A DNA stretch of 64,000 nucleotides from an uncultured Actinomycetota bacterium (GTDB taxonomy: Bacteria; Actinomycetota; Actinomycetes; Mycobacteriales; Mycobacteriaceae). Below the pieces are notes generated by a model. The model was not told where the DNA came from. It ran no database searches and saw only the letters and a list, made by a program, of their open reading frames with translations. This document shows positions 1 to 64,000 of this stretch, piece after piece; the stretch's first letter is position 1, and every line of letters starts with the position of its first letter. The translations under genes and the position numbers were made by a program. The stretch is from the NCBI GenBank assembly GCA_963845595.1, contig CAWJSU010000003.1:353045-417044 (forward strand), given 5' to 3'.

Positions 1-1404
1 GAGATCGGCAAACGCGACATCTACGCCGACAACCGGTTGGGGCTCTTCCCGTTCCGGCGCAACCTCACGTTCTACGCCGTCGACCTGGGGCTGCTGTCGT
101 ACAGCCATCCGGACCGGTTCCGAGACCTGTTGACCACGGTGTACCAACTCGTCGCGGACGACTCGCTGCCGGTACCGGAGTGCACGCACTACCCACTCGC
201 CGACGCCGCCACGGCCATTCGCCTGATGAGCGGCGCCCGGCACACCGGCAAGCTGGTGCTCGATGTCCCGCACGCCGGCCGGGGCCGCGTGGTGCTGCCG
301 CCGGACCAAGCCCCGGTCTTCAGGCGCGACGGCGCATACATCGTCACCGGCGGGCTAGGCGGCCTGGGGTTGTTTCTGGCCGAGAAGATGGCTTCTCCAG
401 GTTCCGGTCCAGGTTCCGGTCCAGGTTCCGGTCCGGGTTCCGGGATCGGCTGCGGGCGGATCGTGCTGTCCTCGCGCTCGCAGCCAACTCAGCGGGCGCT
501 GGAGACGATCGAGTGTATCCGCGCCATGGGTGCCGATGTCGTGGTGGAGTGTGGCGACATCACGGAACCCGGCACCGCGCAGCGGTTGGTTGCCGTTGCG
601 ACCGCCACCGGGCTTCGGGTGCGCGGCGTGCTGCATGCGGCGGGCGTGATCGAGGACGCAACACTGACCAATATCACCGACGAGCTCATCGAGCGCGACT
701 GGGCGCCAAAGGTTTTCGGTGCCTGGAACTTGCACCGCGCCCTGCAGGAGGCCGAGCAGCCGTTGGACTGGTTCTGCTCTTTCTCCTCGGCGGCCGCGAT
801 GGTGGGCTCGCCCGGACAAGGTGCCTACGCCGCGGCCAACAGCTGGCTGGACGCCTTCACGCTGTGGCGCCGGGCTCAACGCCTGCCGGCCACCTCGATC
901 GCATGGGGCGCGTGGGGCCAGATCGGGCGTGGCACCGCCCTGGCGGAGGGCGCCGGCCTTGCCATCACTCCCGACGAGGGCGCTTACGCGTTCGAGGCGC
1001 TGCTGCGCCACGACCGCGCCTGCACCGGCTACGCGCCGATCACGGGAACCCCGTGGCTGACCGCCTTCGCCCAACGCAGCCCGTTCGCCGAGGCGTTCCG
1101 GGCCTCCCGGCAAAACGCCGGGGGCACCAGCAAACTGCGCGCCGAGCTGGACGAGCTGCCCCTGGACGAGTGGCCCCTGCGGCTGCGGCGTCTGATCTCC
1201 GATCACGTCAGCCTGATCGTGCGTCACAGCATCGATCCCGACCGGCACCTCTCCGAGTGCGGCATCGACTCGCTGGGTGCCCTCGAACTATGCACCCGCA
1301 TCGAGACCGAAACGGGAATACGCGTCAGGGCCACCGAAATCACGACCATTCGGGGTTTGGCGGGATTGCTGTGCGAAAAGCTGGCGCCGGCGGAGACTGC
1401 TTGA
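1..1404 (+). CDS. Mas-like type I polyketide synthase, C-terminal part (end of ER, KR, ACP); 5'-truncated by window edge
   Basis: Frame open from base 1 ([17 protein letters not shown] end); KR motifs [41 protein letters not shown]; [13 protein letters not shown] with the phosphopantetheine Ser. Confidence 0.9.
397..444 (+). repeat. 12-bp tandem repeat (CCAGGTTCCGGT) x4, in frame, encoding (PGSG)4 in the KR domain
   Basis: Units at 397, 409, 421 and a degenerate one at 433. Confidence 0.9.
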
Positions 1405-1677
1405 GATCGGCGCGTGGGCTTAGCCTGAATCCGTGGACGGGCGGCTTCGTGGGGTCGTCGACATGGTTGCTTGCGGCTTTTCCTTGTCACGAGGGTTTTC
1501 GGGTCGGGCCTGGGATGGCGGGGTGGAGCGGCATTACGCCATCTGAAAGATTGCGAATCCCCTGTTCTCAAAACGTCGGGTCGATAGCGTTTGCAAGATG
1601 ATCCACGGAGCTCGGGGCGTCCGGCGCGGACCCCGACAAAACCGGCGCAACCCTGCGTTCCTCGAGACACCCCGACG

Positions 1678-3447
1678 ATGAGCGACGTGCTGCGATACCG
1701 GGTGGCGGTGCTGCCCGAACGCCATGAATTGGCGGTCACCATCACAGTCCCGTCCAGTGTCGGCGGCGTGACTTTACAACTTCAGTCGCCGACCTGGGTG
1801 CCTGGGGATTATTCGTTCAACCCATACGGCCGGGACGTGTTCGACGTCAAAGCCACGGACCTGGAAAGCGGCGCCGCGCTTGCGGTTCGACGGCAGGGAT
1901 GGCAGGGCCACGTTGTGCAGCGGGGCGGCGGCGACGTCGTGATCCACCACCGCGCCTACTGCTCCTCCTGGGAATTCAGCGAGGCGTGCGGCATCGTGGG
2001 TGATCGCGCCGCCGTCGTCACCGGGGCGCGCTATCTCTACGTCGGTGACTATGACGGCCCCTGCCAAGTGACCTACGACCTTCCGGAAGGTTGGGCACTA
2101 CATCACCCGTCCGGGGCTCTGCAGGTGAGGGAATTCACTTGGGAGTACCCCAGCTATCTGATCCTGCTCGACACACCGGTGTGCATGGGCAGCTTCGAGA
2201 AGCTCGTCAGTGATGTGCGCGGAACCGCCTTCTACCATGTCTTCATCGATGCGAGCGTGCTTGCGGCCGCCTCTCGACGTGGCTTCGTCGAACAGGTCGA
2301 CGCCGTCAGCACCCGCTACCACACGATGTTCGGGGGCTTCCCGTTCGAGGACTACACCTTCATCTATGGCTGTAATCCCAAGGCGGACTGGGGACTTGAG
2401 CACCTCACGTCGACCATGGTCGGCCTGGACGTGAACGTGTTCACCAACAATGACGCGAAGGCCACCGGCATCCGCACCTGCGCCCACGAACTTTTTCACG
2501 CCTGGAACGTCCGCCGGCTGCGCCCCGCCCCCCTCGAGCACCTGGATCTGGTCGGCGGGGACTTCACCGACGGGCTCTGGCTGGCCGAAGGATTTACCCG
2601 CTACTACGAATTCCTCACCTGCACCCGCACCGGCGTCTACACACCGGAGCAGTTCTTCAGCACGGTCGTCAACTATTACCGGCACCTGGAAGTGCTGCCC
2701 GCCTACCACCAGGTCAGCGCGGTCGATGCCTCGCTGGCGACCTTCCTCAATCACGGCAAAAAGTACCCGGGGCGGGTCAACAACTGCATCGACTACTACG
2801 ACAAAGGAATGCTCATCGCTTTCGGCGCTGACAGCGTTTTGCGCGCCGACAATTCCGGCACCCTGGATGAGGCCTTCGCCAACTTTTACACACGCTTTGC
2901 CGGACGCGGCGCCGGCTACACCTGCGCCGAGGTGCGGGATTTTTTCGAGGAGGTCCACCCCGGGCTGGGCTCACGGTTGTACAGGGAAGCCACCGAAGTC
3001 GCCGGATTGGATGTGGCTGGCCTGCTTGGCCGGCTCGGTTTCCGCGTGGACTACGAGACGGTTCCCTACCTCGGGCTCGTTCTGGCCAACGACACCGGCC
3101 CCGTCATTTACGGGGTCCTCGACACCGGCCCGGCCGCCGCGACCGGCATCGCCCCCGAGGACGTTGTGATCGCGATCGACGGCCTGTCCTTCGACTGCGA
3201 CGCGTTGAAGTGGGCGATCGGCAATCAGCAGAAGGTCGGGCTCACCGTGTCCCGGGGTAACCAGATCCTCACCTACCACACCGGCGTCAGACCGCGATCA
3301 CAGATCGGCCAGCTCAGCTGGATCGGGGACCAACAGCAGGCCAACCTCATCCAGGCGTGGCTTGACCAGGAATTCCACCCCGCGTCGGAGCAGGTGTTCC
3401 CGCTCGACTTCTACTCCAACTTCCACGGCCTCGAGACCGTGCTCTGA
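1678..3447 (+). CDS. M61 family (glycyl) aminopeptidase with C-terminal PDZ domain
   Basis: N-terminal SPTWVPGDY motif, GLEHLTST, zinc motif AHELFHAWNVRRLRP, LWLAEGFTRYY, YYDKG, PDZ-like GPAAATGIAPEDVVIAIDG; ATG at 1678 preferred over the TTG at 1591. Confidence 0.88.
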   Translation: MSDVLRYRVAVLPERHELAVTITVPSSVGGVTLQLQSPTWVPGDYSFNPYGRDVFDVKATDLESGAALAVRRQGWQGHVVQRGGGDVVIHHRAYCSSWEFSEACGIVGDRAAVVTGARYLYVGDYDGPCQVTYDLPEGWALHHPSGALQVREFTWEYPSYLILLDTPVCMGSFEKLVSDVRGTAFYHVFIDASVLAAASRRGFVEQVDAVSTRYHTMFGGFPFEDYTFIYGCNPKADWGLEHLTSTMVGLDVNVFTNNDAKATGIRTCAHELFHAWNVRRLRPAPLEHLDLVGGDFTDGLWLAEGFTRYYEFLTCTRTGVYTPEQFFSTVVNYYRHLEVLPAYHQVSAVDASLATFLNHGKKYPGRVNNCIDYYDKGMLIAFGADSVLRADNSGTLDEAFANFYTRFAGRGAGYTCAEVRDFFEEVHPGLGSRLYREATEVAGLDVAGLLGRLGFRVDYETVPYLGLVLANDTGPVIYGVLDTGPAAATGIAPEDVVIAIDGLSFDCDALKWAIGNQQKVGLTVSRGNQILTYHTGVRPRSQIGQLSWIGDQQQANLIQAWLDQEFHPASEQVFPLDFYSNFHGLETVL

Positions 3448-3532
3448 CATTGCATCGGCGGCGACCAGGCAGCTGGGACACAGCCCAGCCCCGCTTACCA
3501 TTTCGCCGGCAGGTTGTTCCACGTGCGCGCCC

Positions 3533-4690
3533 TCAGCCGGCGTGAATGCGTGCTGGGGGCAGTCGGTTCGGCATGCCCAGCTGGGTACCCGTGCGTCTGC
3601 GCCGCCAGAACGGTGAGCCCGCCCACCGTTGCTCGAGCTGATAGAAGTGGTTGCGGTTGGCTGTGTACTCTTCGAAATCGGCCGACACCGCCGCCGCATA
3701 GTCGGGGCCTGGGTCTTGGTCGGAGGACAATGCTTCGGTGAGGAAATCTGCCGCGCGCAGGCCGTTTTCGAGTGCGTGTTGAATGCCGAGTGAAGACAGG
3801 GGGTCGTGGCACGCGGCGGCATCGCCCACCGCCAGCCAGCGGGTGCCGGCGACCCGATCGAGCAGGTAGGAGACGCCGGCTCGGACGGTGAGGCTGCCGC
3901 GCAGAAAGCGGCAGCCGTCGAGCCGGGCGGCGATGTGCCGGGTGCCCAGCAGTGCGGCCAGCCACGTCTGGTCTCGAGCCAGCGCCTGCCGGCGCACGAT
4001 GTCGGGGTCTGAGGCGAAAGCCACTGCGAGCCGGCGGCGTGGCAGCGGCGCTGCATACCACCAGCCGTCTTCGACGGCTTCGAGCATGGTCAATTGCAGC
4101 GATGACGATCCGCTCGAGGTGTCGAAGAACCCGTAGATGAAGGTCAAACGATCAAGTAGACGCGGTGCGGCGCCCGCGCGTCGAGCCACCGCCGCGCGGT
4201 TTCCGGCTGCGTCAACAACGAAGCGCGCATCGATCGACCCGCGGGCGCCGCGACCATCCTGAACTTGAAGTCGCATGGAGTCAGGATAATCCTCGGAGCA
4301 GCCGATCACGGTGCCCGAATAATGCTGTACACCAGATGCTTTCGCTTGCAACAACAGGAAGGCGTCGAAGCGCGGCCGGTCCAGATGCCATCCCGGCCCG
4401 TAGGGACTGAGAAGAAAATCGTTGTGCCCCAGCGTGTCGCTGCCCCAACTTGAGCAGCTACCCAAGCACGGTTCGTGGCCGTCCTGACGGAAAGCCTCCC
4501 AGAGCTCCAGCTTGCTCAGGACAACGCTGGCCGCGGGTACCAAAGTCTCCCCGACACGTGGCCGGTGATGGACCGCAGGGTCGATCACGCAGATGTTGGT
4601 AAACCCCCGGCGCCGCAGCGCTATTGCGGTCGCACATCCCGCGGGTCCGCCGCCGACGACCGCAACGTCATAGATCTGCTGTGCGCTCAG
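3533..4690 (-). CDS. LodB/GoxB-type FAD-dependent oxidoreductase (probable CTQ cofactor maturation flavoprotein)
   Basis: YDVAVVGGGPAG Rossmann motif, GETL, GWHLDRPRFD, FVVDAAG, GWWYAAPLP, WLAVGDAA.CHDPLSSLGI; directly downstream of a LodA-like gene; start uncertain (CTG 4690 or GTG 4762). Confidence 0.8.
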   Translation of the reverse strand: MSAQQIYDVAVVGGGPAGCATAIALRRRGFTNICVIDPAVHHRPRVGETLVPAASVVLSKLELWEAFRQDGHEPCLGSCSSWGSDTLGHNDFLLSPYGPGWHLDRPRFDAFLLLQAKASGVQHYSGTVIGCSEDYPDSMRLQVQDGRGARGSIDARFVVDAAGNRAAVARRAGAAPRLLDRLTFIYGFFDTSSGSSSLQLTMLEAVEDGWWYAAPLPRRRLAVAFASDPDIVRRQALARDQTWLAALLGTRHIAARLDGCRFLRGSLTVRAGVSYLLDRVAGTRWLAVGDAAACHDPLSSLGIQHALENGLRAADFLTEALSSDQDPGPDYAAAVSADFEEYTANRNHFYQLEQRWAGSPFWRRRRTGTQLGMPNRLPPARIHAG

Positions 4691-7600
4691 TGAATGGCCC
4701 CCATCCCGTAGATCTTTCCCGTGGGATGCAGGTCGACCATGGCCGACGGCGTGGTGAGCCACATAGTGAACGGCACTTCCCCCACCAGCTTCGCGCCATC
4801 TTTGATCCAATCGCGCACAACGTCGCGGTAGGTCCCGGTCAGCGGCGATTTGGCGTTGAGGCCAAATGCTTCGCCCATCGGCCCTTTCGGGGCGATCAGT
4901 TGGGTGAAGAAGCGGCTTTGCGCCGGCTTTCCGCGTGTGATCATCCCGTTTTCGGGCAGCGCCAGAGCCTCCATGAGCGCGTGATTAGATTGTTCGAACC
5001 ACCACGTCATGGTGTGCGCGACACCGTCTGGATCGAACAACATCACGGTTCGATGGCCCGGGACACCCTGTTGTACTTCCCGGAGTTGGGTGATGAGTTC
5101 ATCCATGGCCAGAGGCGCCGGCAGTCCTGTTGGGGTGGGCGGCGGGGTTTGGGCCAGCGATTGCGTGTAAGCCGCCCATAGTGCGATTTCGTCGTCGGTG
5201 AATACCCGAAACATCGGGCCGGTCTCGAAGTTCATCGCGGCGTGCAACCGGCTGTTGGCCCAGTCGCCGGGGGTGATCCAGGCGTAGCGCACTAGGGCAT
5301 CCAGGAATCCGGATGGGTTGGAGAACCATTCGTCAATTCGGCTGGGGCCAAGCATGCGCTGTTGATGATTGCGGCTGCCGTAGGGCGCCTTTCGGCGGAT
5401 CATCTCGATCACTTGGTCGCGCAGCAGAGGTGGCTTGTCGGGATGGACTAGGTTCTTGAGTTTCTGACCGAACGAGTTTTCGGGGTCAAACGGAATGCCC
5501 CCAAAGGCCACGAACCCGTTCCAGATTCGCCGCCACCTGCTCTGAACACCCTTCTCTCCGCCATGGGTCCGCATGATTTGCAGCGACAGGCGCACGGCGT
5601 CGGCGGCACGTCGACCATGGCCGTTCACGGAGTTATCGATACCGATATGCATGACATAGAAGTGGGGATCAATCCCGTGGTATTTCAGCAGGTCTCGCGT
5701 CGGCTTGAGTTGCACGACATCCCATTCCAGCATCAGGGTCATGCCGAGGATCTCGGGATAGTACTCCTCGGTGAACTGCGAGATCGCCAACTGGAACGCC
5801 GGTACCAGGAAAGCGCTGTCAATGAACTGCGGGTCGAACGCAAAATCGCGGCTTTCGATGGGCGGCGGGTAGAAGCCGACGCTGTGGCACAGATCCCGGT
5901 AAATGTTGCAGTGGTTCTTGGCGATTTCGCCGTCGCCGAGCTCGTCCATGAAAATGGAGTACAGGATCGCCTGCACATCGTCCATCGGGCCGGTGCGGCC
6001 GATGTTTCGCAGCCACGCACCGTCGACGAGGTTGAACGGGGCCCACTGTTTGATCCGGGTGACGACATCGTCGTAGCTGCGAAAGACCGGGTCTGCTCCC
6101 GGATCGCTGTTGTCGGCCTCATCGACGAATCGTTGATAGATCAGCTCAAGGCGCTCCTGGAAGTCCTGCTCTGAGTAGCGGAAGAAGAGCTGATCTGCCG
6201 GGCACTTGTTGGGAGAGTTGGAAAACTCCTCGGCCTGTTTCAGCCAGTAATCAACGTAGGCGCGTGCGTCATCAAGAACTTCGGGATGGTTATTGACGTT
6301 CAGCAGCTTGTAGAACAGCTCCCGCGGGTCGTATTGGCTCGGATCCGGTTTATCCATATCCGTGCTGCTCGACAGGTTCGGAAAGGCTGCCACCGGTGTG
6401 CGCCCGGTGTCATCGAGCTGGCTTGCCACTTCGAGATACCACTGCGGTTCCAACGAAGGGTGGTGCTGATCGATTGCGGGCGCCTGCAGGACCACGCCGA
6501 TGCGGTGCCAATTTTTGAGCATGTCGCGGCGTTCTTGAAAGCGTCCCCAGTTCTCGGCGTCGTATGCGTCGGTACCCTCACCGCGAACCGACCAGAGCTG
6601 CTTGCCCAGCACGGGGGCTTTGGTTCCATCGGGCAGCACACCCAGGGTGACGTCGGCGGCCGCGTAGACGGCGACCGGACGCTGGGCCGGCCATGACCAG
6701 AACAGGGTCCGATTGCCTTTTGGATTGGGGTCGGGCGGATGGGTGGCGCAGGAGTTGTAATCGGTGTGCCAGGGCAGCGCCATGAATTTGGTCAGGTCGC
6801 CGGGCTCCAGCCCCTCATCATTGTGCCGGGGAACGTAACCGCACGACAGGACGGGCCCGGCGGCGTCGTGGCCGGGGTCGTAGTTGAGGTTTTTGCTCTT
6901 GACCCGAAACGGGCCCGCTCCCGACGTTTGCCACGGCTGGACATACAGTTTCGGCTCCCGCATGACGAAGGTGAGGTCGATGCCCGGGCTGAAACGCCCG
7001 CCCAGGCAGTTGACGAAAGTCGCCTTGTCCAGTGCTTCACCCGGGCCCAGCGCGTGACCGGATCCCGGGGCGAAATGGTCGAAACCTTCGCTCCAGCGCT
7101 GCAGGAAGAAGTACTGGGTCCGGCGCAACGTCAGGAAGGAATCCTGTCCCTCGCCGAGGTGCAACGGCATCAACGACGTGTTGGCTTGGTCGTCAGGGCA
7201 CCCCGGAGTACGAAATACCGCCTTGATTCCGGCAAGCTCTGTGGCGGTCGGATCGTCTTTTGCGGTAATGTCCGCCAGCCGTTTGTGAGCCGATATGGCG
7301 TGCGCGTTGAGGTTCGTTGTCCAGTGCTGCAGCACGGCGCTTTGGAAAATCGGTGCGATTTGATCGTCGAACGTGGGCTTATACGAGTCCTGGTAGCCGC
7401 CGCGGGCGGCGTCGTAGATATCCGGGGCCAGGCCAAGCTGCCGCACCCAACAGTCGTAGACGTCGTCCCACAGCGACACAACGTTGAGGATCTGGGGTGC
7501 ATAAGCGGGATCGGTGGCAGCCACCCACGCGCCATGGGCGGTCACGCGGGTGCCGTCGTCGAAGACCACGGTGGCTGATACCGGGCCGTCGGAGGTGTCA

Positions 7601-8550
7601 TCGAACCACTGATCGTTGTTCACGTCATCGCACAGGTGAACCGGGGCCTTCGCCCCGAAGCCGGCGGCGCGGCCGTATCCACCGACAACCAGCAGCCGTC
7701 CGCCGTCATCGGTGAGCAACTCACCGAGAGTATCGATGGGGCCGGCAGGGCAGTCCATATCGGGGAATGAGTTGTCGGGAAACAACTTCGGATAGCGATC
7801 CAGAGAGACGACTTCGTGCCGGCCCGCGTCGTAATAGGACGCGGCGGTGGCGTCATCGAAATTGACCCGCGGCGCCGAGCGACCAGATACGGTCCGCGGG
7901 CCGGGATCGATGGTCAACTGCTGCAGCCGTACAGGATCATCGAGTACAGCGATCAGGCCCTTGACTGTTGGCTCGTTTGGCGGCGACGCCGGTGGCGTGC
8001 AATCGGCCGTTCCCTTGGGGAACTGCGGGTTTCGGATCTGGGGGTCTTTCTCTCCGGTGTAGGTCACCATCGGGCCTGCCTCGTCCAACCGAAAGGTGTT
8101 GGCTTTCTTGTTGGCCAGGTGCACTGTCCAGATGATGTCCTGCACGGTTTTCCCGTCGATGGTTGCGCCGATGAAGACTTCTGTTCCGTCCCCGCGGGGC
8201 CATGGTTCCTCGGCCAGCGAGGGGTAGGCGAAGATGCGGAAGCGGGCAGCCTGACGCTTGCGGGCTCCGTGACTGTCCCGCAAATCCGAGCTGCGGATCG
8301 TTTCGGGGCTGTCAGCGTTGGCGTCAGCGCGGATCGGCAGACCGCCCATCGCATCGAGTGAATCCAACGTCGGGGCACCGGCCATGGTTTCTGGGGCGAT
8401 GACATATTCCTCGCTATTGCCGACTCTGGCGATACCGATGGCCGGATGGATCCGGAAGGTACCCATCGGCGGGGTGCCGGATTTCTTTCGTGCTTTCGGC
8501 GCCGCGGCGGAGCTTGTCTTGCCGCTAGCTTTGCTCGCTTGCCTGGTCAC
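4687..8550 (-). CDS. LodA/GoxA family CTQ-dependent oxidase fused to an iron-containing redox enzyme (HDO, heme-oxygenase-like diiron) domain
   Basis: LodA motifs FRIHPAIGIARVGNS, RQAARFRIF, GELLTDDGGRLLVVGG, WFDDTSDGPV, PGDLTKFMALPWHTDYNSC, WSWPAQRP; HDO motifs VDGAW, DELGDG..NH, LEW, MHIGIDN..GH; GTG 8550 preceded by GGGAG. Confidence 0.85.
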   Translation of the reverse strand: MTRQASKASGKTSSAAAPKARKKSGTPPMGTFRIHPAIGIARVGNSEEYVIAPETMAGAPTLDSLDAMGGLPIRADANADSPETIRSSDLRDSHGARKRQAARFRIFAYPSLAEEPWPRGDGTEVFIGATIDGKTVQDIIWTVHLANKKANTFRLDEAGPMVTYTGEKDPQIRNPQFPKGTADCTPPASPPNEPTVKGLIAVLDDPVRLQQLTIDPGPRTVSGRSAPRVNFDDATAASYYDAGRHEVVSLDRYPKLFPDNSFPDMDCPAGPIDTLGELLTDDGGRLLVVGGYGRAAGFGAKAPVHLCDDVNNDQWFDDTSDGPVSATVVFDDGTRVTAHGAWVAATDPAYAPQILNVVSLWDDVYDCWVRQLGLAPDIYDAARGGYQDSYKPTFDDQIAPIFQSAVLQHWTTNLNAHAISAHKRLADITAKDDPTATELAGIKAVFRTPGCPDDQANTSLMPLHLGEGQDSFLTLRRTQYFFLQRWSEGFDHFAPGSGHALGPGEALDKATFVNCLGGRFSPGIDLTFVMREPKLYVQPWQTSGAGPFRVKSKNLNYDPGHDAAGPVLSCGYVPRHNDEGLEPGDLTKFMALPWHTDYNSCATHPPDPNPKGNRTLFWSWPAQRPVAVYAAADVTLGVLPDGTKAPVLGKQLWSVRGEGTDAYDAENWGRFQERRDMLKNWHRIGVVLQAPAIDQHHPSLEPQWYLEVASQLDDTGRTPVAAFPNLSSSTDMDKPDPSQYDPRELFYKLLNVNNHPEVLDDARAYVDYWLKQAEEFSNSPNKCPADQLFFRYSEQDFQERLELIYQRFVDEADNSDPGADPVFRSYDDVVTRIKQWAPFNLVDGAWLRNIGRTGPMDDVQAILYSIFMDELGDGEIAKNHCNIYRDLCHSVGFYPPPIESRDFAFDPQFIDSAFLVPAFQLAISQFTEEYYPEILGMTLMLEWDVVQLKPTRDLLKYHGIDPHFYVMHIGIDNSVNGHGRRAADAVRLSLQIMRTHGGEKGVQSRWRRIWNGFVAFGGIPFDPENSFGQKLKNLVHPDKPPLLRDQVIEMIRRKAPYGSRNHQQRMLGPSRIDEWFSNPSGFLDALVRYAWITPGDWANSRLHAAMNFETGPMFRVFTDDEIALWAAYTQSLAQTPPPTPTGLPAPLAMDELITQLREVQQGVPGHRTVMLFDPDGVAHTMTWWFEQSNHALMEALALPENGMITRGKPAQSRFFTQLIAPKGPMGEAFGLNAKSPLTGTYRDVVRDWIKDGAKLVGEVPFTMWLTTPSAMVDLHPTGKIYGMGAIH

Positions 8551-8698
8551 TGTCCGCTCCCGTCTTCTCAAATCCCAACTGCCTCAACCGAAAATCAGAA
8601 GGTCAAACCCCTGGCGCTACCGCGAACCGTCAATCGTGAGCCACGTCGGGATAGACGCCCGACCGTGTCCACACCGCAGACCGCGCCGGATCCGTTGA

Positions 8699-10666
8699 CT
8701 ATTTCGGATCCCATCTCGAATACCGTGGGTAGTTATCGTATTTAAAGCCACTTACAAATTCTGCACCGGTGTTTTTGGCGATGTGGATGACGGCGTCGAT
8801 TGCCATCCGCATCGCAGGTTCGGTCCAACCCCCTTCCACCGAATATGCTTCGCCTGCACAATAGACGTGCGACTCCGCACTATGGTCTTGGTTGTACCTT
8901 AGCAACGTGTAGTCGTGTTCCCAACTTCGAGACCGTGTCAGTTTGGCGCAACCGCGGTACGTTGGCATCTTGGCCCAATGAATGACGCTCGGCTGGTCGC
9001 GATTGACGTAAGGCGAGATTGGCCTGTTGCGGGACTGCATGAGAATATCGTCGAGCTTGGTAAGGCAGCGCCGCGCGAGTGCTTCATCACTCGTCGATGC
9101 CAGTAGCTTGTTGGCGTCGTCCTCCCACGTATAACTAGCCAGCAGCACGCCCGGATCCGAGAACGCCTTGGTGGTCACTCCATAGCCATAAACACCCTGG
9201 ACGAACGTATCCGTGACCAGTGTTTGCGGGATGAATGGATCACCTGCAGGATTGAGCTCCTCCCAAAAGCGCCGAGTGAGCGGGAAAAACACCTTGCAAC
9301 TCGTGATCCAGTGCGACATCGCGACAGCGGCCTGCATGTTGAACGGCATGATGTGAGCGTCGAATCCTTCGAAGTTGATACTCATCTGCAGGGCCCAAGT
9401 CGAAGGAGTGATGACCACCGCGTCGTAGTCATTCTTGCGGGCTTTCGATTCGACGCGGACTCTTCCATCGTCGAGATGAGTGATTTTTTCGACACCGGTG
9501 CGGGTGTACAGGTTGACGTCATAGTCCGTCGATTGGATCGCGTCATACAAAGAGTCCGAGTCAACGACGCCGCTCTTGACAGGCTCATAGAAGAGGCATT
9601 CGGCGAAGGACTGCACCCCTAAATACTCGGGTGGCTGCAAGGAATGACCGAGGCTATCGGTTGGACGGGAGTCGAATTCTGGGCCCGGAGCATAGTCGCC
9701 GTCGGTGCCGAACTTGCCCTGGATCAACCGATGCCCCGACCCATAACCGAAGAGCAGCGTGCGTATCGGAAACAGACACGAGATGTCGTAGAACGCTCCC
9801 CAGCCGCCGTCACCCGCGCCAATCACGTAGAACAGGTTGGCTTCTTCGCCTTCCATCCCCAGCCCCCCGAAGTACCCGGGCTCTTTTTCGCTATAAGAGT
9901 CGATTTCCTTTTGGAAGACGAAGTCACGAAAGCTCATCGCCCAGTAATGCTGCACAAAGGCGTGCCAGAAGCCTTCCCATTCAACCCAACTTTGAGCATA
10001 TTTTTGCTGCGCAACACCTTTAAACAACTTCGCGAAGCGAGCCCATCTATGGTAAACAACTCTTAGCGTGTCGTCCGGCGGTTCTTGATCTTCTTTCTTC
10101 CAAATCAGAAGAGTGGGCGGCTTCTTGTCGTCCGGTTTAGGCTTCGCCATGTTCGGCCCATAACCACCGTTGACCCATACGCCGGTATCCGCTGTTGTGG
10201 CTCCCGGATTGGGAAACTCTTGCGTCTTGATCTTGAAGATTTTTCGGTAGAAGTCGAGGACGCAGTTTTGGCTTTCCACCCGATCGAAGAAAGGCATGCG
10301 CATAGCGCCCATCTCCATCGTTGTATGCTGGCCTTCGAGTCGCTTTGAGTAGGTCCGTCCGCCTATGCGCGAGCTGGCCTCATAAATATCGATGTTGATG
10401 TATCCGCAGCGAAAGAGTTCGCGCGCAGCGACGAGCCCAGCTACACCCGCCCCGATTATTGCGATACGTAACTTACGATCTTGATTTTCGGCTATCGACG
10501 AATCGTTTGCCAGCTCCAAGAGCCGATAATAGTTGAAGTTGAAATCCGCGGTATTCGGCCAGTGAAAACGCCAATCCTCTACTGGGTTTTGGCCGGCGGA
10601 CCCGCCGGCAGGCTGTGAACCGAGGGGTGCTTGCGCCTTGGAACCCTTGGTTGTTGAGGGTCGCAT
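8699..10666 (-). CDS. Flavin amine oxidase family, tryptophan/lysine 2-monooxygenase (IaaM/DavB)-like amino-acid oxidoreductase
   Basis: RIAIIGAGVAGLVAA, IGGRTYS, EMGAMRMP, SYTWEDDANKLL, AGEAYS.EGGW; ATG 10666 preceded by GGAAGGA. Confidence 0.8.
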   Translation of the reverse strand: MRPSTTKGSKAQAPLGSQPAGGSAGQNPVEDWRFHWPNTADFNFNYYRLLELANDSSIAENQDRKLRIAIIGAGVAGLVAARELFRCGYINIDIYEASSRIGGRTYSKRLEGQHTTMEMGAMRMPFFDRVESQNCVLDFYRKIFKIKTQEFPNPGATTADTGVWVNGGYGPNMAKPKPDDKKPPTLLIWKKEDQEPPDDTLRVVYHRWARFAKLFKGVAQQKYAQSWVEWEGFWHAFVQHYWAMSFRDFVFQKEIDSYSEKEPGYFGGLGMEGEEANLFYVIGAGDGGWGAFYDISCLFPIRTLLFGYGSGHRLIQGKFGTDGDYAPGPEFDSRPTDSLGHSLQPPEYLGVQSFAECLFYEPVKSGVVDSDSLYDAIQSTDYDVNLYTRTGVEKITHLDDGRVRVESKARKNDYDAVVITPSTWALQMSINFEGFDAHIMPFNMQAAVAMSHWITSCKVFFPLTRRFWEELNPAGDPFIPQTLVTDTFVQGVYGYGVTTKAFSDPGVLLASYTWEDDANKLLASTSDEALARRCLTKLDDILMQSRNRPISPYVNRDQPSVIHWAKMPTYRGCAKLTRSRSWEHDYTLLRYNQDHSAESHVYCAGEAYSVEGGWTEPAMRMAIDAVIHIAKNTGAEFVSGFKYDNYPRYSRWDPK

Positions 10667-10698
10667 CGTTGACCGTCCTTCCATGCGCTGTGGCGCTA

Positions 10699-10718
10699 CT
10701 CGCTATAACTCGCTATAA
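10699..10718. promoter_or_regulatory. 10-bp direct repeat CTCGCTATAA x2 upstream of the IaaM-like gene, candidate regulator binding site
   Basis: Exact tandem duplication ~35-50 bp upstream of the start codon; function inferred. Confidence 0.4.
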
Positions 10719-10858
10719 CAGGGTTTGGGTCGAATTGAAACGTCGGACACAACTTTTGGCCCCGTCGCCGGATCCCAGATCCGACCGACCGGCCGGCACG
10801 GTGGCGGCGCGACGTGCATCGTGTACCTCCCGCTGGGGGGCTGCGCTTGGGTGAGGGA

Positions 10859-13543
10859 CTAACTGTTGTGGGCTGCGGGTGTGTGGGTGTCGAAATTTCG
10901 TGCCGCGAGCGAACGCGCAACGTCAGCCTTCCCCTCGCGCACAATGCGCTTCAACGCCGAGGGCACATCGCCCTGTAGTAGGAAAGCGTGAGCAGCGTCG
11001 ACCGCGCTCGAGCTGACGTCCCAGGAGGGATAAAGATTTGTGGCAAGGGTCTTTTGGACCTCCGGGGAACGTGACTGCCAGACCGGCAGGATGTTGGCGA
11101 AGTACTGCGATGTGTAGTCGCGCAGTAGATCCTCCTGTCCAGGGGAGTTAAAGCCGGCGCTGATTGCGCGCGCCGCGCTGTTGGCGAGCTCGGTCTTGGT
11201 CATCAGTTGTTGCCAGGCCCCGTCTTTGACCTTGCGCTGCGGACGCGAGGCTCTGGCTTGTTCGGCGTTGCGCTGGCCTTGGTCAGACTTGTCGGCATTC
11301 GCCTGTGCGTCGATGAATGGAGATTCGGGGCTTTGCCCGTCGATGACTCCCGCTGTGGCCAGCCCGATGATAATGCGCCACCGCAGATCAATATCCACCT
11401 TCGGGTCGGGCAGATGCAGTTTTTCGGGATCGTCGGTGCTGAGCAGCGCCTGCAGCAGATCGGTATGCCGAGGAGAGAGGACCGAGGTGCATAGCGTGTT
11501 GACATAGGCGAGTTGTGCGTCCGAACCGGGTACCGCACCTTGGGCCAGGGTGTTCAGCGTGTCGGCAAACCCCGGCCAACCTACGTCCCGCGCCCACGCG
11601 GGGTCGGCGTAGTAGCGCAGCGCTGTTTGAGTCTGCGCCAGCAGTTGCTCGGCCACGGTGGGTTCGGTCTCGTACTGCACGCTTGTTGCCACTTGTTCGA
11701 CGTAGTCGCGGGCAGCCAGCTCTGCTCCGCGGGTCATCTCCCACAGGGTCGACCATGCCAGGCTGCGTGGCAGTGGGTCTTTGATGTCGCCGATCCGTGC
11801 TCGCACCGTCTGCAGCGATATTGGGTCCAGGCGCTGGGAACAATACGTCAAGTCCTCGTCGTTGACGAGGATCAGCTTGCCGCGCGAAAAACCAATCAGG
11901 GCAAGCACATCAGCCTTTTCACCTGCGATGGCTACCCGTTCTGGTCCGTGCACCCGGACCAGCTTGCCCGAGTCGTTATCGTCGTAGATGCCGATCGCAA
12001 TGTGGTGGGTGCGGAGCTGACCGGGCGGAGGTGTTACGTCGTCGGTGGGTTCCGGGGCGCCGGGGACCGCTCGGCTTTGGGTGACCGCGAAGCGGGTGAA
12101 TCTGTTGTCGGCGTCGACGTCGAAGTCGGCACGCAGCCTGTTGATTCCTGTTGTTTCCAGCCACTGGTGGCCCCATTCCGACAGGTCAACGCGAGCTGCC
12201 TTGCCCAGGGCGTCGCGTAGGTCCCTGAACGTCGCGTTCTGGTACTTGTGGGTGCCGAAATAGTCTCGTAGGCCTTGTAAGAATGCGTCTTGGCCGATGT
12301 ATGCGACTAATTGCTTGAGCACGCTGGCACCCTTGCGGTACGTGATGCCATCGAAGTTGTTGAGGACGTCTTCGAGGTTGTTCATGTCGGCGATCACGGG
12401 GTGTGTCGTAGGCATTTCGTCTTGGCGGTAAGCCTTTGCTTTTTCGGTGTTGGCGAACGTCGTCCAGGCTTGCTTGAAGTCGGTGGCGTCAGCCTGGCAC
12501 CAAAACGAGGCGTAGGTGGCGAATGATTCGTTGAGCCACAGGTCATCCCACCATTTCATGGTCACCAGGTCGCCGAACCACATGTGCGCCAGTTCATGGG
12601 CGATGGTGTCGGCGCGCTTCTCGTAGGCGGCGTTTGTCACTTTGCCGCGGAAGATCTGGTCTTCGGTGAGCACCACGGCGCCAACGTTTTCCATCCCGCT
12701 GTAGTTAAATTGCGGCACGAAGATTTGATCGTATTTGCCGAACGGGTAGGGCAAATGAAAGTTATTGTGGTAGAACGCAAAGCACTTTTTGGTCAAATCG
12801 AAAACCGCCTTGGCATCCATAAACTTCTCTAGCTTCTGGCGGCAGAAGATACGCAGGGGGATGCTGCCGAATTGGTCACCGTAGGTGTCGTCGTGGACCG
12901 CGTAGGGTCCGGCGATGAAGGCGACGAGATAGGTGCTCATCCGCTCGGTGGCCGCAAAGGTGTGCTTCGTTGCGCCACCGTCAGGCTCCATGTTGGTCGT
13001 CGCACCGCTGGATATGACCTGCCAGTGCTTGGGCGCGGTGACGGTCACATCGAACTGGGCTTTGAGGTCGGGCTGGTCAAAGCAGGCGAAGACTCGTCTG
13101 GCGTCTGCAGGCTCAAACTGGGTGTACAGGTAGACCTCATCGCGGTCTTGGTTTTCAACATCGTGGTCTTGCTTCTCAACGAAGCGGTGCAGGCCCTCAC
13201 CGGAATTGGAGTAGCTGCACAAGGCGTCGACAACCAGGACGTTGTGTCCGGTTAGTTCGCTCAGGTGTATCCGGCCGTCTTTTTCGACGCCGGAAGTATC
13301 GACGTCCTTTCCGTTGAGGGTGGCACTTCGGACCTCGGATGCGATGAGATCTACAAAGCTGCTGGCGCCTGGGGTTGCAATGAACTCCACTGTCGTAATA
13401 GAGCGGAACGTGCCTTGCCCCGGGCGGCCGCTTCCGTCTGTGACGTCGAGGTGGATTTGATAGCGGTTGACATTCCCGATGGCTCGGGCCCGCTCATCGG
13501 CGTCTTTGCGGGAGAGCTGCGGGGTGACTGTTTGTGCTTGCAC
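10859..13543 (-). CDS. pepN: Aminopeptidase N (M1 family), accessory lower-GC copy
   Basis: GEGLHRF, YLYTQFEPADARRVFACFDQPDLKA, SGMEN (GXMEN variant), HELAHMWFG, WLNESFA, FDGITYRKGASVLKQL; GTG start after GGAAGGA. Confidence 0.88.
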   Translation of the reverse strand: MQAQTVTPQLSRKDADERARAIGNVNRYQIHLDVTDGSGRPGQGTFRSITTVEFIATPGASSFVDLIASEVRSATLNGKDVDTSGVEKDGRIHLSELTGHNVLVVDALCSYSNSGEGLHRFVEKQDHDVENQDRDEVYLYTQFEPADARRVFACFDQPDLKAQFDVTVTAPKHWQVISSGATTNMEPDGGATKHTFAATERMSTYLVAFIAGPYAVHDDTYGDQFGSIPLRIFCRQKLEKFMDAKAVFDLTKKCFAFYHNNFHLPYPFGKYDQIFVPQFNYSGMENVGAVVLTEDQIFRGKVTNAAYEKRADTIAHELAHMWFGDLVTMKWWDDLWLNESFATYASFWCQADATDFKQAWTTFANTEKAKAYRQDEMPTTHPVIADMNNLEDVLNNFDGITYRKGASVLKQLVAYIGQDAFLQGLRDYFGTHKYQNATFRDLRDALGKAARVDLSEWGHQWLETTGINRLRADFDVDADNRFTRFAVTQSRAVPGAPEPTDDVTPPPGQLRTHHIAIGIYDDNDSGKLVRVHGPERVAIAGEKADVLALIGFSRGKLILVNDEDLTYCSQRLDPISLQTVRARIGDIKDPLPRSLAWSTLWEMTRGAELAARDYVEQVATSVQYETEPTVAEQLLAQTQTALRYYADPAWARDVGWPGFADTLNTLAQGAVPGSDAQLAYVNTLCTSVLSPRHTDLLQALLSTDDPEKLHLPDPKVDIDLRWRIIIGLATAGVIDGQSPESPFIDAQANADKSDQGQRNAEQARASRPQRKVKDGAWQQLMTKTELANSAARAISAGFNSPGQEDLLRDYTSQYFANILPVWQSRSPEVQKTLATNLYPSWDVSSSAVDAAHAFLLQGDVPSALKRIVREGKADVARSLAARNFDTHTPAAHNS

Positions 13544-14346
13544 TGTCTGTCCTTCCGTGGCCCCTCATTTGGCTGCAAACAGCATTCCAGAGACGCCGTC
13601 TCGGTTAAAGGCTAAAAGGCTTAATTCACCTCGACACTCAAACGGTCACTGCGCCCACCTCGCCGCCCGGCGAGCTGCCATCGCAGACGATCAACGGTTG
13701 GGTGTTGGGCGGCGTCACGTCGACCCGGGGACGGCGGCATCGTTTGCCTCCCATCTGATCAGCTGACGCGCGACTTGGCGGGCCGGGACCTGCGCTGCCT
13801 TAACCCCTGAGGCGCGATTGGTTGTCGACGTGTTGCGTGGTTTTGTTCCGCTCGAGTGATCGTGTCAAGGGCCACGACGGCTGACACGCGTAGTGCACTA
13901 CTCGTTCGTGCCCCGGCCCGTCGCGTCATCTCAATGAGCGGCTAGGCGTCCGCGGTGCCGGCGCGCTTACGGGCCCGGGCTCGTCGCGTCAGCGCGCGCG
14001 TTGTAGACGGTATGGCGGCTTGCTGAGGCCGAAGGCCTCGTGGTGCAGAACGATTCGTGGTTTGCTGATGTCGTGTTGAACGGCACTCGGTATGGGGATC
14101 GCCGCGTCACTGTGGGTGAGGACGTGCAGTCGAGTCGTGTGCGGCGGCATGATGACCACGATCGGGATCGGCCGAGGAACCGGCGCCTTGCCGGTACGGC
14201 GTTGGTGATCATGGTGACGGTCGCAGTCAGAAGGGACCTGCTGGGGCAGAACCGATTCCGAACGATCTGACAGCAACACCAGTTGGCCCCTTCCTGGCCA
14301 GGACGTGATAGACCACGCTGGTGGCTCATGCGCGCCGGAGCACCCG

Positions 14347-14928
14347 ATGATCGTCGTCCGTACGGCCGAGGCGGCCGAGCAGGCCCTGACCGAGGGCCAG
14401 CTGGTCTGCCCCCGCCGCGGATGCGGCGACACCTTGCAGCGGTGGGGATATGGCCGCAGCCGGCACGTCCGCAGCCTCGGCGCGGAGGTGATCGACGTGC
14501 GGCCCCAGCGGGTGCGTTGCCGCAGATGCGAAACCACCCATGTGCTTCTGCCAGCGGCGCTACAGCCACGCCGGGCCGATACCACAGAGGTGATCGGCAC
14601 CGCACTGGCCCACAAAGCCGCAGGCATCGGGCATCGGCGGATCGCAGCTGCGCTGAGCCGCTCACCGTCGACCGTGCGCCGCTGGCTACGGCGCGCCCGT
14701 GATCACGCCCATCTGACCCAGCTGTGGCAGTGCGGCGCCCAAGCACTCATCCGCCTCAACGCCGACGCATTCAACGACCTGCCCGGGACCGGCAAGCTAC
14801 TGCGCGACGCCCTGACCATGCTGGCCGCCGCGGCCTGGTGGACCCAGCGCCGGCTGGGCATCAACGAACCCCTGTGGACCCTCATCGGACTGCACAGCCA
14901 CGGCAGGCTTCTGGCGCCGCCGGGCTGA
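14347..14928 (+). CDS. Zinc-ribbon + helix-turn-helix protein (DUF6431-like, transposon-associated)
   Basis: CPRRGC ... CRRC Cys pairs, THVLLP, HTH GIGHRRIAAALSRSPSTVRRWLRR; no DDE domain. Confidence 0.65.
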   Translation: MIVVRTAEAAEQALTEGQLVCPRRGCGDTLQRWGYGRSRHVRSLGAEVIDVRPQRVRCRRCETTHVLLPAALQPRRADTTEVIGTALAHKAAGIGHRRIAAALSRSPSTVRRWLRRARDHAHLTQLWQCGAQALIRLNADAFNDLPGTGKLLRDALTMLAAAAWWTQRRLGINEPLWTLIGLHSHGRLLAPPG

Positions 14929-14985
14929 TTCGCCTTGCGGCCCGGCTCCTCGGCCGGGCTCACGCGCCTGCGCGCCCACCTGCCT

Positions 14986-15057
14986 CCGTCACCGTGAACA
15001 CCAACCCAGCCGTCAGTCCGTCACCGTGAACATCACGGCGTCACCGTGCACACCAAC
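14986..15057 (+). repeat. Three copies of CGTCACCGTG(A/C)ACA
   Basis: Copies at 14986, 15018 and 15038. Confidence 0.85.
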
Positions 15058-15116
15058 TGCCGCCGTTCGTCCTCACCGACAGTGCCGCCATCGTGTTCAT
15101 TTTGAATGCCAGGCAA

Positions 15117-17345
15117 GTGCGCCACGAGGCGCTGGATAGATCGAGAGGTGGTGAGAGACCGTCTCCCTCGGGCCGTCGCAGCGGCCTGGGAGAAGCTGGG
15201 GGCAGCCCGATCCGGGGAACGCCGGTGAGGGTGGCAAGCGGCCCCGACAAAGGCGAGACGTGCTGGCACTGCCAGACGGTACGGGCTCGCCGAGCAAGGT
15301 CAGAAGGTACAGCGTGAGCGAACCAGTGGTTGACGCCCCGTAACCGTTCAACCGGCTCGAATCTGGTGGATATGGGCCGGAATGCAGCGCACAGCTACCA
15401 CCACGATCCCCTGAAGGGAATTTGTGGTGGTGGTTGACTCCGAAGCCGTCTTTGTCTGTCGGTGGGGAGGCCGCGTCGAAGGTCTGCGGCGTAGGTGCGG
15501 CGATGCTGCCGGGGTAGAGCTGGGTGCCTCCCTGACCGATCGATCGTTCGGTGAACGTGGGAACCATCCCGCGCTCCGCCCACCCGGTCCGGGCAGCCGG
15601 TCCGGTTCGGGTGGAAGGCCCGTGTCCGGCCGAGGAGCGCTGGGGTGGGGCGGAGGTCCCGTAGTAGTCGCGGGCGTGACGACCCGTCGAGGAGGTCGCG
15701 AGAGGCGACCACAGGGCAAAGGGGACCAGCAAGACAGCAGTGGAAGTTCTGGAATGTCAGGAGGAGTGGTCGCCGGTGAATACCGACGAATTCGAGCACG
15801 CTGTGTGTGAGGCGCGCCGACGGGTACTGAAGATCCAGACCAAGCTGCACTGTTGGGCTCGCGATGATCCTCATCGCCGGTTCGACGACCTGTTCAACCT
15901 CGTTGCCGACCCCGCATTCTTGTTGGTGGCGTGGGATCGGGTGAGCGGGAACAAGGGTGCCGCAACGGCCGGGGTGGACGGGCGTACCGCTCGTTCGGTC
16001 GCGGCGTTGCAGGGTGTCGAGGAGTTCCTCGACGAGCTGCGGAACAGTTTGAAGGACCGTAGTTTCCGCCCGTTGCCGGTGCGTGAGCGGATGATTCCGA
16101 AGGCGAATGGAAAGTTGCGTCGTTTAGGGATTCCCACCGTGGCGGATCGGGTGGTCCAGGCATCGTTGAAGCTGGTGTTGGAGCCGATTTTCGAGGCTGA
16201 GTTTCTACCGTGCTCCTACGGTTTCCGCCCGAAACGTCGGACTCATGACGCGGTGGCCGAGGTTCGTTTCTTCACGACCCGTCCTCGTTGCTACGAGTGG
16301 ATCGTGGAGGGCGACATCAAAGCCTGTTTCGACGAAATCGCGCATCCGGCCCTCATGGACCGGGTGCGTCGGCGCGTCGGAGATAAACGCGTTCTGGTTC
16401 TGGCGAAGGCGTTCCTGAAGGCGGGCATCCTCACCGAGGAACGCCACTTGGAGGACACCACCGCCGGCACCCCGCAGGGTGGAATTTTGTCGCCATTGTT
16501 GGCTAATGTCGCGTTGTCGGTGCTGGACGAATATATCGCCCAGGCTCCTGGTGGGCCGAGCACCGGCAAGACGGAGCGGGCAAGACGGCTCCGACACGGA
16601 CTACCGAATTTTTGGCTGGTCCGCTATGCCGACGACTGGTGTCTGATGGTCAAGGGCACCAGGGCTGACGCCGAGGCGCTGCAGGAGCAGATCGCCGCCG
16701 TGTTGGCGATGATGGGATTGCGTCTGTCACCGGACAAGACCCTGATCACCCATATCGACGAGGGGCTGGATTTCCTCGGGTGGCACATCCAGCGTCACCG
16801 CAAACGGGGAACCAGCCGTTCCTACGTCTACACCTATCCGTCAAAGAAAGCCGTTCAGGCCGCCATGCGGAAGGTCAAGACGATTTCACGACAGGTCTCG
16901 ACCAACCAGCCAATCGATGAACTGCTGCGCCGCTTGAACGCGACGTTGCGGGGATGGGCTGGGCATTTCCGGGCCGGGGTGTCCTCGGCTGTCTTCTCCT
17001 ACCTCAACCACTATGCGTGGCAAACGGTTTGGCGATGGATACGCCGCAAACACCCGAAATCGACCTGGAAACACCTCCGCCGGCAGTACTGCGGCGGACG
17101 ATGGTGGCCAACCGGAGACGAGATGACACTGATCGATCTGTCCAAGATCGGCACGACCCGATACCGCTACCGCGGATCGGTCATCCCGACGCCCTGGCCG
17201 GTCACCGCCGACGAGGAGCACCACGACACCGCAACGGGTCTTGTGGAGAGCCCGGTGCATTGAGAGATGCACGCCGGGTTCGGGAAGCGGCCCGGAGAAA
17301 CGGAACAGCCGCAAGGCTGTCACCGCGCTCCGGGCCGACTTTCAC
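15117..17345 (+). mobile_element. Group II intron (ribozyme + RT/maturase), actinobacterial type
   Basis: 5' GTGCGCC at 15117; domain V GAGCCCGGTGCAT...ATGCACGCCGGGTTC at ~17248-17282; domain VI ending ...GACTTTCAC (AC) at 17345; candidate EBS1 TTGTCT (15452-15457) pairs with the 5' exon AGGCAA. Confidence 0.9.
15776..17263 (+). CDS. ltrA: Group II intron reverse transcriptase/maturase, no endonuclease domain evident
   Basis: TAGVDG, RPLPVRERMIPK, LGIPTVADRVVQ, SYGFRP, GTPQGGILSPLLAN, RYADDW, LDFLG, LRGWAGHF; GTG 15776 after AGGAGGAG. Confidence 0.93.
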   Translation: MNTDEFEHAVCEARRRVLKIQTKLHCWARDDPHRRFDDLFNLVADPAFLLVAWDRVSGNKGAATAGVDGRTARSVAALQGVEEFLDELRNSLKDRSFRPLPVRERMIPKANGKLRRLGIPTVADRVVQASLKLVLEPIFEAEFLPCSYGFRPKRRTHDAVAEVRFFTTRPRCYEWIVEGDIKACFDEIAHPALMDRVRRRVGDKRVLVLAKAFLKAGILTEERHLEDTTAGTPQGGILSPLLANVALSVLDEYIAQAPGGPSTGKTERARRLRHGLPNFWLVRYADDWCLMVKGTRADAEALQEQIAAVLAMMGLRLSPDKTLITHIDEGLDFLGWHIQRHRKRGTSRSYVYTYPSKKAVQAAMRKVKTISRQVSTNQPIDELLRRLNATLRGWAGHFRAGVSSAVFSYLNHYAWQTVWRWIRRKHPKSTWKHLRRQYCGGRWWPTGDEMTLIDLSKIGTTRYRYRGSVIPTPWPVTADEEHHDTATGLVESPVH

Positions 17346-17415
17346 CAATGTCGCCGATGTTGCGCGCGATGGCAAAGTCGGTCAACACAACCCGGCGGTC
17401 GCCGTCGGTATCTGT
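17346..17415 (-). pseudogene. Possible relic of a Ser/Thr kinase (subdomain VII, DFG-like)
   Basis: Translates as TDTDGDRRVVLTDFAIARNIGDI, resembling PknF/PknI-type RRILLADFGIAR; short and degenerate. Confidence 0.35.
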
Positions 17416-17484
17416 TGGCCGCCAGTAGATGCCGGCAGTGCGGGCCGTTGTCGACTGTGCGATTCGCGGCCTGAGCTTAGGGGT

Positions 17485-18054
17485 TCACCCTACGGTGACC
17501 TCCCCACGAGCATCTGCTCGCGCCGGAGTAAGCCGCTTCGACGGACGTTTCTGCCATCGCCAGCCCGACTGCCACCAGTTGGCCTGGACCGATGCAACGC
17601 GATGACATTGCAGCGCGAGGCCGGACCCGCCAATGACTATGTGATGGCAGCACGCGAACAAATGGAATTCGTCGAGCCGCGTCCGCAATATTGCAAATTT
17701 GACCAGCGGGCCAGTGAACGGCATTGGCGTGCGTTGGATCGACGATACAACGACACGGGCCTCTTGCACGGGATCGGACGAGGAGCTCAGGTCATAGAAG
17801 GCCCGCTCGACATCCGGGTAATCGATGGCGCTTTGGGAAACCTGGCCATCCACCTCAAAGATGGCGGCCCTGACCGGTTCGGCCTCTCGCATCACTCGGC
17901 GGATCGCCCACTCAAGAGCATCACGCTCGACCGTGCCCTCGATTTTCACGAATAGGCCAAGCTGCCACTCCGCGCTTGAGGTACCCGTCTCGTGCGCTAG
18001 CCATATGTCTAGCTGCCCGCGCGTCACCGGTAATGCCCGGTCGCCAAGCTCCAT
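17485..18054 (-). pseudogene. Truncated NRPS N-terminal condensation domain (GPL-type Mps/PstA-like)
   Basis: LPVTRGQLDIWLA, WQLGLFVKIEG, IQRTPMPFTGPL; HHxxxDG motif altered to HHIVIGG; similarity stops ~17575. Confidence 0.8.
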
Positions 18055-18100
18055 CCGACTCCCCCGCCCGATTCAGCCGGTTTACCCCGACTCAGTCGGT

Positions 18101-18331
18101 TTACCGATCAGGCCCCGAGCCCCCCGCCAATCTGTCGCGCAGACTCCTGGGCCGTATATCGGTCCAGTTCTGTTCGATGTAGTCCAGACACGCAGCGCGG
18201 TCCGCTTCGCCGTGAACCACCCGCCAGCCGGATGGCACTTCGGCGAAAGTCGGCCACAGGCTGTGTTGCTCCTCGTCGTTGACCAAGACAAAGAAGTTGC
18301 CGTTGTCGTCATCGAACGGATTGGTAGTCAC
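18101..18331 (-). CDS. mbtH: MbtH-like protein
   Basis: [37 protein letters not shown]. Confidence 0.95.
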
Positions 18332-18494
18332 GGATCCCCTCGGCTGGAGTGGTGCGCATCGACCCCAGACTTACCCCGAGGCGGCAACGTTAAACTATCA
18401 GGACCCAACTTCACGATCATGGTGACCGGGATCACGTCTGGATGGGTGACCTGTTGTGCGATGCTGTGCCGGCGCGCGAGCAGTGGGCTAACCC

Positions 18495-19955
18495 CAATAC
18501 CGTTCAGTTAAGGTTACAAGGGTGTAGTTTGTAGGGCATGCCTCGTTCGGGTTGGCGTAAGCCTGAGTCGGATCGTCGGTTGTCGGATTTGGTGTCGGTG
18601 GGGGTGCTGACTCGGGTTTTCCCGGCGGATCTGGTTGATGAGGTGATTGCCGAGGCGGGTCGGACCCAGCAGCGGCATCGGTCGTTGCCGGCGCGGGTGA
18701 TGGCGTATTTCGCGATCGGGATGGGTTTGTATGGGGAGGGTTCGTATGAGGATGTGCTGGCGCAGTTGACCGATGGTCTCGCGTGGGCGTCGGGGTGGCG
18801 TGAGCAGTACCGGCTACCGGGTAAGTCGGCGATTTTTCAGGCCCGGGAACGGTTGGGGTCGGCGCCGCTGGAAGGGCTGTTCGCGCGGGTCGCTGCACCG
18901 TTGGGTGGACCCGAGACTGCCGGGGTGTGGTCGGCCGGGCGGCGCCTGGTCGCCATTGATGGCACGTGCCTGGACGTGGCGGACACGCCGGCCAATGCTG
19001 GGCACTTCGGGCGACCCGGGGTGAACAAGGGGGAGAAAGCGGCTTTTCCGCAGGCCCGGTTGGTGGCGCTGGCCGAGTGCGGCACGCACGCGGTGTTCGC
19101 GGCGAAGATCGGGGTGTATCGGGATGGCGAAGCGGTTCTGGCCGAGTCGCTGCTGGAGTCGCTTGACCACCGGCATGCTGTTGCTGGCCGATCGTGGGTT
19201 CTTCTCGTATGCGTTGTGGCGCAAGGCCTGTGCTACCGGTGCCGACTTGTTGTGGCGGGTTCGTGTGGACGGGCGCGGAGCACCCGGACCGGTGCATGTG
19301 CAAGATCTTGGCGACGGGTCGTGGCTGGCCCATCTGCGCCAAACCAACGACCATGTCAATGAGCCGATGCTGGCGCGGGTTATCGACTACACCCTCGACG
19401 ACGGACGCGGCAATCCCACCGTCTACCGGTTGTTTACCACCTTGCTCGACCCGCTCGAAGCACCCGCGGTCGAACTCGCCGGCGCCTACACCCAGCGCTG
19501 GGAGATCGAGAGCGTCTTCGATGAACTCAAAACCCATCAACGCGGCCCGCGGGTGGTACTGCGCTCAAAGTCTCCCGACCTGGTCCTGCAGGAGATTTGG
19601 GGACATCTGTGCTGCCACTACGCGATCCGCTCGTGATGGCACAAGCCGCACAGCACGCCGGGCATGATCCCGACCGGGTCAGCTTCATCGCAACACTGCG
19701 CATCGTGCGCCAATCCGTCGCCCAGCAGGGCGCTTTCCCCCCCTGAGCGCCCCGGCACCGCCCAGGCACACTGGCGGGCCGTGCTGCGCCGCATCCTTGA
19801 CCGACTCAACCCGGTCAGACGACCACGATCGGCACCCCGCGTGATCAAACGCAAAATGGGGAAATGGCACGTCAAACGTGCCGCCCACGCCCACTGGCCC
19901 CAACCCGCGCATCCACCCCACGCGACAATCCGCCCACCTTAACTGAACGGTATTG
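18495..19955 (+). mobile_element. IS4-family insertion sequence (1461 bp)
   Basis: Perfect 19-bp TIRs CAATACCGTTCAGTTAAGG (18495-18513, 19937-19955); 10-bp target duplication GGGCTAACCC at 18485-18494 and 19956-19965. Confidence 0.93.
18538..19942 (+). pseudogene. IS4-family transposase with three frameshifts
   Basis: LSDLVSVGVLTRVFP, AIDGT, LADRGF, YxxRWEIE, RVIKRK pieces lie in different frames; shifts near 19162, 19634 and the C7 tract at 19737-19743. Confidence 0.85.
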
Positions 19956-19958
19956 GGG

Positions 19959-20948
19959 CTAACCCCGGTGATACACCGCCGGCAGCGGCATCCCGAGCTC
20001 GGCCATTACGCTGCGCAGCAGCGTCGGATAGTCGGTGATGACGCCGTCGACGCCATCGTCAATCTGCTCGCGCATGGCGGCGGCGTCGTTGACGGTCCAC
20101 GGAATCACCTTGAGCCCCAACGAATGCGCATGGTCGACATAGGGCTTGCCGGTGACCAGCTGGTACCTGGGCGAGACCATGTTGGCACCCACCATCAGCG
20201 CCCCGATCATCGGATCGCCGATGGCGGCGGCGTTCTCACCGTTCAGCCACGGCGAATCCGGAGCCCATGTCTCCTCGTTGTACAAGGCTACCAACGGAAT
20301 CGACGGCTCGGCCTGGTGCACCATGGGCAGTGTTCGCCAGTCGAAGCTCTGAATCTCCACCCGGTCGACCTTCCCCGCCGACCTCACCGCGGCCAGTATC
20401 ACGTCGACGAATTCCTGCGGCTCCGCGGATGCACCCGGGTGATCGGCCTCCACCTTGGTTTCGACGTTGTAGCGCACCCCGGTCCCGTACGAAGCCCCAT
20501 ACGAATCGGCCAGCGCAAAGACTTCCGGCAGCGTCGCTATCTTGTTGCCCCGCACCACTTCAGCCCGCGGAAACTCGTCGAGCTGCCGTCCGCAGTCAAG
20601 TGTGCGGATCTGCACCACGGTCAGCTCGTGCACCAGTTTTCCGACGTACGGATACTGCGGGTCACTGGCGAACGCCGGCCCGGTGTCGGCACATTTCTCG
20701 GCCTGGATTGTCGGGTCGTGCCACACTAAGGGCTGCCCGTCCTTGCTGATGCTGATGTCGAGTTCGAGTGTGCTGACCCCTAATTGGAGCGCTTTGGCGA
20801 ATGCCCGCAGCGACTCCTCAGTCGTCTCGCCGCGACCACCGCGGTGGGCCTGCAGGTCAAAGCCGGAAGGTTGCGCGGACACCGTGGGCAACGGCGCGAC
20901 AAACGCAACCACTATCGTCAGCAGGGCGGCGACCAGACGGGCGGTCAA
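19959..20948 (-). CDS. glpQ: Glycerophosphodiester phosphodiesterase with signal peptide
   Basis: DLQAHRGGRG, ELDI, HD, NVETK, IQSFDW, PWTVN, GVDGVITDYP. Confidence 0.92.
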   Translation of the reverse strand: MTARLVAALLTIVVAFVAPLPTVSAQPSGFDLQAHRGGRGETTEESLRAFAKALQLGVSTLELDISISKDGQPLVWHDPTIQAEKCADTGPAFASDPQYPYVGKLVHELTVVQIRTLDCGRQLDEFPRAEVVRGNKIATLPEVFALADSYGASYGTGVRYNVETKVEADHPGASAEPQEFVDVILAAVRSAGKVDRVEIQSFDWRTLPMVHQAEPSIPLVALYNEETWAPDSPWLNGENAAAIGDPMIGALMVGANMVSPRYQLVTGKPYVDHAHSLGLKVIPWTVNDAAAMREQIDDGVDGVITDYPTLLRSVMAELGMPLPAVYHRG

Positions 20949-20953
20949 TCGCG

Positions 20954-21883
20954 TTAACTCCTGCGCTGACGGGCGATTTCGGCGAGCACTACCCCCGCGG
21001 CCACCGAGGCATTCAGCGATTCGGCATTGCCGGCCATCGGAATCGACACCACCTCATCGCAATTCTGCCGCACCAGCCGAGACAGGCCCTTGCCTTCCGA
21101 GCCGACGACCAGCACCAGCGGATCACTGCCGTCCAAGTAGTCGATCACGGTGTCACCGCCGGCGTCCAACCCGATCACCCGCAGCCCGTGATCGGCCCAA
21201 TCCTTAAGTGCCCTAGTAAGGTTGGTTGCTCGCGCCACCGGGATACGGGCCGCCGCGCCGGCGCTGGTACGCCAGGCCACCGCCGTGACTGAGGCCGAAC
21301 GCCGCTGCGGGATCATCACACCGTGACCGCCGAATGCGGCCACCGAACGCACGATCGCGCCGAGGTTGCGGGGGTCGGAGATGTTGTCCAGCGCGACCAA
21401 CAGCGCCGGTGGCGAGTCGGTAGCGGCCGCCAGCAGATCATCGGGGTGCGCGTAGTTGTATGGCGGCACCTGCAATGCGATGCCCTGGTGCAGGTGGTTG
21501 GCGGTCATCCGGTCCAGATCGGTACGCGGCACCTCAAGGATCGCGATACCTAAATCGGCTGCGCGGGAAACGGATTCGGTGAGTCGTTCGTCGGCTTCGG
21601 TACCGAGTGCGACGTAGAGAGCGGTCGCCGGGACGCCGGCGCGCAGGCATTCCAGCACCGGGTTGCGCCCGAGCACCGATTCGGTCTCATCGGTACGCCT
21701 GGCCGGCCGGCGTGGCGGGGGCTGGGTGCGTTTGGCAGCGGGATGGTTGGGACGCATGCGCGCGGGCGGCGTGGGACCGCGTCCCTCCAACGCGCGGCGA
21801 CGCTGGCCCCCCGAGCCGACGACTGGGCCCTTCTTCGTGCCGGATTTGCGTACCGCCCCCTTACGACGGGAGTTTCCGGCCAT
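20954..21883 (-). CDS. rlmB: 23S rRNA Gm2251 methyltransferase (Rv3579c orthologue)
   Basis: [34 protein letters not shown] motifs. Confidence 0.95.
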
Positions 21884-23293
21884 CTACTTGCTGTCGCCGG
21901 CCTGCAACGACCACTGCGGCCCGTCGGCGGTATCGGTGACCTCGATTCCGGCCTGTTTCAGTCGATCCCGGATCTCGTCGGCGAGCGCCCAGTTGCGTTG
22001 CTCGCGCGCCCTCTCCCGATTTTCGATCTCGGCCGCTACCAACACGTCGACGGCCGCCAGGGCGGCCGATGTCTCGTCGCGGGATTCCCAGCGCTCGTCG
22101 AGCGGGTCGCAGCCCAGGATGCCCATCATCGCCCGGATGGCGCCGGCATGCCGCAAAGCACCCTCATGGTCGCCGACGTCGAGTGCCCGGTTCCCCTCGG
22201 CGCGAGCATGATGCACCTCGGCCAGCGCGATCGGTACCGCCAGGTCGTCGTCGAGCGCTTCGGCGAACCGCGGGGTCCACTCGCCCGAACCGACGGCACC
22301 GGCCCGGCTGCGAACGCGATGCAGGAAATCCTCCACTCCGACATAGGCTTTCACCGCGTCCTGTAGCGCGGTCTCGGAGAATTCCAGCATCGACCGGTAA
22401 TGCGCGCTGCCCAGGTAGTAGCGCAGTTCGGCCGGCCGGACCCGCTGCAACATCGCCGGTATGGCCAACACATTGCCCAGCGACTTGCTCATCTTCTCCC
22501 CGCCCATCGTCACCCAGCCGTTGTGCAGCCAGTAGCGCGCGAACCCATCGCCGGCGGCGCGGCTCTGCGCGATTTCATTCTCGTGGTGCGGGAATACTAA
22601 ATCCATTCCACCGCAATGGATGTCAAATTCCGGCCCCAAATAGGTGTGGGCCATTGCCGAGCATTCCAGGTGCCAGCCCGGACGCCCGCGCCCCCACGGC
22701 GAGGGCCAGGACGGTTCGCCGGGCTTTTCGCCCTTCCAGAGTGTGAAGTCGCGCTGGTCACGCTTGCCGGTCGCCACACCCTCGCCCTGGTGGACGTCGT
22801 CGATCTTGTGTCCGGACAGCTGACCGTACTCCGGGTAGCTGAGCACGTCGAAGTAGACGTCACCGGCGGCGGCATACGCGTGGCCAGTTTCGATCAGGCG
22901 TTCCATTAATTCGACCATCTGGGTGATGTGCCCGGTGGCGCGCGGCTCCGCCGACGGCGGCAAGACGTCCAACGCGTCGTACGCCGCGGTGAACGCGCGC
23001 TCGTAGGTGGCCGCCCACTCCCACCACGGCCGACCGGCCGCGGCGGCCTTGTTGAGGATCTTGTCTTCGATATCGGTCACGTTGCGGATGAACGCGACGT
23101 CAAACCCGCGTGCGGCCAGCCAGCGGCGCAGGATGTCGAAGGCCACCCCACTGCGGACATGCCCGATATGCGGCTGGCCCTGAACGGTGGCGCCACACAA
23201 GTAGATGGAAACGTGCCCGGGCCGCAGCGGAACGAAATCACGCACGGCACCGGCCGCCGTGTCGTGTAGCCGCAAGCGGGCACTGTCGGTCAC
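21884..23293 (-). CDS. cysS: Cysteinyl-tRNA synthetase
   Basis: [29 protein letters not shown]; GTG start at 23293. Confidence 0.97.
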
Positions 23294-23354
23294 GGCGTGC
23301 CAGCTTACCTGCTGGTTCCGGATTGCCCGGCCGCCGCGCGCCGCTCGGTGACGG

Positions 23355-23830
23355 TTACCCGGCGTGGACCACCAGGGCCGTCGCGATGGCGGCCAAACCC
23401 TCGCCACGTCCGGTCAGGCCAAGCCCATCGGTAGTGGTGGCAGACACCGATACCGGCGCCCGCAGCAGGCCGGACAGCACCTGCTGCGCCTCGGCGCGGC
23501 GCGGGCCGACCTTCGGCCGGTTCCCGATCACCTGCACCGCCGCGTTACCGACCCGGTAGCCGTGCAGCGATATCACGTCAACGACCTTGCGCAGCATGTC
23601 GGCACCGGTGATGCCTTGGTAAACCGGATCATCGACCCCGAACACGCTGCCGATGTCGCCCTGCCCCGCGGCCGACAACACGGCGTCGCACAACGCGTGG
23701 ACCCCCACGTCGCCGTCGGAGTGTCCGGCGCAGCCGTCCGCGTCGCCGAACAGCAGCCCCAGCAGCCAGCAAGGCCGTCCGGGTTCAATCGGGTGCACAT
23801 CGACACCCAAACCGACCCTGGGCAACTCGT

Positions 23831-23834
<4 letters not shown>
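23355..23834 (-). CDS. ispF: 2-C-methyl-D-erythritol 2,4-cyclodiphosphate synthase
   Basis: GLGVDVH, GHSDGDV..HA..DA, GDIG, TTDGLG. Confidence 0.96.
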
Positions 23835-25032
<1,198 letters not shown>

Positions 25033-25374
25033 TCATCCTAACACGGGGGGCAAACACGTGCGCAGCAACGGTGCAGGTCAGGGGCACAACGCGGACCAAT
25101 TGGGGGTTGACAGGCGGCGCAATACGTGCAAGGGACCCCGGCCTAGACGAGGCCTCGACGACCGTGCTCGGCCGTTTGAGCAGGATTAGCTCAGGCTTAG
25201 CAGAGGCTCAGAGGAGGCTCAGCGCAAGCCCCGGGGACCTGCTCCGCTGGTCTTGCGCCCTCGACTACTGTCTACCGCCGGCAGCACGTTCCTACTACTC
25301 TGCATAGTTGAATCGCCGCGTAGTTGAAGTCCTGATGCCCGTTCCTTAGATCAGCAGCCAGCAGGAGGCATTGA

Positions 25375-25899
25375 GTGAACCGCTTCAAGATCCGCCTCGG
25401 CTTGGTTGGCCTGCTGGTGATGGCGCTCAGCGGTTGCGGAGCCGGTCAGATCTCGCAGATGGCGACTCAGGAGCCGGCCGTCAACGGGAACAAGGTCACG
25501 TTCAACAACGTGGCGCTGCGCGATATCCGCATCCAAGCCTCGCAGAACGGCGATTTCGTACAGCCGGGCCGAACGGTCGACCTAGTGGCGGTGGCCATCA
25601 ACCAGTCGCCGGATATCGCGGACAGACTGGTATCGATCAGCAGCGACATCGGCACGGTGAACATCGGCGGCGATGCGCGGCTGCCCGCGAGTGGAATGCT
25701 GTTCATCGGTACTCCCGAAGGCGCAAAAGTAGCGCCGGGCCCGGTCGGGTCAAGCACCGCGGCGAAGGCGACCATCACGTTGGCCAAGCCCATCTCAAAC
25801 GGGCTGACCTACAACTTCACCTTCAACTTCGAGAAGGCCGGGCAGGCCACCGTGATGGTGCCGATTTCGGCCGGGATAGCCCCCGAACAACACGCATAG
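25375..25899 (+). CDS. lpqE: Lipoprotein LpqE
   Basis: Lipobox [27 protein letters not shown]; synteny. Confidence 0.9.
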
Positions 25900-25957
25900 C
25901 CGCCTTCCACCAGCGTGGGACGCCGGGCTTGTCGCACCGGCCCGATACGGTCACATC

Positions 25958-27376
25958 GTGGCCAACGCGCGTTCGCAGTACCGCTGCTCGCAGTGCAGCC
26001 ATCTCACCGCCAAATGGGTGGGACGCTGCCTGGAGTGCGGCACCTGGGGCACCGTTGACGAGGTGACGGTGCTCAGTGCGGTCGGTGGCCGTCGCTGCGC
26101 AAATCGGTCGCCAAATCCGGCTGCGCGGGCGGTTCCGCTCAGTTCCATCGAGCCGAACCTCAGCCGGCACCGTTCGACGGGCATCGATGAACTGGACCGG
26201 GTGCTGGGCGGCGGAGTGGTACCCGGTTCGGTGACGCTGCTGGCGGGCGACCCCGGCGTCGGCAAGTCGACGCTGCTGCTCAAGGTCGCCCACCGCTGGG
26301 CGCAATCCGGGCGGCGCGTGTTGTACATCTCCGGCGAGGAGTCCGCCGGACAGATCCGGCTGCGGGCGGACCGAACCGGCTGCGGCGGTGACGAGGTCTA
26401 CCTGGCCGCCGAATCCGACGTGCACACGGTGCTGGATCACATTGCGACGGTCCGGCCCGCCTTGGTCATCGTGGACTCGGTGCAGACCATGTCCATCACC
26501 GAGGCCGACGGGGTCGCCGGCGGCGTCACGCAGGTGCGCGCGGTAACGGCCACGCTCACCGCCGCCGCGAAGGCCGACGACGTTGCGCTGATTCTGGTTG
26601 GGCATGTCACCAAGGACGGGGCCATCGCCGGACCGCGCTCGCTCGAGCACCTGGTGGACGTGGTGCTGCATTTCGAAGGCGACCGCAACGGCGCGCTGCG
26701 GATGGTCCGCGGGATCAAGAATCGCTTCGGCGCTGCCGACGAGGTCGGGTGTTTCCTCCTGCACGACAACGGAATCGACGGTGTCGCCGACCCGTCGCAC
26801 CTCTTCTTGGATCAGCGGCCAGCACCCGTGGCCGGTACCGCGATCACCGTCACGCTGGACGGAAAGCGACCGCTCATCGGTGAAGTCCAGGCATTGCTGG
26901 CCACACCGACCGGTGGCTCGCCGCGCCGCGCGGTCAGCGGGATCGACCATGCCCGGGCCGCGATGATCACCGCCGTGCTGGAAAAACACGCCAGGCTCAA
27001 CATCGCCGTCAACGACATCTACCTGTCCACCGTGGGCGGCATGCGGTTGACCGATCCGTCGTCGGACCTCGCGGTCGCGGTCGCGCTGGCCTCGGCGTAC
27101 GCGAACCTGCCGCTGCCCACCACGGCGGTGATGATCGGCGAGGTCGGACTGGCGGGCGATCTGCGGCGGGTCCACGGCATGGAAAGGCGCCTGACCGAAG
27201 CCGCCCGGCAGGGGTTCACCATCGCGCTGATCCCGCCGGGCTGTGAGGCGATACCGCAGGGCCTGCACGCGCTGAGCGCACCCACCGTCATCGCCGCGTT
27301 GGAGCACATGATCGACATCGCGGACCACCGCAGCGCGGCCCAACCAACACCGCATCGGCTGGACCCGTCTTCGTAA
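25958..27376 (+). CDS. radA: DNA repair protein RadA/Sms
   Basis: Zn finger CSQC...[23 protein letters not shown]. Confidence 0.97.
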
Positions 27377-27399
27377 GCAACTGGCGCGTAGCAGAATGA

Positions 27400-28473
<1,074 letters not shown>

Positions 28474-28504
28474 ATGCGGGTCGCCGCCAATCAGGACTAA
28501 ACCG

Positions 28505-29308
28505 CTAGCCCCCGGGGGCTTGAGCCGGCGGCGCCTCGGGCGGGGCCGGGGCTGCCGACGCACCCGGCGCGCCCACTGGCCCCGGCGGCGATGGCGGCTG
28601 ATTCATGATGAACGGGACCGGGAACGAGCGCAGGTTGCCCAATTGCACGACCAGGTTGTACGTGCCGGCCCCGATCGCCGGCCTCGGCAGCGGGCAGTGC
28701 GGCGACGACCCCATCCCGGTCCAGGTCACCGCGGTGGTCACCTGCTCGCCCGGCGTAAAGGTCTTGACCAGGGTCTCGTTGGATGGGGCGCAGTCCAGGT
28801 TGGACCACAGCCGCTTGTTGTCCAGCGAGTAGACGTAGGCCGCCAGGACCGCCGCTCCGACGTCACGCTTGCAGGACACCAACCCGATATTGGTGACCAC
28901 CATGGTGAATTTCGGCTGGTCACCGATGAAGTACTGAGGCGCGTTGGTCAAGCCCTTGACGGCCAGCGTCGAATCCGGGCAGTCATCGCCCTCCTTGAGC
29001 ACCGGCGGTGGTTGCACCGCGGCGGTGGGTGTGGGGCTTTCCGGGTTTGGTCCCTGGGTGGGCACCACCGTGGGATTGCCCTCCGGCGCGGGTGAGGCCG
29101 ACGCCTGGGGCGGCGGCGCGGCCGGCTGGCTTTGAGCGGAGCCCGGCTTCGCGGCATTGGCCGGTTTGGCACCGGCGCTGCCGCCGACGAAGGCGACGAC
29201 CGCCGCGGCCGCAATCCCGACTACGACGACCACGATGCCCGCGGCCAGTCCCCTGCGCCGCCAGTAGATCTCCGTGGGTAGCGGGCCACGCGGTTCCAGA
29301 TCCAGCAC
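28505..29308 (-). CDS. Conserved membrane protein (Rv3587c orthologue)
   Basis: LDLEPRGPLPTEIYWRRR, TM helix, Pro-rich linker, NLDCAP. Confidence 0.9.
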   Translation of the reverse strand: MLDLEPRGPLPTEIYWRRRGLAAGIVVVVVGIAAAAVVAFVGGSAGAKPANAAKPGSAQSQPAAPPPQASASPAPEGNPTVVPTQGPNPESPTPTAAVQPPPVLKEGDDCPDSTLAVKGLTNAPQYFIGDQPKFTMVVTNIGLVSCKRDVGAAVLAAYVYSLDNKRLWSNLDCAPSNETLVKTFTPGEQVTTAVTWTGMGSSPHCPLPRPAIGAGTYNLVVQLGNLRSFPVPFIMNQPPSPPGPVGAPGASAAPAPPEAPPAQAPGG

Positions 29309-29402
29309 ATTCACACCGTAGGCCCAGGTCACGCCAACTTGACTGACCCGCGTCGGCGTGTCGCGTGGTTAGCTGGCCAACCGCCGTGTTAATTACTCCC
29401 CG

Positions 29403-30023
29403 CTATTCCTCACCGATGTCGCCGATGTGGTCGACCAGCACGGCCCGCCCCTCGGCGAGCTGGTAGGTGGCGCCGGCAAGCGCCAGGGTCCCCGCGTTCA
29501 CCCGCTCCGCGATGGCCGAGGACCGCGACACGAGTTGACGCAGCGTCTCGCTCACGTGCCGTTCTTCGAACTCGTCGACGCGGCTCAGGCCGTCGCGCCG
29601 GCCCGCCAGGATCGACGGGGTGACGCGTTCCACCACGTCACGCACGAAACCGCCCGGTATCGCGCCCTCGTCGATCGCGCTGATGGTGGCCTTGACGGCG
29701 CCGCAGCTGCTGTGACCGAGGACCAGGATAAGCGGCACGTTGAGCACCGTCACCGCGTACTCGATGGAGCCCAGCACCGCCGAATCGATGGTCTGCCCGG
29801 CGGTGCGAACCACGAACACGTCACCCAGGCCCTGATCGAAGATGAGCTCGGCGGCCACCCGGCTGTCGGCGCACCCGAAGATGACCGCGGTCGGCTTCTG
29901 GCCGGCGGCCAGGCTGGCCCGATGCTCGACGCTCTGGCTGGGATGCGCGGGCTGGCCGGCGACGAATCGCTCGTTACCCTCTTTGAGTGCTTTCCAAGCA
30001 GTTACCGGAGTGGTGTTGGGCAT
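29403..30023 (-). CDS. canB: Beta-carbonic anhydrase (Rv3588c)
   Basis: CADSRV, VVRTAG, LGHSSCGA; ATG 30023. Confidence 0.95.
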   Translation of the reverse strand: MPNTTPVTAWKALKEGNERFVAGQPAHPSQSVEHRASLAAGQKPTAVIFGCADSRVAAELIFDQGLGDVFVVRTAGQTIDSAVLGSIEYAVTVLNVPLILVLGHSSCGAVKATISAIDEGAIPGGFVRDVVERVTPSILAGRRDGLSRVDEFEERHVSETLRQLVSRSSAIAERVNAGTLALAGATYQLAEGRAVLVDHIGDIGEE

Positions 30024-30063
30024 GGCACACATTCTGCTGTGCCGCGGTGGCCTGTGACTAGAC

Positions 30064-30957
30064 ATGCCTAGCCCGCCCCCAATCCCGGCAAATGAACTTC
30101 TGGCGTGGTACGAACGCTCGCGGCGTGACCTGCCCTGGCGGGAACCCGGCGTGAGCGCATGGCAGATCCTGGTCAGCGAGTTCATGCTGCAGCAGACGCC
30201 GGTGGCCCGGGTGCTGTCGATCTGGCCGGAGTGGGTGCGCCGCTGGCCTACTCCGTCGGCAACGGCCGCGGCCAGTGCCGCCGATGTGCTGCGGGCCTGG
30301 GGCAAGCTCGGCTATCCAAGGCGCGCCAAGCGCTTGCACGAGTGCGCCACCGTCATCGCCCGTGACCATGCCGATGTGGTTCCCGACGATATCGAGATCC
30401 TGGTCACGCTGCCGGGAGTCGGCAGTTACACCGCGCGAGCGGTGGCGTGCTTCGCCTACCGCAAGCCGGTACCGGTGGTGGACACCAATGTGCGCCGGGT
30501 GGTGGCCCGCGCCGTGCACGGCCGGGCCGACGCCGGTGCGCCGTCCGCGGCGCGCGACCACGCCGACGTGTCGGCACTGTTGCCGAGCGATCCTAACGAT
30601 CAAGTGGCGCCACAATTTTCGGTGGCGCTGATGGAGTTGGGCGCAACGGTATGTACCGCGCGCTCGCCGCGGTGCGGGTTGTGTCCGCTCGGCGACTGTG
30701 CGTGGCGCCATGCCGGTTATCCCGCCGCGCAGGGTCCGGCGCGGCGCGCTGCGACCTACGCCGGGACCGACCGTCAGGTCCGGGGTCGGTTGTTGGACGT
30801 GTTGCGCGCCAACGACTCTCCGGTCACCCGGGCGCAGCTGGACGTGGCGTGGCTGACCGATACCCAGCAGCGCGACCGGGCGCTGGATTCGTTGCTGGCC
30901 GACGGTCTGGTGACGCGGACTCTCGATGGCCGGTTCGCGTTGGCAGGCGAGGAATAA
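30064..30957 (+). CDS. mutY: A/G-specific adenine glycosylase
   Basis: RDLPWR, SEFMLQQT, LPGVGSYTA, VDTNV, Fe-[13 protein letters not shown]. Confidence 0.96.
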   Translation: MPSPPPIPANELLAWYERSRRDLPWREPGVSAWQILVSEFMLQQTPVARVLSIWPEWVRRWPTPSATAAASAADVLRAWGKLGYPRRAKRLHECATVIARDHADVVPDDIEILVTLPGVGSYTARAVACFAYRKPVPVVDTNVRRVVARAVHGRADAGAPSAARDHADVSALLPSDPNDQVAPQFSVALMELGATVCTARSPRCGLCPLGDCAWRHAGYPAAQGPARRAATYAGTDRQVRGRLLDVLRANDSPVTRAQLDVAWLTDTQQRDRALDSLLADGLVTRTLDGRFALAGEE

Positions 30958-30962
30958 CGGCT

Positions 30963-31733
30963 TCAGGCGCGGGCGGTGAGCCCGGTCAAGAATGACTCGA
31001 CCGCCTGCTGGTATGCCTGCGGTGCTTCGTCGTGCAGCAGGTGACCGGCCTCGGGGACGTGTAAATAGGTTGTCTGACAACCGGTTTTGGCCATCTCGGC
31101 CATCTGGCCCGGCGGCGTCACCGAGATGCCGGCCTCGATCAGTAGCGCCGGTGCCCGCACCGCCAGCCACTGCCCCCAGTAGTCACGGGTGCCCCACTCG
31201 GCGGCGATCTCGATCCATTTCGACGTGTGACCGTGCAGCCGCCAACCGCCCGGCGTCCGGTCGAACGAGTCCAGGAAATACTGGCCGGAGACATCGCCAA
31301 ATTTGGCGAATACCTCATCGGCGGTGCGGAATTCGACCGGCAACGAATACAGCCAAGGCTCCCACGGGCCGGTTGTCCGGCCAACGAAATCCGGCGACAT
31401 GTCCTCGATCACCAGCGCCGAAACCAGGTCGGGACGCTCGGCGGCCAGGCACCACGAGTGCAGTGCGCCCATCGAATGTCCAAGCAGCCGCGCCGGCGCC
31501 CCCAGCGCGGCCACCGCGTCACCCAGATCGGCAACGAAGCGTTCGGTACTGATCGGAAAGGGATCGGCGACATCACGACCCCGGTGCCACGGCGCGTCGT
31601 AGGTGTACACACTGCCCAACCGGGTCAGCCACGGTAGCTGGCGCGACCAGGTGCTGCCGCGACCCATCAGGCCGTGCACCAAGACCAACGGCGCGCCCTG
31701 TCCGCCTCGACGGGTCAATGGCTGGGTGGACAT
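30963..31733 (-). CDS. Alpha/beta hydrolase (Rv3591c orthologue)
   Basis: LVHGLMG, GHSMG, GHLLH. Confidence 0.9.
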   Translation of the reverse strand: MSTQPLTRRGGQGAPLVLVHGLMGRGSTWSRQLPWLTRLGSVYTYDAPWHRGRDVADPFPISTERFVADLGDAVAALGAPARLLGHSMGALHSWCLAAERPDLVSALVIEDMSPDFVGRTTGPWEPWLYSLPVEFRTADEVFAKFGDVSGQYFLDSFDRTPGGWRLHGHTSKWIEIAAEWGTRDYWGQWLAVRAPALLIEAGISVTPPGQMAEMAKTGCQTTYLHVPEAGHLLHDEAPQAYQQAVESFLTGLTARA

Positions 31734-31797
31734 GCAACCATCTTGCGCGACCTGCCCGGGAGCACGACGAGCGAGGCGGCGCGGTAGCCTAGCGGAC

Positions 31798-32124
31798 ATG
31801 CCAGTGGTGAAGATCAACGCAATCGAAGTACCCGCAGACGCTGGCCCCGAACTGGAGAAGCGGTTCGCCCACCGCGCGCACGCGGTCGAGAACTCTCCCG
31901 GTTTCCTCGGCTTCCAGCTGCTGCGCCCGGTCAAGGGTGAAGACCGCTATTTCGTGGTGACACACTGGGAGTCCGATGAAGCATTCCAGGCGTGGGCGAC
32001 CGGGCCCGCCATCGCCGCCCATGCCGGTCACCGGGCCAACCCGGTGGCGACTGGCGCGTCGCTGCTGGAATTCGAAGTCGTCATGGACGTTCCCGGGAGC
32101 AAACAGGCTGGCCAGACTGGTTAG
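31798..32124 (+). CDS. mhuD: Heme-degrading monooxygenase MhuD
   Basis: MPVVKINAIEVP..AGPELEKRFAHRAHAVENSPGFLGFQLLRPVKGE. Confidence 0.96.
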   Translation: MPVVKINAIEVPADAGPELEKRFAHRAHAVENSPGFLGFQLLRPVKGEDRYFVVTHWESDEAFQAWATGPAIAAHAGHRANPVATGASLLEFEVVMDVPGSKQAGQTG

Positions 32125-32134
32125 CCGGCGGCAC

Positions 32135-33466
32135 GTGCGGCACCGCACGCTGGCCCTGACCGCTGTAGCTGCACTGGTCGCGACCCTGGCGCCGGGTTGC
32201 GGGACCCCACCTCCCCCGCAGGCGAACGCGGCGAACCCGGGGCGCGGGATCGACACCAGGACTCCGCCCGGGCTGCGGGCGCAGCAGACCATGGACATGC
32301 TCAACTCGGACTGGCCCATCGGCCCGGTCGGAGTTCGCACGCTCGCCGCGCCCGACAAGGTCGACTCGGTCGAAACCACCATGGAGGGGCTGTGGTGGGA
32401 TCGTCCCTTCACCCTTGATGGTGTGGACATCACCGCCAGCGTGGCCACGCTGCACCTGACCTCTTCCTATGGCGCGCGACAGGACATCCGGATTCACACC
32501 GACGACTACGGTCGGGTCGATGCGTTCGACCTCGAAACGCAGTCACCGTCGATCACTTCATGGCACGACGTCGATGCGGTCTTGAGCAGGACCGGCGCCC
32601 GCTACTCCTACCAGGTCGCCAAGGTTGACAACGGTGGCTGCAACCCGGTGATGGGCGCTAATACCGGCGTATCTCTGCCGCTGGCATCGATTTTCAAGCT
32701 GTTTGTGCTGCACGCGCTGGCACGAGCCGTGCAGGCCGGAACGGTGTCCTGGGACGATCAGCTGACCGTCACCGACCAGAGCAAGGCGGTGGGCTCTTCA
32801 GGTTTGGAACTGCCTCCCGGGGCACATGTTTCGGTTCGCAAGGCCGCCGAGAAGATGATCGCCACCAGCGACAACATGGCCACCGACCTGCTGATCGGGT
32901 GGATGGGCACGCACGCCATCGAGGAAGCGCTCATCACGGCCGGTCATCACGATCCGGCCAGCATGACACCCTTCCCCACCATGTACGAGCTGTTCTCGGT
33001 GGGCTGGGGTAAACCGGATCTGCGTGACCAATGGCAGCAGGCCTCGACCCCGCAAGCCCGCGCTCAGTTGCTGCAGCAGGCGAATTCCAATCCCTACCAA
33101 CCCGATCCGGCCCGCGCCCACACACCGGCCTCCAGCTTCGGGGCGGAGTGGTACGGCAGCGCCGAGGACATCTGCCGGGTGCACGCGGCGCTGCAGGCCG
33201 ATGCCGTGGGCCCGACCGCCCCGGTGCGGCAGATCCTGTCCGCCGTCTCGGGCATCCAGCTGGATCGCAACGTGTGGAAGTACATCGCAGCGAAAGCCGG
33301 TGGCCTGCCGGGCGATCTGACATTCAGCTGGTACGCCGTGGACAAGACGGGGCAGCCGTGGGTGGTCAGCTTTCAGCTGAACTGGCCCCGTGATCATGGG
33401 CCGAACGTGACCGGCTGGATGCTGCAGGTTGCCAAGCAGGTCTTCGCGCTGATCGCGCCGCCCTAG
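32135..33466 (+). CDS. lpqF: Lipoprotein LpqF, serine hydrolase/beta-lactamase-like
   Basis: Lipobox APGC, LASIFKL, SDN, KAGG; start approximate. Confidence 0.88.
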   Translation: MRHRTLALTAVAALVATLAPGCGTPPPPQANAANPGRGIDTRTPPGLRAQQTMDMLNSDWPIGPVGVRTLAAPDKVDSVETTMEGLWWDRPFTLDGVDITASVATLHLTSSYGARQDIRIHTDDYGRVDAFDLETQSPSITSWHDVDAVLSRTGARYSYQVAKVDNGGCNPVMGANTGVSLPLASIFKLFVLHALARAVQAGTVSWDDQLTVTDQSKAVGSSGLELPPGAHVSVRKAAEKMIATSDNMATDLLIGWMGTHAIEEALITAGHHDPASMTPFPTMYELFSVGWGKPDLRDQWQQASTPQARAQLLQQANSNPYQPDPARAHTPASSFGAEWYGSAEDICRVHAALQADAVGPTAPVRQILSAVSGIQLDRNVWKYIAAKAGGLPGDLTFSWYAVDKTGQPWVVSFQLNWPRDHGPNVTGWMLQVAKQVFALIAPP

Positions 33467-33487
33467 CCGTCACAGCTGCCCTAGCCG

Positions 33488-34060
33488 TCACAGCCGCAGC
33501 GTCCACCAGCCGTCGCGGGAATGCAGGACCGTCCGGCTGACCGGCGCGATGTCGATGCGCCAGAACGACTCCGGTGAAGCATCGAGGGCCAGCAGGATCG
33601 CCGCTCGGACCACCGCCGGATGTGTCACCGCGACGATCCGCGATCCGTCCTGGGGCACAGCAGGTGTCACCGAATCCAGCCATCCGCCCACCCGGTCGAT
33701 CAGCTCGACGATCGACTCGCCGCCGTGGGGCGCCGCGGCCGGGTCGAACCGCCACTCCGCCAGCTCATCAGGGGGGATGTCCTCGTGTGCCTTCCCGCGC
33801 CACCCGCCGTATTTGAGATCGGCCAGCCGCCCCTCCATGCGGGGCGATAGGCCCAGTAATTTCGCGGTTTGGTACGCCCGCCGCTCCGGCGCGGAGAATT
33901 GGCGCGCCCCGGCATCCAAGCCAGTGATATCGGGGCCCGCCGCGGCCTCGGCCTGCCGACGGCCGATCTCGTTGAGCGGCTCGGCGGCCGGAAACCGCGC
34001 GGCGGCCATGGCATCGGTCATCGCGTGCGACACCAAGGTCAGCCGGACGACCCCGGTCAC
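33488..34060 (-). CDS. Histidine phosphatase family protein (CobC-like)
   Basis: LVSHA, EPL, GGES, VTHPAVVRA. Confidence 0.85.
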   Translation of the reverse strand: MTGVVRLTLVSHAMTDAMAAARFPAAEPLNEIGRRQAEAAAGPDITGLDAGARQFSAPERRAYQTAKLLGLSPRMEGRLADLKYGGWRGKAHEDIPPDELAEWRFDPAAAPHGGESIVELIDRVGGWLDSVTPAVPQDGSRIVAVTHPAVVRAAILLALDASPESFWRIDIAPVSRTVLHSRDGWWTLRL

Positions 34061-34866
34061 GCCGCGATACTCGATGCCCGTCCGGTCTCGGCTCGCTCAC
34101 CCAGCAACCGGCCCGCGAGCGTCGCGAACACCAGCCCGATGGTCACCCACAGCACCACCTGCGTACCCAACGCGAGCAGCCTGAACTCGTAGAGAACGTC
34201 GGCGGGAAAGCCCGGGTAGATGATCGCGCCCGAGGCATTGCGCATCGGTTCGGGTGTCTCGGCCACGTTCGGCAGCAGCACAAACTCCACCGCGATCACG
34301 GCGACGTACGTTCCGGCCGCCAGCAGCCAAGCGCCCCACCCGCCGAATCGAGCCGTGATCCGCCGGGCCAGCCACACCGCGCCGACCGCCGCCACGACCG
34401 ACGACAGCACCGCCACCAGATACCAGCCGGTGCGCGCCGCGATGGTATCCGCTTGGCCGACGGCCGGCGGATTGGGCGGGTACTTCACGAACGGCACCAG
34501 GTACACCGCGGTGAAGGCGCCTGCCGCGAGCAACACCGAAAGTGGCCGTGGCCCTAAGCTCGCGGGGCTTGCCAGCCGCGCATACGCCCCGTATACAAGG
34601 CAGAACAGCACCGCGAAAAGTGCGCCCATCGCGACACCGAAAAGCAGCACACCAAAACCCAATCCGGCGTTGGCCTGCACCCCGCGAGTAAACAATTCGG
34701 TGCCGTGCTCGTGTACACCCGCAGCGTGCTCGACCTCGGTGCGGCCGTCCTCGAACGCGATCGCGCGGCCGATTACCGGTTCGGCGAACAGGCGGGCGAA
34801 CACGAAGGCCAGTACGGCGCCCACGGCGCCCGCCAGCAGTCCGCGTGCGATCAGACGCTTCTCCAC
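34057..34866 (-). CDS. cbtA: CbtA family cobalt transporter subunit
   Basis: GLLAG, EP.I.RAIAFE, VPFVKYPPNPP.VG, TI..RT..Y; multiple TM helices. Confidence 0.88.
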   Translation of the reverse strand: MEKRLIARGLLAGAVGAVLAFVFARLFAEPVIGRAIAFEDGRTEVEHAAGVHEHGTELFTRGVQANAGLGFGVLLFGVAMGALFAVLFCLVYGAYARLASPASLGPRPLSVLLAAGAFTAVYLVPFVKYPPNPPAVGQADTIAARTGWYLVAVLSSVVAAVGAVWLARRITARFGGWGAWLLAAGTYVAVIAVEFVLLPNVAETPEPMRNASGAIIYPGFPADVLYEFRLLALGTQVVLWVTIGLVFATLAGRLLGERAETGRASSIAA

Positions 34867-34888
34867 GTTGACCGATGTCCTGCCGGTG

Positions 34889-35134
34889 TTAATGGCAGGG
34901 GAATCCGAGCAGATGCCGCGCGTCGTGCACGAACTCGTGCACATGTGAGTCACTGCCGAACAGCGACACCGCGCCCTGATCGACGCCGACGAAGTACAGC
35001 GCCAACAGCGCCAGGAAAGCGGTTGCCGCCAGCCAGAGGGCCGCGCTGGCCTTAGAAAGGTCAGACAGATCAACCGATGAGATCTTGGTGCCAATTGTCC
35101 CAGATGTCTGGGCACTGCCCGCAATATTGGCCAC
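34889..35134 (-). CDS. cbtB: CbtB cobalt transporter subunit
   Basis: One TM helix then HVHEFVHDARHLLGFPCH. Confidence 0.92.
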   Translation of the reverse strand: MANIAGSAQTSGTIGTKISSVDLSDLSKASAALWLAATAFLALLALYFVGVDQGAVSLFGSDSHVHEFVHDARHLLGFPCH

Positions 35135-35184
35135 GGTTGACTCCTTCTGGGGATCTCGCGTCCCGGTTGAGTGCTGATGACGAG

Positions 35185-35277
35185 CGCCGGGTCTGACTGT
35201 GGACAGTGGCGCGACCGTTCTGGACTCTCACCAGATTCCGTTACCCGTCGACAACATCGGTAATTGTAAACCTGGCT
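35185..35277 (-). ncRNA. Cobalamin (B12) riboswitch
   Basis: Minus strand CGGAATCTGGTGAGAGTCCAGAACGGTCGCGCCACTGT...AGTCAGAC directly upstream of cbtB. Confidence 0.85.
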
Positions 35278-35653
35278 AACGCTGGGATGTGCCGCCGTAT
35301 CCCAGCTCATTCGCCGTGCGCTTCGCGCCATCGGTGATCGGCACGGCCTGGACCGCCGTGCCATAGGCGCAGATCTCGGTCCACACGTCGCCGATTTCGG
35401 TGGTGTCGAAGCGCATCCCCACGATCGCGTTACCGCCGCGACTGTGCGCCTCGGCGATCAGCCGCCCCATCGCCTCGTTGCGGCTTTCGGCGAGATTCTT
35501 GGTCATCCCTTGCAGCTCGCCGCCGAACATCGACTTGAATCCGGCACCGAATTGGGCGAACGCATTGCGCGAGCGGACGGTCAGCCCGAACACTTCGCCG
35601 CACACGCGCTGGATCTCCCAGCCCGGAATGTCGTTGGTGGTCACGATCAGCAC
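35276..35653 (-). CDS. YbjQ/UPF0145 family protein
   Basis: VTTNDIPG, GEVFG, GGELQGMT, RNEA, GNAIVGMRFD, AYGTAV. Confidence 0.93.
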   Translation of the reverse strand: MLIVTTNDIPGWEIQRVCGEVFGLTVRSRNAFAQFGAGFKSMFGGELQGMTKNLAESRNEAMGRLIAEAHSRGGNAIVGMRFDTTEIGDVWTEICAYGTAVQAVPITDGAKRTANELGYGGTSQR

Positions 35654-35683
35654 AGGCGAATCCTTCTCTGGAGCAGCGAAAAC

Positions 35684-35715
35684 GGGCGGTTAGTCCCGTC
35701 AGAGACTAACCGCCC
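35684..35715 (-). terminator. Intrinsic terminator after clpC1
   Basis: 12-bp stem GGGCGGTTAGTC/GACTAACCGCCC, 8-nt loop, followed by GTTTT on the minus strand. Confidence 0.75.
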
Positions 35716-35745
35716 CGCCGAAAAAATTAGAGGGGCCTGCGATCG

Positions 35746-38292
<2,547 letters not shown>

Positions 38293-38543
38293 CGGTGGTT
38301 ACCTGCTCTCCCTACACATCGGTACGGACCTCCTAGCGGCCCATTGCCGGCCCGGTGGGGCCGGCATCGCGTACCTGCCGTCCACTGTAATGGTCGGCCC
38401 GCCACGGTTCCTAACCTTGCGGATCACACTGCAAGGCAAAGTCCCTGTGACAACTGGGTCGTAACTACTGGAACGAGGAAAACCACCGAATCGTTTCCTC
38501 TGGTCGCCGACGAACAGTTCGCCACCAGCGAAACTGACAAAGT

Positions 38544-38577
38544 ACCGGCGCCCGGGACCTAGGGCCCGGGCGCCGGT
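38544..38577 (-). terminator. Hairpin terminator after lsr2
   Basis: 13-bp stem ACCGGCGCCCGGG/CCCGGGCGCCGGT, then a T-rich tail on the minus strand. Confidence 0.65.
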
Positions 38578-38588
38578 AAGTGGTCTTT

Positions 38589-38927
38589 TTAGGTCGCCGC
38601 GTGGAATGCGTCGATGACATCGGCCGGGATACGGCCACGTGTCGACACATTGTGCCCGTTTCGACGGGCCCATTCCCGGATCGCGGCGCTCTGCTCGCGG
38701 TCGATCGCGCCACGGCCGCGTCCAGAACTGGAACGCCCGCGCCGCCTACCGCCGACGCGACGACCGGCAGCCACCCATTGCTTCAGATCGCCCCGCAGTT
38801 TCGCGGCATTCTTAGTCGAAAGGTCAATCTCATAGGTGACCCCGTCAAGCCCGAATTCGACCGTTTCGTCTGCGGCGCCTGAACCGTCGAAATCATCGAC
38901 CAAGGTGACGGTCACTTTCTTCGCCAT
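38589..38927 (-). CDS. lsr2: Nucleoid-associated protein Lsr2
   Basis: [20 protein letters not shown]-hook RGRIP. Confidence 0.98.
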
Positions 38928-39043
38928 TTGCTTACCCTCGCGTTTCTTCCTGTGCGGTCATGTGTGGCTTTGGATTGACTCCCCGGTAGCTAATCTGCCA
39001 CAGAAACGCAGAATACTCAATCCAGACACAACATGCGAACAGT

Positions 39044-40561
39044 TCAGTCGGAGTGTGGCCGAACAATCGGGAACAAAACTGTCTCCCTAATTGACCCGCC
39101 GGTCAGCGACATCAACAACCGATCGATACCCATTCCCGTTCCGGTGCACGGCGGCATCCCATACTCGAGAGCGGCCAGAAAATCCTCGTCAAGCGCCATC
39201 GCCTCGTCGTCTCCGGCGGCAGCAGCGCGGGCTTGTTCGGCGAATCTCTCCCGCTGCACGACGGGGTCGTTTAATTCCGAGTACCCGGTAGCCAGCTCGA
39301 CTCCGCGCAGGTAGAGGTCCCACTTCTCGGTTACCCCGGGGATACTGCGGTGCTGGCGGGTCAATGGCGTTGTCTCGACTGGAAAATCTTTGACAAATGT
39401 GGGAGCGGTCAGTGAGTTGCCCACTGTGTGCTCCCATAGTTCCTCGACGAGTTTGCCGTGCCCGTAGCCGCGGTTGTCAAGAATCGCGGGGTCTATGTCC
39501 AGTCGTTCTGCGATGACACGCAGGTGATCGACCGTCGTCTGCGGTGTGATCTCTTCACCGAGCGCCGCCGACAGGGACGGATACATTTGTATCGACTCCC
39601 ATTCTCCATCGATGTCGTACACACTGCCGTCCGGTAGCGGCAGTTGTCTGGTCCCGATCGCCTCGTCGGCTACCTCTTGAATAAGTTGCCGGGTGACGAC
39701 TGCCGAATCGTCATAGGTTCCGTACGTTTGGTAGGTTTCCAGCATGGAAAATTCCGGAGAATGGGTCGAATCGGCCCCTTCGTTTCGGAACACCCGATTA
39801 AGTTCGAAGACCTTGTCAAAACCACCGACGACGCAGCGCTTGAGGAACAGTTCGGGCGCTATCCGCAGGTAGAGATCGATGTCGAGGGCGTTGGAATGCG
39901 TGACGAACGGCCGGGCCGCGGCGCCACCGGCCAGCGTCTGCAACATTGGCGTCTCGACTTCGGAAAATCCGCGCCGCTGCAGGGCGGACTTTATCGCGCG
40001 GACGATCGCGATGCGCTGACGCGCCACCGTCCGCGCCTGCGGGCGCACGATCAGGTCCACGTATCGCTGCCGCACCCGCGACTCTTCGCTCATCTCTTTA
40101 TGCGCGACGGGCAGCGGCCGCAGCGCCTTGGCGGCCATCCGCCAGGAGTCGGCGAGGACGGACAATTCGCCGCGCCGCGAGCTGATCACCTTGCCGTGCA
40201 CATACACGATGTCGCCGAGGTCGACGTCGGCCTTCCACGCGTCCAGCGATTCCCGGCCAACCTTGTCGAGGCTGATCATCACCTGCAGGTGGGTGCCGTC
40301 CCCGTCTTGCAGCGTCGCAAAGCAAAGTTTCCCGGAGTTGCGCGCAAATATCACCCGGCCCGCGACGCCGACGATGTCTTCGGTCGACGAGTCGACGGGC
40401 AGGTCGGGGTGCGCGGCGCGAACCTCGGCCAGGGTGTGGGTGCGTTCGATGGCGACCGGATAGGGGTCGCGACCCTCCGCCAGCAGGCGATCGCGCTTGT
40501 CCCGGCGGATCCGGAACTGTTCGGGAAGGTCGTCTTCTGATTCCTTACTGCCGGCGCTCAC
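39044..40561 (-). CDS. lysS: Lysyl-tRNA synthetase
   Basis: [39 protein letters not shown]; GTG 40561. Confidence 0.97.
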
Positions 40562-40666
40562 GACGTGCCAGCTTAGATCAACTAATGGGGGCACCCGCGC
40601 CGCCGGTGCTCGACCGCGCGCCGACGGCGCAGAACGTGCACTAAGGAGCTTAATCGACCGCTGGGC

Positions 40667-41482
40667 TCAGCGTGCCGTCTTCAGCCGCCCGCGCTGCGCA
40701 TCCCGGTTGCGTTCGAAGACCAACCGCAGACCGTGCAGGGTCAGGTGCTGTTCGTAGTGGGCGACGGTGTGCAGTTCGGACAGCAGCAGCGGCGCGGTAT
40801 GTCCGGTGGCCACGATCGCGATGTCGTCGCCGGAAAAGCCCTCCACGTCCTCGCGAATCCGGCCGACCAATCCGTCCACCAGCCCGGCGAAACCGAACAC
40901 CGCACCCGCCTGCATGCATTCGACGGTGTTCTTGCCGACCACCGAGCGGGGACGGGCCAGTTCAACCCGGCGTAGTGCGGCGGAGCGGGCCGCCGCGGCA
41001 TCCGACGACACCTGCACCCCCGGCGCGATGGCCCCGCCAAGAAATTCACCCTTCGCCGACACCACGTCTACGCAGATCGACGACCCGAAATCGACGACGA
41101 TGGCCGCCTTTTGAAACCGGTGATAGGCGGCCAGGCAGTTCACGATCCGGTCGGCGCCCACTTCCTTCGGGTTGTCGACCAGCAGCGGGATACCGGTACG
41201 GACCCCTGGCTCGATCAGCACGTGTGGCACCGACGGCCAGTACTGGTCGAGCATGACGCGCACCTCGTGCAGCACCGACGGGACGGTCGACAAGGCGGAG
41301 GCGCCGGTGAGCCGCTCGGAATCGTCGCCGATCAGGCCGTCGATGGTGAGCGCCAATTCGTCGGCGGTGACTTCGGATTCGGTGCGTATCCGCCACTGCT
41401 GGACGACCTTCGCGTTCTCCTTGGATCCGGAGATCAGCCCGACGACGGTGTGCGTGTTACGGACGTCGATCGCCAACAGCAT
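40667..41482 (-). CDS. coaX: Type III pantothenate kinase
   Basis: [21 protein letters not shown]. Confidence 0.96.
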
Positions 41483-41485
41483 CGG

Positions 41486-41905
41486 CTACCGCGCACCCAT
41501 CCGGGGGTTAAGCAACTCCGCCGCGTTATCGGGCACGAAGGCCGGATCGCTGCCCAGATCGATCTGCTTGTTGTCGGCGTCGACGAACACGATCCGCGGC
41601 TGGTAGGCGCGGGCCTCGGCGTCCTCCATGGTTCCGTACGCGATCAGGATCACCAGATCGCCGGGATGAACCAGATGCGCCGCGGCGCCGTTGATTCCAA
41701 TCACGCCGGTGCCGCGCTCGCCGGTGATCGCGTAGGTGACCAGCCGGGCACCGTTATCGATGTCGACGATGGTCACCTGTTCGCCCTCGAGCAGATCCGC
41801 GGCGTTCATCAAGTCGGCGTCAATGGTCACCGAGCCCACGTAGTGCAGATCGGCCTGGGTGACGGTGGCGCGGTGGATCTTCGACTTGAGCATCGTCCGT
41901 AACAT
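41486..41905 (-). CDS. panD: Aspartate 1-decarboxylase
   Basis: [19 protein letters not shown] cleavage site, NGAAA. Confidence 0.97.
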
Positions 41906-42840
41906 CAGTTCCTCCAAGGTGATTCAGGGACACGTTTACCGTCCGGCCCGACAGGTGCCGGCGTTGCTCCGATTTCAAGCGAGATGTTGTCCAACAATCT
42001 GGTGCTGCCGAGCCCGGCCGCGACCAGCAGCCGAGCCGGCGCGTTGGGCTGGACCGGACCAAGCTCCGGATCGCGCAACTCTAGGTAGTCGACCGTGAGC
42101 GCGGGCATCGCGTCGAGCACTGCGCGGGCCGCGGCCAGCGCGACCTCCGCACCCTCGTGCGCGGCGTGTGCCGCGGCCGTCAGCGCAGCGGAGAGCGTCA
42201 CGGCGACTTCTCGTTGCGTCGGGTCGAGGTAGCGGTTGCGCGACGACATCGCCAGCCCATCGGCTTCCCGCACGGTTGGCACCCCGACCACCTGCACATC
42301 GACGTTGAGGTCGGCGACCATCTGCCGAATCATCACCAGCTGCTGGTAGTCCTTCTCGCCGAAGAAAATCCGATCGGGACGCACAATCTGCAGCAGCTTC
42401 AGCACGACGGTCAGCACCCCGCCGAAATGTGTTGGCCGCGGGCCGCCCTCGAGTTCGGCGGCCAGCGGACCGGGTTGCACGGTGGTGCGCAGACCGCTGG
42501 GATACATGTCCACGGCGGTCGGCGTGAATACGATCTCAACGCCCTCGTCGCGCAGCATCGCCAGGTCGTTGTCGAGGGTGCGCGGATAGGCGTCGAGATC
42601 TTCCCCGGCGCCGAACTGCAACGGATTGACGAAGATCGACACCGCCACCACCGAGCCGGGCACTCGTTTGGCAGCGCGAACCAGGGTCAGGTGGCCGTCG
42701 TGTAACGCGCCCATGGTGGGCACCAGCATCACCCGGCGGCCGGTGTGACGTAGTGCGCGGGTGACGTCGCCCACGTCGCCTGGCTTCGGGTACACGTTGA
42801 GCTGACCCGGGTTGAACTTAGGAGTCAACTTAGCGGTCAT
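41905..42840 (-). CDS. panC: Pantoate-beta-alanine ligase
   Basis: [35 protein letters not shown]. Confidence 0.97.
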
Positions 42841-43769
42841 TGCGCCAGCACCTCGACGACGTCGGCGGGGGCATGCGCGCGCTGGGCGGTCCGCAGGGCG
42901 TTGACCCGATATGCCTGGGCCAGTTGCGGGTCAATGTTGGCCAGTGCGTTCAGGTGTTCGGCGACCGCTGCCGCGTCACCGCGGGCGACCGGGCCGGTGA
43001 GCGCGGCCTGGCCTCGTTGCAGGGTGTTCTCCAGCGCCGCCCGGGCCAGCGGCCCGACGATCCGTTCGGCGATGCCGCCCGGCTGGTCGTCCACGCACGG
43101 GCCCCCGCAAGCGGGAGGTACCCCCAGGCCGAGCAGTTCACTGCCGCGCAGCGCGGCCCGCAGCGCTTCGAGCGCATCGGCGACCACGGTCACGATGTGG
43201 TTGCCCGCATGGGCCAGCGCGGCGTGGTAGAGGATGCGCGCGTCCTCGGGAACGCAAAACGGCTCCCCGCCCATCTCCAGCACCAGAGACTGCGCGATCG
43301 CGCGTCCGACCTCGTCGGCCGCGGTGATCCCGAAGCAGGTGTCCGGCAACCGGCTGATGTCCTCGTCGGAGCCGGTGAACGTCATCGCCGGGTGAATCGC
43401 CAGCGGTATGCAGCCAAGCCGGGTCAGCGGCGCGAGAATACCGACCCCGTTGGCGCCGGACGTGTGCGCCACGATCGTGCCGGGCCGCACCGCCGACGTG
43501 GCGGCCAAGCCGGACACCAGGCTGGCGAGTTCGCTGTCGGGAACCGCCAACAGCAGCAACTCGGCGCCGGCGGCGACGTCCGGCGGCGACAGCACCGGGG
43601 TATCGGGCAGCCGTCGCTGCGCCCGCTGCCGGGACGCGTGGGAAATGGCGCTGCACGCGACCACGACGTGGTCCGCGCGCTCCAGCGCGGCTCCCAACGC
43701 GGTTCCCACCCGGCCCGCGGAGATGATCCCCACCTTGAGCCTGGCCGGGCGCAAACCGTCGAACTGCAC
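42837..43769 (-). CDS. Rossmann-like/DUF2520 protein (Rv3603c orthologue)
   Basis: [35 protein letters not shown]. Confidence 0.92.
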
Positions 43770-43874
43770 CACCGCAGACGACCTCACATGTGTCTTCGTT
43801 TCGTTCCAGTCCCACCTGATGGGTACCGGACGGTCACTAAGACTGTAGTCGATTTCTTCGGCCGGTACCCAGTG

Positions 43875-45494
43875 TCAATCGTCACGGCGACGACGCCGGC
43901 CACCTCCGGTCGGCTGGGACCCCAGCCGCGCCATCAGCTCGGCGACCGACTGACCAGCGGACTGCGGGGCCAGTCCATCGGACTCCCCGGACCCTCCCAA
44001 TTCTTCGCGCCCCTCCGGCAAGGGGTCCGCGCTGCGGTGGCGGGGCGCCGGGCCAGGCGGGGCAGGTGGTGGCGGTGCCAGCCGTGGTGGCGGCGGTGCC
44101 AGCCGTGGCGCCGGCTGTGGCGGTGGCGGTGCGGCGGGTGGTGCGGGTTCTGCCGGCTGTGGTGACCGGGTCGCTGCCGCCGGCGGCTCGCGTCTGTCGG
44201 TAAAGCTGCTGACGCTGAAGTCGCGGTACTCCGCCGAATGGCGCGACCGAGCCCGGCGACCGGACTCGGCGTATGGCTCGGCCTCGGCTGGGATGGGCGG
44301 GGCTTCGCCGGGTTCGTCCGGGGTGTAATGCCGGGCGCGCCGCCGCCGGCCCGACGGCGCGACGGTCGGTGTGCTGGGGGTGTCGACGCCGGCCCAGTGG
44401 CTACCCGGGGTGCCGGGCGGCAACCACTGTCCGTCGGCGGCGATTGGCTGCCGATCCTGCATCTGTGGTTGCAGTTGCGGTTCGGGCTCCGGTGCCGGCG
44501 GGGGTGGCGGCGCGGGCTGCACCAGGGGCACCGACTGCGGTAATGGCCCGGACGGCGGCAACGGCCCCGAAGGCGCCGGCGGCGGCCCAGACGGCGGTAA
44601 CGGCCCAGGCGGCGCCGGCGGCGGCCCAGACGGCGGTAGTGGCCCAGACGGCGGCGGCCCAGACGGCGGTAGTGGCCCAGACGGCGGTAGTGGCCCAGAC
44701 GGTGCCGGCGGTACGGATACGGGCGGTGGTGGCGGGCGGTGGCGGGGCTCGAATCGCGGCTCAGGCTCCGGTGAGTGGATCACCGGCGTGGCCTCAGGTG
44801 GGACGTCATAACGCAGCCGGACCCGCTCCCGCGGCGGAGTCGGCGGCCGGGGCGGCAACAGCGGTTCCTCGGGCACGTCGATGATCGAAGCCTCGTCCGG
44901 GCGGCCGGCGCTGCGGCTGAGCGGGCTGTCCGGGCGAACCGAGGTGACCCGGTCGCTGGACACCCAGTCGACGGGTGTGCCCTCGCCATTGAATTCCCAG
45001 TCGTTGTAGGCCCGGATCGCGGTCGGCTCCGGCTCCAGCGTCTCCAGGGCGGGGCGGTTCTCCAGGTTTGTGTCGAACAGGATCTCCAGCCTGGTTCGCA
45101 GCGCGGTCAACTCGGCCCGCAGCGCCGCCACGTCGTCGGCGGCCTGAGCACGCAGCTCGGAGGCCAGCTCGCGACGCAGCTGGGACTCCACCGTTAGCTC
45201 GTACTCGCGACGAGCCGAGATTTCCCGATCCAGCTGAAGGTCATAGACCAGCTTCAGGTCACGCTCCCGCGATTGGTCCGCGTCGCTTTTCCGGCGGTAG
45301 AGCACCGACACGAATGCACCGGCGACCGCGGCCCACAGCGCCAGGAGTACAGCTAGCCTGAGAAGTTCCACGCGATTGGTGAAAATCAATGCGGAACTGG
45401 CCCCCATCGCGAGGACCAGCAACACCGTCAAGAGCGCCCAACCCGGCCTGCGTCCGCCGCGCCGGACCCGGGCGCCGCGGGACAGAACGGTCAT
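43875..45494 (-). CDS. Proline-rich membrane protein (Rv3604c orthologue)
   Basis: MTVLSRGARVRRGGRR, two TM helices, YDLQLDREISARREYE, C-terminal SVAELMARL..GGRRRRRD. Confidence 0.88.
   Translation of the reverse strand: MTVLSRGARVRRGGRRPGWALLTVLLVLAMGASSALIFTNRVELLRLAVLLALWAAVAGAFVSVLYRRKSDADQSRERDLKLVYDLQLDREISARREYELTVESQLRRELASELRAQAADDVAALRAELTALRTRLEILFDTNLENRPALETLEPEPTAIRAYNDWEFNGEGTPVDWVSSDRVTSVRPDSPLSRSAGRPDEASIIDVPEEPLLPPRPPTPPRERVRLRYDVPPEATPVIHSPEPEPRFEPRHRPPPPPVSVPPAPSGPLPPSGPLPPSGPPPSGPLPPSGPPPAPPGPLPPSGPPPAPSGPLPPSGPLPQSVPLVQPAPPPPPAPEPEPQLQPQMQDRQPIAADGQWLPPGTPGSHWAGVDTPSTPTVAPSGRRRRARHYTPDEPGEAPPIPAEAEPYAESGRRARSRHSAEYRDFSVSSFTDRREPPAAATRSPQPAEPAPPAAPPPPQPAPRLAPPPPRLAPPPPAPPGPAPRHRSADPLPEGREELGGSGESDGLAPQSAGQSVAELMARLGSQPTGGGRRRRRDD
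44540..44705 (-). repeat. Imperfect 15/18-bp coding tandem repeats encoding PSGP(L)P units
   Basis: Repeated GGCCCAGACGGCGG(TAGT) on the plus strand. Confidence 0.85.
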
Positions 45495-45579
45495 GGCCTG
45501 AGAGTACCTGGGCGAGGTCAATCCGCGTGTCGCGCGACTCCGGCGATTCTCACCTGGGCTAATCGGGGGAATATCGGGG

Positions 45580-46056
45580 CTAGTTTTCTGCACCCTCACC
45601 GTGATCGGCCGGGTCCTGCGGAGACTTGCAGCAATGTTGAAGCCACAACGCGGCAACCACCAGAGCCAGCGCGCTGACGGCCGCCACCACCGAGCCGGAG
45701 GTGTCGTCGGCCGCAACGCGCAACCACGACCGCCGGGGCAGTAAGTACACCAGCACTCCGACCCACCAACCCAGCACCATCGCGCCCATCCAGGCCGATG
45801 CCTTGGCGACCATCACGCTGCGGGCCACCGAAAGCGGGTGCAGCCAACCGGGCCCGTCACCGATCTCGCCATCGGCGATCTTGGTCCGCACGTAGCGGGC
45901 CCACAGCGCCTCGGCGACGGCGACCGCGAGCAGCGACACGCCGGTCCACACGGTGATGGGTGGAAACCACCGGTACAGCAGCATCACCAGCAGATAGGCC
46001 ACCACCGCAGCGCCGACCACCGCGGCCGTCAGCTCACGTTTACGGGTCGGTCCCAT
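45580..46056 (-). CDS. DUF3180 membrane protein (Rv3605c orthologue)
   Basis: [25 protein letters not shown]. Confidence 0.9.
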   Translation of the reverse strand: MGPTRKRELTAAVVGAAVVAYLLVMLLYRWFPPITVWTGVSLLAVAVAEALWARYVRTKIADGEIGDGPGWLHPLSVARSVMVAKASAWMGAMVLGWWVGVLVYLLPRRSWLRVAADDTSGSVVAAVSALALVVAALWLQHCCKSPQDPADHGEGAEN

Positions 46057-46610
46057 CAGCCGTCCGATTTCGGCTGGAGCGGCGGGTTGAGCGCCAGGTC
46101 CGACAACCGGACACCGTCCCGGTCGGCCGGGTCAACCTCGGTCAGCAGCTGGGCGACGGGTCGCCGCCCCACGGGGACGGTCAGCATCGCGTCCGGGTCG
46201 ACCGCCAGCCACGGGATCATGACGAAAGCCCGAAGATGCGCCAGCGGGTGCGGCAGCGTCAGGTTGTTCTCCCGGGAGATCACCTCGGTTTCACCGACCG
46301 GGCCAGCGTGGTAGCAGGTGATCAGGTCGACATCGAGAGTGCGCGGGCCCCAACGCTCACCCCGAATTCGGCCCGCCATCTCCTCGAACTCCTGGGCCCG
46401 GCGCAGCCAGGCCTGCGCGTCGCGGGCCGGATCGTCGGCGATCAGGATCGCGTTCAGGAACGGCCCCTGCTCAACGCGGCCCCAGGCGAGGGTCTCGTAC
46501 ACCGGCGAGATCGCAACCACCGCCTCACCCAGGCCGTCGACGACGGACTGCAGCCGCGCCAAACGGTCTCCCAGATTCGAGCCGATGGATAGCACAACGC
46601 GCGTCATCAC
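46056..46610 (-). CDS. folK: 2-amino-4-hydroxy-6-hydroxymethyldihydropteridine pyrophosphokinase
   Basis: [28 protein letters not shown]. Confidence 0.97.
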
Positions 46611-47005
46611 ACCCCGCTCGCGGGGATCACCGAACCGCGACCACCGCGCCGCGACCGCCGGATCACCACCGCAACATCGGCGAACTTCTGCGGGATCGGA
46701 GCCTGCGGCTTGTGCACGACCACCTCGACGGCATGCACGCGTTCGTCGCCCATCACGAAGTCGGCAATCTCGCCCCCGACCGTTTCGATCAGGTTCCGTG
46801 GGGGTCCGGAGACGATCTCGGTAGCCCGCTGGGCCAGCGCGCCGTAGTCGAAGGTGTCAGCCAGGTCGTCGCTCGCGGCGGCGTCCGCCAGGTCGATCCA
46901 CAGGGTGATATCGATCACGAAGTCCTGCCCATTGACGCGTTCGTGCCCGAAAACTCCGTGCCGGCCACGGACCGTCAAGCCGCGCAACTCGATTCGATCA
47001 GCCAT
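46607..47005 (-). CDS. folB: Dihydroneopterin aldolase
   Basis: GRHGV, Q.FVID, DY, LIE, HKPQAP. Confidence 0.97.
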
Positions 47006-47822
47006 CGCCCGCCGTCTCGGTCTGCAGCCAAGCTCCGACGACCTTGAGGGCGTCCACCGACGCCCGCACGTCGTGCACCCGCACGCCCCAAGCCCCGTAC
47101 AGGGCGGCCAGTGCGGAAATCACCGCTGTTGCCGTCTCGCGCCCGTCCGGCGGTCGTGGCGACCCGTCGGGCCCGGCCAGCAACGTACCGAGGAACCGCT
47201 TGCGCGAGGCGCCAAGTAGCACCGGAATGCCGGTTGCCACCAGCTCCGGCAACCCATGCAACAGCGCCCAATTGTGTTGTCCCGTCTTGGCGAATCCGAG
47301 GCCGGGGTCGATCACCAGGTTTGCCGGATCGACGCCGGCGGCCACCGCGTCGTCGACGCTGGCGAGCAACTCGGCGCGCACTTCGGCCACCACGTCGTGG
47401 TAGTGCGGGGCCTGATGCGGGCGTTGCGCCGATACCGATCGCCAGTGCATCAATACCCACCGCACGCCGGCCTCGGCCAGCAGCGGAGCCATCGCGGGAT
47501 CGGCTCGCCCGCCGGACACGTCGTTGACGATCCGCGCGCCGCTGTCCAGCGCGGCCCGCGCGACGTCGGCATGCATGGTGTCGATGCTGACGGTAATACC
47601 TTGTGCGGCAAGTCCTTTGACGACAGGCAGCACACGAGCCGCCTCGACCCGAGGGTCGATCCGAACCGCCCCGGGGCGCGTCGACTCGCCACCGACGTCA
47701 ACAATGCCGGCACCCGCTGCGGCCAACGCCAGACCGTGCTCGACGGCGCCGTCAGCATCGAGATAACGCCCACCGTCCGAGAACGAGTCGTCGGTGACGT
47801 TCACCACCCCCATAACCTGCAC
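46998..47822 (-). CDS. folP: Dihydropteroate synthase
   Basis: [43 protein letters not shown]. Confidence 0.97.
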
Positions 47823-47834
47823 GGGTGCGCCGAA

Positions 47835-48455
47835 TCACTTACGGAGGATGAGGTCGAGCGCCTCGGCTCGAGAAGCGGCATCGGTCTTGAACTGACCACG
47901 CACCGCGGACGTCGTCGTGACGGCGCCGGGCTTGCGGACACCGCGCATGGCCATACACAGGTGCTCGGCCTCGACGACCACGATCACCCCGCTCGGGTTG
48001 AGTTTGTTCACCAGGGCGTCGGCGATCTGGCTGGTGAGCCGCTCCTGCACCTGCGGCCGCTTGGCGTAGAGGTCGACCAACCGGGCGATCTTCGAGAGGC
48101 CGGTTATCCTGCCGTCCTTGCCCGGAATGTAGCCGACATGGGCCACACCGTGGAACGACACCAGATGGTGCTCGCACGTGGAGTACAGCGGGATTTCCTT
48201 GACGATCACCAGCTCGTTGTGCTCTTCGTCGAACATGGCGTTCAGCACCGAGTCGGGGTCGGTGTAGAGCCCGGCGAACATCTCGCGGTAGGCGCGCGCG
48301 ACGCGGGCCGGGGTGTCCTGCAAGCCGTCCCGCTCCGGGTCCTCGCCGATCGCGAACAACAGCTCGCGGATCGCGGCCTCGGCACGTTGCTGGTCGAACA
48401 CCCCTATGCGTGGCATCGCGTTCCGGCTATCCGGCCCCAAATCCGGTAAGGCCAT
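47835..48455 (-). CDS. folE: GTP cyclohydrolase I
   Basis: TPARVA, CEHH, GLSK, QVQERLT, HLCM..RG. Confidence 0.97.
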
Positions 48456-48471
48456 CGAATCCCTCCGTTCG

Positions 48472-50736
48472 TCAGCCGTGCGGGTTGGACCGGCTCACGT
48501 CCTCGTCCGGCTGGTCCGGGGACTTGCCGGCATCGGGGGTGGATTGACCAGGCGGCGGGTAGGGCGGGTAAGGGGGATACGGGGCCGGCTGGGGCGCCGA
48601 GTGAGGCCAATAGGACGCCTGCGGCGGCCACCCGGGCGCATGCCAGCCGGCCGGCGCACCGTAGTCGGGCTGGGTGGGACCGTGAGAACCGTTGGCGCCC
48701 TGGCCCGTTCCGTCGGGCCCCTGCCCGGCCTGGGCTGCCTGCGCCTCGGCGGCCTCGCTGGCGCGCGCGATGGCCGCCTTGAACGCCGGCTCGGGCACGG
48801 GCTGCGGCCAGGGCTCGCCGCGTTCGATGGCCAGCTCGCCGGGGGTCTTGATCGGCGGCTTGTCCGACGGGATGCGGCCACCGAAATCGTCGAACAGGGT
48901 GAGCCGAGGCCGCTTTTCCACGTCGGCGAAGATCCCCTCCAACTCGGGCCGGTGCAGCGTTTCCTTTTCCAGCAGCTCGCCGGCCAGGGTGTCCAGCACG
49001 TCGCGATAGTCGGTGAGAATCTCCCACGCTTCGGTGTGCGCCGCCTCGATAAGCTTGCGGACCTCGTCGTCGATGTCGCGGGCCACCTCGTGGGAGTAGT
49101 CGGACTGCGTGCCCATCGAGCGGCCCAGGAACGGGTCGCCATGTTCGGTGCCGTACTTGACCGCGCCAAGCTTGGAACTCATGCCGTACTCGGTGACCAT
49201 CGCGCGGGCGATCTTGGTCGCCTGGTCGATGTCTGACACCGCGCCGGTGGTCGGCTCGCGAAACACCAGTTCCTCGGCGGCGCGGCCACCCATCGCAAAG
49301 ACCAGCTGGGCGATCATCTCCGAGCGGGTCCGTAGGCCTTTGTCTTCCTCGGGTACCGCGACCGCGTGTCCGCCGGTGCGTCCGCGGGCCAGGATCGTCA
49401 CCTTGTAGACCGGGTCGATGTCCGGCATCGCCCAGGCTGCCAGGGTGTGCCCACCCTCGTGGTAGGCGGTGATCTTCTTCTCCTGCTCGCTGATCACCCG
49501 GCCCTTGCGGCGGGGCCCGCCGATCACCCGGTCCACCGCCTCCTCCAGCGCGGGGCCGGTGATCACGGTGCCGTTCTCGCGGGCGGTCAGCAGCGCCGCC
49601 TCGTTGATGACGTTGGCCAGATCGGCGCCGGTCATGCCGACGGTTCGCTTGGCCAGGCCGTCCAGGTCGGCGTCCGGGGCGATCGGCTTGCCCTTGGAAT
49701 GCACCCGCAGCACCGCGCGGCGACCCGCCAGGTCGGGATTGGAGACCGGGATCTGCCGGTCGAAACGGCCCGGCCTCAGCAGCGCGGGGTCCAGGATGTC
49801 GGGCCGGTTGGTGGCCGCAATGAGAATCACGCCGGCGCGGTCGCCGAAACCGTCCATCTCGACCAGTAACTGGTTGAGCGTCTGCTCGCGCTCGTCGTGA
49901 CCGCCGCCGAGTCCGGCGCCGCGCTGACGGCCCACCGCGTCGATCTCGTCGACGAAAATGATGCACGGGCTGTTCTGCTTGGCCTGGTCGAACATATCGC
50001 GCACCCGGGAGGCGCCGACACCGACGAACATCTCGACGAAGTCGGAGCCGGAGATAGTGAAGAACGGAACGCCGGCTTCACCCGCGACCGCGCGGGCCAG
50101 CAGCGTCTTGCCGGTGCCCGGCGGCCCGTAGAGCAGCACGCCCTTGGGGATCTTGGCGCCCAGCGCCTGGTACCGGGACGGGTTCTGCAGGAAGTCCTTG
50201 ATCTCGTAGAGCTCCTCGACCGCCTCGTCGACGCCCGCGACGTCGGCGAACGTGGTCTTGGGCATGTCTTTGGAGAGCTGCTTGGCGCGCGATTTGCCGA
50301 ATCCGAAGCCCATTCGGGCGCCGCCCTGCATGCGGGAGAACATCACGAACAGGCCCACCAGCAACAGCAGCGGCAGCGCATAGACGAGCAGCTCGCCCAG
50401 GAGGCTGCCTTCGTTGACGACGGTGCTGACCTTTGCGTTCTTAGCGGTGAGCGCGTTGAAAAGGTCTACGGCGTACCCGGACGGGTATTTGGTGATGACT
50501 TTGTCGGAATTCTCGGTGTCGCTGTTGGCCTTCTTGAGGGTCAATCGCAGCTGCTGCTCGCGATCGTCGATTTGCGCGCTCTTGACGTTGTCGCTGTTGA
50601 TCTGCGCCATCGCCACCGAGGTGTCGACGGGCTTATAACCGCGGGTGTCGTCACTGAAATAGAAGAACGACCAGCCCAGCAGCACCACCACTGCGACCGC
50701 GGTGATGGTGCGGATCACGTTTTTCCGGTTCATCAA
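48472..50736 (-). CDS. ftsH: ATP-dependent zinc metalloprotease FtsH
   Basis: Two TM helices, [24 protein letters not shown]. Confidence 0.98.
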
Positions 50737-50879
50737 TCATCGGCCGTTTCGGCCAGGTCCTTCCCCGATCACACGCCGCTGGAAAAGTCCAGGCTACCGC
50801 TATCACAACGATAGGCAGTTCCCGGAGCCTGACTGCTTGGGTTGCTGGCAGCGCTATACGGACCGTTGCCGCGTCCGCG

Positions 50880-51293
50880 TTACTCGTAGTAGCGGGCCTC
50901 GAGCACATTGCCGTCCGGATCGGCGAAGTAGTAGGTGTGCGGCGCCCACCCTTGGGCCCCAAAGCTATGGGTCATCCGCGTGCCGGTATCGACGCCCGCT
51001 GCCCGCAGCCGCCGATCCAACGCGTCGAATTCCGGCTTCGACAGCGCGAGACAGACGTGATTGACCGGATGGCCGGCGCTGCCTCCAGAGATTGCGGCCG
51101 ACCCAATACTGGCAGCCATCTCGGTTGGCATGAGGTCGATGATGGTGTCCTCACACACCCGCACGCTCGGGAACGGCGCCTCCCCGGCCTCGAACTCGGC
51201 AGACCGCACCGGGGTGAGCCCGACCACCGTCGAGTAGAATTCCAGCGCCGCCCGCGGATCCTTCGTCCAGAGCACAATGTGGTCTAACCGCAT
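50880..51293 (-). CDS. VOC/glyoxalase family protein
   Basis: LDHIVLW, FY..V.GL, NHVCL, YF.DPDGNVLE. Confidence 0.9.
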   Translation of the reverse strand: MRLDHIVLWTKDPRAALEFYSTVVGLTPVRSAEFEAGEAPFPSVRVCEDTIIDLMPTEMAASIGSAAISGGSAGHPVNHVCLALSKPEFDALDRRLRAAGVDTGTRMTHSFGAQGWAPHTYYFADPDGNVLEARYYE

Positions 51294-51355
51294 GGCCCCA
51301 ATATATGCGCGGGCCAGCCCTTCTCAGCCAGGTGCCGTTGTGATTTGGTGAGACG

Positions 51356-52324
51356 ATGCGTGTATCAACCGAACGGTTAGTGGACACCAATGGAGTCCGG
51401 CTACGGGTGACCGAGGCCGGAGAGCCAGGCGCACCCGTGGTGGTGCTGGCGCACGGCTTTCCCGAACTGGCCTACTCGTGGCGGCACCAGATTCCGGTCC
51501 TCGCCGAGGCCGGCTACCACGTGCTGGCTCCCGATCAGCGCGGCTACGGCGGCTCTTCCCGTCCGGAGGCGATCGAGGCCTACAACATTCACGAGTTGAC
51601 CGCCGACATCGTCGGCCTGCTCGACGACGTGGACGCCGAACGCGCCGTCTGGATCGGTCACGACTGGGGTGCCCCCGTGGTGTGGCACGCGCCACTGCTG
51701 CACCCCGACCGGGTCACGGCCGTCGCCGCGCTCAGCGTGCCGGCGCTGCCCCGCGCGCACGTGCCGCCGACCCAGGCGTTCCGCAAGATATTCGGCAAGA
51801 ACTTCTTCTACATCCTCTATTTCCAGGAGCCGGGCGTCGCCGACGCCGAACTGGGCGGCGACCCCGCCCGAACCATCCGCCGGATGATCGGTGGCCTACG
51901 CCCACCCAGCGACGCGAGCGCCGCGATGCGGATGGCGGCCCCCGGCCCGGAAGGATTCATCGATCGGCTTCCCGAACCCGACGGGCTGCCGGACTGGATC
52001 AGCCAGGACGAGCTCGACCACTACATCAGCGAGTTCTCCCGCACCGGATTCACCGGGGGCCTGAACTGGTATCGCAATTTCGACCGCAATTGGGAGACGA
52101 CCCCCCAACTCGACGGCGCCAAAATCTCGGTGCCGTGCCTGTTCATGGCCGGCACGGCCGATCCCGTGTTGTCATTCACCCGTCGAGACCGCACCGCGGA
52201 GATGATCACCGGCCCGTACCGCGAGGTGCTGATCGAAGGCGCGGGACACTGGCTGCAGCAGGAACGACCCGACGAAGTAAACGCGAATCTGTTGGAGTTC
52301 TTGAAAGGATTGGAGCTTCGATGA
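51356..52324 (+). CDS. ephA: Epoxide hydrolase EphA
   Basis: HGFPE, GHDWGA, LNWYRN, GHWLQQE; synteny with Rv3617. Confidence 0.93.
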   Translation: MRVSTERLVDTNGVRLRVTEAGEPGAPVVVLAHGFPELAYSWRHQIPVLAEAGYHVLAPDQRGYGGSSRPEAIEAYNIHELTADIVGLLDDVDAERAVWIGHDWGAPVVWHAPLLHPDRVTAVAALSVPALPRAHVPPTQAFRKIFGKNFFYILYFQEPGVADAELGGDPARTIRRMIGGLRPPSDASAAMRMAAPGPEGFIDRLPEPDGLPDWISQDELDHYISEFSRTGFTGGLNWYRNFDRNWETTPQLDGAKISVPCLFMAGTADPVLSFTRRDRTAEMITGPYREVLIEGAGHWLQQERPDEVNANLLEFLKGLELR

Positions 52325-53514
52325 GCGGCCCACTGCGTTTCGGAGTCTTTATCACGCCGTTTCATCCGACCGGCCAATCTCCAACGGTGGCACTGGAATA
52401 CGACATGGACCGGGTCGTCGCGCTAGATCGGCTGGGCTTCGACGAGGCGTGGTTCGGCGAACACCACTCCGGCGGCTACGAGCTGATCGCCTGCCCGGAA
52501 GTGTTCATCGCGGCCGCGGCCGAACGCACCAAACACCTGCGGTTGGGCACCGGAGTGGTCTCGCTGCCCTACCACCATCCGCTGATGGTGGCCGACCGCT
52601 GGGTGCTGCTGGACCACCTGACCCGCGGCCGCGTCATGTTCGGCACCGGTCCCGGCGCCCTGCCGTCGGACGCCTACATGATGGGTATCGACCCGGTCGA
52701 GCAACGGCGGATGATGCAGGAGTCCCTCGAAGCGATCCTCGCGCTGTTCCGCGCCGGACCCACCGAGCGCATCGACCGTCACTCCGACTGGTTCATCCTG
52801 CGCGAGGCGCAATTGCATATCCGCCCCTACACCTGGCCTTATCCGGAAATCGCCACGGCAGCAATGATTTCGCCGTCCGGGCCGCGGCTGGCCGGAGCTC
52901 TTGGCACCTCGCTGCTGTCGCTGTCGATGTCGGTGCCCGGCGGTTACGCGGCGCTGGAAAACACCTGGGAGGTGGTGTGCGAGCAGGCCGCCAAGGTCGG
53001 CCGCGACGAGCCGGATCGGGCCGACTGGCGGGTGTTGAGCATCATGCATATCGCCGACAGCCGCGATCAGGCGATCGACGACTGCACCTACGGGCTACAG
53101 GATTTCGCCAACTACTTCGGCGCGGCCGGTTTCGTTCCGCTGTCCAACACGGTCGACGGCGCGCAGTCGCCGCACGAGTTCGTCGAAGACTATGCGGCCA
53201 AAGGAAATTGCTGCATCGGAACGCCTGACGACGCGATCGCCCACATCGAAGACCTGCTGGAGCGTTCGGGTGGTTTCGGGACGCTGCTGCTGCTAGGCCA
53301 CGACTGGGCCTCGCCCAAGGCGACCTATCACTGCTATGACCTGTTCGCCCGCAAGGTGATTCCCTATTTCAAGGGACAGCTGGAGGCATCGCTGGCATCG
53401 CACGACTGGGCCAGAGGCAAGCGCGACCAACTGATCGGGCGCGCGGGTCAAGCCGTGATGAATGCGATCACCCAGCATGTCGAGGAGCACAAGATCGAAA
53501 GCGAGACGAGCTGA
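52321..53514 (+). CDS. Luciferase-like flavin monooxygenase (Rv3618 orthologue)
   Basis: MSGPLRFGVF, WFGEHH, LGTGVVSLPYHHP, GTPDD; ATG at 52321 (track start 51478 is over-extended). Confidence 0.92.
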   Translation: MSGPLRFGVFITPFHPTGQSPTVALEYDMDRVVALDRLGFDEAWFGEHHSGGYELIACPEVFIAAAAERTKHLRLGTGVVSLPYHHPLMVADRWVLLDHLTRGRVMFGTGPGALPSDAYMMGIDPVEQRRMMQESLEAILALFRAGPTERIDRHSDWFILREAQLHIRPYTWPYPEIATAAMISPSGPRLAGALGTSLLSLSMSVPGGYAALENTWEVVCEQAAKVGRDEPDRADWRVLSIMHIADSRDQAIDDCTYGLQDFANYFGAAGFVPLSNTVDGAQSPHEFVEDYAAKGNCCIGTPDDAIAHIEDLLERSGGFGTLLLLGHDWASPKATYHCYDLFARKVIPYFKGQLEASLASHDWARGKRDQLIGRAGQAVMNAITQHVEEHKIESETS

Positions 53515-54527
53515 TGCGCGCCGCGGTGCTGCGCGACGGGCGAATGGTCTACCGGGACGACACCCCCGACCCGGTACCCGGACCGGGCCAGGTCCTAGTC
53601 GGGGTGCGAGCCTGTGGAATCTGCGGCTCTGACCTGCATTTCGCCGCGCACGGGGCCCATGTGCTGGAAATGAGCGAAAGGGTTGCCGCCGGTAAAGGCG
53701 GCATGCAGGTCGATCTCGAACGGGATGTCTACATGGGTCACGAATTCAGCGCTGAGATACTCGAAGCGGGGCCCGACACCGAAACTCACCCGGCCGGGAC
53801 GCTGGTCACGTCCATCCCGGCGTTGTTGTCCGACAAGGGCGCCGAGCCAATCGTGTACAGCAACACCACCATCGGCGGGTACGCCGAGCGGATGCTGCTC
53901 TCGGCGCCGCTGCTGCTGCCCATCCCCAACGGCCTGGACCTCAAGCACGCCGCCCTGACCGAGCCCATAGCGGTGGGGTTGCACGCCGTGAACAAGTCCA
54001 ACATCGCACCCGGTGAGACCGCACTGGTGCTTGGTTGCGGTCCGATCGGCATGGCCATCATCGCCGGCCTTCGGGTGCGCGGAGTCGAAACCATTGTGGC
54101 GTCAGACTTTTCGCCGAAGCGGCGCGAACTGGCCACCGTGATGGGCGCACACCGGGTGCTGGATCCGGCGCAGGGGTCGCCGTTCGACTCGGTCAAGGCC
54201 GCCGCGGTTTTCGAAGCGGTGGGGGTGCCCGGAATCATCGACGACGTCCTATTGCGGGCACGTCCGGGTACCCGGTTGGTCGTCGCGGGGGTGTGCATGG
54301 AGTCCGACACCGTGCATCCGTTCTTCGCGATCGCCAAAGAGATCAACGTGCAATTCAGCCTCGCCTACACCCCGGAGGAATTCGCGGAGTCGCTGCGCGC
54401 GATCGCCGAGGGCGACATCGACGTCGCCCCGCTGATCACCGGAGAGGTGGGTCTGGACGGGGTCGGCGCGGCCTTCGACAACCTGGCCGACCCCGAGCGG
54501 CACTGCAAAATTCTCGTCACACCGTAG
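53514..54527 (+). CDS. Zinc-binding alcohol dehydrogenase family protein
   Basis: CGICGSDLH, GHEFSA, EP..VG.HAV, GCGPIG. Confidence 0.92.
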   Translation: MRAAVLRDGRMVYRDDTPDPVPGPGQVLVGVRACGICGSDLHFAAHGAHVLEMSERVAAGKGGMQVDLERDVYMGHEFSAEILEAGPDTETHPAGTLVTSIPALLSDKGAEPIVYSNTTIGGYAERMLLSAPLLLPIPNGLDLKHAALTEPIAVGLHAVNKSNIAPGETALVLGCGPIGMAIIAGLRVRGVETIVASDFSPKRRELATVMGAHRVLDPAQGSPFDSVKAAAVFEAVGVPGIIDDVLLRARPGTRLVVAGVCMESDTVHPFFAIAKEINVQFSLAYTPEEFAESLRAIAEGDIDVAPLITGEVGLDGVGAAFDNLADPERHCKILVTP

Positions 54528-54536
54528 AGCGCGCGG

Positions 54537-54884
54537 TTAGCCCCGGCCGGCGGGGCCCGCCAGAATCGGGTTGGCGGGCGCGGAGGGCGTCGGGTGGGCG
54601 GGCGCGGAGGGCGCCATCCCGTACCCAGCCCGCGTCACGTTGCCCGCCTCCCTGGCCGCATGAGACTTGCCGCTGGGGCGGCTGGGCCCCGAGGCATGGA
54701 CGAACTGCTGACCGGCGGGGCGGTGCCCCACCGTCACTGCCGACACGTGGTCCGCCGCTGGCGAGACCAGCCCAATGACCGGAAGCGCGGCGATCCCGCC
54801 GGCCGCGATTATGGCCGAGCCAATCACCTGCACCCGGCCCTTCGCCGTGGCCAGCCGCCCTGGCAGTGTGCTCACAAACGACAT
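54537..54884 (-). CDS. Small hypothetical exported/membrane protein (115 aa)
   Basis: ATG 54884 with strong AGAGGAG SD; basic N-terminus, hydrophobic helix, Pro/Ala-rich tail. Confidence 0.6.
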   Translation of the reverse strand: MSFVSTLPGRLATAKGRVQVIGSAIIAAGGIAALPVIGLVSPAADHVSAVTVGHRPAGQQFVHASGPSRPSGKSHAAREAGNVTRAGYGMAPSAPAHPTPSAPANPILAGPAGRG

Positions 54885-54924
54885 CGGGTTTCTCCTCTTG
54901 GCTCGTGGACGAACTCCGGACATC

Positions 54925-54990
54925 ATGTCATATATTATGAATAGCTGTCTAATCTGGATCGCAGAAGTCAGATTTCCTGTCGTAGAATCG
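54925..54990. promoter_or_regulatory. AT-rich divergent promoter/operator region
   Basis: TAGAAT at 54983-54988; near-palindrome TCATATATTATGA; inverted repeat AATCTG-N12-CAGATT at 54951-54974. Confidence 0.5.
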
Positions 54991-55039
54991 CAGTTCAGGA
55001 GTGTTTGACCGCTTTTCGTCACCGGGTTACGCTGGTCGG

Positions 55040-55387
55040 ATGCCGAGGACCAACGCCGCCGGGTGGGGGCTGAAGCGACTGCTTGAGGCGACGCTGAACC
55101 GCGACATCACCGTCGAGGAACTGCGCGACGCCTGCGGCGTCACCAAGGGCCGGTGGTATGGAGGGAGCGGGCGGGCCAACGCCGATGACTTCCCGGACGC
55201 CGAGGAGGCCAGGCGCGCGGCCAGGGCGTTCGGACTCAGTGCCACCTGGCTGCAAGTCGAACTTGGCCTCATCACGCTCTCAGACGTGCATGAGGCTCTG
55301 GCCGAGTCGTCTTCCTTGGGCCCTTTCAGCGACACGACCCGACAGCGAGTGCTACCGAATCCCGCGACGTTCCGGCCCCGGGAGTAA
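55040..55387 (+). CDS. XRE-like helix-turn-helix regulator
   Basis: MPRT...LKRLL...RDITVEELRDACGVTKGRWY...ADDFPDAEE...AFGL, pattern resembling mycobacterial (pro)phage-type repressors. Confidence 0.6.
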   Translation: MPRTNAAGWGLKRLLEATLNRDITVEELRDACGVTKGRWYGGSGRANADDFPDAEEARRAARAFGLSATWLQVELGLITLSDVHEALAESSSLGPFSDTTRQRVLPNPATFRPRE

Positions 55388-55500
55388 GCGGACGGCTGGC
55401 CGTCGGCTCGTCGGGCCGCGCCCATGCCTTGACTCACGAATTTCGCAGGGTCTTGCTTGAGGTTTCTACCTATCCACTGCCTATCCGATAGTCAGGTGAG

Positions 55501-55655
55501 CTAGATCCCATCAGCTATACGCAGCAACACATCGGCTAGAGCTGACCCTCCGGAAAGGAAGGGTGAATGGCTGCCTGGAAGCTCGATGACTTCGGCACCG
55601 AGCCTGTGGCGAGCAATCCGGCCCACCGTCGTCCGGACCACGCCCACCGAACGGA
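55501..55655 (-). pseudogene. C-terminal remnant of an alpha/beta hydrolase
   Basis: ARHRLGAEVIELPGSHSPFLS..SALADVLLRIA; no upstream hydrolase body. Confidence 0.6.
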
Positions 55656-55891
55656 TCTGTCGGTCGGCATGCGTGCCACCGGTCACCACCAGGCGGAACA
55701 GGTCGAGGCGACGAAGGGTTCGAATTGCCCAGGCGCGCAAGCACAACCGGACCCGAAGCCAGCTGGAGCAGGCCCGGAAAAGGGAAATCGCCGCGATGCA
55801 AATTTCGAAACCGCCCCCGGACTTGACTGCCTACGGCCCGGACGTTCTGGTGTCCCTATAGCGAAGCGCTCCGTCGAGCCCGAAGGACGAA

Positions 55892-56635
55892 TTAGGGCTT
55901 GACGCAGTCCAGCAGGACGAAATTCGGAAACTCGAGCAAGTCGTCCCAATGGGCGGGTTCGCTGTCGGGGGCCGGTGACACTTCGGGCCTGTGCGCTGCG
56001 AAGTCTCGGAAACCCGCCTGAGTTAGGGCGGATTCATAGGCGGTGATCGGCAGATAGTAGTTCTCGATCTCCAGCGTCGAATCCTCCAGCAGGATGGTCA
56101 CTTTAATCGGTGCACCTTCAACGGCGTGATCGGCGAGCGACATCTCGAAGCCGTACTTGCGATAGTCGGGCGGCGAGTCGAGTTCGCACACTCCCGGGTT
56201 GTTGATGATGGTGACGAGGCGCCCGCCGGGGCTGAGCCGACTCGCCAGCCCCCGGCACATCGTCACGAGTTCGGCGCGGCTTCGTGCGTACACCAGCAGC
56301 CAGGCGCCGACCACAAGGTCGAAATCCGTTTGGCCAAGCACGATTCTGGCATCTTCGACGCGGTATTCGATACCGAGCGGCTGACGCGCTTCCTGCTCGC
56401 ACGCTAATTCGATCATCCGCTCGGAGATGTCGATTCCGACCACCTCTGCAGCACCCGCATTGCGCAGCATCCGCGTGAAATGCCCTTCACCGCAAGCGAC
56501 ATCCAGCACCCTTTTTCCCTTGACATCGCCGACTAGCTTCAAGAATGAATAGGTCTCGACGCGCGACCGCCAGGGCTGAGCCTTGGCTTGCTGATACCGC
56601 TCCGCGATGCGGGATTGGTTGTAATCGGTGACCAT
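55892..56635 (-). CDS. Class I SAM-dependent methyltransferase
   Basis: VLDVACGEG, GIDISERMIELA, FDLV, LSPGGRLV; ATG 56635 after AGGA. Confidence 0.9.
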   Translation of the reverse strand: MVTDYNQSRIAERYQQAKAQPWRSRVETYSFLKLVGDVKGKRVLDVACGEGHFTRMLRNAGAAEVVGIDISERMIELACEQEARQPLGIEYRVEDARIVLGQTDFDLVVGAWLLVYARSRAELVTMCRGLASRLSPGGRLVTIINNPGVCELDSPPDYRKYGFEMSLADHAVEGAPIKVTILLEDSTLEIENYYLPITAYESALTQAGFRDFAAHRPEVSPAPDSEPAHWDDLLEFPNFVLLDCVKP

Positions 56636-56734
56636 GGTGTCCTGGCTTTCCGTAGCAGAACGGTGGCTGGCGATGATGCGCATGACGACTCAGGTTAGCC
56701 ATTGAGCGTGCCCGAGCCGACTATGGTGCCAGGC

Positions 56735-57493
56735 ATGCCGACAAGAAGCGCCCCGACGTATGTCCGCAGGTCGATTGCCTTGGTTGCCGCCGTCGTGGCC
56801 ACCATCGTGGCGGCCACCGCGTCGGCGTGTGACCACCCCCCGGCCTCAACAATCGCGCCGAACGCAAATCCCCGTCAGGTGACCGTCCTGGGATCCGGGC
56901 AAGTCCAAGGCGTCCCGGACACGTTGACCGCCGACGTCAGCATCGAGTTCACCGCGCCCGACGTCACCACCGCGATGAACCAGACCAACGACCGCCAGCA
57001 AGCGGTGATCAACGCGCTGGTCGGCGCCGGACTGGACCACAAGAACATCAGCACCACCCAGGTCACGCTGCAGCCGCAGTACGGCAACCCCGAACCCAAC
57101 GGCACCGCCACCATCACCGGCTACCGCGCCACCAACGGAATCCAGCTCAAGATCCAGCCGACCGACGCCGCGTCCAAGCTATTGGCTGTCGTCGTCACCA
57201 CCGGCGGTGACGCAACCCGGATCAGCTCGGTCAGCTATTCGATCGCCGACGACTCGCAGCTGGTGAAGGACGCACGGGCGCGGGCCTTCCAGGACGCCAA
57301 GAATCGCGCCGAGCAGTACGCGCAGCTGTCCGGCCTGCGGCTGGGCAAGGTGCTTTCCATCTCGGAGGCTGGCGGCAGCACGCCAGTCCAGGGGTCACCG
57401 CCGGCGCCGCCACGCGCCGCGTCCGCCGTGCCGCTGGAACCCGGCCAGCAGACGGTGAGCTTCACGGTGACCGCGGTGTGGCAGCTCGATTAG
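56735..57493 (+). CDS. lpqG: Lipoprotein LpqG (SIMPL/DUF541 domain)
   Basis: Lipobox ASAC, VTVLGSGQV..VPD, AF.DAK.RAE.YA, LEPGQQTV; synteny with Rv3623. Confidence 0.9.
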   Translation: MPTRSAPTYVRRSIALVAAVVATIVAATASACDHPPASTIAPNANPRQVTVLGSGQVQGVPDTLTADVSIEFTAPDVTTAMNQTNDRQQAVINALVGAGLDHKNISTTQVTLQPQYGNPEPNGTATITGYRATNGIQLKIQPTDAASKLLAVVVTTGGDATRISSVSYSIADDSQLVKDARARAFQDAKNRAEQYAQLSGLRLGKVLSISEAGGSTPVQGSPPAPPRAASAVPLEPGQQTVSFTVTAVWQLD

Positions 57494-58105
57494 CTACTGC
57501 TGGTAGACCCTGGGATCCAACATCCCGATATAGGGCAGGTCGCGGTAGCGCTCGTCGTAATCCAGGCCGTAGCCCACGACGAAGTCGTTGGGAATGTCGA
57601 AGCCCACATAGGCGATGTCGGCGTTGGCGCGCGCCGCGTCGGGCTTGCGCAGCAGCGTGCACACCCGCAGCGAACGGGGGTGCCGGGTGGTCAGATTCCG
57701 CAGCAGCCACGACAACGTCAGGCCCGAGTCGACGACGTCCTCGACGATCAGCACGTCGCGGTCGTGGATATCGCGGTCCAGGTCCTTGAGGATCCGCACC
57801 ACACCCGACGAGGACGTCGAGGACCCGTACGAGCTGACGGCCATGAATTCGAACTGCGTCGGCACCCCAATGGCGCGCGCCAAGTCTGTGACGAACAGCA
57901 CCGCGCCCTTGAGCACGACGATCAACAGCAGATCTTGGCCACTGTCGGCGACCAACTCGCGGTAGTCATCGCCGATCTGGGCGCCGAGCTCGGCGACGCG
58001 GCCTTGAATCTGCTCCTCGGTGAGAAGTATCGACTTGATATCCCCTGGATACAGCTCCGCTGTCGGTCCCGGGGTGATCGCCGAGGAGCTGTAGGTCACG
58101 AGCAC
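57494..58105 (-). CDS. hpt: Hypoxanthine phosphoribosyltransferase
   Basis: [33 protein letters not shown]. Confidence 0.97.
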
Positions 58106-58108
58106 AGC

Positions 58109-59092
58109 CTAGACGGGCCGGCGCCGCAATGTGAGCACGCCGTCGCGCCGTCCCGCGATCAACCGCTCACCACGCAACTGAGACCCCACCGCCACCCCGC
58201 CCTGCCCCCGCCAGGCGGTAACCAGCGTGTCCACCCCGCGAATCTGCTTGTCCGTCAGCCCGGTCGCGCCGCCGGCCAGTAGCCAGCCGCGGATCACCCG
58301 GCGTCGAACCGGGTCCGGCAGCGGGACCAGGGCCGCGGTGCGCAGCCCAGACCCTGCACCGGAACCGGTACTGACGTCGGGCAGCGCCCGCGCGGCGAGC
58401 GTGTCGATCAGCTCGGTGTCTTCGCGCAACGCCGTCGCGGTGCGGGCCAGCGCCTCGGCGACCCCGCCGCCCAGCACGTCCTCCAGCAGCGGCAGCACCT
58501 CGTGGCGCAGCCGGGTCCGGGTGAATCGGCGGTCGGTGTTGTGCGGGTCCTGCCATGCGGTCAGGCCCAACTCCTGGCACGCGGCGTGCGTGACCGCGCG
58601 CCGCACTCCCAGCAGCGGCCGGCACCACGGCGGATCGTACGGTCGCATGCCGGCGATCGAGCGCGCCCCGGAACCACGGCCCAGGCCCAGCAGCACCGTC
58701 TCGGCTTGGTCATCGAGCGTGTGGGCTAACAGCACCGGTCCGTCGCGATACGCGCCCAGCGCGGAATAGCGGGCGGCACGCGCCGCCGCCTCGGGACCAC
58801 CGTCATTACCTACCCGCACGCAAAGCACCTGTGCCTCAGCACATCCCAACGCAACGGCCTGCCTCCGAGCGCCTTCGGCGACGGCGGCGGAATCGGCCTG
58901 CAGGCCGTGATCCACGATCAGCGCGGTGGTGGGCCGCAGCGCAGCCGCAACGGCGGTGAGCGCCAACGAGTCCGGGCCACCGGATAACGCCACACCCCAT
59001 TGGTCAGTGGCAACAGGAGGGCCGCCGAGGTAGCTCCCGGTGAACGCCTCGACAGCCGCGCGCAGCTGCCCTAGAGCACCCTGTCGATCCAT
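58109..59092 (-). CDS. tilS: tRNA(Ile)-lysidine synthetase
   Basis: ALSGGPDSLAL, VDHGLQ, AHTLDDQAET, RPLL, DPHN. Confidence 0.96.
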   Translation of the reverse strand: MDRQGALGQLRAAVEAFTGSYLGGPPVATDQWGVALSGGPDSLALTAVAAALRPTTALIVDHGLQADSAAVAEGARRQAVALGCAEAQVLCVRVGNDGGPEAAARAARYSALGAYRDGPVLLAHTLDDQAETVLLGLGRGSGARSIAGMRPYDPPWCRPLLGVRRAVTHAACQELGLTAWQDPHNTDRRFTRTRLRHEVLPLLEDVLGGGVAEALARTATALREDTELIDTLAARALPDVSTGSGAGSGLRTAALVPLPDPVRRRVIRGWLLAGGATGLTDKQIRGVDTLVTAWRGQGGVAVGSQLRGERLIAGRRDGVLTLRRRPV

Positions 59093-60132
59093 CGCTGCGG
59101 TTTTTCGATCTCGGCGGGCAGCGGCAGCGTTTCGGGGCCCGACCAGATCGTGTTGAACCGCTCCATCCCGACCCGGTCCACCACGTGGTCGACGAATGCC
59201 TTGCCGCGGGTGTATTGGCTGAGCTTGGCGTCGATGCCCAGCAGCGCGCGCAGCAACCGCTGCAGCGGCGGTTGCTTGCGATGGCGACGTTCGTCAAACC
59301 GACGGCGGATGGTGGCCACCGACGGCACCACCCGCGGCCCGACGGCATCCATCACGTGGTCGGCGTGACCCTCCAACAGGGTGCCGAGCACCAGCAGCCG
59401 ATCCAGGGCCTGGCGCTGCGGCTCGGACTGCACGGCGCGCACCAGGCCGAGGATCCCGGTCGCGTTGGCGTCCTGCGCGGATGCCTGATCGCCGCGGCGG
59501 CGCACGAAGTCGGCCAGCCGGCTCACCATCTGCCCGATGTCATCACCGGCGTCCTGAGTCAACAGTCCCAGCGCCTGCGACATGTAGTCGGGCAGCCACG
59601 GGTTGGCGGTGAACTGCACCCGGTGGGTCACCTCATGCAGGCATACCCACAACCGGAAATCGGAAGGCTCGATGCGCAGTTGCCGCTCGACGGCGATGAC
59701 ATTGGGATACACCAGCAGCAGGCAGCCGACATCGGCCCCCTTGCTAGGGGCGAATGGGTCGTACTGGCCGAGGATCCCGGAGGCGACGAACGCCAGCACG
59801 GCACCCGTCTGCGCGCCGGTGATCCGCCCGGTCAAAAAGCCGCGCGGCTTCTCGGTTCCGTTCGTCATCACCCGCATCGACTCCGCGGCGGCCGCCACCC
59901 ACTCCGGTCGGTCGACGACGCGGGCCGCCGGCACCGCACCCTTGGTGACCAGCCCGGTGACGTCGCGCACCGGCGGTTCGGCCTTCGCGGCGGCACTGGT
60001 CAGCTCGTCGATCACCTGCCGGCGGGTGTAGTCGGAGGACTTCGGCCCCGGACGTGCCAGCCGGGCCCCCACCGTCGCGGCGAATCGCCAGTCCACGGCG
60101 GTGCCGAGGGTCAGTTCAGCGGATGGGGTCAC
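59071..60132 (-). CDS. Zinc-dependent metalloprotease-like / F420 biosynthesis-associated protein (Rv3626c orthologue)
   Basis: VDW, LGQYD, LHEVTHRVQF, LEGHADHVM, QY.RG. Confidence 0.9.
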   Translation of the reverse strand: MTPSAELTLGTAVDWRFAATVGARLARPGPKSSDYTRRQVIDELTSAAAKAEPPVRDVTGLVTKGAVPAARVVDRPEWVAAAAESMRVMTNGTEKPRGFLTGRITGAQTGAVLAFVASGILGQYDPFAPSKGADVGCLLLVYPNVIAVERQLRIEPSDFRLWVCLHEVTHRVQFTANPWLPDYMSQALGLLTQDAGDDIGQMVSRLADFVRRRGDQASAQDANATGILGLVRAVQSEPQRQALDRLLVLGTLLEGHADHVMDAVGPRVVPSVATIRRRFDERRHRKQPPLQRLLRALLGIDAKLSQYTRGKAFVDHVVDRVGMERFNTIWSGPETLPLPAEIEKPQRWIDRVL

Positions 60133-61514
60133 GTCGCGCACCCACATGTCCACAGCTTGGTCGCCAACGCGTCCACCGCGTTGCGACCGTTGGGGCCGGC
60201 GCCATTAGAGATGAACGCGAAGGTGAGTACCCGCCCGTCTCTATCGGTGAGCACCCCGACCAGCGAGTTGATGGCGGTCAACGAGCCGGTCTTGGCGCGC
60301 AACCAGCCGGCCGGGCCCAGGTTGGTGGCCGTGTCGAGAAAGCGGTCGGACAGCGTGCCGCTGCCACCGGCGATCGGCAGCAGATCCAGCAGCGGCCGCA
60401 ACGCGGGCTGGTCCGGGCCCGCCGCCGCCTGCACCGTGCCGTCGAGAGTCTTGGCCGTCAACCGGTCGTCGACCGACAACCCGCTGGAATCCACCAGCGC
60501 GACACCGGCGGTATCGATGTGCGCGTTGCCCAATCGGTTGGTCACCGCGTCGACCGCGCCGGCAAAACTCAGCGGCCGGTCGATGGCGGCGGCCACCTCG
60601 CGGGCGATGCATTCGGCCATCACATTGTCGGAGGCGTTCATCATCTCGGACAGCCGCGTCACCAACGGGGCCGACTGCACCACGGCCAGTTGCCGCGCTC
60701 CGGACGGCGCCTTGGCGATCGTCACCGCGCCGGGATCGAGACCCAGCGCCTTGGCCAGCTCGCGCCCGGCATCCAAAGCCGGCGCTTTTGACCGTCGTGA
60801 GTTGACGGTCGTCGGCTGGATGCGCCCGGCGTCGATCATCGCCGACTCGATCGGGGCGATGTCGCCGTTGTCTACGTCGGCCGGATCCCAGCCCGGCGCC
60901 ATCGTCGGACCACTGAACAACGAGGTGTCCACCTGCACGGCCGTCGGCGTCATGCCGCTGCGACGAACCTGTTCAACCAGGTCGCTGATCCGCGGCGCAC
61001 CCCGATACCAGGTGGGCTGGCCGGGTTGCGCCGCCGACAGCGTCGGGTCCCCGGCCCCCACCAGCACCACAGGACCCTGAGCAGTGGGGACGCCGGCCAC
61101 CACGCGGGTGCTGACCCGGGCCTCGCGGTCCAGGGTCAGCAGCGCCGCGGCCGCGGTCAGCGCCTTGTTGGTCGATGCCGGCACCAGGGGCACGTCGTCT
61201 GCCATCTGCCAGAGCTCTTTGGCGGTCAGGGCGTCGGTGACCCGGGCGCCCAGCCTGCCCAGATTGGGATCGGCCGCTATCGCCGCCAGTGCGGCCGCCA
61301 GCCCGCCCGCGCTCGGCGCCGCCGCGGTGTCGGTTACCGGAACCAACCCGGGCTTGACCGTGGGCGCGCGCGGGGGCGGCACCGGCTGGTGCGCGCCAAT
61401 GGCGGCGTGACCCATGGTGAAGAACGCGGCCGCTGCCATCACGGCGGCGACCACCGCAAGCACGGCAATCCAGAGCATCACTTGGGTGGATTTCCGCCAG
61501 CGAGTTCGACCCAT
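60129..61514 (-). CDS. dacB: D-alanyl-D-alanine carboxypeptidase/endopeptidase, PBP4 type (Rv3627c)
   Basis: PASTNK (SxxK), SDN, KTGSL; N-terminal TM helix. Confidence 0.93.
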   Translation of the reverse strand: MGRTRWRKSTQVMLWIAVLAVVAAVMAAAAFFTMGHAAIGAHQPVPPPRAPTVKPGLVPVTDTAAAPSAGGLAAALAAIAADPNLGRLGARVTDALTAKELWQMADDVPLVPASTNKALTAAAALLTLDREARVSTRVVAGVPTAQGPVVLVGAGDPTLSAAQPGQPTWYRGAPRISDLVEQVRRSGMTPTAVQVDTSLFSGPTMAPGWDPADVDNGDIAPIESAMIDAGRIQPTTVNSRRSKAPALDAGRELAKALGLDPGAVTIAKAPSGARQLAVVQSAPLVTRLSEMMNASDNVMAECIAREVAAAIDRPLSFAGAVDAVTNRLGNAHIDTAGVALVDSSGLSVDDRLTAKTLDGTVQAAAGPDQPALRPLLDLLPIAGGSGTLSDRFLDTATNLGPAGWLRAKTGSLTAINSLVGVLTDRDGRVLTFAFISNGAGPNGRNAVDALATKLWTCGCAT

Positions 61515-61674
61515 CACTCTCCTGACTGTCTGGTCCCATTCTGCCGAACCGGCCCGCATCTTCGCTCGACTGGGTTGCACTGTGGGGCTCCGCAGCGGGG
61601 TGGCACCGCCCCCGACTAGGGTGTATCCGCGACGCAACTGATCCCCTGCCCTACCCAGTCAAGGAGCCGAAACG

Positions 61675-62163
61675 GTGCAATTCGACGTAACCATCGAAAT
61701 TCCGAGAGGCCAGCGCAACAAGTACGAGGTCGACCACGAGACGGGAAAAGTGCGTCTGGACCGCTACCTCTACACCCCGATGGCCTACCCGACCGACTAC
61801 GGCTTCATCGAGGACACCCTCGGCGAAGACGAAGACCCGCTGGATGCCCTGGTGCTGCTGCCGGAACCGTTGTTCCCCGGCGTGCTGGTCGAGGCACGTC
61901 CGGTGGGGATGTTCAAGATGGTCGACGAAAAGGGCGGTGACGACAAAGTGCTGTGCGTCCCGGCCGGCGACCACCGATGGGACCACATCCAAGACATCGA
62001 GGACGTTCCGGCCTTCGAACTGGACGCGATCAAGCACTTCTTCGTGCACTACAAGGACCTCGAGCCGGGCAAATTCGTGAAGGCCGCCGACTGGGTTGGC
62101 CGCGCCGAAGCCGAGGCCGAGGTGCAGCGCTCGGTGGAGCGGTTCAAGACCGGGGGGCACTGA
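61675..62163 (+). CDS. ppa: Inorganic pyrophosphatase
   Basis: [28 protein letters not shown]. Confidence 0.98.
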
Positions 62164-63274
62164 CAAGTTCGGGCGCCGGGCTCGCCTGCCGTCGGTTGCG
62201 CAGCACGCTCCAGCCGAAGGCCGCACCGATGAAGACCACACCCACCGAAGCGGTGACGGCGTCGGGGACCTCGAGCCGCGGCTCGATGGAGAACAGCATG
62301 ATCACGGCCAGCGCGCCGATCGCCCAGTGCGCGCCGTGTTCCAAGTACACGTAACGGTCCAGCGCATCCTGCTGGACCAGATAGATGGTGATGGACCGGA
62401 CGAACATCGAGCCCACCAGACCCAGACCCAGCGCGATGACGACGGGGTCGGAGGTGATCGCGAAGGCGCCGGTCACCCCGTCGAAGGAGAAGGCGGCGTC
62501 GAGCACCTCGAGGTAGAGGAACATCATCAGGCCCGCCCTGCCGGCCGCCTTGCCGGCCAACCCGGCTGATCCGGCTGACCGAGAGCTCGGCGTCACCGCG
62601 TCGCGACCCGACGGCCGGAACGCCCGACTCAAGCCATTGACGAGCACATAGCAGACCAGGCCCAGCAGCCCGGCTATCAGCACCGTCGCCCGCTCGTCGC
62701 TGGAATGCGTCAATCGGAGACTGACCAAGATCAGCACCACGCCGACCACCGCCACCGACAAGTGACCAAGCCGCCCGATGCGCGCGAACGGGATCTCGAT
62801 CCACTTGAGCCACTTGATGTCTCGGTCGTGAAAAACGAAGTCCAAAAACAGCATCAGCAGGAAAATCCCGCCGAACGCGGCGATCTGCGGGTGGGCCGCG
62901 ATGACCAGCTTTTCATAGCTGGGTGCGCCGTCCGGGAATTCCAGCGCGTGGTTGGGCGGCGGATTGAGGGCCAAATCCATCGCGTCAAACGGGTCGAGGC
63001 CCGCGCTCGCCCAGACGATCGCCAGCGGAAAAAGAAACCGCATACCGAAGACCGCGATAACAATCCCGACCGTCAGGAACATCCGCTGCCAAAACTCGCT
63101 CATCTGCTGCAGCACCGCGGCGTTGATGATGGCGTTGTCGAACGACAGGGACACCTCCAGGACCGCGAGCACCACCAGCAAAAACAGGGCGGTGAGCCCG
63201 CCGTGCGCGTACCCGGCAGCCAGGGCCGCTGCGGTTACTGCCAGCGAAATGCCGAAGATGCGAAACGCTGACAT
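62144..63274 (-). CDS. DUF475/TerC-like membrane protein (Rv3629c orthologue)
   Basis: [42 protein letters not shown]. Confidence 0.92.
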
Positions 63275-63343
63275 GGGTCCCTTTATAGCGAACTCAATCG
63301 ACGTCTCAGTCCCTCGACGCGGAGTACTTAGTATTTTCAAACT

Positions 63344-64000
63344 GTGGCGGTGCCAGCCAGCACGGGAGCTTCACAGGGGCCGATCGCGCGTGGCAGCGTC
63401 GCGCGGGTCGGCGCCGCTACCGCACTGACCGCGCTGTGCGGCTACGCGGTGATCTATCTGGCCGCTCGCGACCTGGCTCCGAGCGGCTTCTCGGTATTCG
63501 CGGTGTTCTGGGGCGCGTTCGGCCTGGTCAACGGTGCGGCCAACGGCCTGCTGCAAGAGACCACCCGAGAGATCCGCTCGACGGGCTACCTCGAGGTGTC
63601 GCCGATCACTCGTACCCATCCGCTGCGGGTCGCCGCGATGGTCGGCGTCGCCGCGGCCGTCGCGATCGCCGGTAGCGCGCCGTTGTGGAGCGGGCGGGTA
63701 TTCGTCGAGGCGCGCTGGCTGTCGGTGGGACTGCTCAGCGTCGGCCTGGCCGGGTTTTGCCTGCACGCCACCCTGCTGGGCATGCTGGCCGGCACCAACC
63801 AGTGGACCCGGTATGGAGCGCTGATGGTGACCGACGCGATCATCCGGGTGACGGTCGCCGGGGCGACGGTGGTGGTCGGGTGGGGCCTGACCGGGTTCTT
63901 GTGGGCAACCGTCGCGGGCGCGGTCGCGTGGCTGATCCTGCTGGTGGCCTCGCCGACGGTGCGTGCAACGGCCCGGCTGCTGACGCCCGGCAGCACCGCA
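63344..64000 (+). CDS. Integral membrane protein (Rv3630 orthologue), 3'-truncated by window edge; absent from the ORF track
   Basis: Open frame from GTG 63344: GSVARVG...LCGYAVIYLAARDLAP.GFSVF.VFWGAFGLV.GAANGLLQETTRE. Confidence 0.9.
   Translation, partial: MAVPASTGASQGPIARGSVARVGAATALTALCGYAVIYLAARDLAPSGFSVFAVFWGAFGLVNGAANGLLQETTREIRSTGYLEVSPITRTHPLRVAAMVGVAAAVAIAGSAPLWSGRVFVEARWLSVGLLSVGLAGFCLHATLLGMLAGTNQWTRYGALMVTDAIIRVTVAGATVVVGWGLTGFLWATVAGAVAWLILLVASPTVRATARLLTPGSTA

Follow-up and report, generated by a model that had tools for sequence, protein, structure and literature searches.

The locus studied here raises the question of whether five neighbouring genes of an environmental Mycobacterium work together in the oxidation of amino acids or peptides, as a preliminary description of this DNA had proposed. 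The whole stretch that was analysed, 64,000 nucleotides long, is referred to as the window. The five ORFs were confirmed at the coordinates given in Table 1, each matching its named family in Pfam, and the family assignments proposed earlier (M1, M61, IaaM-like, LodA-HDO and LodB-like) all held against Pfam, NCBIfam and solved relatives. The arrangement was also as described. The four minus-strand genes, encoding PepN, a flavin amine oxidase (AmOx), a fusion oxidase and a LodB-like protein, are co-oriented, and the M61 gene converges on the LodB gene with 85 bp between them. The PepN-AmOx spacing is 174-192 bp, and the AmOx-fusion spacing is 127-232 bp depending on the start codon. The only possible LodB starts are GTG 4762 and TTG 4810, and this gene accordingly shares 76-124 nt with the fusion gene at the 3' end of the latter.

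Table 1. Features of the island and its flanks in window coordinates; residues of the fusion are counted from the TTG-8571 start.
Feature	Position	Strand	Evidence
Left flank, polyketide synthase gene 3' end (ER/KR/ACP), outside the system	37..1404	+	Pfam KR 3e-50, ADH_zinc_N_2, PP-binding
M61 (glycyl-type) metallo-aminopeptidase, C-terminal PDZ	1678..3447	+	Peptidase_M61 E 8e-26, M61_N 3e-19, PDZ
LodB/GoxB-type FAD monooxygenase, predicted CTQ maturase	3533-4762/4810	-	NF038171 LodB E 2e-79
Fusion gene (LodA + HDO + extension)	4687-8466/8571	-	LodA_N 3e-53, LodA_C 8e-34, Haem_oxygenas_2 4e-18
LodA/GoxA-type CTQ quinoprotein oxidase half, residues about 36-745	6337..8466	-	LodA_N, LodA_C
D604	6760-6762	-	aligned to LodA D512
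Predicted CTQ residue C608	6748-6750	-	aligned to LodA C516
Predicted CTQ residue W627	6691-6693	-	aligned to LodA W581
Heme-oxygenase-like diiron oxidase (HDO) domain, residues about 746-1030	5482..6336	-	PF14518 E 4e-18
Predicted diiron ligand E877	5941-5943	-	aligned to SznF E215
Predicted diiron ligand H887	5911-5913	-	aligned to SznF H225
Predicted diiron ligand E949	5725-5727	-	aligned to SznF E281
Predicted diiron ligand H975	5647-5649	-	aligned to SznF H311
Predicted diiron ligand D979	5635-5637	-	aligned to SznF D315
Predicted diiron ligand H985	5617-5619	-	aligned to SznF H318
C-terminal extension, mostly helical, conserved, residues about 1031-1294	4687..5481	-	family-wide GMGxVH-COOH, then stop codon
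AmOx, IaaM/DavB-like amino-acid 2-monooxygenase/oxidase family	8699..10684, likely start ATG 10666	-	Amino_oxidase E 2e-37
PepN, island-borne second copy, actinobacterial-type aminopeptidase N (M1)	10859..13543	-	TIGR02412 886 bits, cutoff 591
Right flank, mobile DNA bounding the island	14305..19362	.	Pfam, Rfam
DUF6431/HTH gene (right flank)	14305-14928		Pfam
Group II intron RT/maturase (right flank)	15740-17263		Pfam
Group II intron domain V/VI RNA (right flank)	17246-17345		Rfam RF00029, 53 bits
IS4 transposase N-terminus (right flank)	18538-19362		Pfam

The motifs of the individual proteins were inspected. The M61 ORF is open from 1591, but the likely start is ATG 1678 (MSDVLRYRV), in agreement with the orthologue on metagenome contig L082, and a HELFH motif lies at residue 270. 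In PepN, HELAH-X18-E is intact and the exopeptidase motif is SGMEN in place of GAMEN; a paralogue with 59% identity is present on another contig (C5). The best solved relative of AmOx was tryptophan 2-monooxygenase (TMO; 4IV9, E 3e-31), followed by L-AAO/MOG (3WE0), and its EMGAMR motif aligned to R98 of TMO. The LodB-like protein has a GxGxxG motif at residue 37. Against NCBIfam, it matched LodB (E 2e-79), GoxB (9e-78) and QhpG (2e-51), the last from the biogenesis of quinohemoprotein amine dehydrogenase (PMC7876137), with all matches under the equivalog cutoffs.

It had further been claimed that the genes lie in accessory DNA of lower GC content, and both points were borne out. GC was 0.58-0.62 in the island region versus about 0.66-0.70 in the flanks. 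Among individual genes, it was lowest for AmOx (0.548, with a GC3 of 0.648), followed by PepN (0.598), the fusion (0.616), M61 (0.636), LodB (0.657) and cysS (0.673). The fusion was not found in the 36 same-genus genomes sampled for it, nor was M61 or AmOx found in 120 such genomes. Past the right flank, core genes begin at 19959 and encode GDPD, SpoU methylase and CysS. Because CysS was 89-90% identical to the proteins of M. parmense and M. marinum, the host was assigned to Mycobacterium. The island was thus confirmed as accessory DNA in an environmental Mycobacterium; it is horizontally acquired and mosaic in composition. Its distinctly foreign composition and the presence of its relatives in a different cluster (see below) make AmOx look like a late addition.

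The fusion protein comprises about 1,260 residues and carries two predicted oxidative cofactor sites in a single chain. D604, C608 and W627 were invariant in alignments of 19 and of 41 homologues, and a model of a full-length homologue matched LodA (2YMW) at E 2e-24. Judging from these alignments, the CTQ residues are intact. The HDO profile search matched SznF at E 5.5e-4, and all six predicted diiron ligands were invariant (41/41 sequences), so that the SznF-type set of iron ligands is intact as well. In the AF2 model, the HDO domain had a pLDDT of 89.4, and the top Foldseek matches were SznF, HrmI, CADD, FlcD and BesC. Both the LodA and the HDO folds were confirmed at the level of models; the full-length fusion model is too uncertain near the CTQ loop to reveal a channel between the two sites. 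The C-terminal extension matched nothing outside the HDO core in a fold search of the PDB. The His, Gly and Met at its very end never vary across the family, and the extension accompanies the HDO domain in standalone proteins of 540-630 aa. The HDO half has 397 cluster representatives (50% identity) at E<=1e-30.

In both sequence and fold, the HDO half comes closest to the N-oxygenases SznF, HrmI and RohS, and this domain might therefore act as an N-oxygenase that, with the aldehyde made at the CTQ, builds an N-O or N-N compound in a biosynthetic cassette. The starting point would be an amino acid, either diamino or aromatic, and the product an oxime, nitrone or nitro compound. Some relatives of the fusion are located near genes for methyltransferases, opine dehydrogenases, PhyH and tyrosinase, as would suit such a cassette. 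However, the likeness to known HDOs is remote (14-18% identity, TM 0.3-0.47), and C-C-cleaving HDOs appeared among the same matches. In addition, the fusion has no conserved carrier, ligase or export genes beside it, and the wide, HGT-driven spread of the family together with exopeptidases looks more catabolic. Such a biosynthetic role is very unlikely.

Of 80 genome loci, nearly all have a LodB homologue beside the fusion, and the pair is present in at least six phyla. The fusion family is both large and highly conserved: more than 282 full-length matches at 55-87% identity came from Pseudomonadota, Actinomycetota, Acidobacteriota and Planctomycetota, and remoter members (27-45% identity) from Myxococcota and cyanobacteria. 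The conserved unit consists of only two genes, the fusion and LodB. The proposed co-occurrence of all five families failed beyond relatives at least 85% identical: in the 80 loci, neither an AmOx nor an M61 orthologue was found, and an M1 peptidase was found once. The exact five-gene set occurs elsewhere only on metagenome contigs 85-88% identical, L081-L083, where the order PepN-AmOx-(S10)-fusion-LodB-M61 was found again. AmOx orthologues adjoin the fusion on these contigs only, PepN orthologues there are 83-88% identical, and M61 orthologues (78-86%) are confined to L082/L083 and L084-86. A tree built from 54 fusion proteins nested the window as (L095, L097, (L084, (L082, (L081, window)))), with the S10 carboxypeptidase ancestral, M61 gained at the L084 node and PepN and AmOx gained at the L082 node. 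The synteny of the window genes in close relatives is explicable by shared ancestry alone.

These data bear on the possibility that only the fusion and LodB cooperate, whereas PepN, the IaaM-like enzyme and M61 have no functional connection with them and are cargo on a shared accessory island. This possibility is rather unlikely. The fusion-LodB pair is indeed the sole universally conserved unit, the island is a mosaic flanked by mobile elements, and AmOx has a separate compositional origin. AmOx relatives with 68-70% identity occupy a different mycobacterial cluster that has no fusion, and others stand alone in cyanobacteria. Many fusion relatives have no such neighbours; in about one third of the close-clade loci, the peptidases and decarboxylases described below are all absent. 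Nevertheless, three independent contigs preserve the five-gene order, even though an S10 gene is present between AmOx and the fusion in some cases and absent in others, and functional analogues recur near distant homologues, one of them fused to the oxidase.

S10 orthologues (61-77% identity) lie directly upstream of the fusion in about 7 loci from 5-6 lineages, all within one major clade, where they are split between two subclades; the corresponding place in the other major clade is taken by an S10 homologue with 36% identity. No S10 with at least 60% identity was found in 400 random Actinomycetota genomes. S53, S8, M48, C69 and M1 peptidases adjoin the fusion at other loci, although peptidases are common genes and the background comparison covered S10 only. 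A PsiD-like decarboxylase (PDB 9JER, E 8e-67) neighbours the fusion at 13 loci distributed over both major clades, and an indolepyruvate-decarboxylase-like TPP enzyme is found beside it in 3 lineages. Locus L095 combines the fusion with a PLP tyrosine-decarboxylase-like gene, M14, a flavin amine oxidase, DAO and S10. Evidence for a functional link comes from two natural fusions. One (P0387, on 3 contigs) joins an S8 peptidase, LodA and HDO and is followed by a LodB-like gene; the other (P0386) joins a flavin amine oxidase, DOMON and HDO. Together with LodA-HDO, the latter indicates that the HDO module pairs with an amine oxidase whatever cofactor the oxidase uses. The presence of unrelated peptidases and amino-acid decarboxylases beside the fusion in many phyla lends independent support to the broader idea that enzymes of peptide and amino-acid metabolism accompany this oxidase. 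In this respect, the amino-acid or peptide system proposed earlier gained support, whereas the exact five genes proved to be limited to close relatives; overall, the earlier interpretation was partly supported.

In quinohemoprotein amine dehydrogenase, the subunit that bears the CTQ is trimmed by the subtilisin-like QhpE. By analogy, the neighbouring peptidases (S10, S8, S53, perhaps M61 and PepN) could serve as maturation factors of the quinoprotein rather than as suppliers of substrate. The N-terminal S8 domain of P0387, the tight co-evolution of the S10 orthogroup with the fusion, and the homology of LodB to QhpG, which belongs to the same biogenesis system as QhpE, are consistent with such a role. 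However, S10 is missing from the window and L081 with the fusion still intact, the associated peptidases are mostly exopeptidases of unrelated families (M1, M61, M14, C69, S10), and the GMGxVH C-terminus is invariant as encoded, so that trimming would be unnecessary. The co-occurring decarboxylases would also be left unexplained. A maturation role is distinctly unlikely.

The explanation considered best, with about an even chance of being correct, is a cytoplasmic module for the oxidation of peptide-derived amino acids or amines, in which both domains of the fusion act in tandem. Its functional core would be the fusion oxidase and the overlapping LodB-type flavoprotein, the latter making the CTQ from C608 and W627. 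The mycobacterial lineage would have added an extra PepN, the M61 aminopeptidase and the Trp/Lys-2-monooxygenase-like flavoenzyme around this core and meanwhile lost the S10 carboxypeptidase carried by its ancestors. Exopeptidases would release free amino acids from peptides, and one of these would then yield a primary amine or a related compound by decarboxylation or oxidation. We would guess at an aromatic amino acid first, with lysine as the alternative; the aromatic hint comes from best-hit names in sparsely sampled families. The product of an IaaM-type enzyme is an amide, which is no CTQ substrate unless the amino acid has a second amine. From the amine, the CTQ domain would form an aldehyde along with NH3 and H2O2. 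The fused HDO domain would then oxidise the same molecule again, acting on the aldehyde or imine or using up the H2O2 made by its neighbour. What the data show are the identities of the domains, the intactness of the cofactor residues, the conserved pairing of fusion and LodB, the island status, the recurrence of analogous neighbours and the natural fusions with a peptidase and with a flavin amine oxidase; the substrate, the sequence of steps, the product and any feeding of the core by PepN, AmOx and M61 are inferred.

LodA and GoxA are known to release H2O2 and to have antimicrobial roles (PMC4417212, PMC4699246). With its CTQ site intact, the fusion might likewise belong to a peptide-fed, H2O2-releasing antagonism system resembling that of Marinomonas LodA (marinocine), as the preliminary description had suggested. 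Such a function is highly improbable because no signal peptide was seen on the components examined (the predicted start of the fusion and the N-termini of M61 and S10) and because the oxidase shares its chain with a diiron domain that uses O2 or peroxide. Catalase-like domains, thought to remove H2O2, are likewise joined to other LodA proteins, and the neighbours are catabolic or biosynthetic enzymes, not export genes. The system had also been called a candidate undescribed one, which needs qualification. LodA proteins with pfam14518 were in fact already tabulated in 2015, although none was characterised (PMC4417212), and the LodA-HDO two-cofactor oxidase is widespread and has never been characterised. 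The fusion-LodB system is a good lead for enzyme discovery rather than a proven five-gene pathway. Compared with LodA itself, the fusion has D604, C608 and W627 in the places of D512, C516 and W581.

The five genes of the island and the family names given to them in the preliminary description were confirmed by the ORF listing and by Pfam matches. The intergenic gaps, the overlap of the LodB gene with the gene of the LodA-HDO fusion, and the lower GC content of the cluster (0.58-0.62) were also found as described there. Composition varied as a mosaic from gene to gene: GC was 0.548 in the gene of the flavin amine oxidase (AmOx), 0.598 in pepN, 0.616 in the fusion gene, 0.636 in the M61 gene and 0.657 in the gene of the predicted maturase LodB, compared with 0.67 in cysS. 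Since GTG 4762 and TTG 4810 were the only start codons in the LodB frame, this gene overlaps the final 76-124 nt of the fusion gene. Promoter-like sites numbered 0 in a scan with a consensus that is uninformative for a high-GC genome, and terminator-like sites occurred at the level of shuffled sequence.

Genes of the island and elements at its borders (alternative starts separated by a slash)
Feature	Position	Strand	Evidence or remark
PKS 3' end (enoylreductase tail, KR, ACP)	37-1404	+	directly left of the island
M61 aminopeptidase with PDZ tail	1591/1678-3447	+	ORF listing, Pfam
LodB-type FAD monooxygenase	3533-4762/4810	-	ORF listing, Pfam
LodA-HDO fusion, 1,259-1,294 residues	4687-8466/8571	-	LodA_N E 3e-53, LodA_C 8e-34, Haem_oxygenas_2 4e-18
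AmOx, flavin amine-oxidase fold	8699-10666/10684	-	ORF listing, Pfam
PepN (aminopeptidase N)	10859-13543	-	ORF listing, Pfam
DUF6431/HTH gene	14305-14928	+	right border, mobile-DNA debris
Group II intron: RT/maturase ORF (RVT_1, GIIM) with RF00029 domain V/VI at 17246-17345	15740-17345	+	
IS4-family transposase, N-terminal fragment	18538-19362	+	right border, mobile-DNA debris

Because CysS was 89-90% identical to that of Mycobacterium parmense and M. marinum, the host was assigned to Mycobacterium (7.9-Mb genome). The accessory status of the island held in comparison with this genus, since the fusion was missing from 36 and both M61 and AmOx from 120 same-genus genomes. PepN of the island is a second copy, the 59% identical paralogue being located on another contig. 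The group II intron lies between the island and core genes, and the mobile DNA is followed on its right by core genes (GDPD, SpoU methylase, cysS). No tRNA was detected in the window, so the borders of the island rest on composition and mobile elements. Near-identical plasmid DNA was not found, the sole match being a 72% identical pepN fragment in Tsukamurella. ORF 180-1601 was rejected as a left neighbour because it runs in the wrong frame across the KR/ACP region of the PKS, which explains why its eight genome "copies" were full of stop codons.

The fusion matched LodA of the PDB with E 2e-45. Residues D604, C608 and W627 (numbered from TTG 8571) aligned to LodA D512, C516 and W581, which form the cysteine tryptophylquinone (CTQ) cofactor or act in catalysis, and these were invariant in 19 and in 41 homologues. 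A 1,119-residue homologue of the Streptomyces type was modelled over its full length (pLDDT 76.7); the N-terminal half of the model matched LodA 2YMW and GoxA (E 2e-24), and pLDDT was below 50 in the CTQ loop, where the model is uncertain. The likely start of the fusion, MGTFRIHP, coincides with the family consensus, and therefore no signal peptide is predicted. The fusion scored 240 bits against the LodA equivalog NF038172 (cutoff 600) and 151 bits against the GoxA equivalog NF038173 (cutoff 750). By these scores the fusion is a member of the LodA/GoxA family and an orthologue of neither enzyme. As both values are far under the cutoffs, the substrate of LodA or GoxA is not transferable to the fusion. 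The closest NCBIfam models of the LodB protein were the LodB and GoxB maturases (LodB, E 2e-79), and it matched QhpG with E 2e-51.

The C-terminal half of the fusion contains an HDO domain (PF14518, E 4e-18), and its profile matched the HDO domain of SznF with E 5.5e-4. E877, H887, E949, H975, D979 and H985 aligned to SznF E215, H225, E281, H311, D315 and H318, and these six predicted iron ligands (three His, three carboxylate) were invariant in 41 sequences. The AlphaFold model of residues 750-1294 (pLDDT 89.4) resembled SznF, HrmI, CADD, FlcD, BesC, PqqC, AetD and UndA, with the similarity confined to the HDO core; the first five of these were the top folds. The nearest solved relatives of the domain are N-oxygenases, at only 14-18% identity. 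The cluster may for this reason be a natural-product N-oxygenation cassette, but the similarity from which that function would be read is remote.

The last ~260 residues of the fusion form an extension that is conserved and mostly helical and for which no relative has been solved. It ends in GMGxVH (window 4690-4707, minus strand) in every member of both deep clades of the family, the final His being invariant. This invariance suggests a structural or catalytic role for the free C-terminus or the terminal His. A segment of the HDO ligand region, DPHFYVMHIGID (residues 968-979, window 5635-5670, minus strand), fits the tyrosinase CuB-type pattern D-P-x-F-x-x-x-H-x-x-x-D. Some homologues are named "Tyrosinase copper-binding domain-containing protein" in databases, probably because of this pattern, and the label is regarded as a naming artefact.

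More than 282 matches had the full-length architecture, and those at 55-87% identity covered Pseudomonadota, Actinomycetota, Acidobacteriota and Planctomycetota. The fusion was located in 121 genome loci; the more distant members belonged to Myxococcota and cyanobacteria. Overall, it comprises hundreds of proteins in at least six phyla, with 55-65% identity between phyla. The HDO half, used in a full scan, matched 397 cluster representatives at E<=1e-30. These were of three types: LodA fusions (1,100-1,413 aa), standalone proteins (540-630 aa) and proteins of 700-790 aa with an unknown N-terminus. The neighbours of standalone homologues at three loci (L079, L080, G058) gave no functional hint (RF-2, DAG kinase, a CBS protein, MFS, a BTAD regulator). 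A standalone 689-aa homologue of the module, 34-37% identical, is encoded at 7801-9870 of L102, a Ralstonia solanacearum megaplasmid locus (CP047137). It occurs in ~130 Ralstonia megaplasmid records, and genes of an SGNH hydrolase, a proline dehydrogenase and an ATP-grasp protein lie downstream of it.

The literature search found no paper that pairs LodA with heme-oxygenase-like enzymes and no characterised LodA-HDO protein. LodA proteins with pfam14518 (5) or with the catalase-like pfam00199 were tabulated by Campillo-Brocal et al. 2015 (Table 3; PMC4417212). As in those proteins, a LodA-like oxidase is joined here to a second redox domain, and the 1,409-1,413 aa Burkholderia/Rhizobium type of that survey recurred in the present scan with the HDO half. 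The survey placed pfam14518 at the N-terminus, whereas it is C-terminal in the fusion (PMC4417212). Domains only were tabulated there, and the function of the extra domain, its neighbourhood and its cofactor residues were not analysed (PMC4417212).

In a maximum-likelihood tree, 54 fusion proteins fell into two deep clades with scrambled taxonomy, a pattern that points to frequent horizontal transfer. The window was placed as (L095, L097, (L084, (L082, (L081, window)))), where the L numbers denote loci of relatives. The gene order changed along this branch. The 67% identical L097 has S10-fusion-LodB, S10 being a carboxypeptidase family. In L095 (66%), a PLP tyrosine-decarboxylase-like gene, M14 carboxypeptidase, flavin amine oxidase, DAO and S10 accompany the fusion and LodB. 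L084-86 (75%) have S10-fusion-LodB-IpdC-like-M61, with a relaxase, a resolvase and a transposase alongside; L082 and L083 (85%) have PepN-AmOx-S10 peptidase-fusion-LodB-M61; and L081 (87%) has PepN-AmOx-fusion-LodB. According to the tree, S10 is ancestral to the clade of the window and was lost on the branch of L081 and the window, and M61 was gained at the L084 node, one node before PepN and AmOx (L082 node).

Searching 80 loci with the window proteins by tblastn revealed LodB adjoining the fusion nearly everywhere. The fusion and its predicted maturase LodB form the conserved unit, which is in all probability functional. No orthologue of AmOx or M61 was found in these 80 loci, and an M1 peptidase was present in one, Reyranella L029. 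Co-occurrence of the five families, which would be expected if they formed the system proposed initially, was thus absent from the 80 genome loci and limited to the contigs L081-L083, at 85-88% identity. Instead of the accessory genes of the window, analogous, non-orthologous enzymes recurred around the fusion.

Among these enzymes, S10 orthologues of 61-77% identity lay directly upstream of the fusion in one of the major clades, where they occurred in two separate subclades, and their divergence tracked that of the fusion itself. In the other major clade, a 36% identical S10 homologue occupied the same position. In the background comparison, which covers S10 among the peptidase families, 400 random Actinomycetota genomes contained only S10 paralogues at 30-36% identity. 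Other peptidases directly beside the fusion were S53 (Acetobacteraceae, Bradyrhizobium and a Paraburkholderia caribensis plasmid), S8 (Actinoplanes), M48 (Sphingomonas), C69 (Massilia) and M1 (Reyranella). P0387, a protein of 1,827 aa encoded at L105 228-5711 and followed by a LodB-like gene, combines an S8 peptidase with LodA and HDO; it was found on three contigs. By analogy with QhpE of the qhp system, the peptidases may be maturation factors, a role with which the S8 fusion and the tight co-evolution of S10 are consistent. However, S10 was lost in the window, the exopeptidases are varied, and the invariant C-terminus is already encoded in the gene.

A PsiD-like pyruvoyl decarboxylase adjoined the fusion-LodB pair in 13 loci of both clades. 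It matched the tryptophan decarboxylase of the psilocybin pathway (9JER) with E 8e-67, compared with 5e-11 for true phosphatidylserine decarboxylases. In Massilia frigida L007, an intact decarboxylase was missing from the locus and a 46-residue PsiD-like remnant was located just upstream of the fusion (9755-9892), which suggests recent loss. An IpdC-like TPP enzyme occurred in three lineages, with indolepyruvate/phenylpyruvate decarboxylases as the best families by far. In Bradyrhizobium campsiandrae L018, a second LodA-type gene (1,295 aa), a small gene of ~130 aa and a second LodB gene (15145-20500) lie directly downstream of an S53-LysR-IpdC-S10-fusion-LodB cluster; this second set is reminiscent of the "group ID" operons reported in 2015, in which a small gene intervenes. 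The HDO module was also found joined to a flavin enzyme: P0386 (1,499 aa, L104 1085-5584) consists of a flavin amine oxidase, DOMON and HDO. The contig that carries it also holds an EF-hand gene and is possibly eukaryote-like.

AmOx matched Pfam Amino_oxidase (E 2e-37) and has GxGxxG at residue 72. Its top PDB matches were tryptophan 2-monooxygenase (TMO) 4IV9 (E 3e-31) and Pseudomonas L-AAO/MOG 3WE0 (E 4e-24). Its EMGAMRMP aligned to EMGAMRFP in the Arg98 region of TMO, where R98 of the EMGAMR motif is the carboxylate-binding Arg. No curated NCBIfam equivalog was matched, the best being VioA with 32 bits against a cutoff of 600. PepN scored 886 bits against the actinobacterial equivalog TIGR02412 (cutoff 591), and its HEXXH-X18-E motif (HELAH...E) is intact. 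The exopeptidase motif is SGMEN instead of the canonical GAMEN, with the substrate-amine-binding Glu kept (residues ~283-287, window 12700-12715 region, minus strand). In M61, the catalytic and N-terminal Pfam domains were above cutoff, with HELFH at residue 270.

PepN, AmOx and M61 are lineage-specific additions in the window. Their putative functional link to the core pair of fusion and LodB, as an exopeptidase replacement after the loss of S10, is plausible. The accessory genes may also be mere island cargo; AmOx in particular is compositionally foreign and is found in other clusters elsewhere. On two mycobacterial contigs (L092, L093), AmOx relatives of 68-70% identity belong to another conserved cluster, together with a PhyH dioxygenase, a class-III aminotransferase, an RraA-like protein, a P450 and an AMP-binding enzyme. 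This cluster may represent a separate small biosynthetic pathway.

The pairing of the HDO module with a CTQ or a flavin amine oxidase alike argues that the module uses a compound formed by any amine oxidase, either the imine/aldehyde or H2O2; the same coupling logic has already been proposed for catalase-like LodA fusions. Peptide-fed, H2O2-based antagonism, which the preliminary description had put forward as one of two possible functions, is unlikely, considering that the proteins are apparently cytoplasmic and that the partner domain would itself use peroxide. The description was confirmed in its observations and partly supported in its interpretation.

The recurrence of unrelated exopeptidases and of amino-acid or 2-oxoacid decarboxylases beside the fusion argues that peptide-derived amino acids would be decarboxylated to an amine, which the module would then oxidise twice. 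Tryptophan/tyrosine-type best hits of the PsiD-, IaaM-, IpdC- and TyrDC-like neighbours, all from sparsely sampled families, hint at aromatic substrates. Lysine-type substrates fit too, because LodA, HrmI and DavB act on lysine. A more specific scheme, which we consider rather improbable, is that the fusion is a self-sufficient tandem oxidase with a built-in peroxide shunt, a principle that would have evolved at least twice (with CTQ, and with flavin in P0386) and would underlie a widespread, horizontally mobile aromatic pathway. H2O2 (or the imine/aldehyde) from the amine-oxidase site would be passed directly to the diiron HDO site, which would carry out the second oxidation without an external reductant. 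The mobile pathway would lead from peptide-derived aromatic amino acids through PsiD-, IpdC- or IaaM-type decarboxylation to a product that could be an auxin-like arylacetate, a nitrile or an oxime.

CTQ oxidases and HDO enzymes are young, chemically inventive families, and the fusion is a good target for enzymology. The comparative data point to aromatic amines or amino acids, lysine or cadaverine as candidate substrates, and provide leads in the partners LodB, the S10 peptidase and the PsiD-like decarboxylase and in residues C608, W627, E877 and H975. Should the two sites cooperate, this would be a new coupling of an H2O2-producing oxidase to diiron chemistry, and it might also uncover a new way in which soil- and plant-associated bacteria break down amino acids or make signal molecules.

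Known HDO enzymes include the N-oxygenases SznF, HrmI and RohS, the enzymes BesC, UndA, AetD and SktA, which perform C-C cleavage or rearrangement, and CADD. The fusion shares with them PF14518, the helical HO-like fold and the 3-His/3-carboxylate ligands, aligned residue for residue with SznF. It differs in its identity of <=18%, in a C-terminal extension of ~260 residues that is unique to it and has an invariant His as its last residue, and in the covalent link of the HDO domain to an amine oxidase that produces H2O2 with CTQ or, in P0386, with flavin as cofactor.

Biogenesis of quinohemoprotein amine dehydrogenase (qhp) involves the flavoprotein QhpG and the subtilisin-like protease QhpE. 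Both systems have a CTQ enzyme served by a flavin hydroxylase of its own, and they share an S8 peptidase, which in relatives of the fusion is adjacent or fused. Unlike qhp, the present system is without the radical-SAM protein QhpD, the small gamma subunit and the exporter, and its peptidases are mostly exopeptidases from other families.

Auxin is formed from tryptophan through tryptamine (decarboxylase and amine oxidase), indole-3-acetamide (IaaM) or indole-3-pyruvate (IpdC). The PsiD-, IaaM- and IpdC-like neighbours best match the entry enzymes of these routes, by best-hit names only, and by this analogy the CTQ domain could be the amine oxidase of an auxin-type route. Unlike in auxin routes, an IaaH amidase and an aldehyde dehydrogenase were not conserved, and all matches were below equivalog thresholds.

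LodA of Marinomonas mediterranea is an L-lysine epsilon-oxidase and GoxA is a glycine oxidase; their maturases are LodB and GoxB. The LodA_N/LodA_C domains and fold, the CTQ Cys and Trp, the catalytic Asp, the maturase gene directly downstream and the lack of a signal peptide are all shared with lodAB and goxAB. In contrast to these systems, the fusion has an extra HDO domain and extension of ~550 residues and stands in an actinobacterial, apparently cytoplasmic context with peptidases. Rather than pointing to a pathway conserved in mycobacteria, the cluster is an accessory trait that is rare and belongs to a single environmental lineage. It may be concluded that it is a lineage-specific variant of a lodAB-type quinoprotein operon, built around a widespread CTQ-HDO fusion.

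Follow-up and report, generated by a model that had tools for sequence, protein, structure and literature searches.

Within the window, i.e., the whole 64,000-nucleotide stretch of DNA that was analysed, the minus strand carries one long gene for a LodA/GoxA-like protein joined to a heme-oxygenase-like diiron (HDO) module, with a lodB-like gene downstream. The sequence-only reading had proposed such a fusion at 4687-8550. This proved to be real, as the region forms one minus-strand frame in which LodA_N, LodA_C and PF14518 were all matched by Pfam. The features are as follows:

4687..8571, minus strand: fusion open reading frame, 1294 codons counted from TTG 8571, one open frame without interruption
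4687-4689, minus strand: stop codon of the fusion frame
7519..8448, minus strand: LodA_N domain (PF17990), residues 42-351, Pfam E 3e-53, aligned to LodA structures 3WEU/2YMW
6730..7143, minus strand: LodA_C domain (PF18417), residues 477-614, Pfam E 8e-34
6691..6762, minus strand: CTQ signature PWHTDYNSC...FWSWPAQRP, with Asp604 at 6760-6762, Cys608 at 6748-6750 and Trp627 at 6691-6693
6337..6399, minus strand: linker from the LodA-like half to the HDO module, residues ~725-745, ~20 residues, low confidence
5524..6051, minus strand: HDO core, Haem_oxygenas_2 (PF14518), residues 841-1016, Pfam E 4e-18
5617..6024, minus strand: predicted seven-ligand dimetal site by profile alignment to SznF, with codons D850 6022-6024, E877 5941-5943, H887 5911-5913, E949 5725-5727, H975 5647-5649, D979 5635-5637 and H985 5617-5619
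4690..5523, minus strand: C-terminal extension, residues 1017-1294, 278 aa, conserved, without a family match
3533..4810, minus strand: lodB/goxB-like flavoprotein maturase gene, start TTG 4810 or GTG 4762, downstream of the fusion gene

Two starts are likelier than TTG 8571: GTG 8548-8550 (residue 8), which has GGGAG upstream and agrees with a 1287-aa database entry, and ATG 8464-8466 (residue 36), where most homologues begin. No signal peptide was found in the fusion protein or in its homologues. The promoter scan returned no promoters and the terminator scan returned nine terminator-like sites against 6.5 expected; both were uninformative.

The codons that had been assigned to the cysteine tryptophylquinone (CTQ) cofactor were exact, with Cys608 lying in WHTDYNSC and Trp627 in FWSWPAQRP. 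In the alignment, D604 and C608 fell on D512 and C516 of LodA and on D678 and C682 of GoxA, and D604, C608, W625 and W627 were invariant among the 80 homologous sequences. W627 is the tryptophan retained ahead of [P/C]-A-x-RP in every lineage, and the CTQ motif was also retained in divergent relatives, both fused and stand-alone. A Foldseek search with the LodA-like half retrieved LodA (3WEV) at E 6e-22, with a TM score of 0.62-0.64 normalised to LodA, and GoxA at 4e-14. The corresponding NCBIfam equivalogs were both missed, at 240 bits for LodA (cut-off 600) and 151 bits for GoxA (cut-off 750). By these comparisons, the fusion protein is classified as a member of the LodA/GoxA family and as an orthologue of neither enzyme.

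Depending on its start, the lodB-like gene shares 76-124 nt with the 3' end of the fusion gene. Its product scored 267 bits with LodB, 262 with GoxB and 175 with QhpG in NCBIfam, each under the equivalog cut-off. A lodB gene adjoined the fusion gene in all fused loci with sufficient flank and was its sole constant neighbour, which makes it an obligatory partner. A conserved third gene was sought among 85 flanking ORFs of 27 fused loci and rejected, as no family occurred in more than three loci; the most frequent families were a PSDC-type decarboxylase and a cytochrome c (three loci each) and an S10 peptidase (two loci). The flavin amine oxidase at 8699-10684 was likewise rejected as a conserved partner, because it was found elsewhere only in an 85%-identical relative (L053). 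A split-gene (Rosetta-stone) layout beside stand-alone LodA-like genes was also rejected, with no HDO gene within 6 kb in 19 loci.

The HDO core scored 66-69 bits with PF14518 against a cut-off of 28.9, and E 5e-19 was obtained on the module fragment. All of the previously listed ligand motifs were present, namely VDG (849-851), DELG (876-879), NH (886-887), LEW (948-950), MHIGID (974-979) and GH (984-985), and each maps to a SznF metal ligand. In the profile alignment (E 2.7e-4), the predicted ligands D850, E877, H887, E949, H975, D979 and H985 corresponded to E189, E215, H225, E281, H311, D315 and H318 of SznF. The last six of these, three histidines and three carboxylates, lie on core helices 1-3, and each of the seven was either invariant or conserved to at least 90% in relatives, whether fused, stand-alone or FAD-fused. 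The alignment was reached with a broader HDO profile, whereas a PDB search with a profile of the fused HDO modules alone gave no match. When the module model was searched with Foldseek, HrmI, SznF and RohS ranked first, followed by CADD, BesC and FlcD, and the top 48 PDB matches were all HDO, PqqC or TenA folds.

The seventh predicted ligand is the one that bears on the type of reaction. D850-G851 is invariant, aligns with SznF E189 and occurs, in each of the two models, where a helix is broken. In SznF, auxiliary helix 2 is interrupted by a turn that bears Glu189, and an extra carboxylate on the auxiliary helix is present in N-oxygenating HDOs and absent from CADD, UndA and BesC (McBride et al., 2021, PMC7848743). 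As the extra ligand is Asp here and Glu in SznF, the predicted N-oxygenase assignment rests on this published correlation.

The HDO region had been placed correctly, but its extent had not: the module comprises ~550 aa, because the core is accompanied by the conserved 278-aa extension. This extension has an invariant His1069, terminates in a conserved GMGxxH-COOH and occupies the C-terminal end in all carriers (254 cluster representatives at 50% identity). It gave no Pfam or NCBIfam match, and the whole module gave no NCBIfam match. The C-terminal ~550 aa are probably an autonomous HDO module of a putative SznF type with seven predicted ligands.

Two structural models were compared. In the model of residues 95-1294, the linker had a pLDDT of ~54-55 and the pTM was 0.60, so that the position of one half towards the other is not predicted with confidence and neither a channel nor a short distance for electron transfer finds support. 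In the model of residues 700-1294, the first ~40 residues were below 50. The C-terminal tail reached a pLDDT of 83-89 in the 95-1294 model versus 30-59 in the isolated-module model, which may reflect the deeper alignment of the former (80 versus 23 sequences).

At least 120 clusters (90% identity), which span many phyla and stem from independent assemblies, share the three-domain architecture with a length of ~1230-1320 aa. It is kept at 55-65% identity in Actinomycetota, Pseudomonadota, Acidobacteriota, Planctomycetota and Myxococcota. The fusion and its lodB gene behave as a portable cassette that has been transferred horizontally over at least five phyla. Long forms of 1340-1410 aa contained no DOMON and no other detectable inserted domain; a weak similarity to QH-AmDH_gamma was seen at their CTQ loop. 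The suggestion that similar fusions might exist in databases as uncharacterised proteins was borne out by these clusters and by a genome survey that had tabulated LodA-PF14518 fusions (Campillo-Brocal et al., 2015, PMC4417212, Table 3). Our literature search found no characterisation of the fusion, this table being its sole mention.

The module was also observed apart from this oxidase. The HDO core with its C-terminal extension occurs alone in Mycobacterium, with no LodA, LodB or other oxidase nearby, and this clade is the only verified true stand-alone HDO module; four further candidates (P0126, P0132, P0156 and P0161) were rejected as frameshifted, IS-disrupted or contig-truncated fusions. 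The same module follows an FAD amine-oxidase/L-amino-acid-oxidase-like domain and a DOMON domain in P0258, P0277, P0286 and P0226. The HDO modules of these FAD-type fusions group as a single clade within the LodA-fused modules, which indicates that the N-terminal oxidase was swapped for a non-homologous one while the module was kept. The presence of this module alone in Mycobacterium and on an unrelated FAD amine oxidase with DOMON is new here. The module is carried by two very divergent LodA lineages as well; in L027/L029 the LodA half is 28% and the HDO half 44-50% identical. In a nested lineage (L026) the HDO has disappeared while LodA and LodB remain, and a sister clade of stand-alone LodA-like proteins has lodB only. 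Together with the lone Mycobacterium module, this sister clade shows that each half can function without the other.

HDO enzymes are yielding a rapidly growing range of unusual chemistry, such as C-C cleavage, N-oxygenation and the formation of N-N bonds, and how they obtain electrons in vivo is unclear. For the fusion protein, the balance of our judgement tips towards a bifunctional two-cofactor enzyme with its own maturase, in which amine oxidation is coupled to oxygen insertion at a diiron site. In this scheme, LodB would form CTQ from Cys608 and Trp627, and the CTQ half would act on a primary amine by oxidative deamination, yielding the aldehyde and NH3; this amine most likely belongs to a free amino acid or to an amine derived from one. 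The two electrons taken from the amine at CTQ would then be passed to the diiron site, either carried by H2O2 in a peroxide shunt or transferred directly. The HDO module would insert oxygen, most likely on nitrogen, with no external reductant and no release of H2O2. By either route, the net reaction would be amine + S + O2 -> aldehyde + NH3 + S-O. We infer that both halves are active, what the substrate is, that the HDO performs N-oxygenation and how coupling proceeds; the domains, the intact catalytic residues of both halves, the conserved architecture, the constant lodB partner and the reuse of the module on two unrelated amine-oxidase types were observed. More tentatively, these proteins might represent a new class of self-sufficient dimetal oxygenases, in which CTQ, or FAD and DOMON in the sister proteins, would do the work of a reductase or generate peroxide for the HDO site of the same chain. 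The oxidation of one amine would then pay for oxygenating another position or molecule.

Two roles for the HDO had been put forward, namely use of the oxidase product or its peroxide, and assistance in cofactor maturation. The former appears favoured, since the same module is found on an FAD amine oxidase; its occurrence there and alone speaks for a link with the chemistry of amine oxidases, by way of H2O2 or electrons, and against a part in maturing CTQ. A joining of the halves without physical coupling is less probable, though it deserves serious consideration: they could catalyse separate pathway steps, or act sequentially on one amino acid, and be fused for co-expression or stoichiometry, the HDO using O2 and a cellular reductant like free HDOs. 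The flexible linker, the pTM of 0.60 and a prediction with no fixed interface fit this explanation, as do the occurrence of each half alone and the loss of the HDO in L026. However, a pathway-specific shared substrate is hard to reconcile with a module that survived exchange of its oxidase for a non-homologous FAD type, which a generic need arising from amine oxidases easily explains, and the neighbourhood contains no further conserved pathway gene. A protective HDO, which would remove the H2O2 of a cytoplasmic CTQ oxidase in a peroxidase- or catalase-like manner and yield no specific oxygenated product, seems unlikely, as no characterised HDO is known to act as a peroxidase. The turn in the substrate helix and the predicted seven-ligand site are moreover as in substrate-oxidising HDOs, and the Mycobacterium module has no oxidase nearby. 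This role is nevertheless in line with the lack of a signal peptide, as H2O2 would then arise in the cytoplasm, and detoxification has already been proposed for LodA-like/catalase-like fusions (PMC4417212; bioRxiv 10.64898/2026.03.27.714854).

Several oxygenation steps are required to make CTQ, and the protein that is modified carries the module, so that the HDO might be a built-in second maturase that hydroxylates Trp627 or forms the crosslink. We consider this highly improbable, because lodB is retained beside every fused gene with sufficient flank, because L026 and the closest stand-alone LodA-like clade have lodB only, and because the module occurs on FAD oxidases without CTQ and alone, far from lodA and lodB. 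The maturation role proposed earlier is accordingly disfavoured. There remains the concern that two genes were misread as one through an assembly or annotation artefact, or that the gene is a pseudogene. Some database entries are indeed split or disrupted, with L048 and L052 frameshifted and the Aromatoleum entry (L049) interrupted by IS elements. However, the frame runs unbroken in this locus as in over 100 independent clusters, some of them from complete Caulobacter and Bradyrhizobium genomes, and the catalytic residues of both halves are invariant, so that this concern can be given practically no weight.

The locus therefore represents a real, widely conserved and uncharacterised bacterial fusion of a putative CTQ amine oxidase with a predicted two-iron oxygenase module, in which amine oxidation probably drives oxygen insertion without an outside electron donor. 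Only two activities are known in the LodA/GoxA family, lysine epsilon-oxidase and glycine oxidase. A conserved fusion with its own maturase offers a ready-made experimental system. If the coupling is true, it would be a new way to power a dimetal oxygenase and would probably lead to a new amino-acid-derived product. If such enzymes are also self-sufficient, they would provide a natural answer to the recycling of unstable HDO cofactors, and LodA-type quinoproteins would gain a second physiological role in addition to making H2O2. If the coupling is false, a large uncharacterised HDO clade (the 254 cluster representatives) and an N-oxygenase prediction still stand.

Among known systems, the L-lysine epsilon-oxidase LodA of Marinomonas mediterranea (2YMW, 3WEU, 3WEV) shares with the fusion the same two Pfam domains, the same fold, the Asp-x3-Cys motif with a downstream Trp and a lodB-type flavoprotein gene as partner. 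It differs in its low identity (~22-23%) and in the extra ~550-aa HDO module, which only the fusion has. The spacing from Cys to Trp is 19 residues in the fusion versus 65 in LodA, whose CTQ tryptophan we take to be Trp581. The fusion further shows no sign of being secreted, and its substrate is probably not lysine; the non-IA groups of LodA-like proteins showed no lysine oxidase activity (PMC4417212). The glycine oxidase GoxA (6BYW and mutants), with its partner GoxB, belongs to the same family and has the CTQ motif and a short Cys-Trp spacing. It is farther from the fusion than LodA is, with E 4.5e-13 in a phmmer search of the PDB, 4e-14 in Foldseek and 151 bits in NCBIfam. Unlike GoxA, the fusion lacks a Tat leader and bears the additional HDO module.

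The module shares the heme-oxygenase-like helical fold of the SznF central domain (6VZY), HrmI (9N1X) and RohS (9PFW) at 13-16% identity, with the extra ligand being Asp rather than the Glu of SznF. Core helix 3 reads H-x3-D-x5-H in the module versus H-x3-D-x2-H in SznF, i.e., a three-residue insertion. The C-terminal part is a 278-aa domain in the fusion and a cupin in SznF, and the HDO is joined to an oxidase in the fusion but, in SznF, to an N-terminal domain and the cupin.

A catalase-like domain (pfam00199) is the partner in other LodA-like fusions (PMC4417212, Table 3), and a LodA-like protein with such a domain was described in a preprint on Ca. Penulousia baltica (bioRxiv 10.64898/2026.03.27.714854). 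These fusions, also uncharacterised, combine a CTQ oxidase and a peroxide-reactive metal domain in one chain, as LodA-HDO does, and hence pairing with a peroxide-reactive domain recurs in the family. In them, the haem catalase-fold domain is N-terminal, whereas in LodA-HDO the dimetal HDO module is C-terminal. The uncharacterised FAD-DOMON-HDO proteins have the same module and the same predicted ligands, C-terminal to an amine-oxidising redox domain. Their flavoprotein oxidase is unrelated to LodA, and the DOMON domain in between has no counterpart in the fusion. An analogue of this arrangement is cellobiose dehydrogenase, in which a flavin domain and a DOMON-type cytochrome feed an oxygenase.

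The fusion gene forms an uninterrupted open reading frame at window 4687-8571 (minus strand; 1294 codons from TTG). Translation more probably begins at GTG 8548-8550, preceded by GGGAG and in agreement with the 1287-aa database copy of the protein, than at the other candidate, ATG 8464-8466, the start of most homologues (M-x-x-FRIHPAIGIARVGNS). No homologue carried a signal peptide. The domains identified, and the flavoprotein gene that shares 76-124 nt with the 3' end, according to the start chosen, are as follows:

LodA_N: residues 42-351, minus strand, Pfam E-value 3e-53
LodA_C: residues 477-614, minus strand, Pfam E-value 8e-34
Haem_oxygenas_2 (PF14518): residues 841-1016, minus strand, Pfam E-value 4e-18
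LodB/GoxB/QhpG-type flavoprotein: window 3533-4810, minus strand, downstream of the fusion

Residues 1017-1294 gave no family match in Pfam or NCBIfam. The C-terminus, GMGAIH (window 4690-4707), follows a conserved pattern, G-M-G-x-x-H-COOH, whose last residue is His and which is common to fused modules and the stand-alone modules of Mycobacterium.

The sequence-only reading had proposed a LodA-like quinoprotein fused to a heme-oxygenase-like diiron domain (HDO, for heme-oxygenase-like dimetal oxidase/oxygenase). This was confirmed by the Pfam domains, by the Cys and Trp codon coordinates (exact on checking the translation) and the equally exact positions of every HDO motif, and by the same three-domain architecture in at least 120 clusters at 90% identity (about 1230-1320 aa), which rules out an artefact. 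The carriers include Caulobacter, Bradyrhizobium, Massilia, Sphingomonas, Micromonosporaceae, Iamia, Pseudonocardiales, Bryobacteraceae, Pyrinomonadaceae, Isosphaeraceae and Kofleriaceae, among others. Fused proteins of different phyla share 55-65% identity and their taxa are interleaved in trees, which indicates that the fusion spread across phyla by horizontal transfer. The window's genome holds one copy, and the module (HDO plus C-terminal extension) was absent from all 40 relatives searched, 24 of them of the same genus. Decayed copies were also observed: that of Aromatoleum anaerobium is broken by DDE_3 transposases, and frameshifts, which may be long-read assembly errors, split two others (L048 and L052).

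The fusion is not new as an observation. Five LodA-like proteins with pfam14518 have been tabulated, their role being left to future experiments (Campillo-Brocal et al., 2015; PMC4417212). Two of our cluster representatives, with LodA N-terminal and HDO C-terminal, match two of these entries in length (1409 and 1413 aa). No characterisation later than that listing was found in the literature, and the record consists of the table entry only.

In a phmmer search of the PDB, the fusion aligned to LodA (2YMW, 3WEU; E about 1e-45); the match to GoxA was weaker. Asp604 and Cys608 of PWHTDYNSC correspond to LodA Asp512/Cys516 and GoxA Asp678/Cys682 in this alignment. Asp604, Cys608, Trp625 and Trp627 were invariant across 80 aligned homologues, and Trp627 is the Trp retained ahead of [P/C]-A-x-RP, also where relatives are very divergent. 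A structure model of residues 95-1294 (mean pLDDT 83.6) likewise matched LodA (E 6e-22) and GoxA (4e-14). The NCBIfam equivalog scores were far under the cut-offs (LodA, 240 versus 600; GoxA, 151 versus 750); by sequence, the N-terminal half is therefore classed as a LodA/GoxA family member that is an orthologue of neither.

For the HDO half, a profile built from the fused sequences alone had no PDB match, and a broader profile reached SznF (E 2.7e-4). The ligand equivalences counted along this alignment were:

D850: SznF E189
E877: SznF E215
H887: SznF H225
E949: SznF E281
H975: SznF H311
D979: SznF D315
H985: SznF H318, with a three-residue insertion relative to SznF ahead of this last ligand His

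All seven predicted ligands were invariant or nearly so in fused, stand-alone and FAD-fused relatives. Glu189 of SznF is an unexpected seventh ligand on the turn breaking auxiliary helix 2, and this ligand is kept in N-oxygenating HDOs and missing in CADD, UndA and BesC (McBride et al., 2021; PMC7848743). D850-G851 lies at a helix break in both structure models (residues 95-1294 and 700-1294). The alignment, conservation and models thus support the earlier claim of a complete ligand set, by homology to SznF. A structure search with the module model (residues 700-1294; mean pLDDT 79.7) ranked HrmI, SznF and RohS at the top, all N-oxygenases, followed by CADD, BesC, FlcD, PqqC and TenA. The module is tentatively assigned to the N-oxygenase type. 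Some homologues carry the UniRef name 'Tyrosinase copper-binding domain'. Since the ligand helix (window 5635-5670, residues 968-979, DPHFYVMHIGID) fits D-P-x-F-[LIVMFYW]-x2-H-x3-D, the tyrosinase pattern of PROSITE, this name is probably a spurious pattern match.

The LodA half is most closely related to stand-alone LodA-like proteins (44-54% identity) of Shewanella, Pseudoalteromonas, Thalassomonas, Marinicella and others; each of these is accompanied by a lodB of its own, and none has an HDO gene within 6 kb. One locus nested in the fused clade (L026) has lost the module. Two others (L027 and L029) have very long-branched LodA halves that share only 28% identity with that of the window, and HDO halves 44-50% identical, which branch beside the main fused clade. 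With the C-terminal 278 aa as query, an exhaustive search returned 254 cluster representatives at 50% identity, the match sitting at the C-terminal end in all carriers. Most long carriers were LodA fusions (1103-1471 aa). In four representatives (P0258, P0277, P0286 and P0226, the last probably truncated; 1138-1691 aa), flavin amine-oxidase/L-amino-acid-oxidase-like and DOMON domains replace LodA. A quick tree placed their HDO modules together as a single clade inside the LodA-fused modules. This architecture seems undescribed so far, and its layout is suggestive of an electron-transfer chain that supplies the dimetal site. A Mycobacterium clade (about 560 aa) has a truly stand-alone module, with no lodA or lodB nearby. 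Several other apparent stand-alone modules were rejected as frameshifted, IS-disrupted or truncated fusions.

Wherever the flank of a fused locus was long enough, lodB adjoined the fusion, the two genes usually overlapping by 4 nt, and no other neighbour family recurred in more than three loci (85 flanking ORFs, 27 fused loci). The fusion and lodB are therefore a self-contained two-gene cassette. The surrounding genes were:

Window 1591-3447, plus strand: M61 glycyl aminopeptidase, one side of the cassette
Window 8699-10684, minus strand: flavin amine oxidase family protein (661 aa), amino-acid oxidase/monooxygenase-like
Window 10859-13543, minus strand: M1 aminopeptidase, other side of the cassette
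Window 15740-17263, plus strand: ORF with RVT_1 (reverse transcriptase) and GIIM (group II intron maturase) domains
L053:6697-8340, L002:8311-9909, L020:4023-5648 and L021:3-428: S10 serine carboxypeptidase directly upstream of the fusion in homologue loci

The S10 proteins, from Alphaproteobacteria and the window's close relative L053 (85% identical), share 61-70% identity. The gene is missing in the window, where the gap between the amine-oxidase gene and the fusion is just 128-148 nt. L053 shows the same M61 and M1 bracketing, L048 has M61 and S15 peptidases nearby (the M61 orthologue adjoining lodB), L024 has an M1 peptidase after lodB, and one 1827-aa representative (P0247) joins Peptidase_S8 (subtilase), LodA_N, LodA_C, HDO and the C-terminal domain, in this order, in one chain. 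The recurrence of exopeptidases hints weakly at free amino acids as substrates. Synteny between the flavin amine oxidase and the fusion extends to L053 only; among solved structures, this oxidase is closest to tryptophan 2-monooxygenase (4IV9) and L-amino acid oxidase/monooxygenase (3WE0). A PSDC/PS_Dcarbxylase-family (pyruvoyl decarboxylase-like) gene adjoins lodB in 3 of 27 fused loci (including L001:14910-16190) and could be an amine-forming partner. The RVT_1 and GIIM domains point to a likely group II intron, which fits a mobile or accessory region around the fusion.

The sequence-only reading had offered two roles for the HDO, use of the oxidase product or its peroxide, and assistance in cofactor maturation. 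The former is supported; maturation of cysteine tryptophylquinone (CTQ) is unlikely because the module persists without LodA or LodB, is retained where a CTQ-free flavoprotein replaces LodA, and lodB is never lost. What the two unrelated oxidase partners would share is generic amine oxidation, giving two electrons, NH3 and a carbonyl product, the electrons forming H2O2 if O2 accepts them. In the simplest model, which we infer as a whole, the oxidising equivalents of amine oxidation would drive the dimetal site. Either H2O2 would react with its diferric form, or reduced CTQ would pass electrons to it, and the latter route is hinted at by the DOMON domain of the flavin-type fusions. By either route the net reaction would be amine + S + O2 -> aldehyde + NH3 + S-O, with N-oxygenation as the most likely second reaction, judged by the seven-ligand signature. 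The halves may instead be merely co-expressed steps, as in the 95-1294 model (pTM 0.60) the linker (about residues 725-745) is of low confidence and no fixed interface or channel is predicted between them.

The fusion is an uncharacterised combination of two known enzyme kinds and a good target for enzymology. It has a parallel in the catalase-like fusions that occur elsewhere in the LodA family (PMC4417212; bioRxiv 10.64898/2026.03.27.714854).
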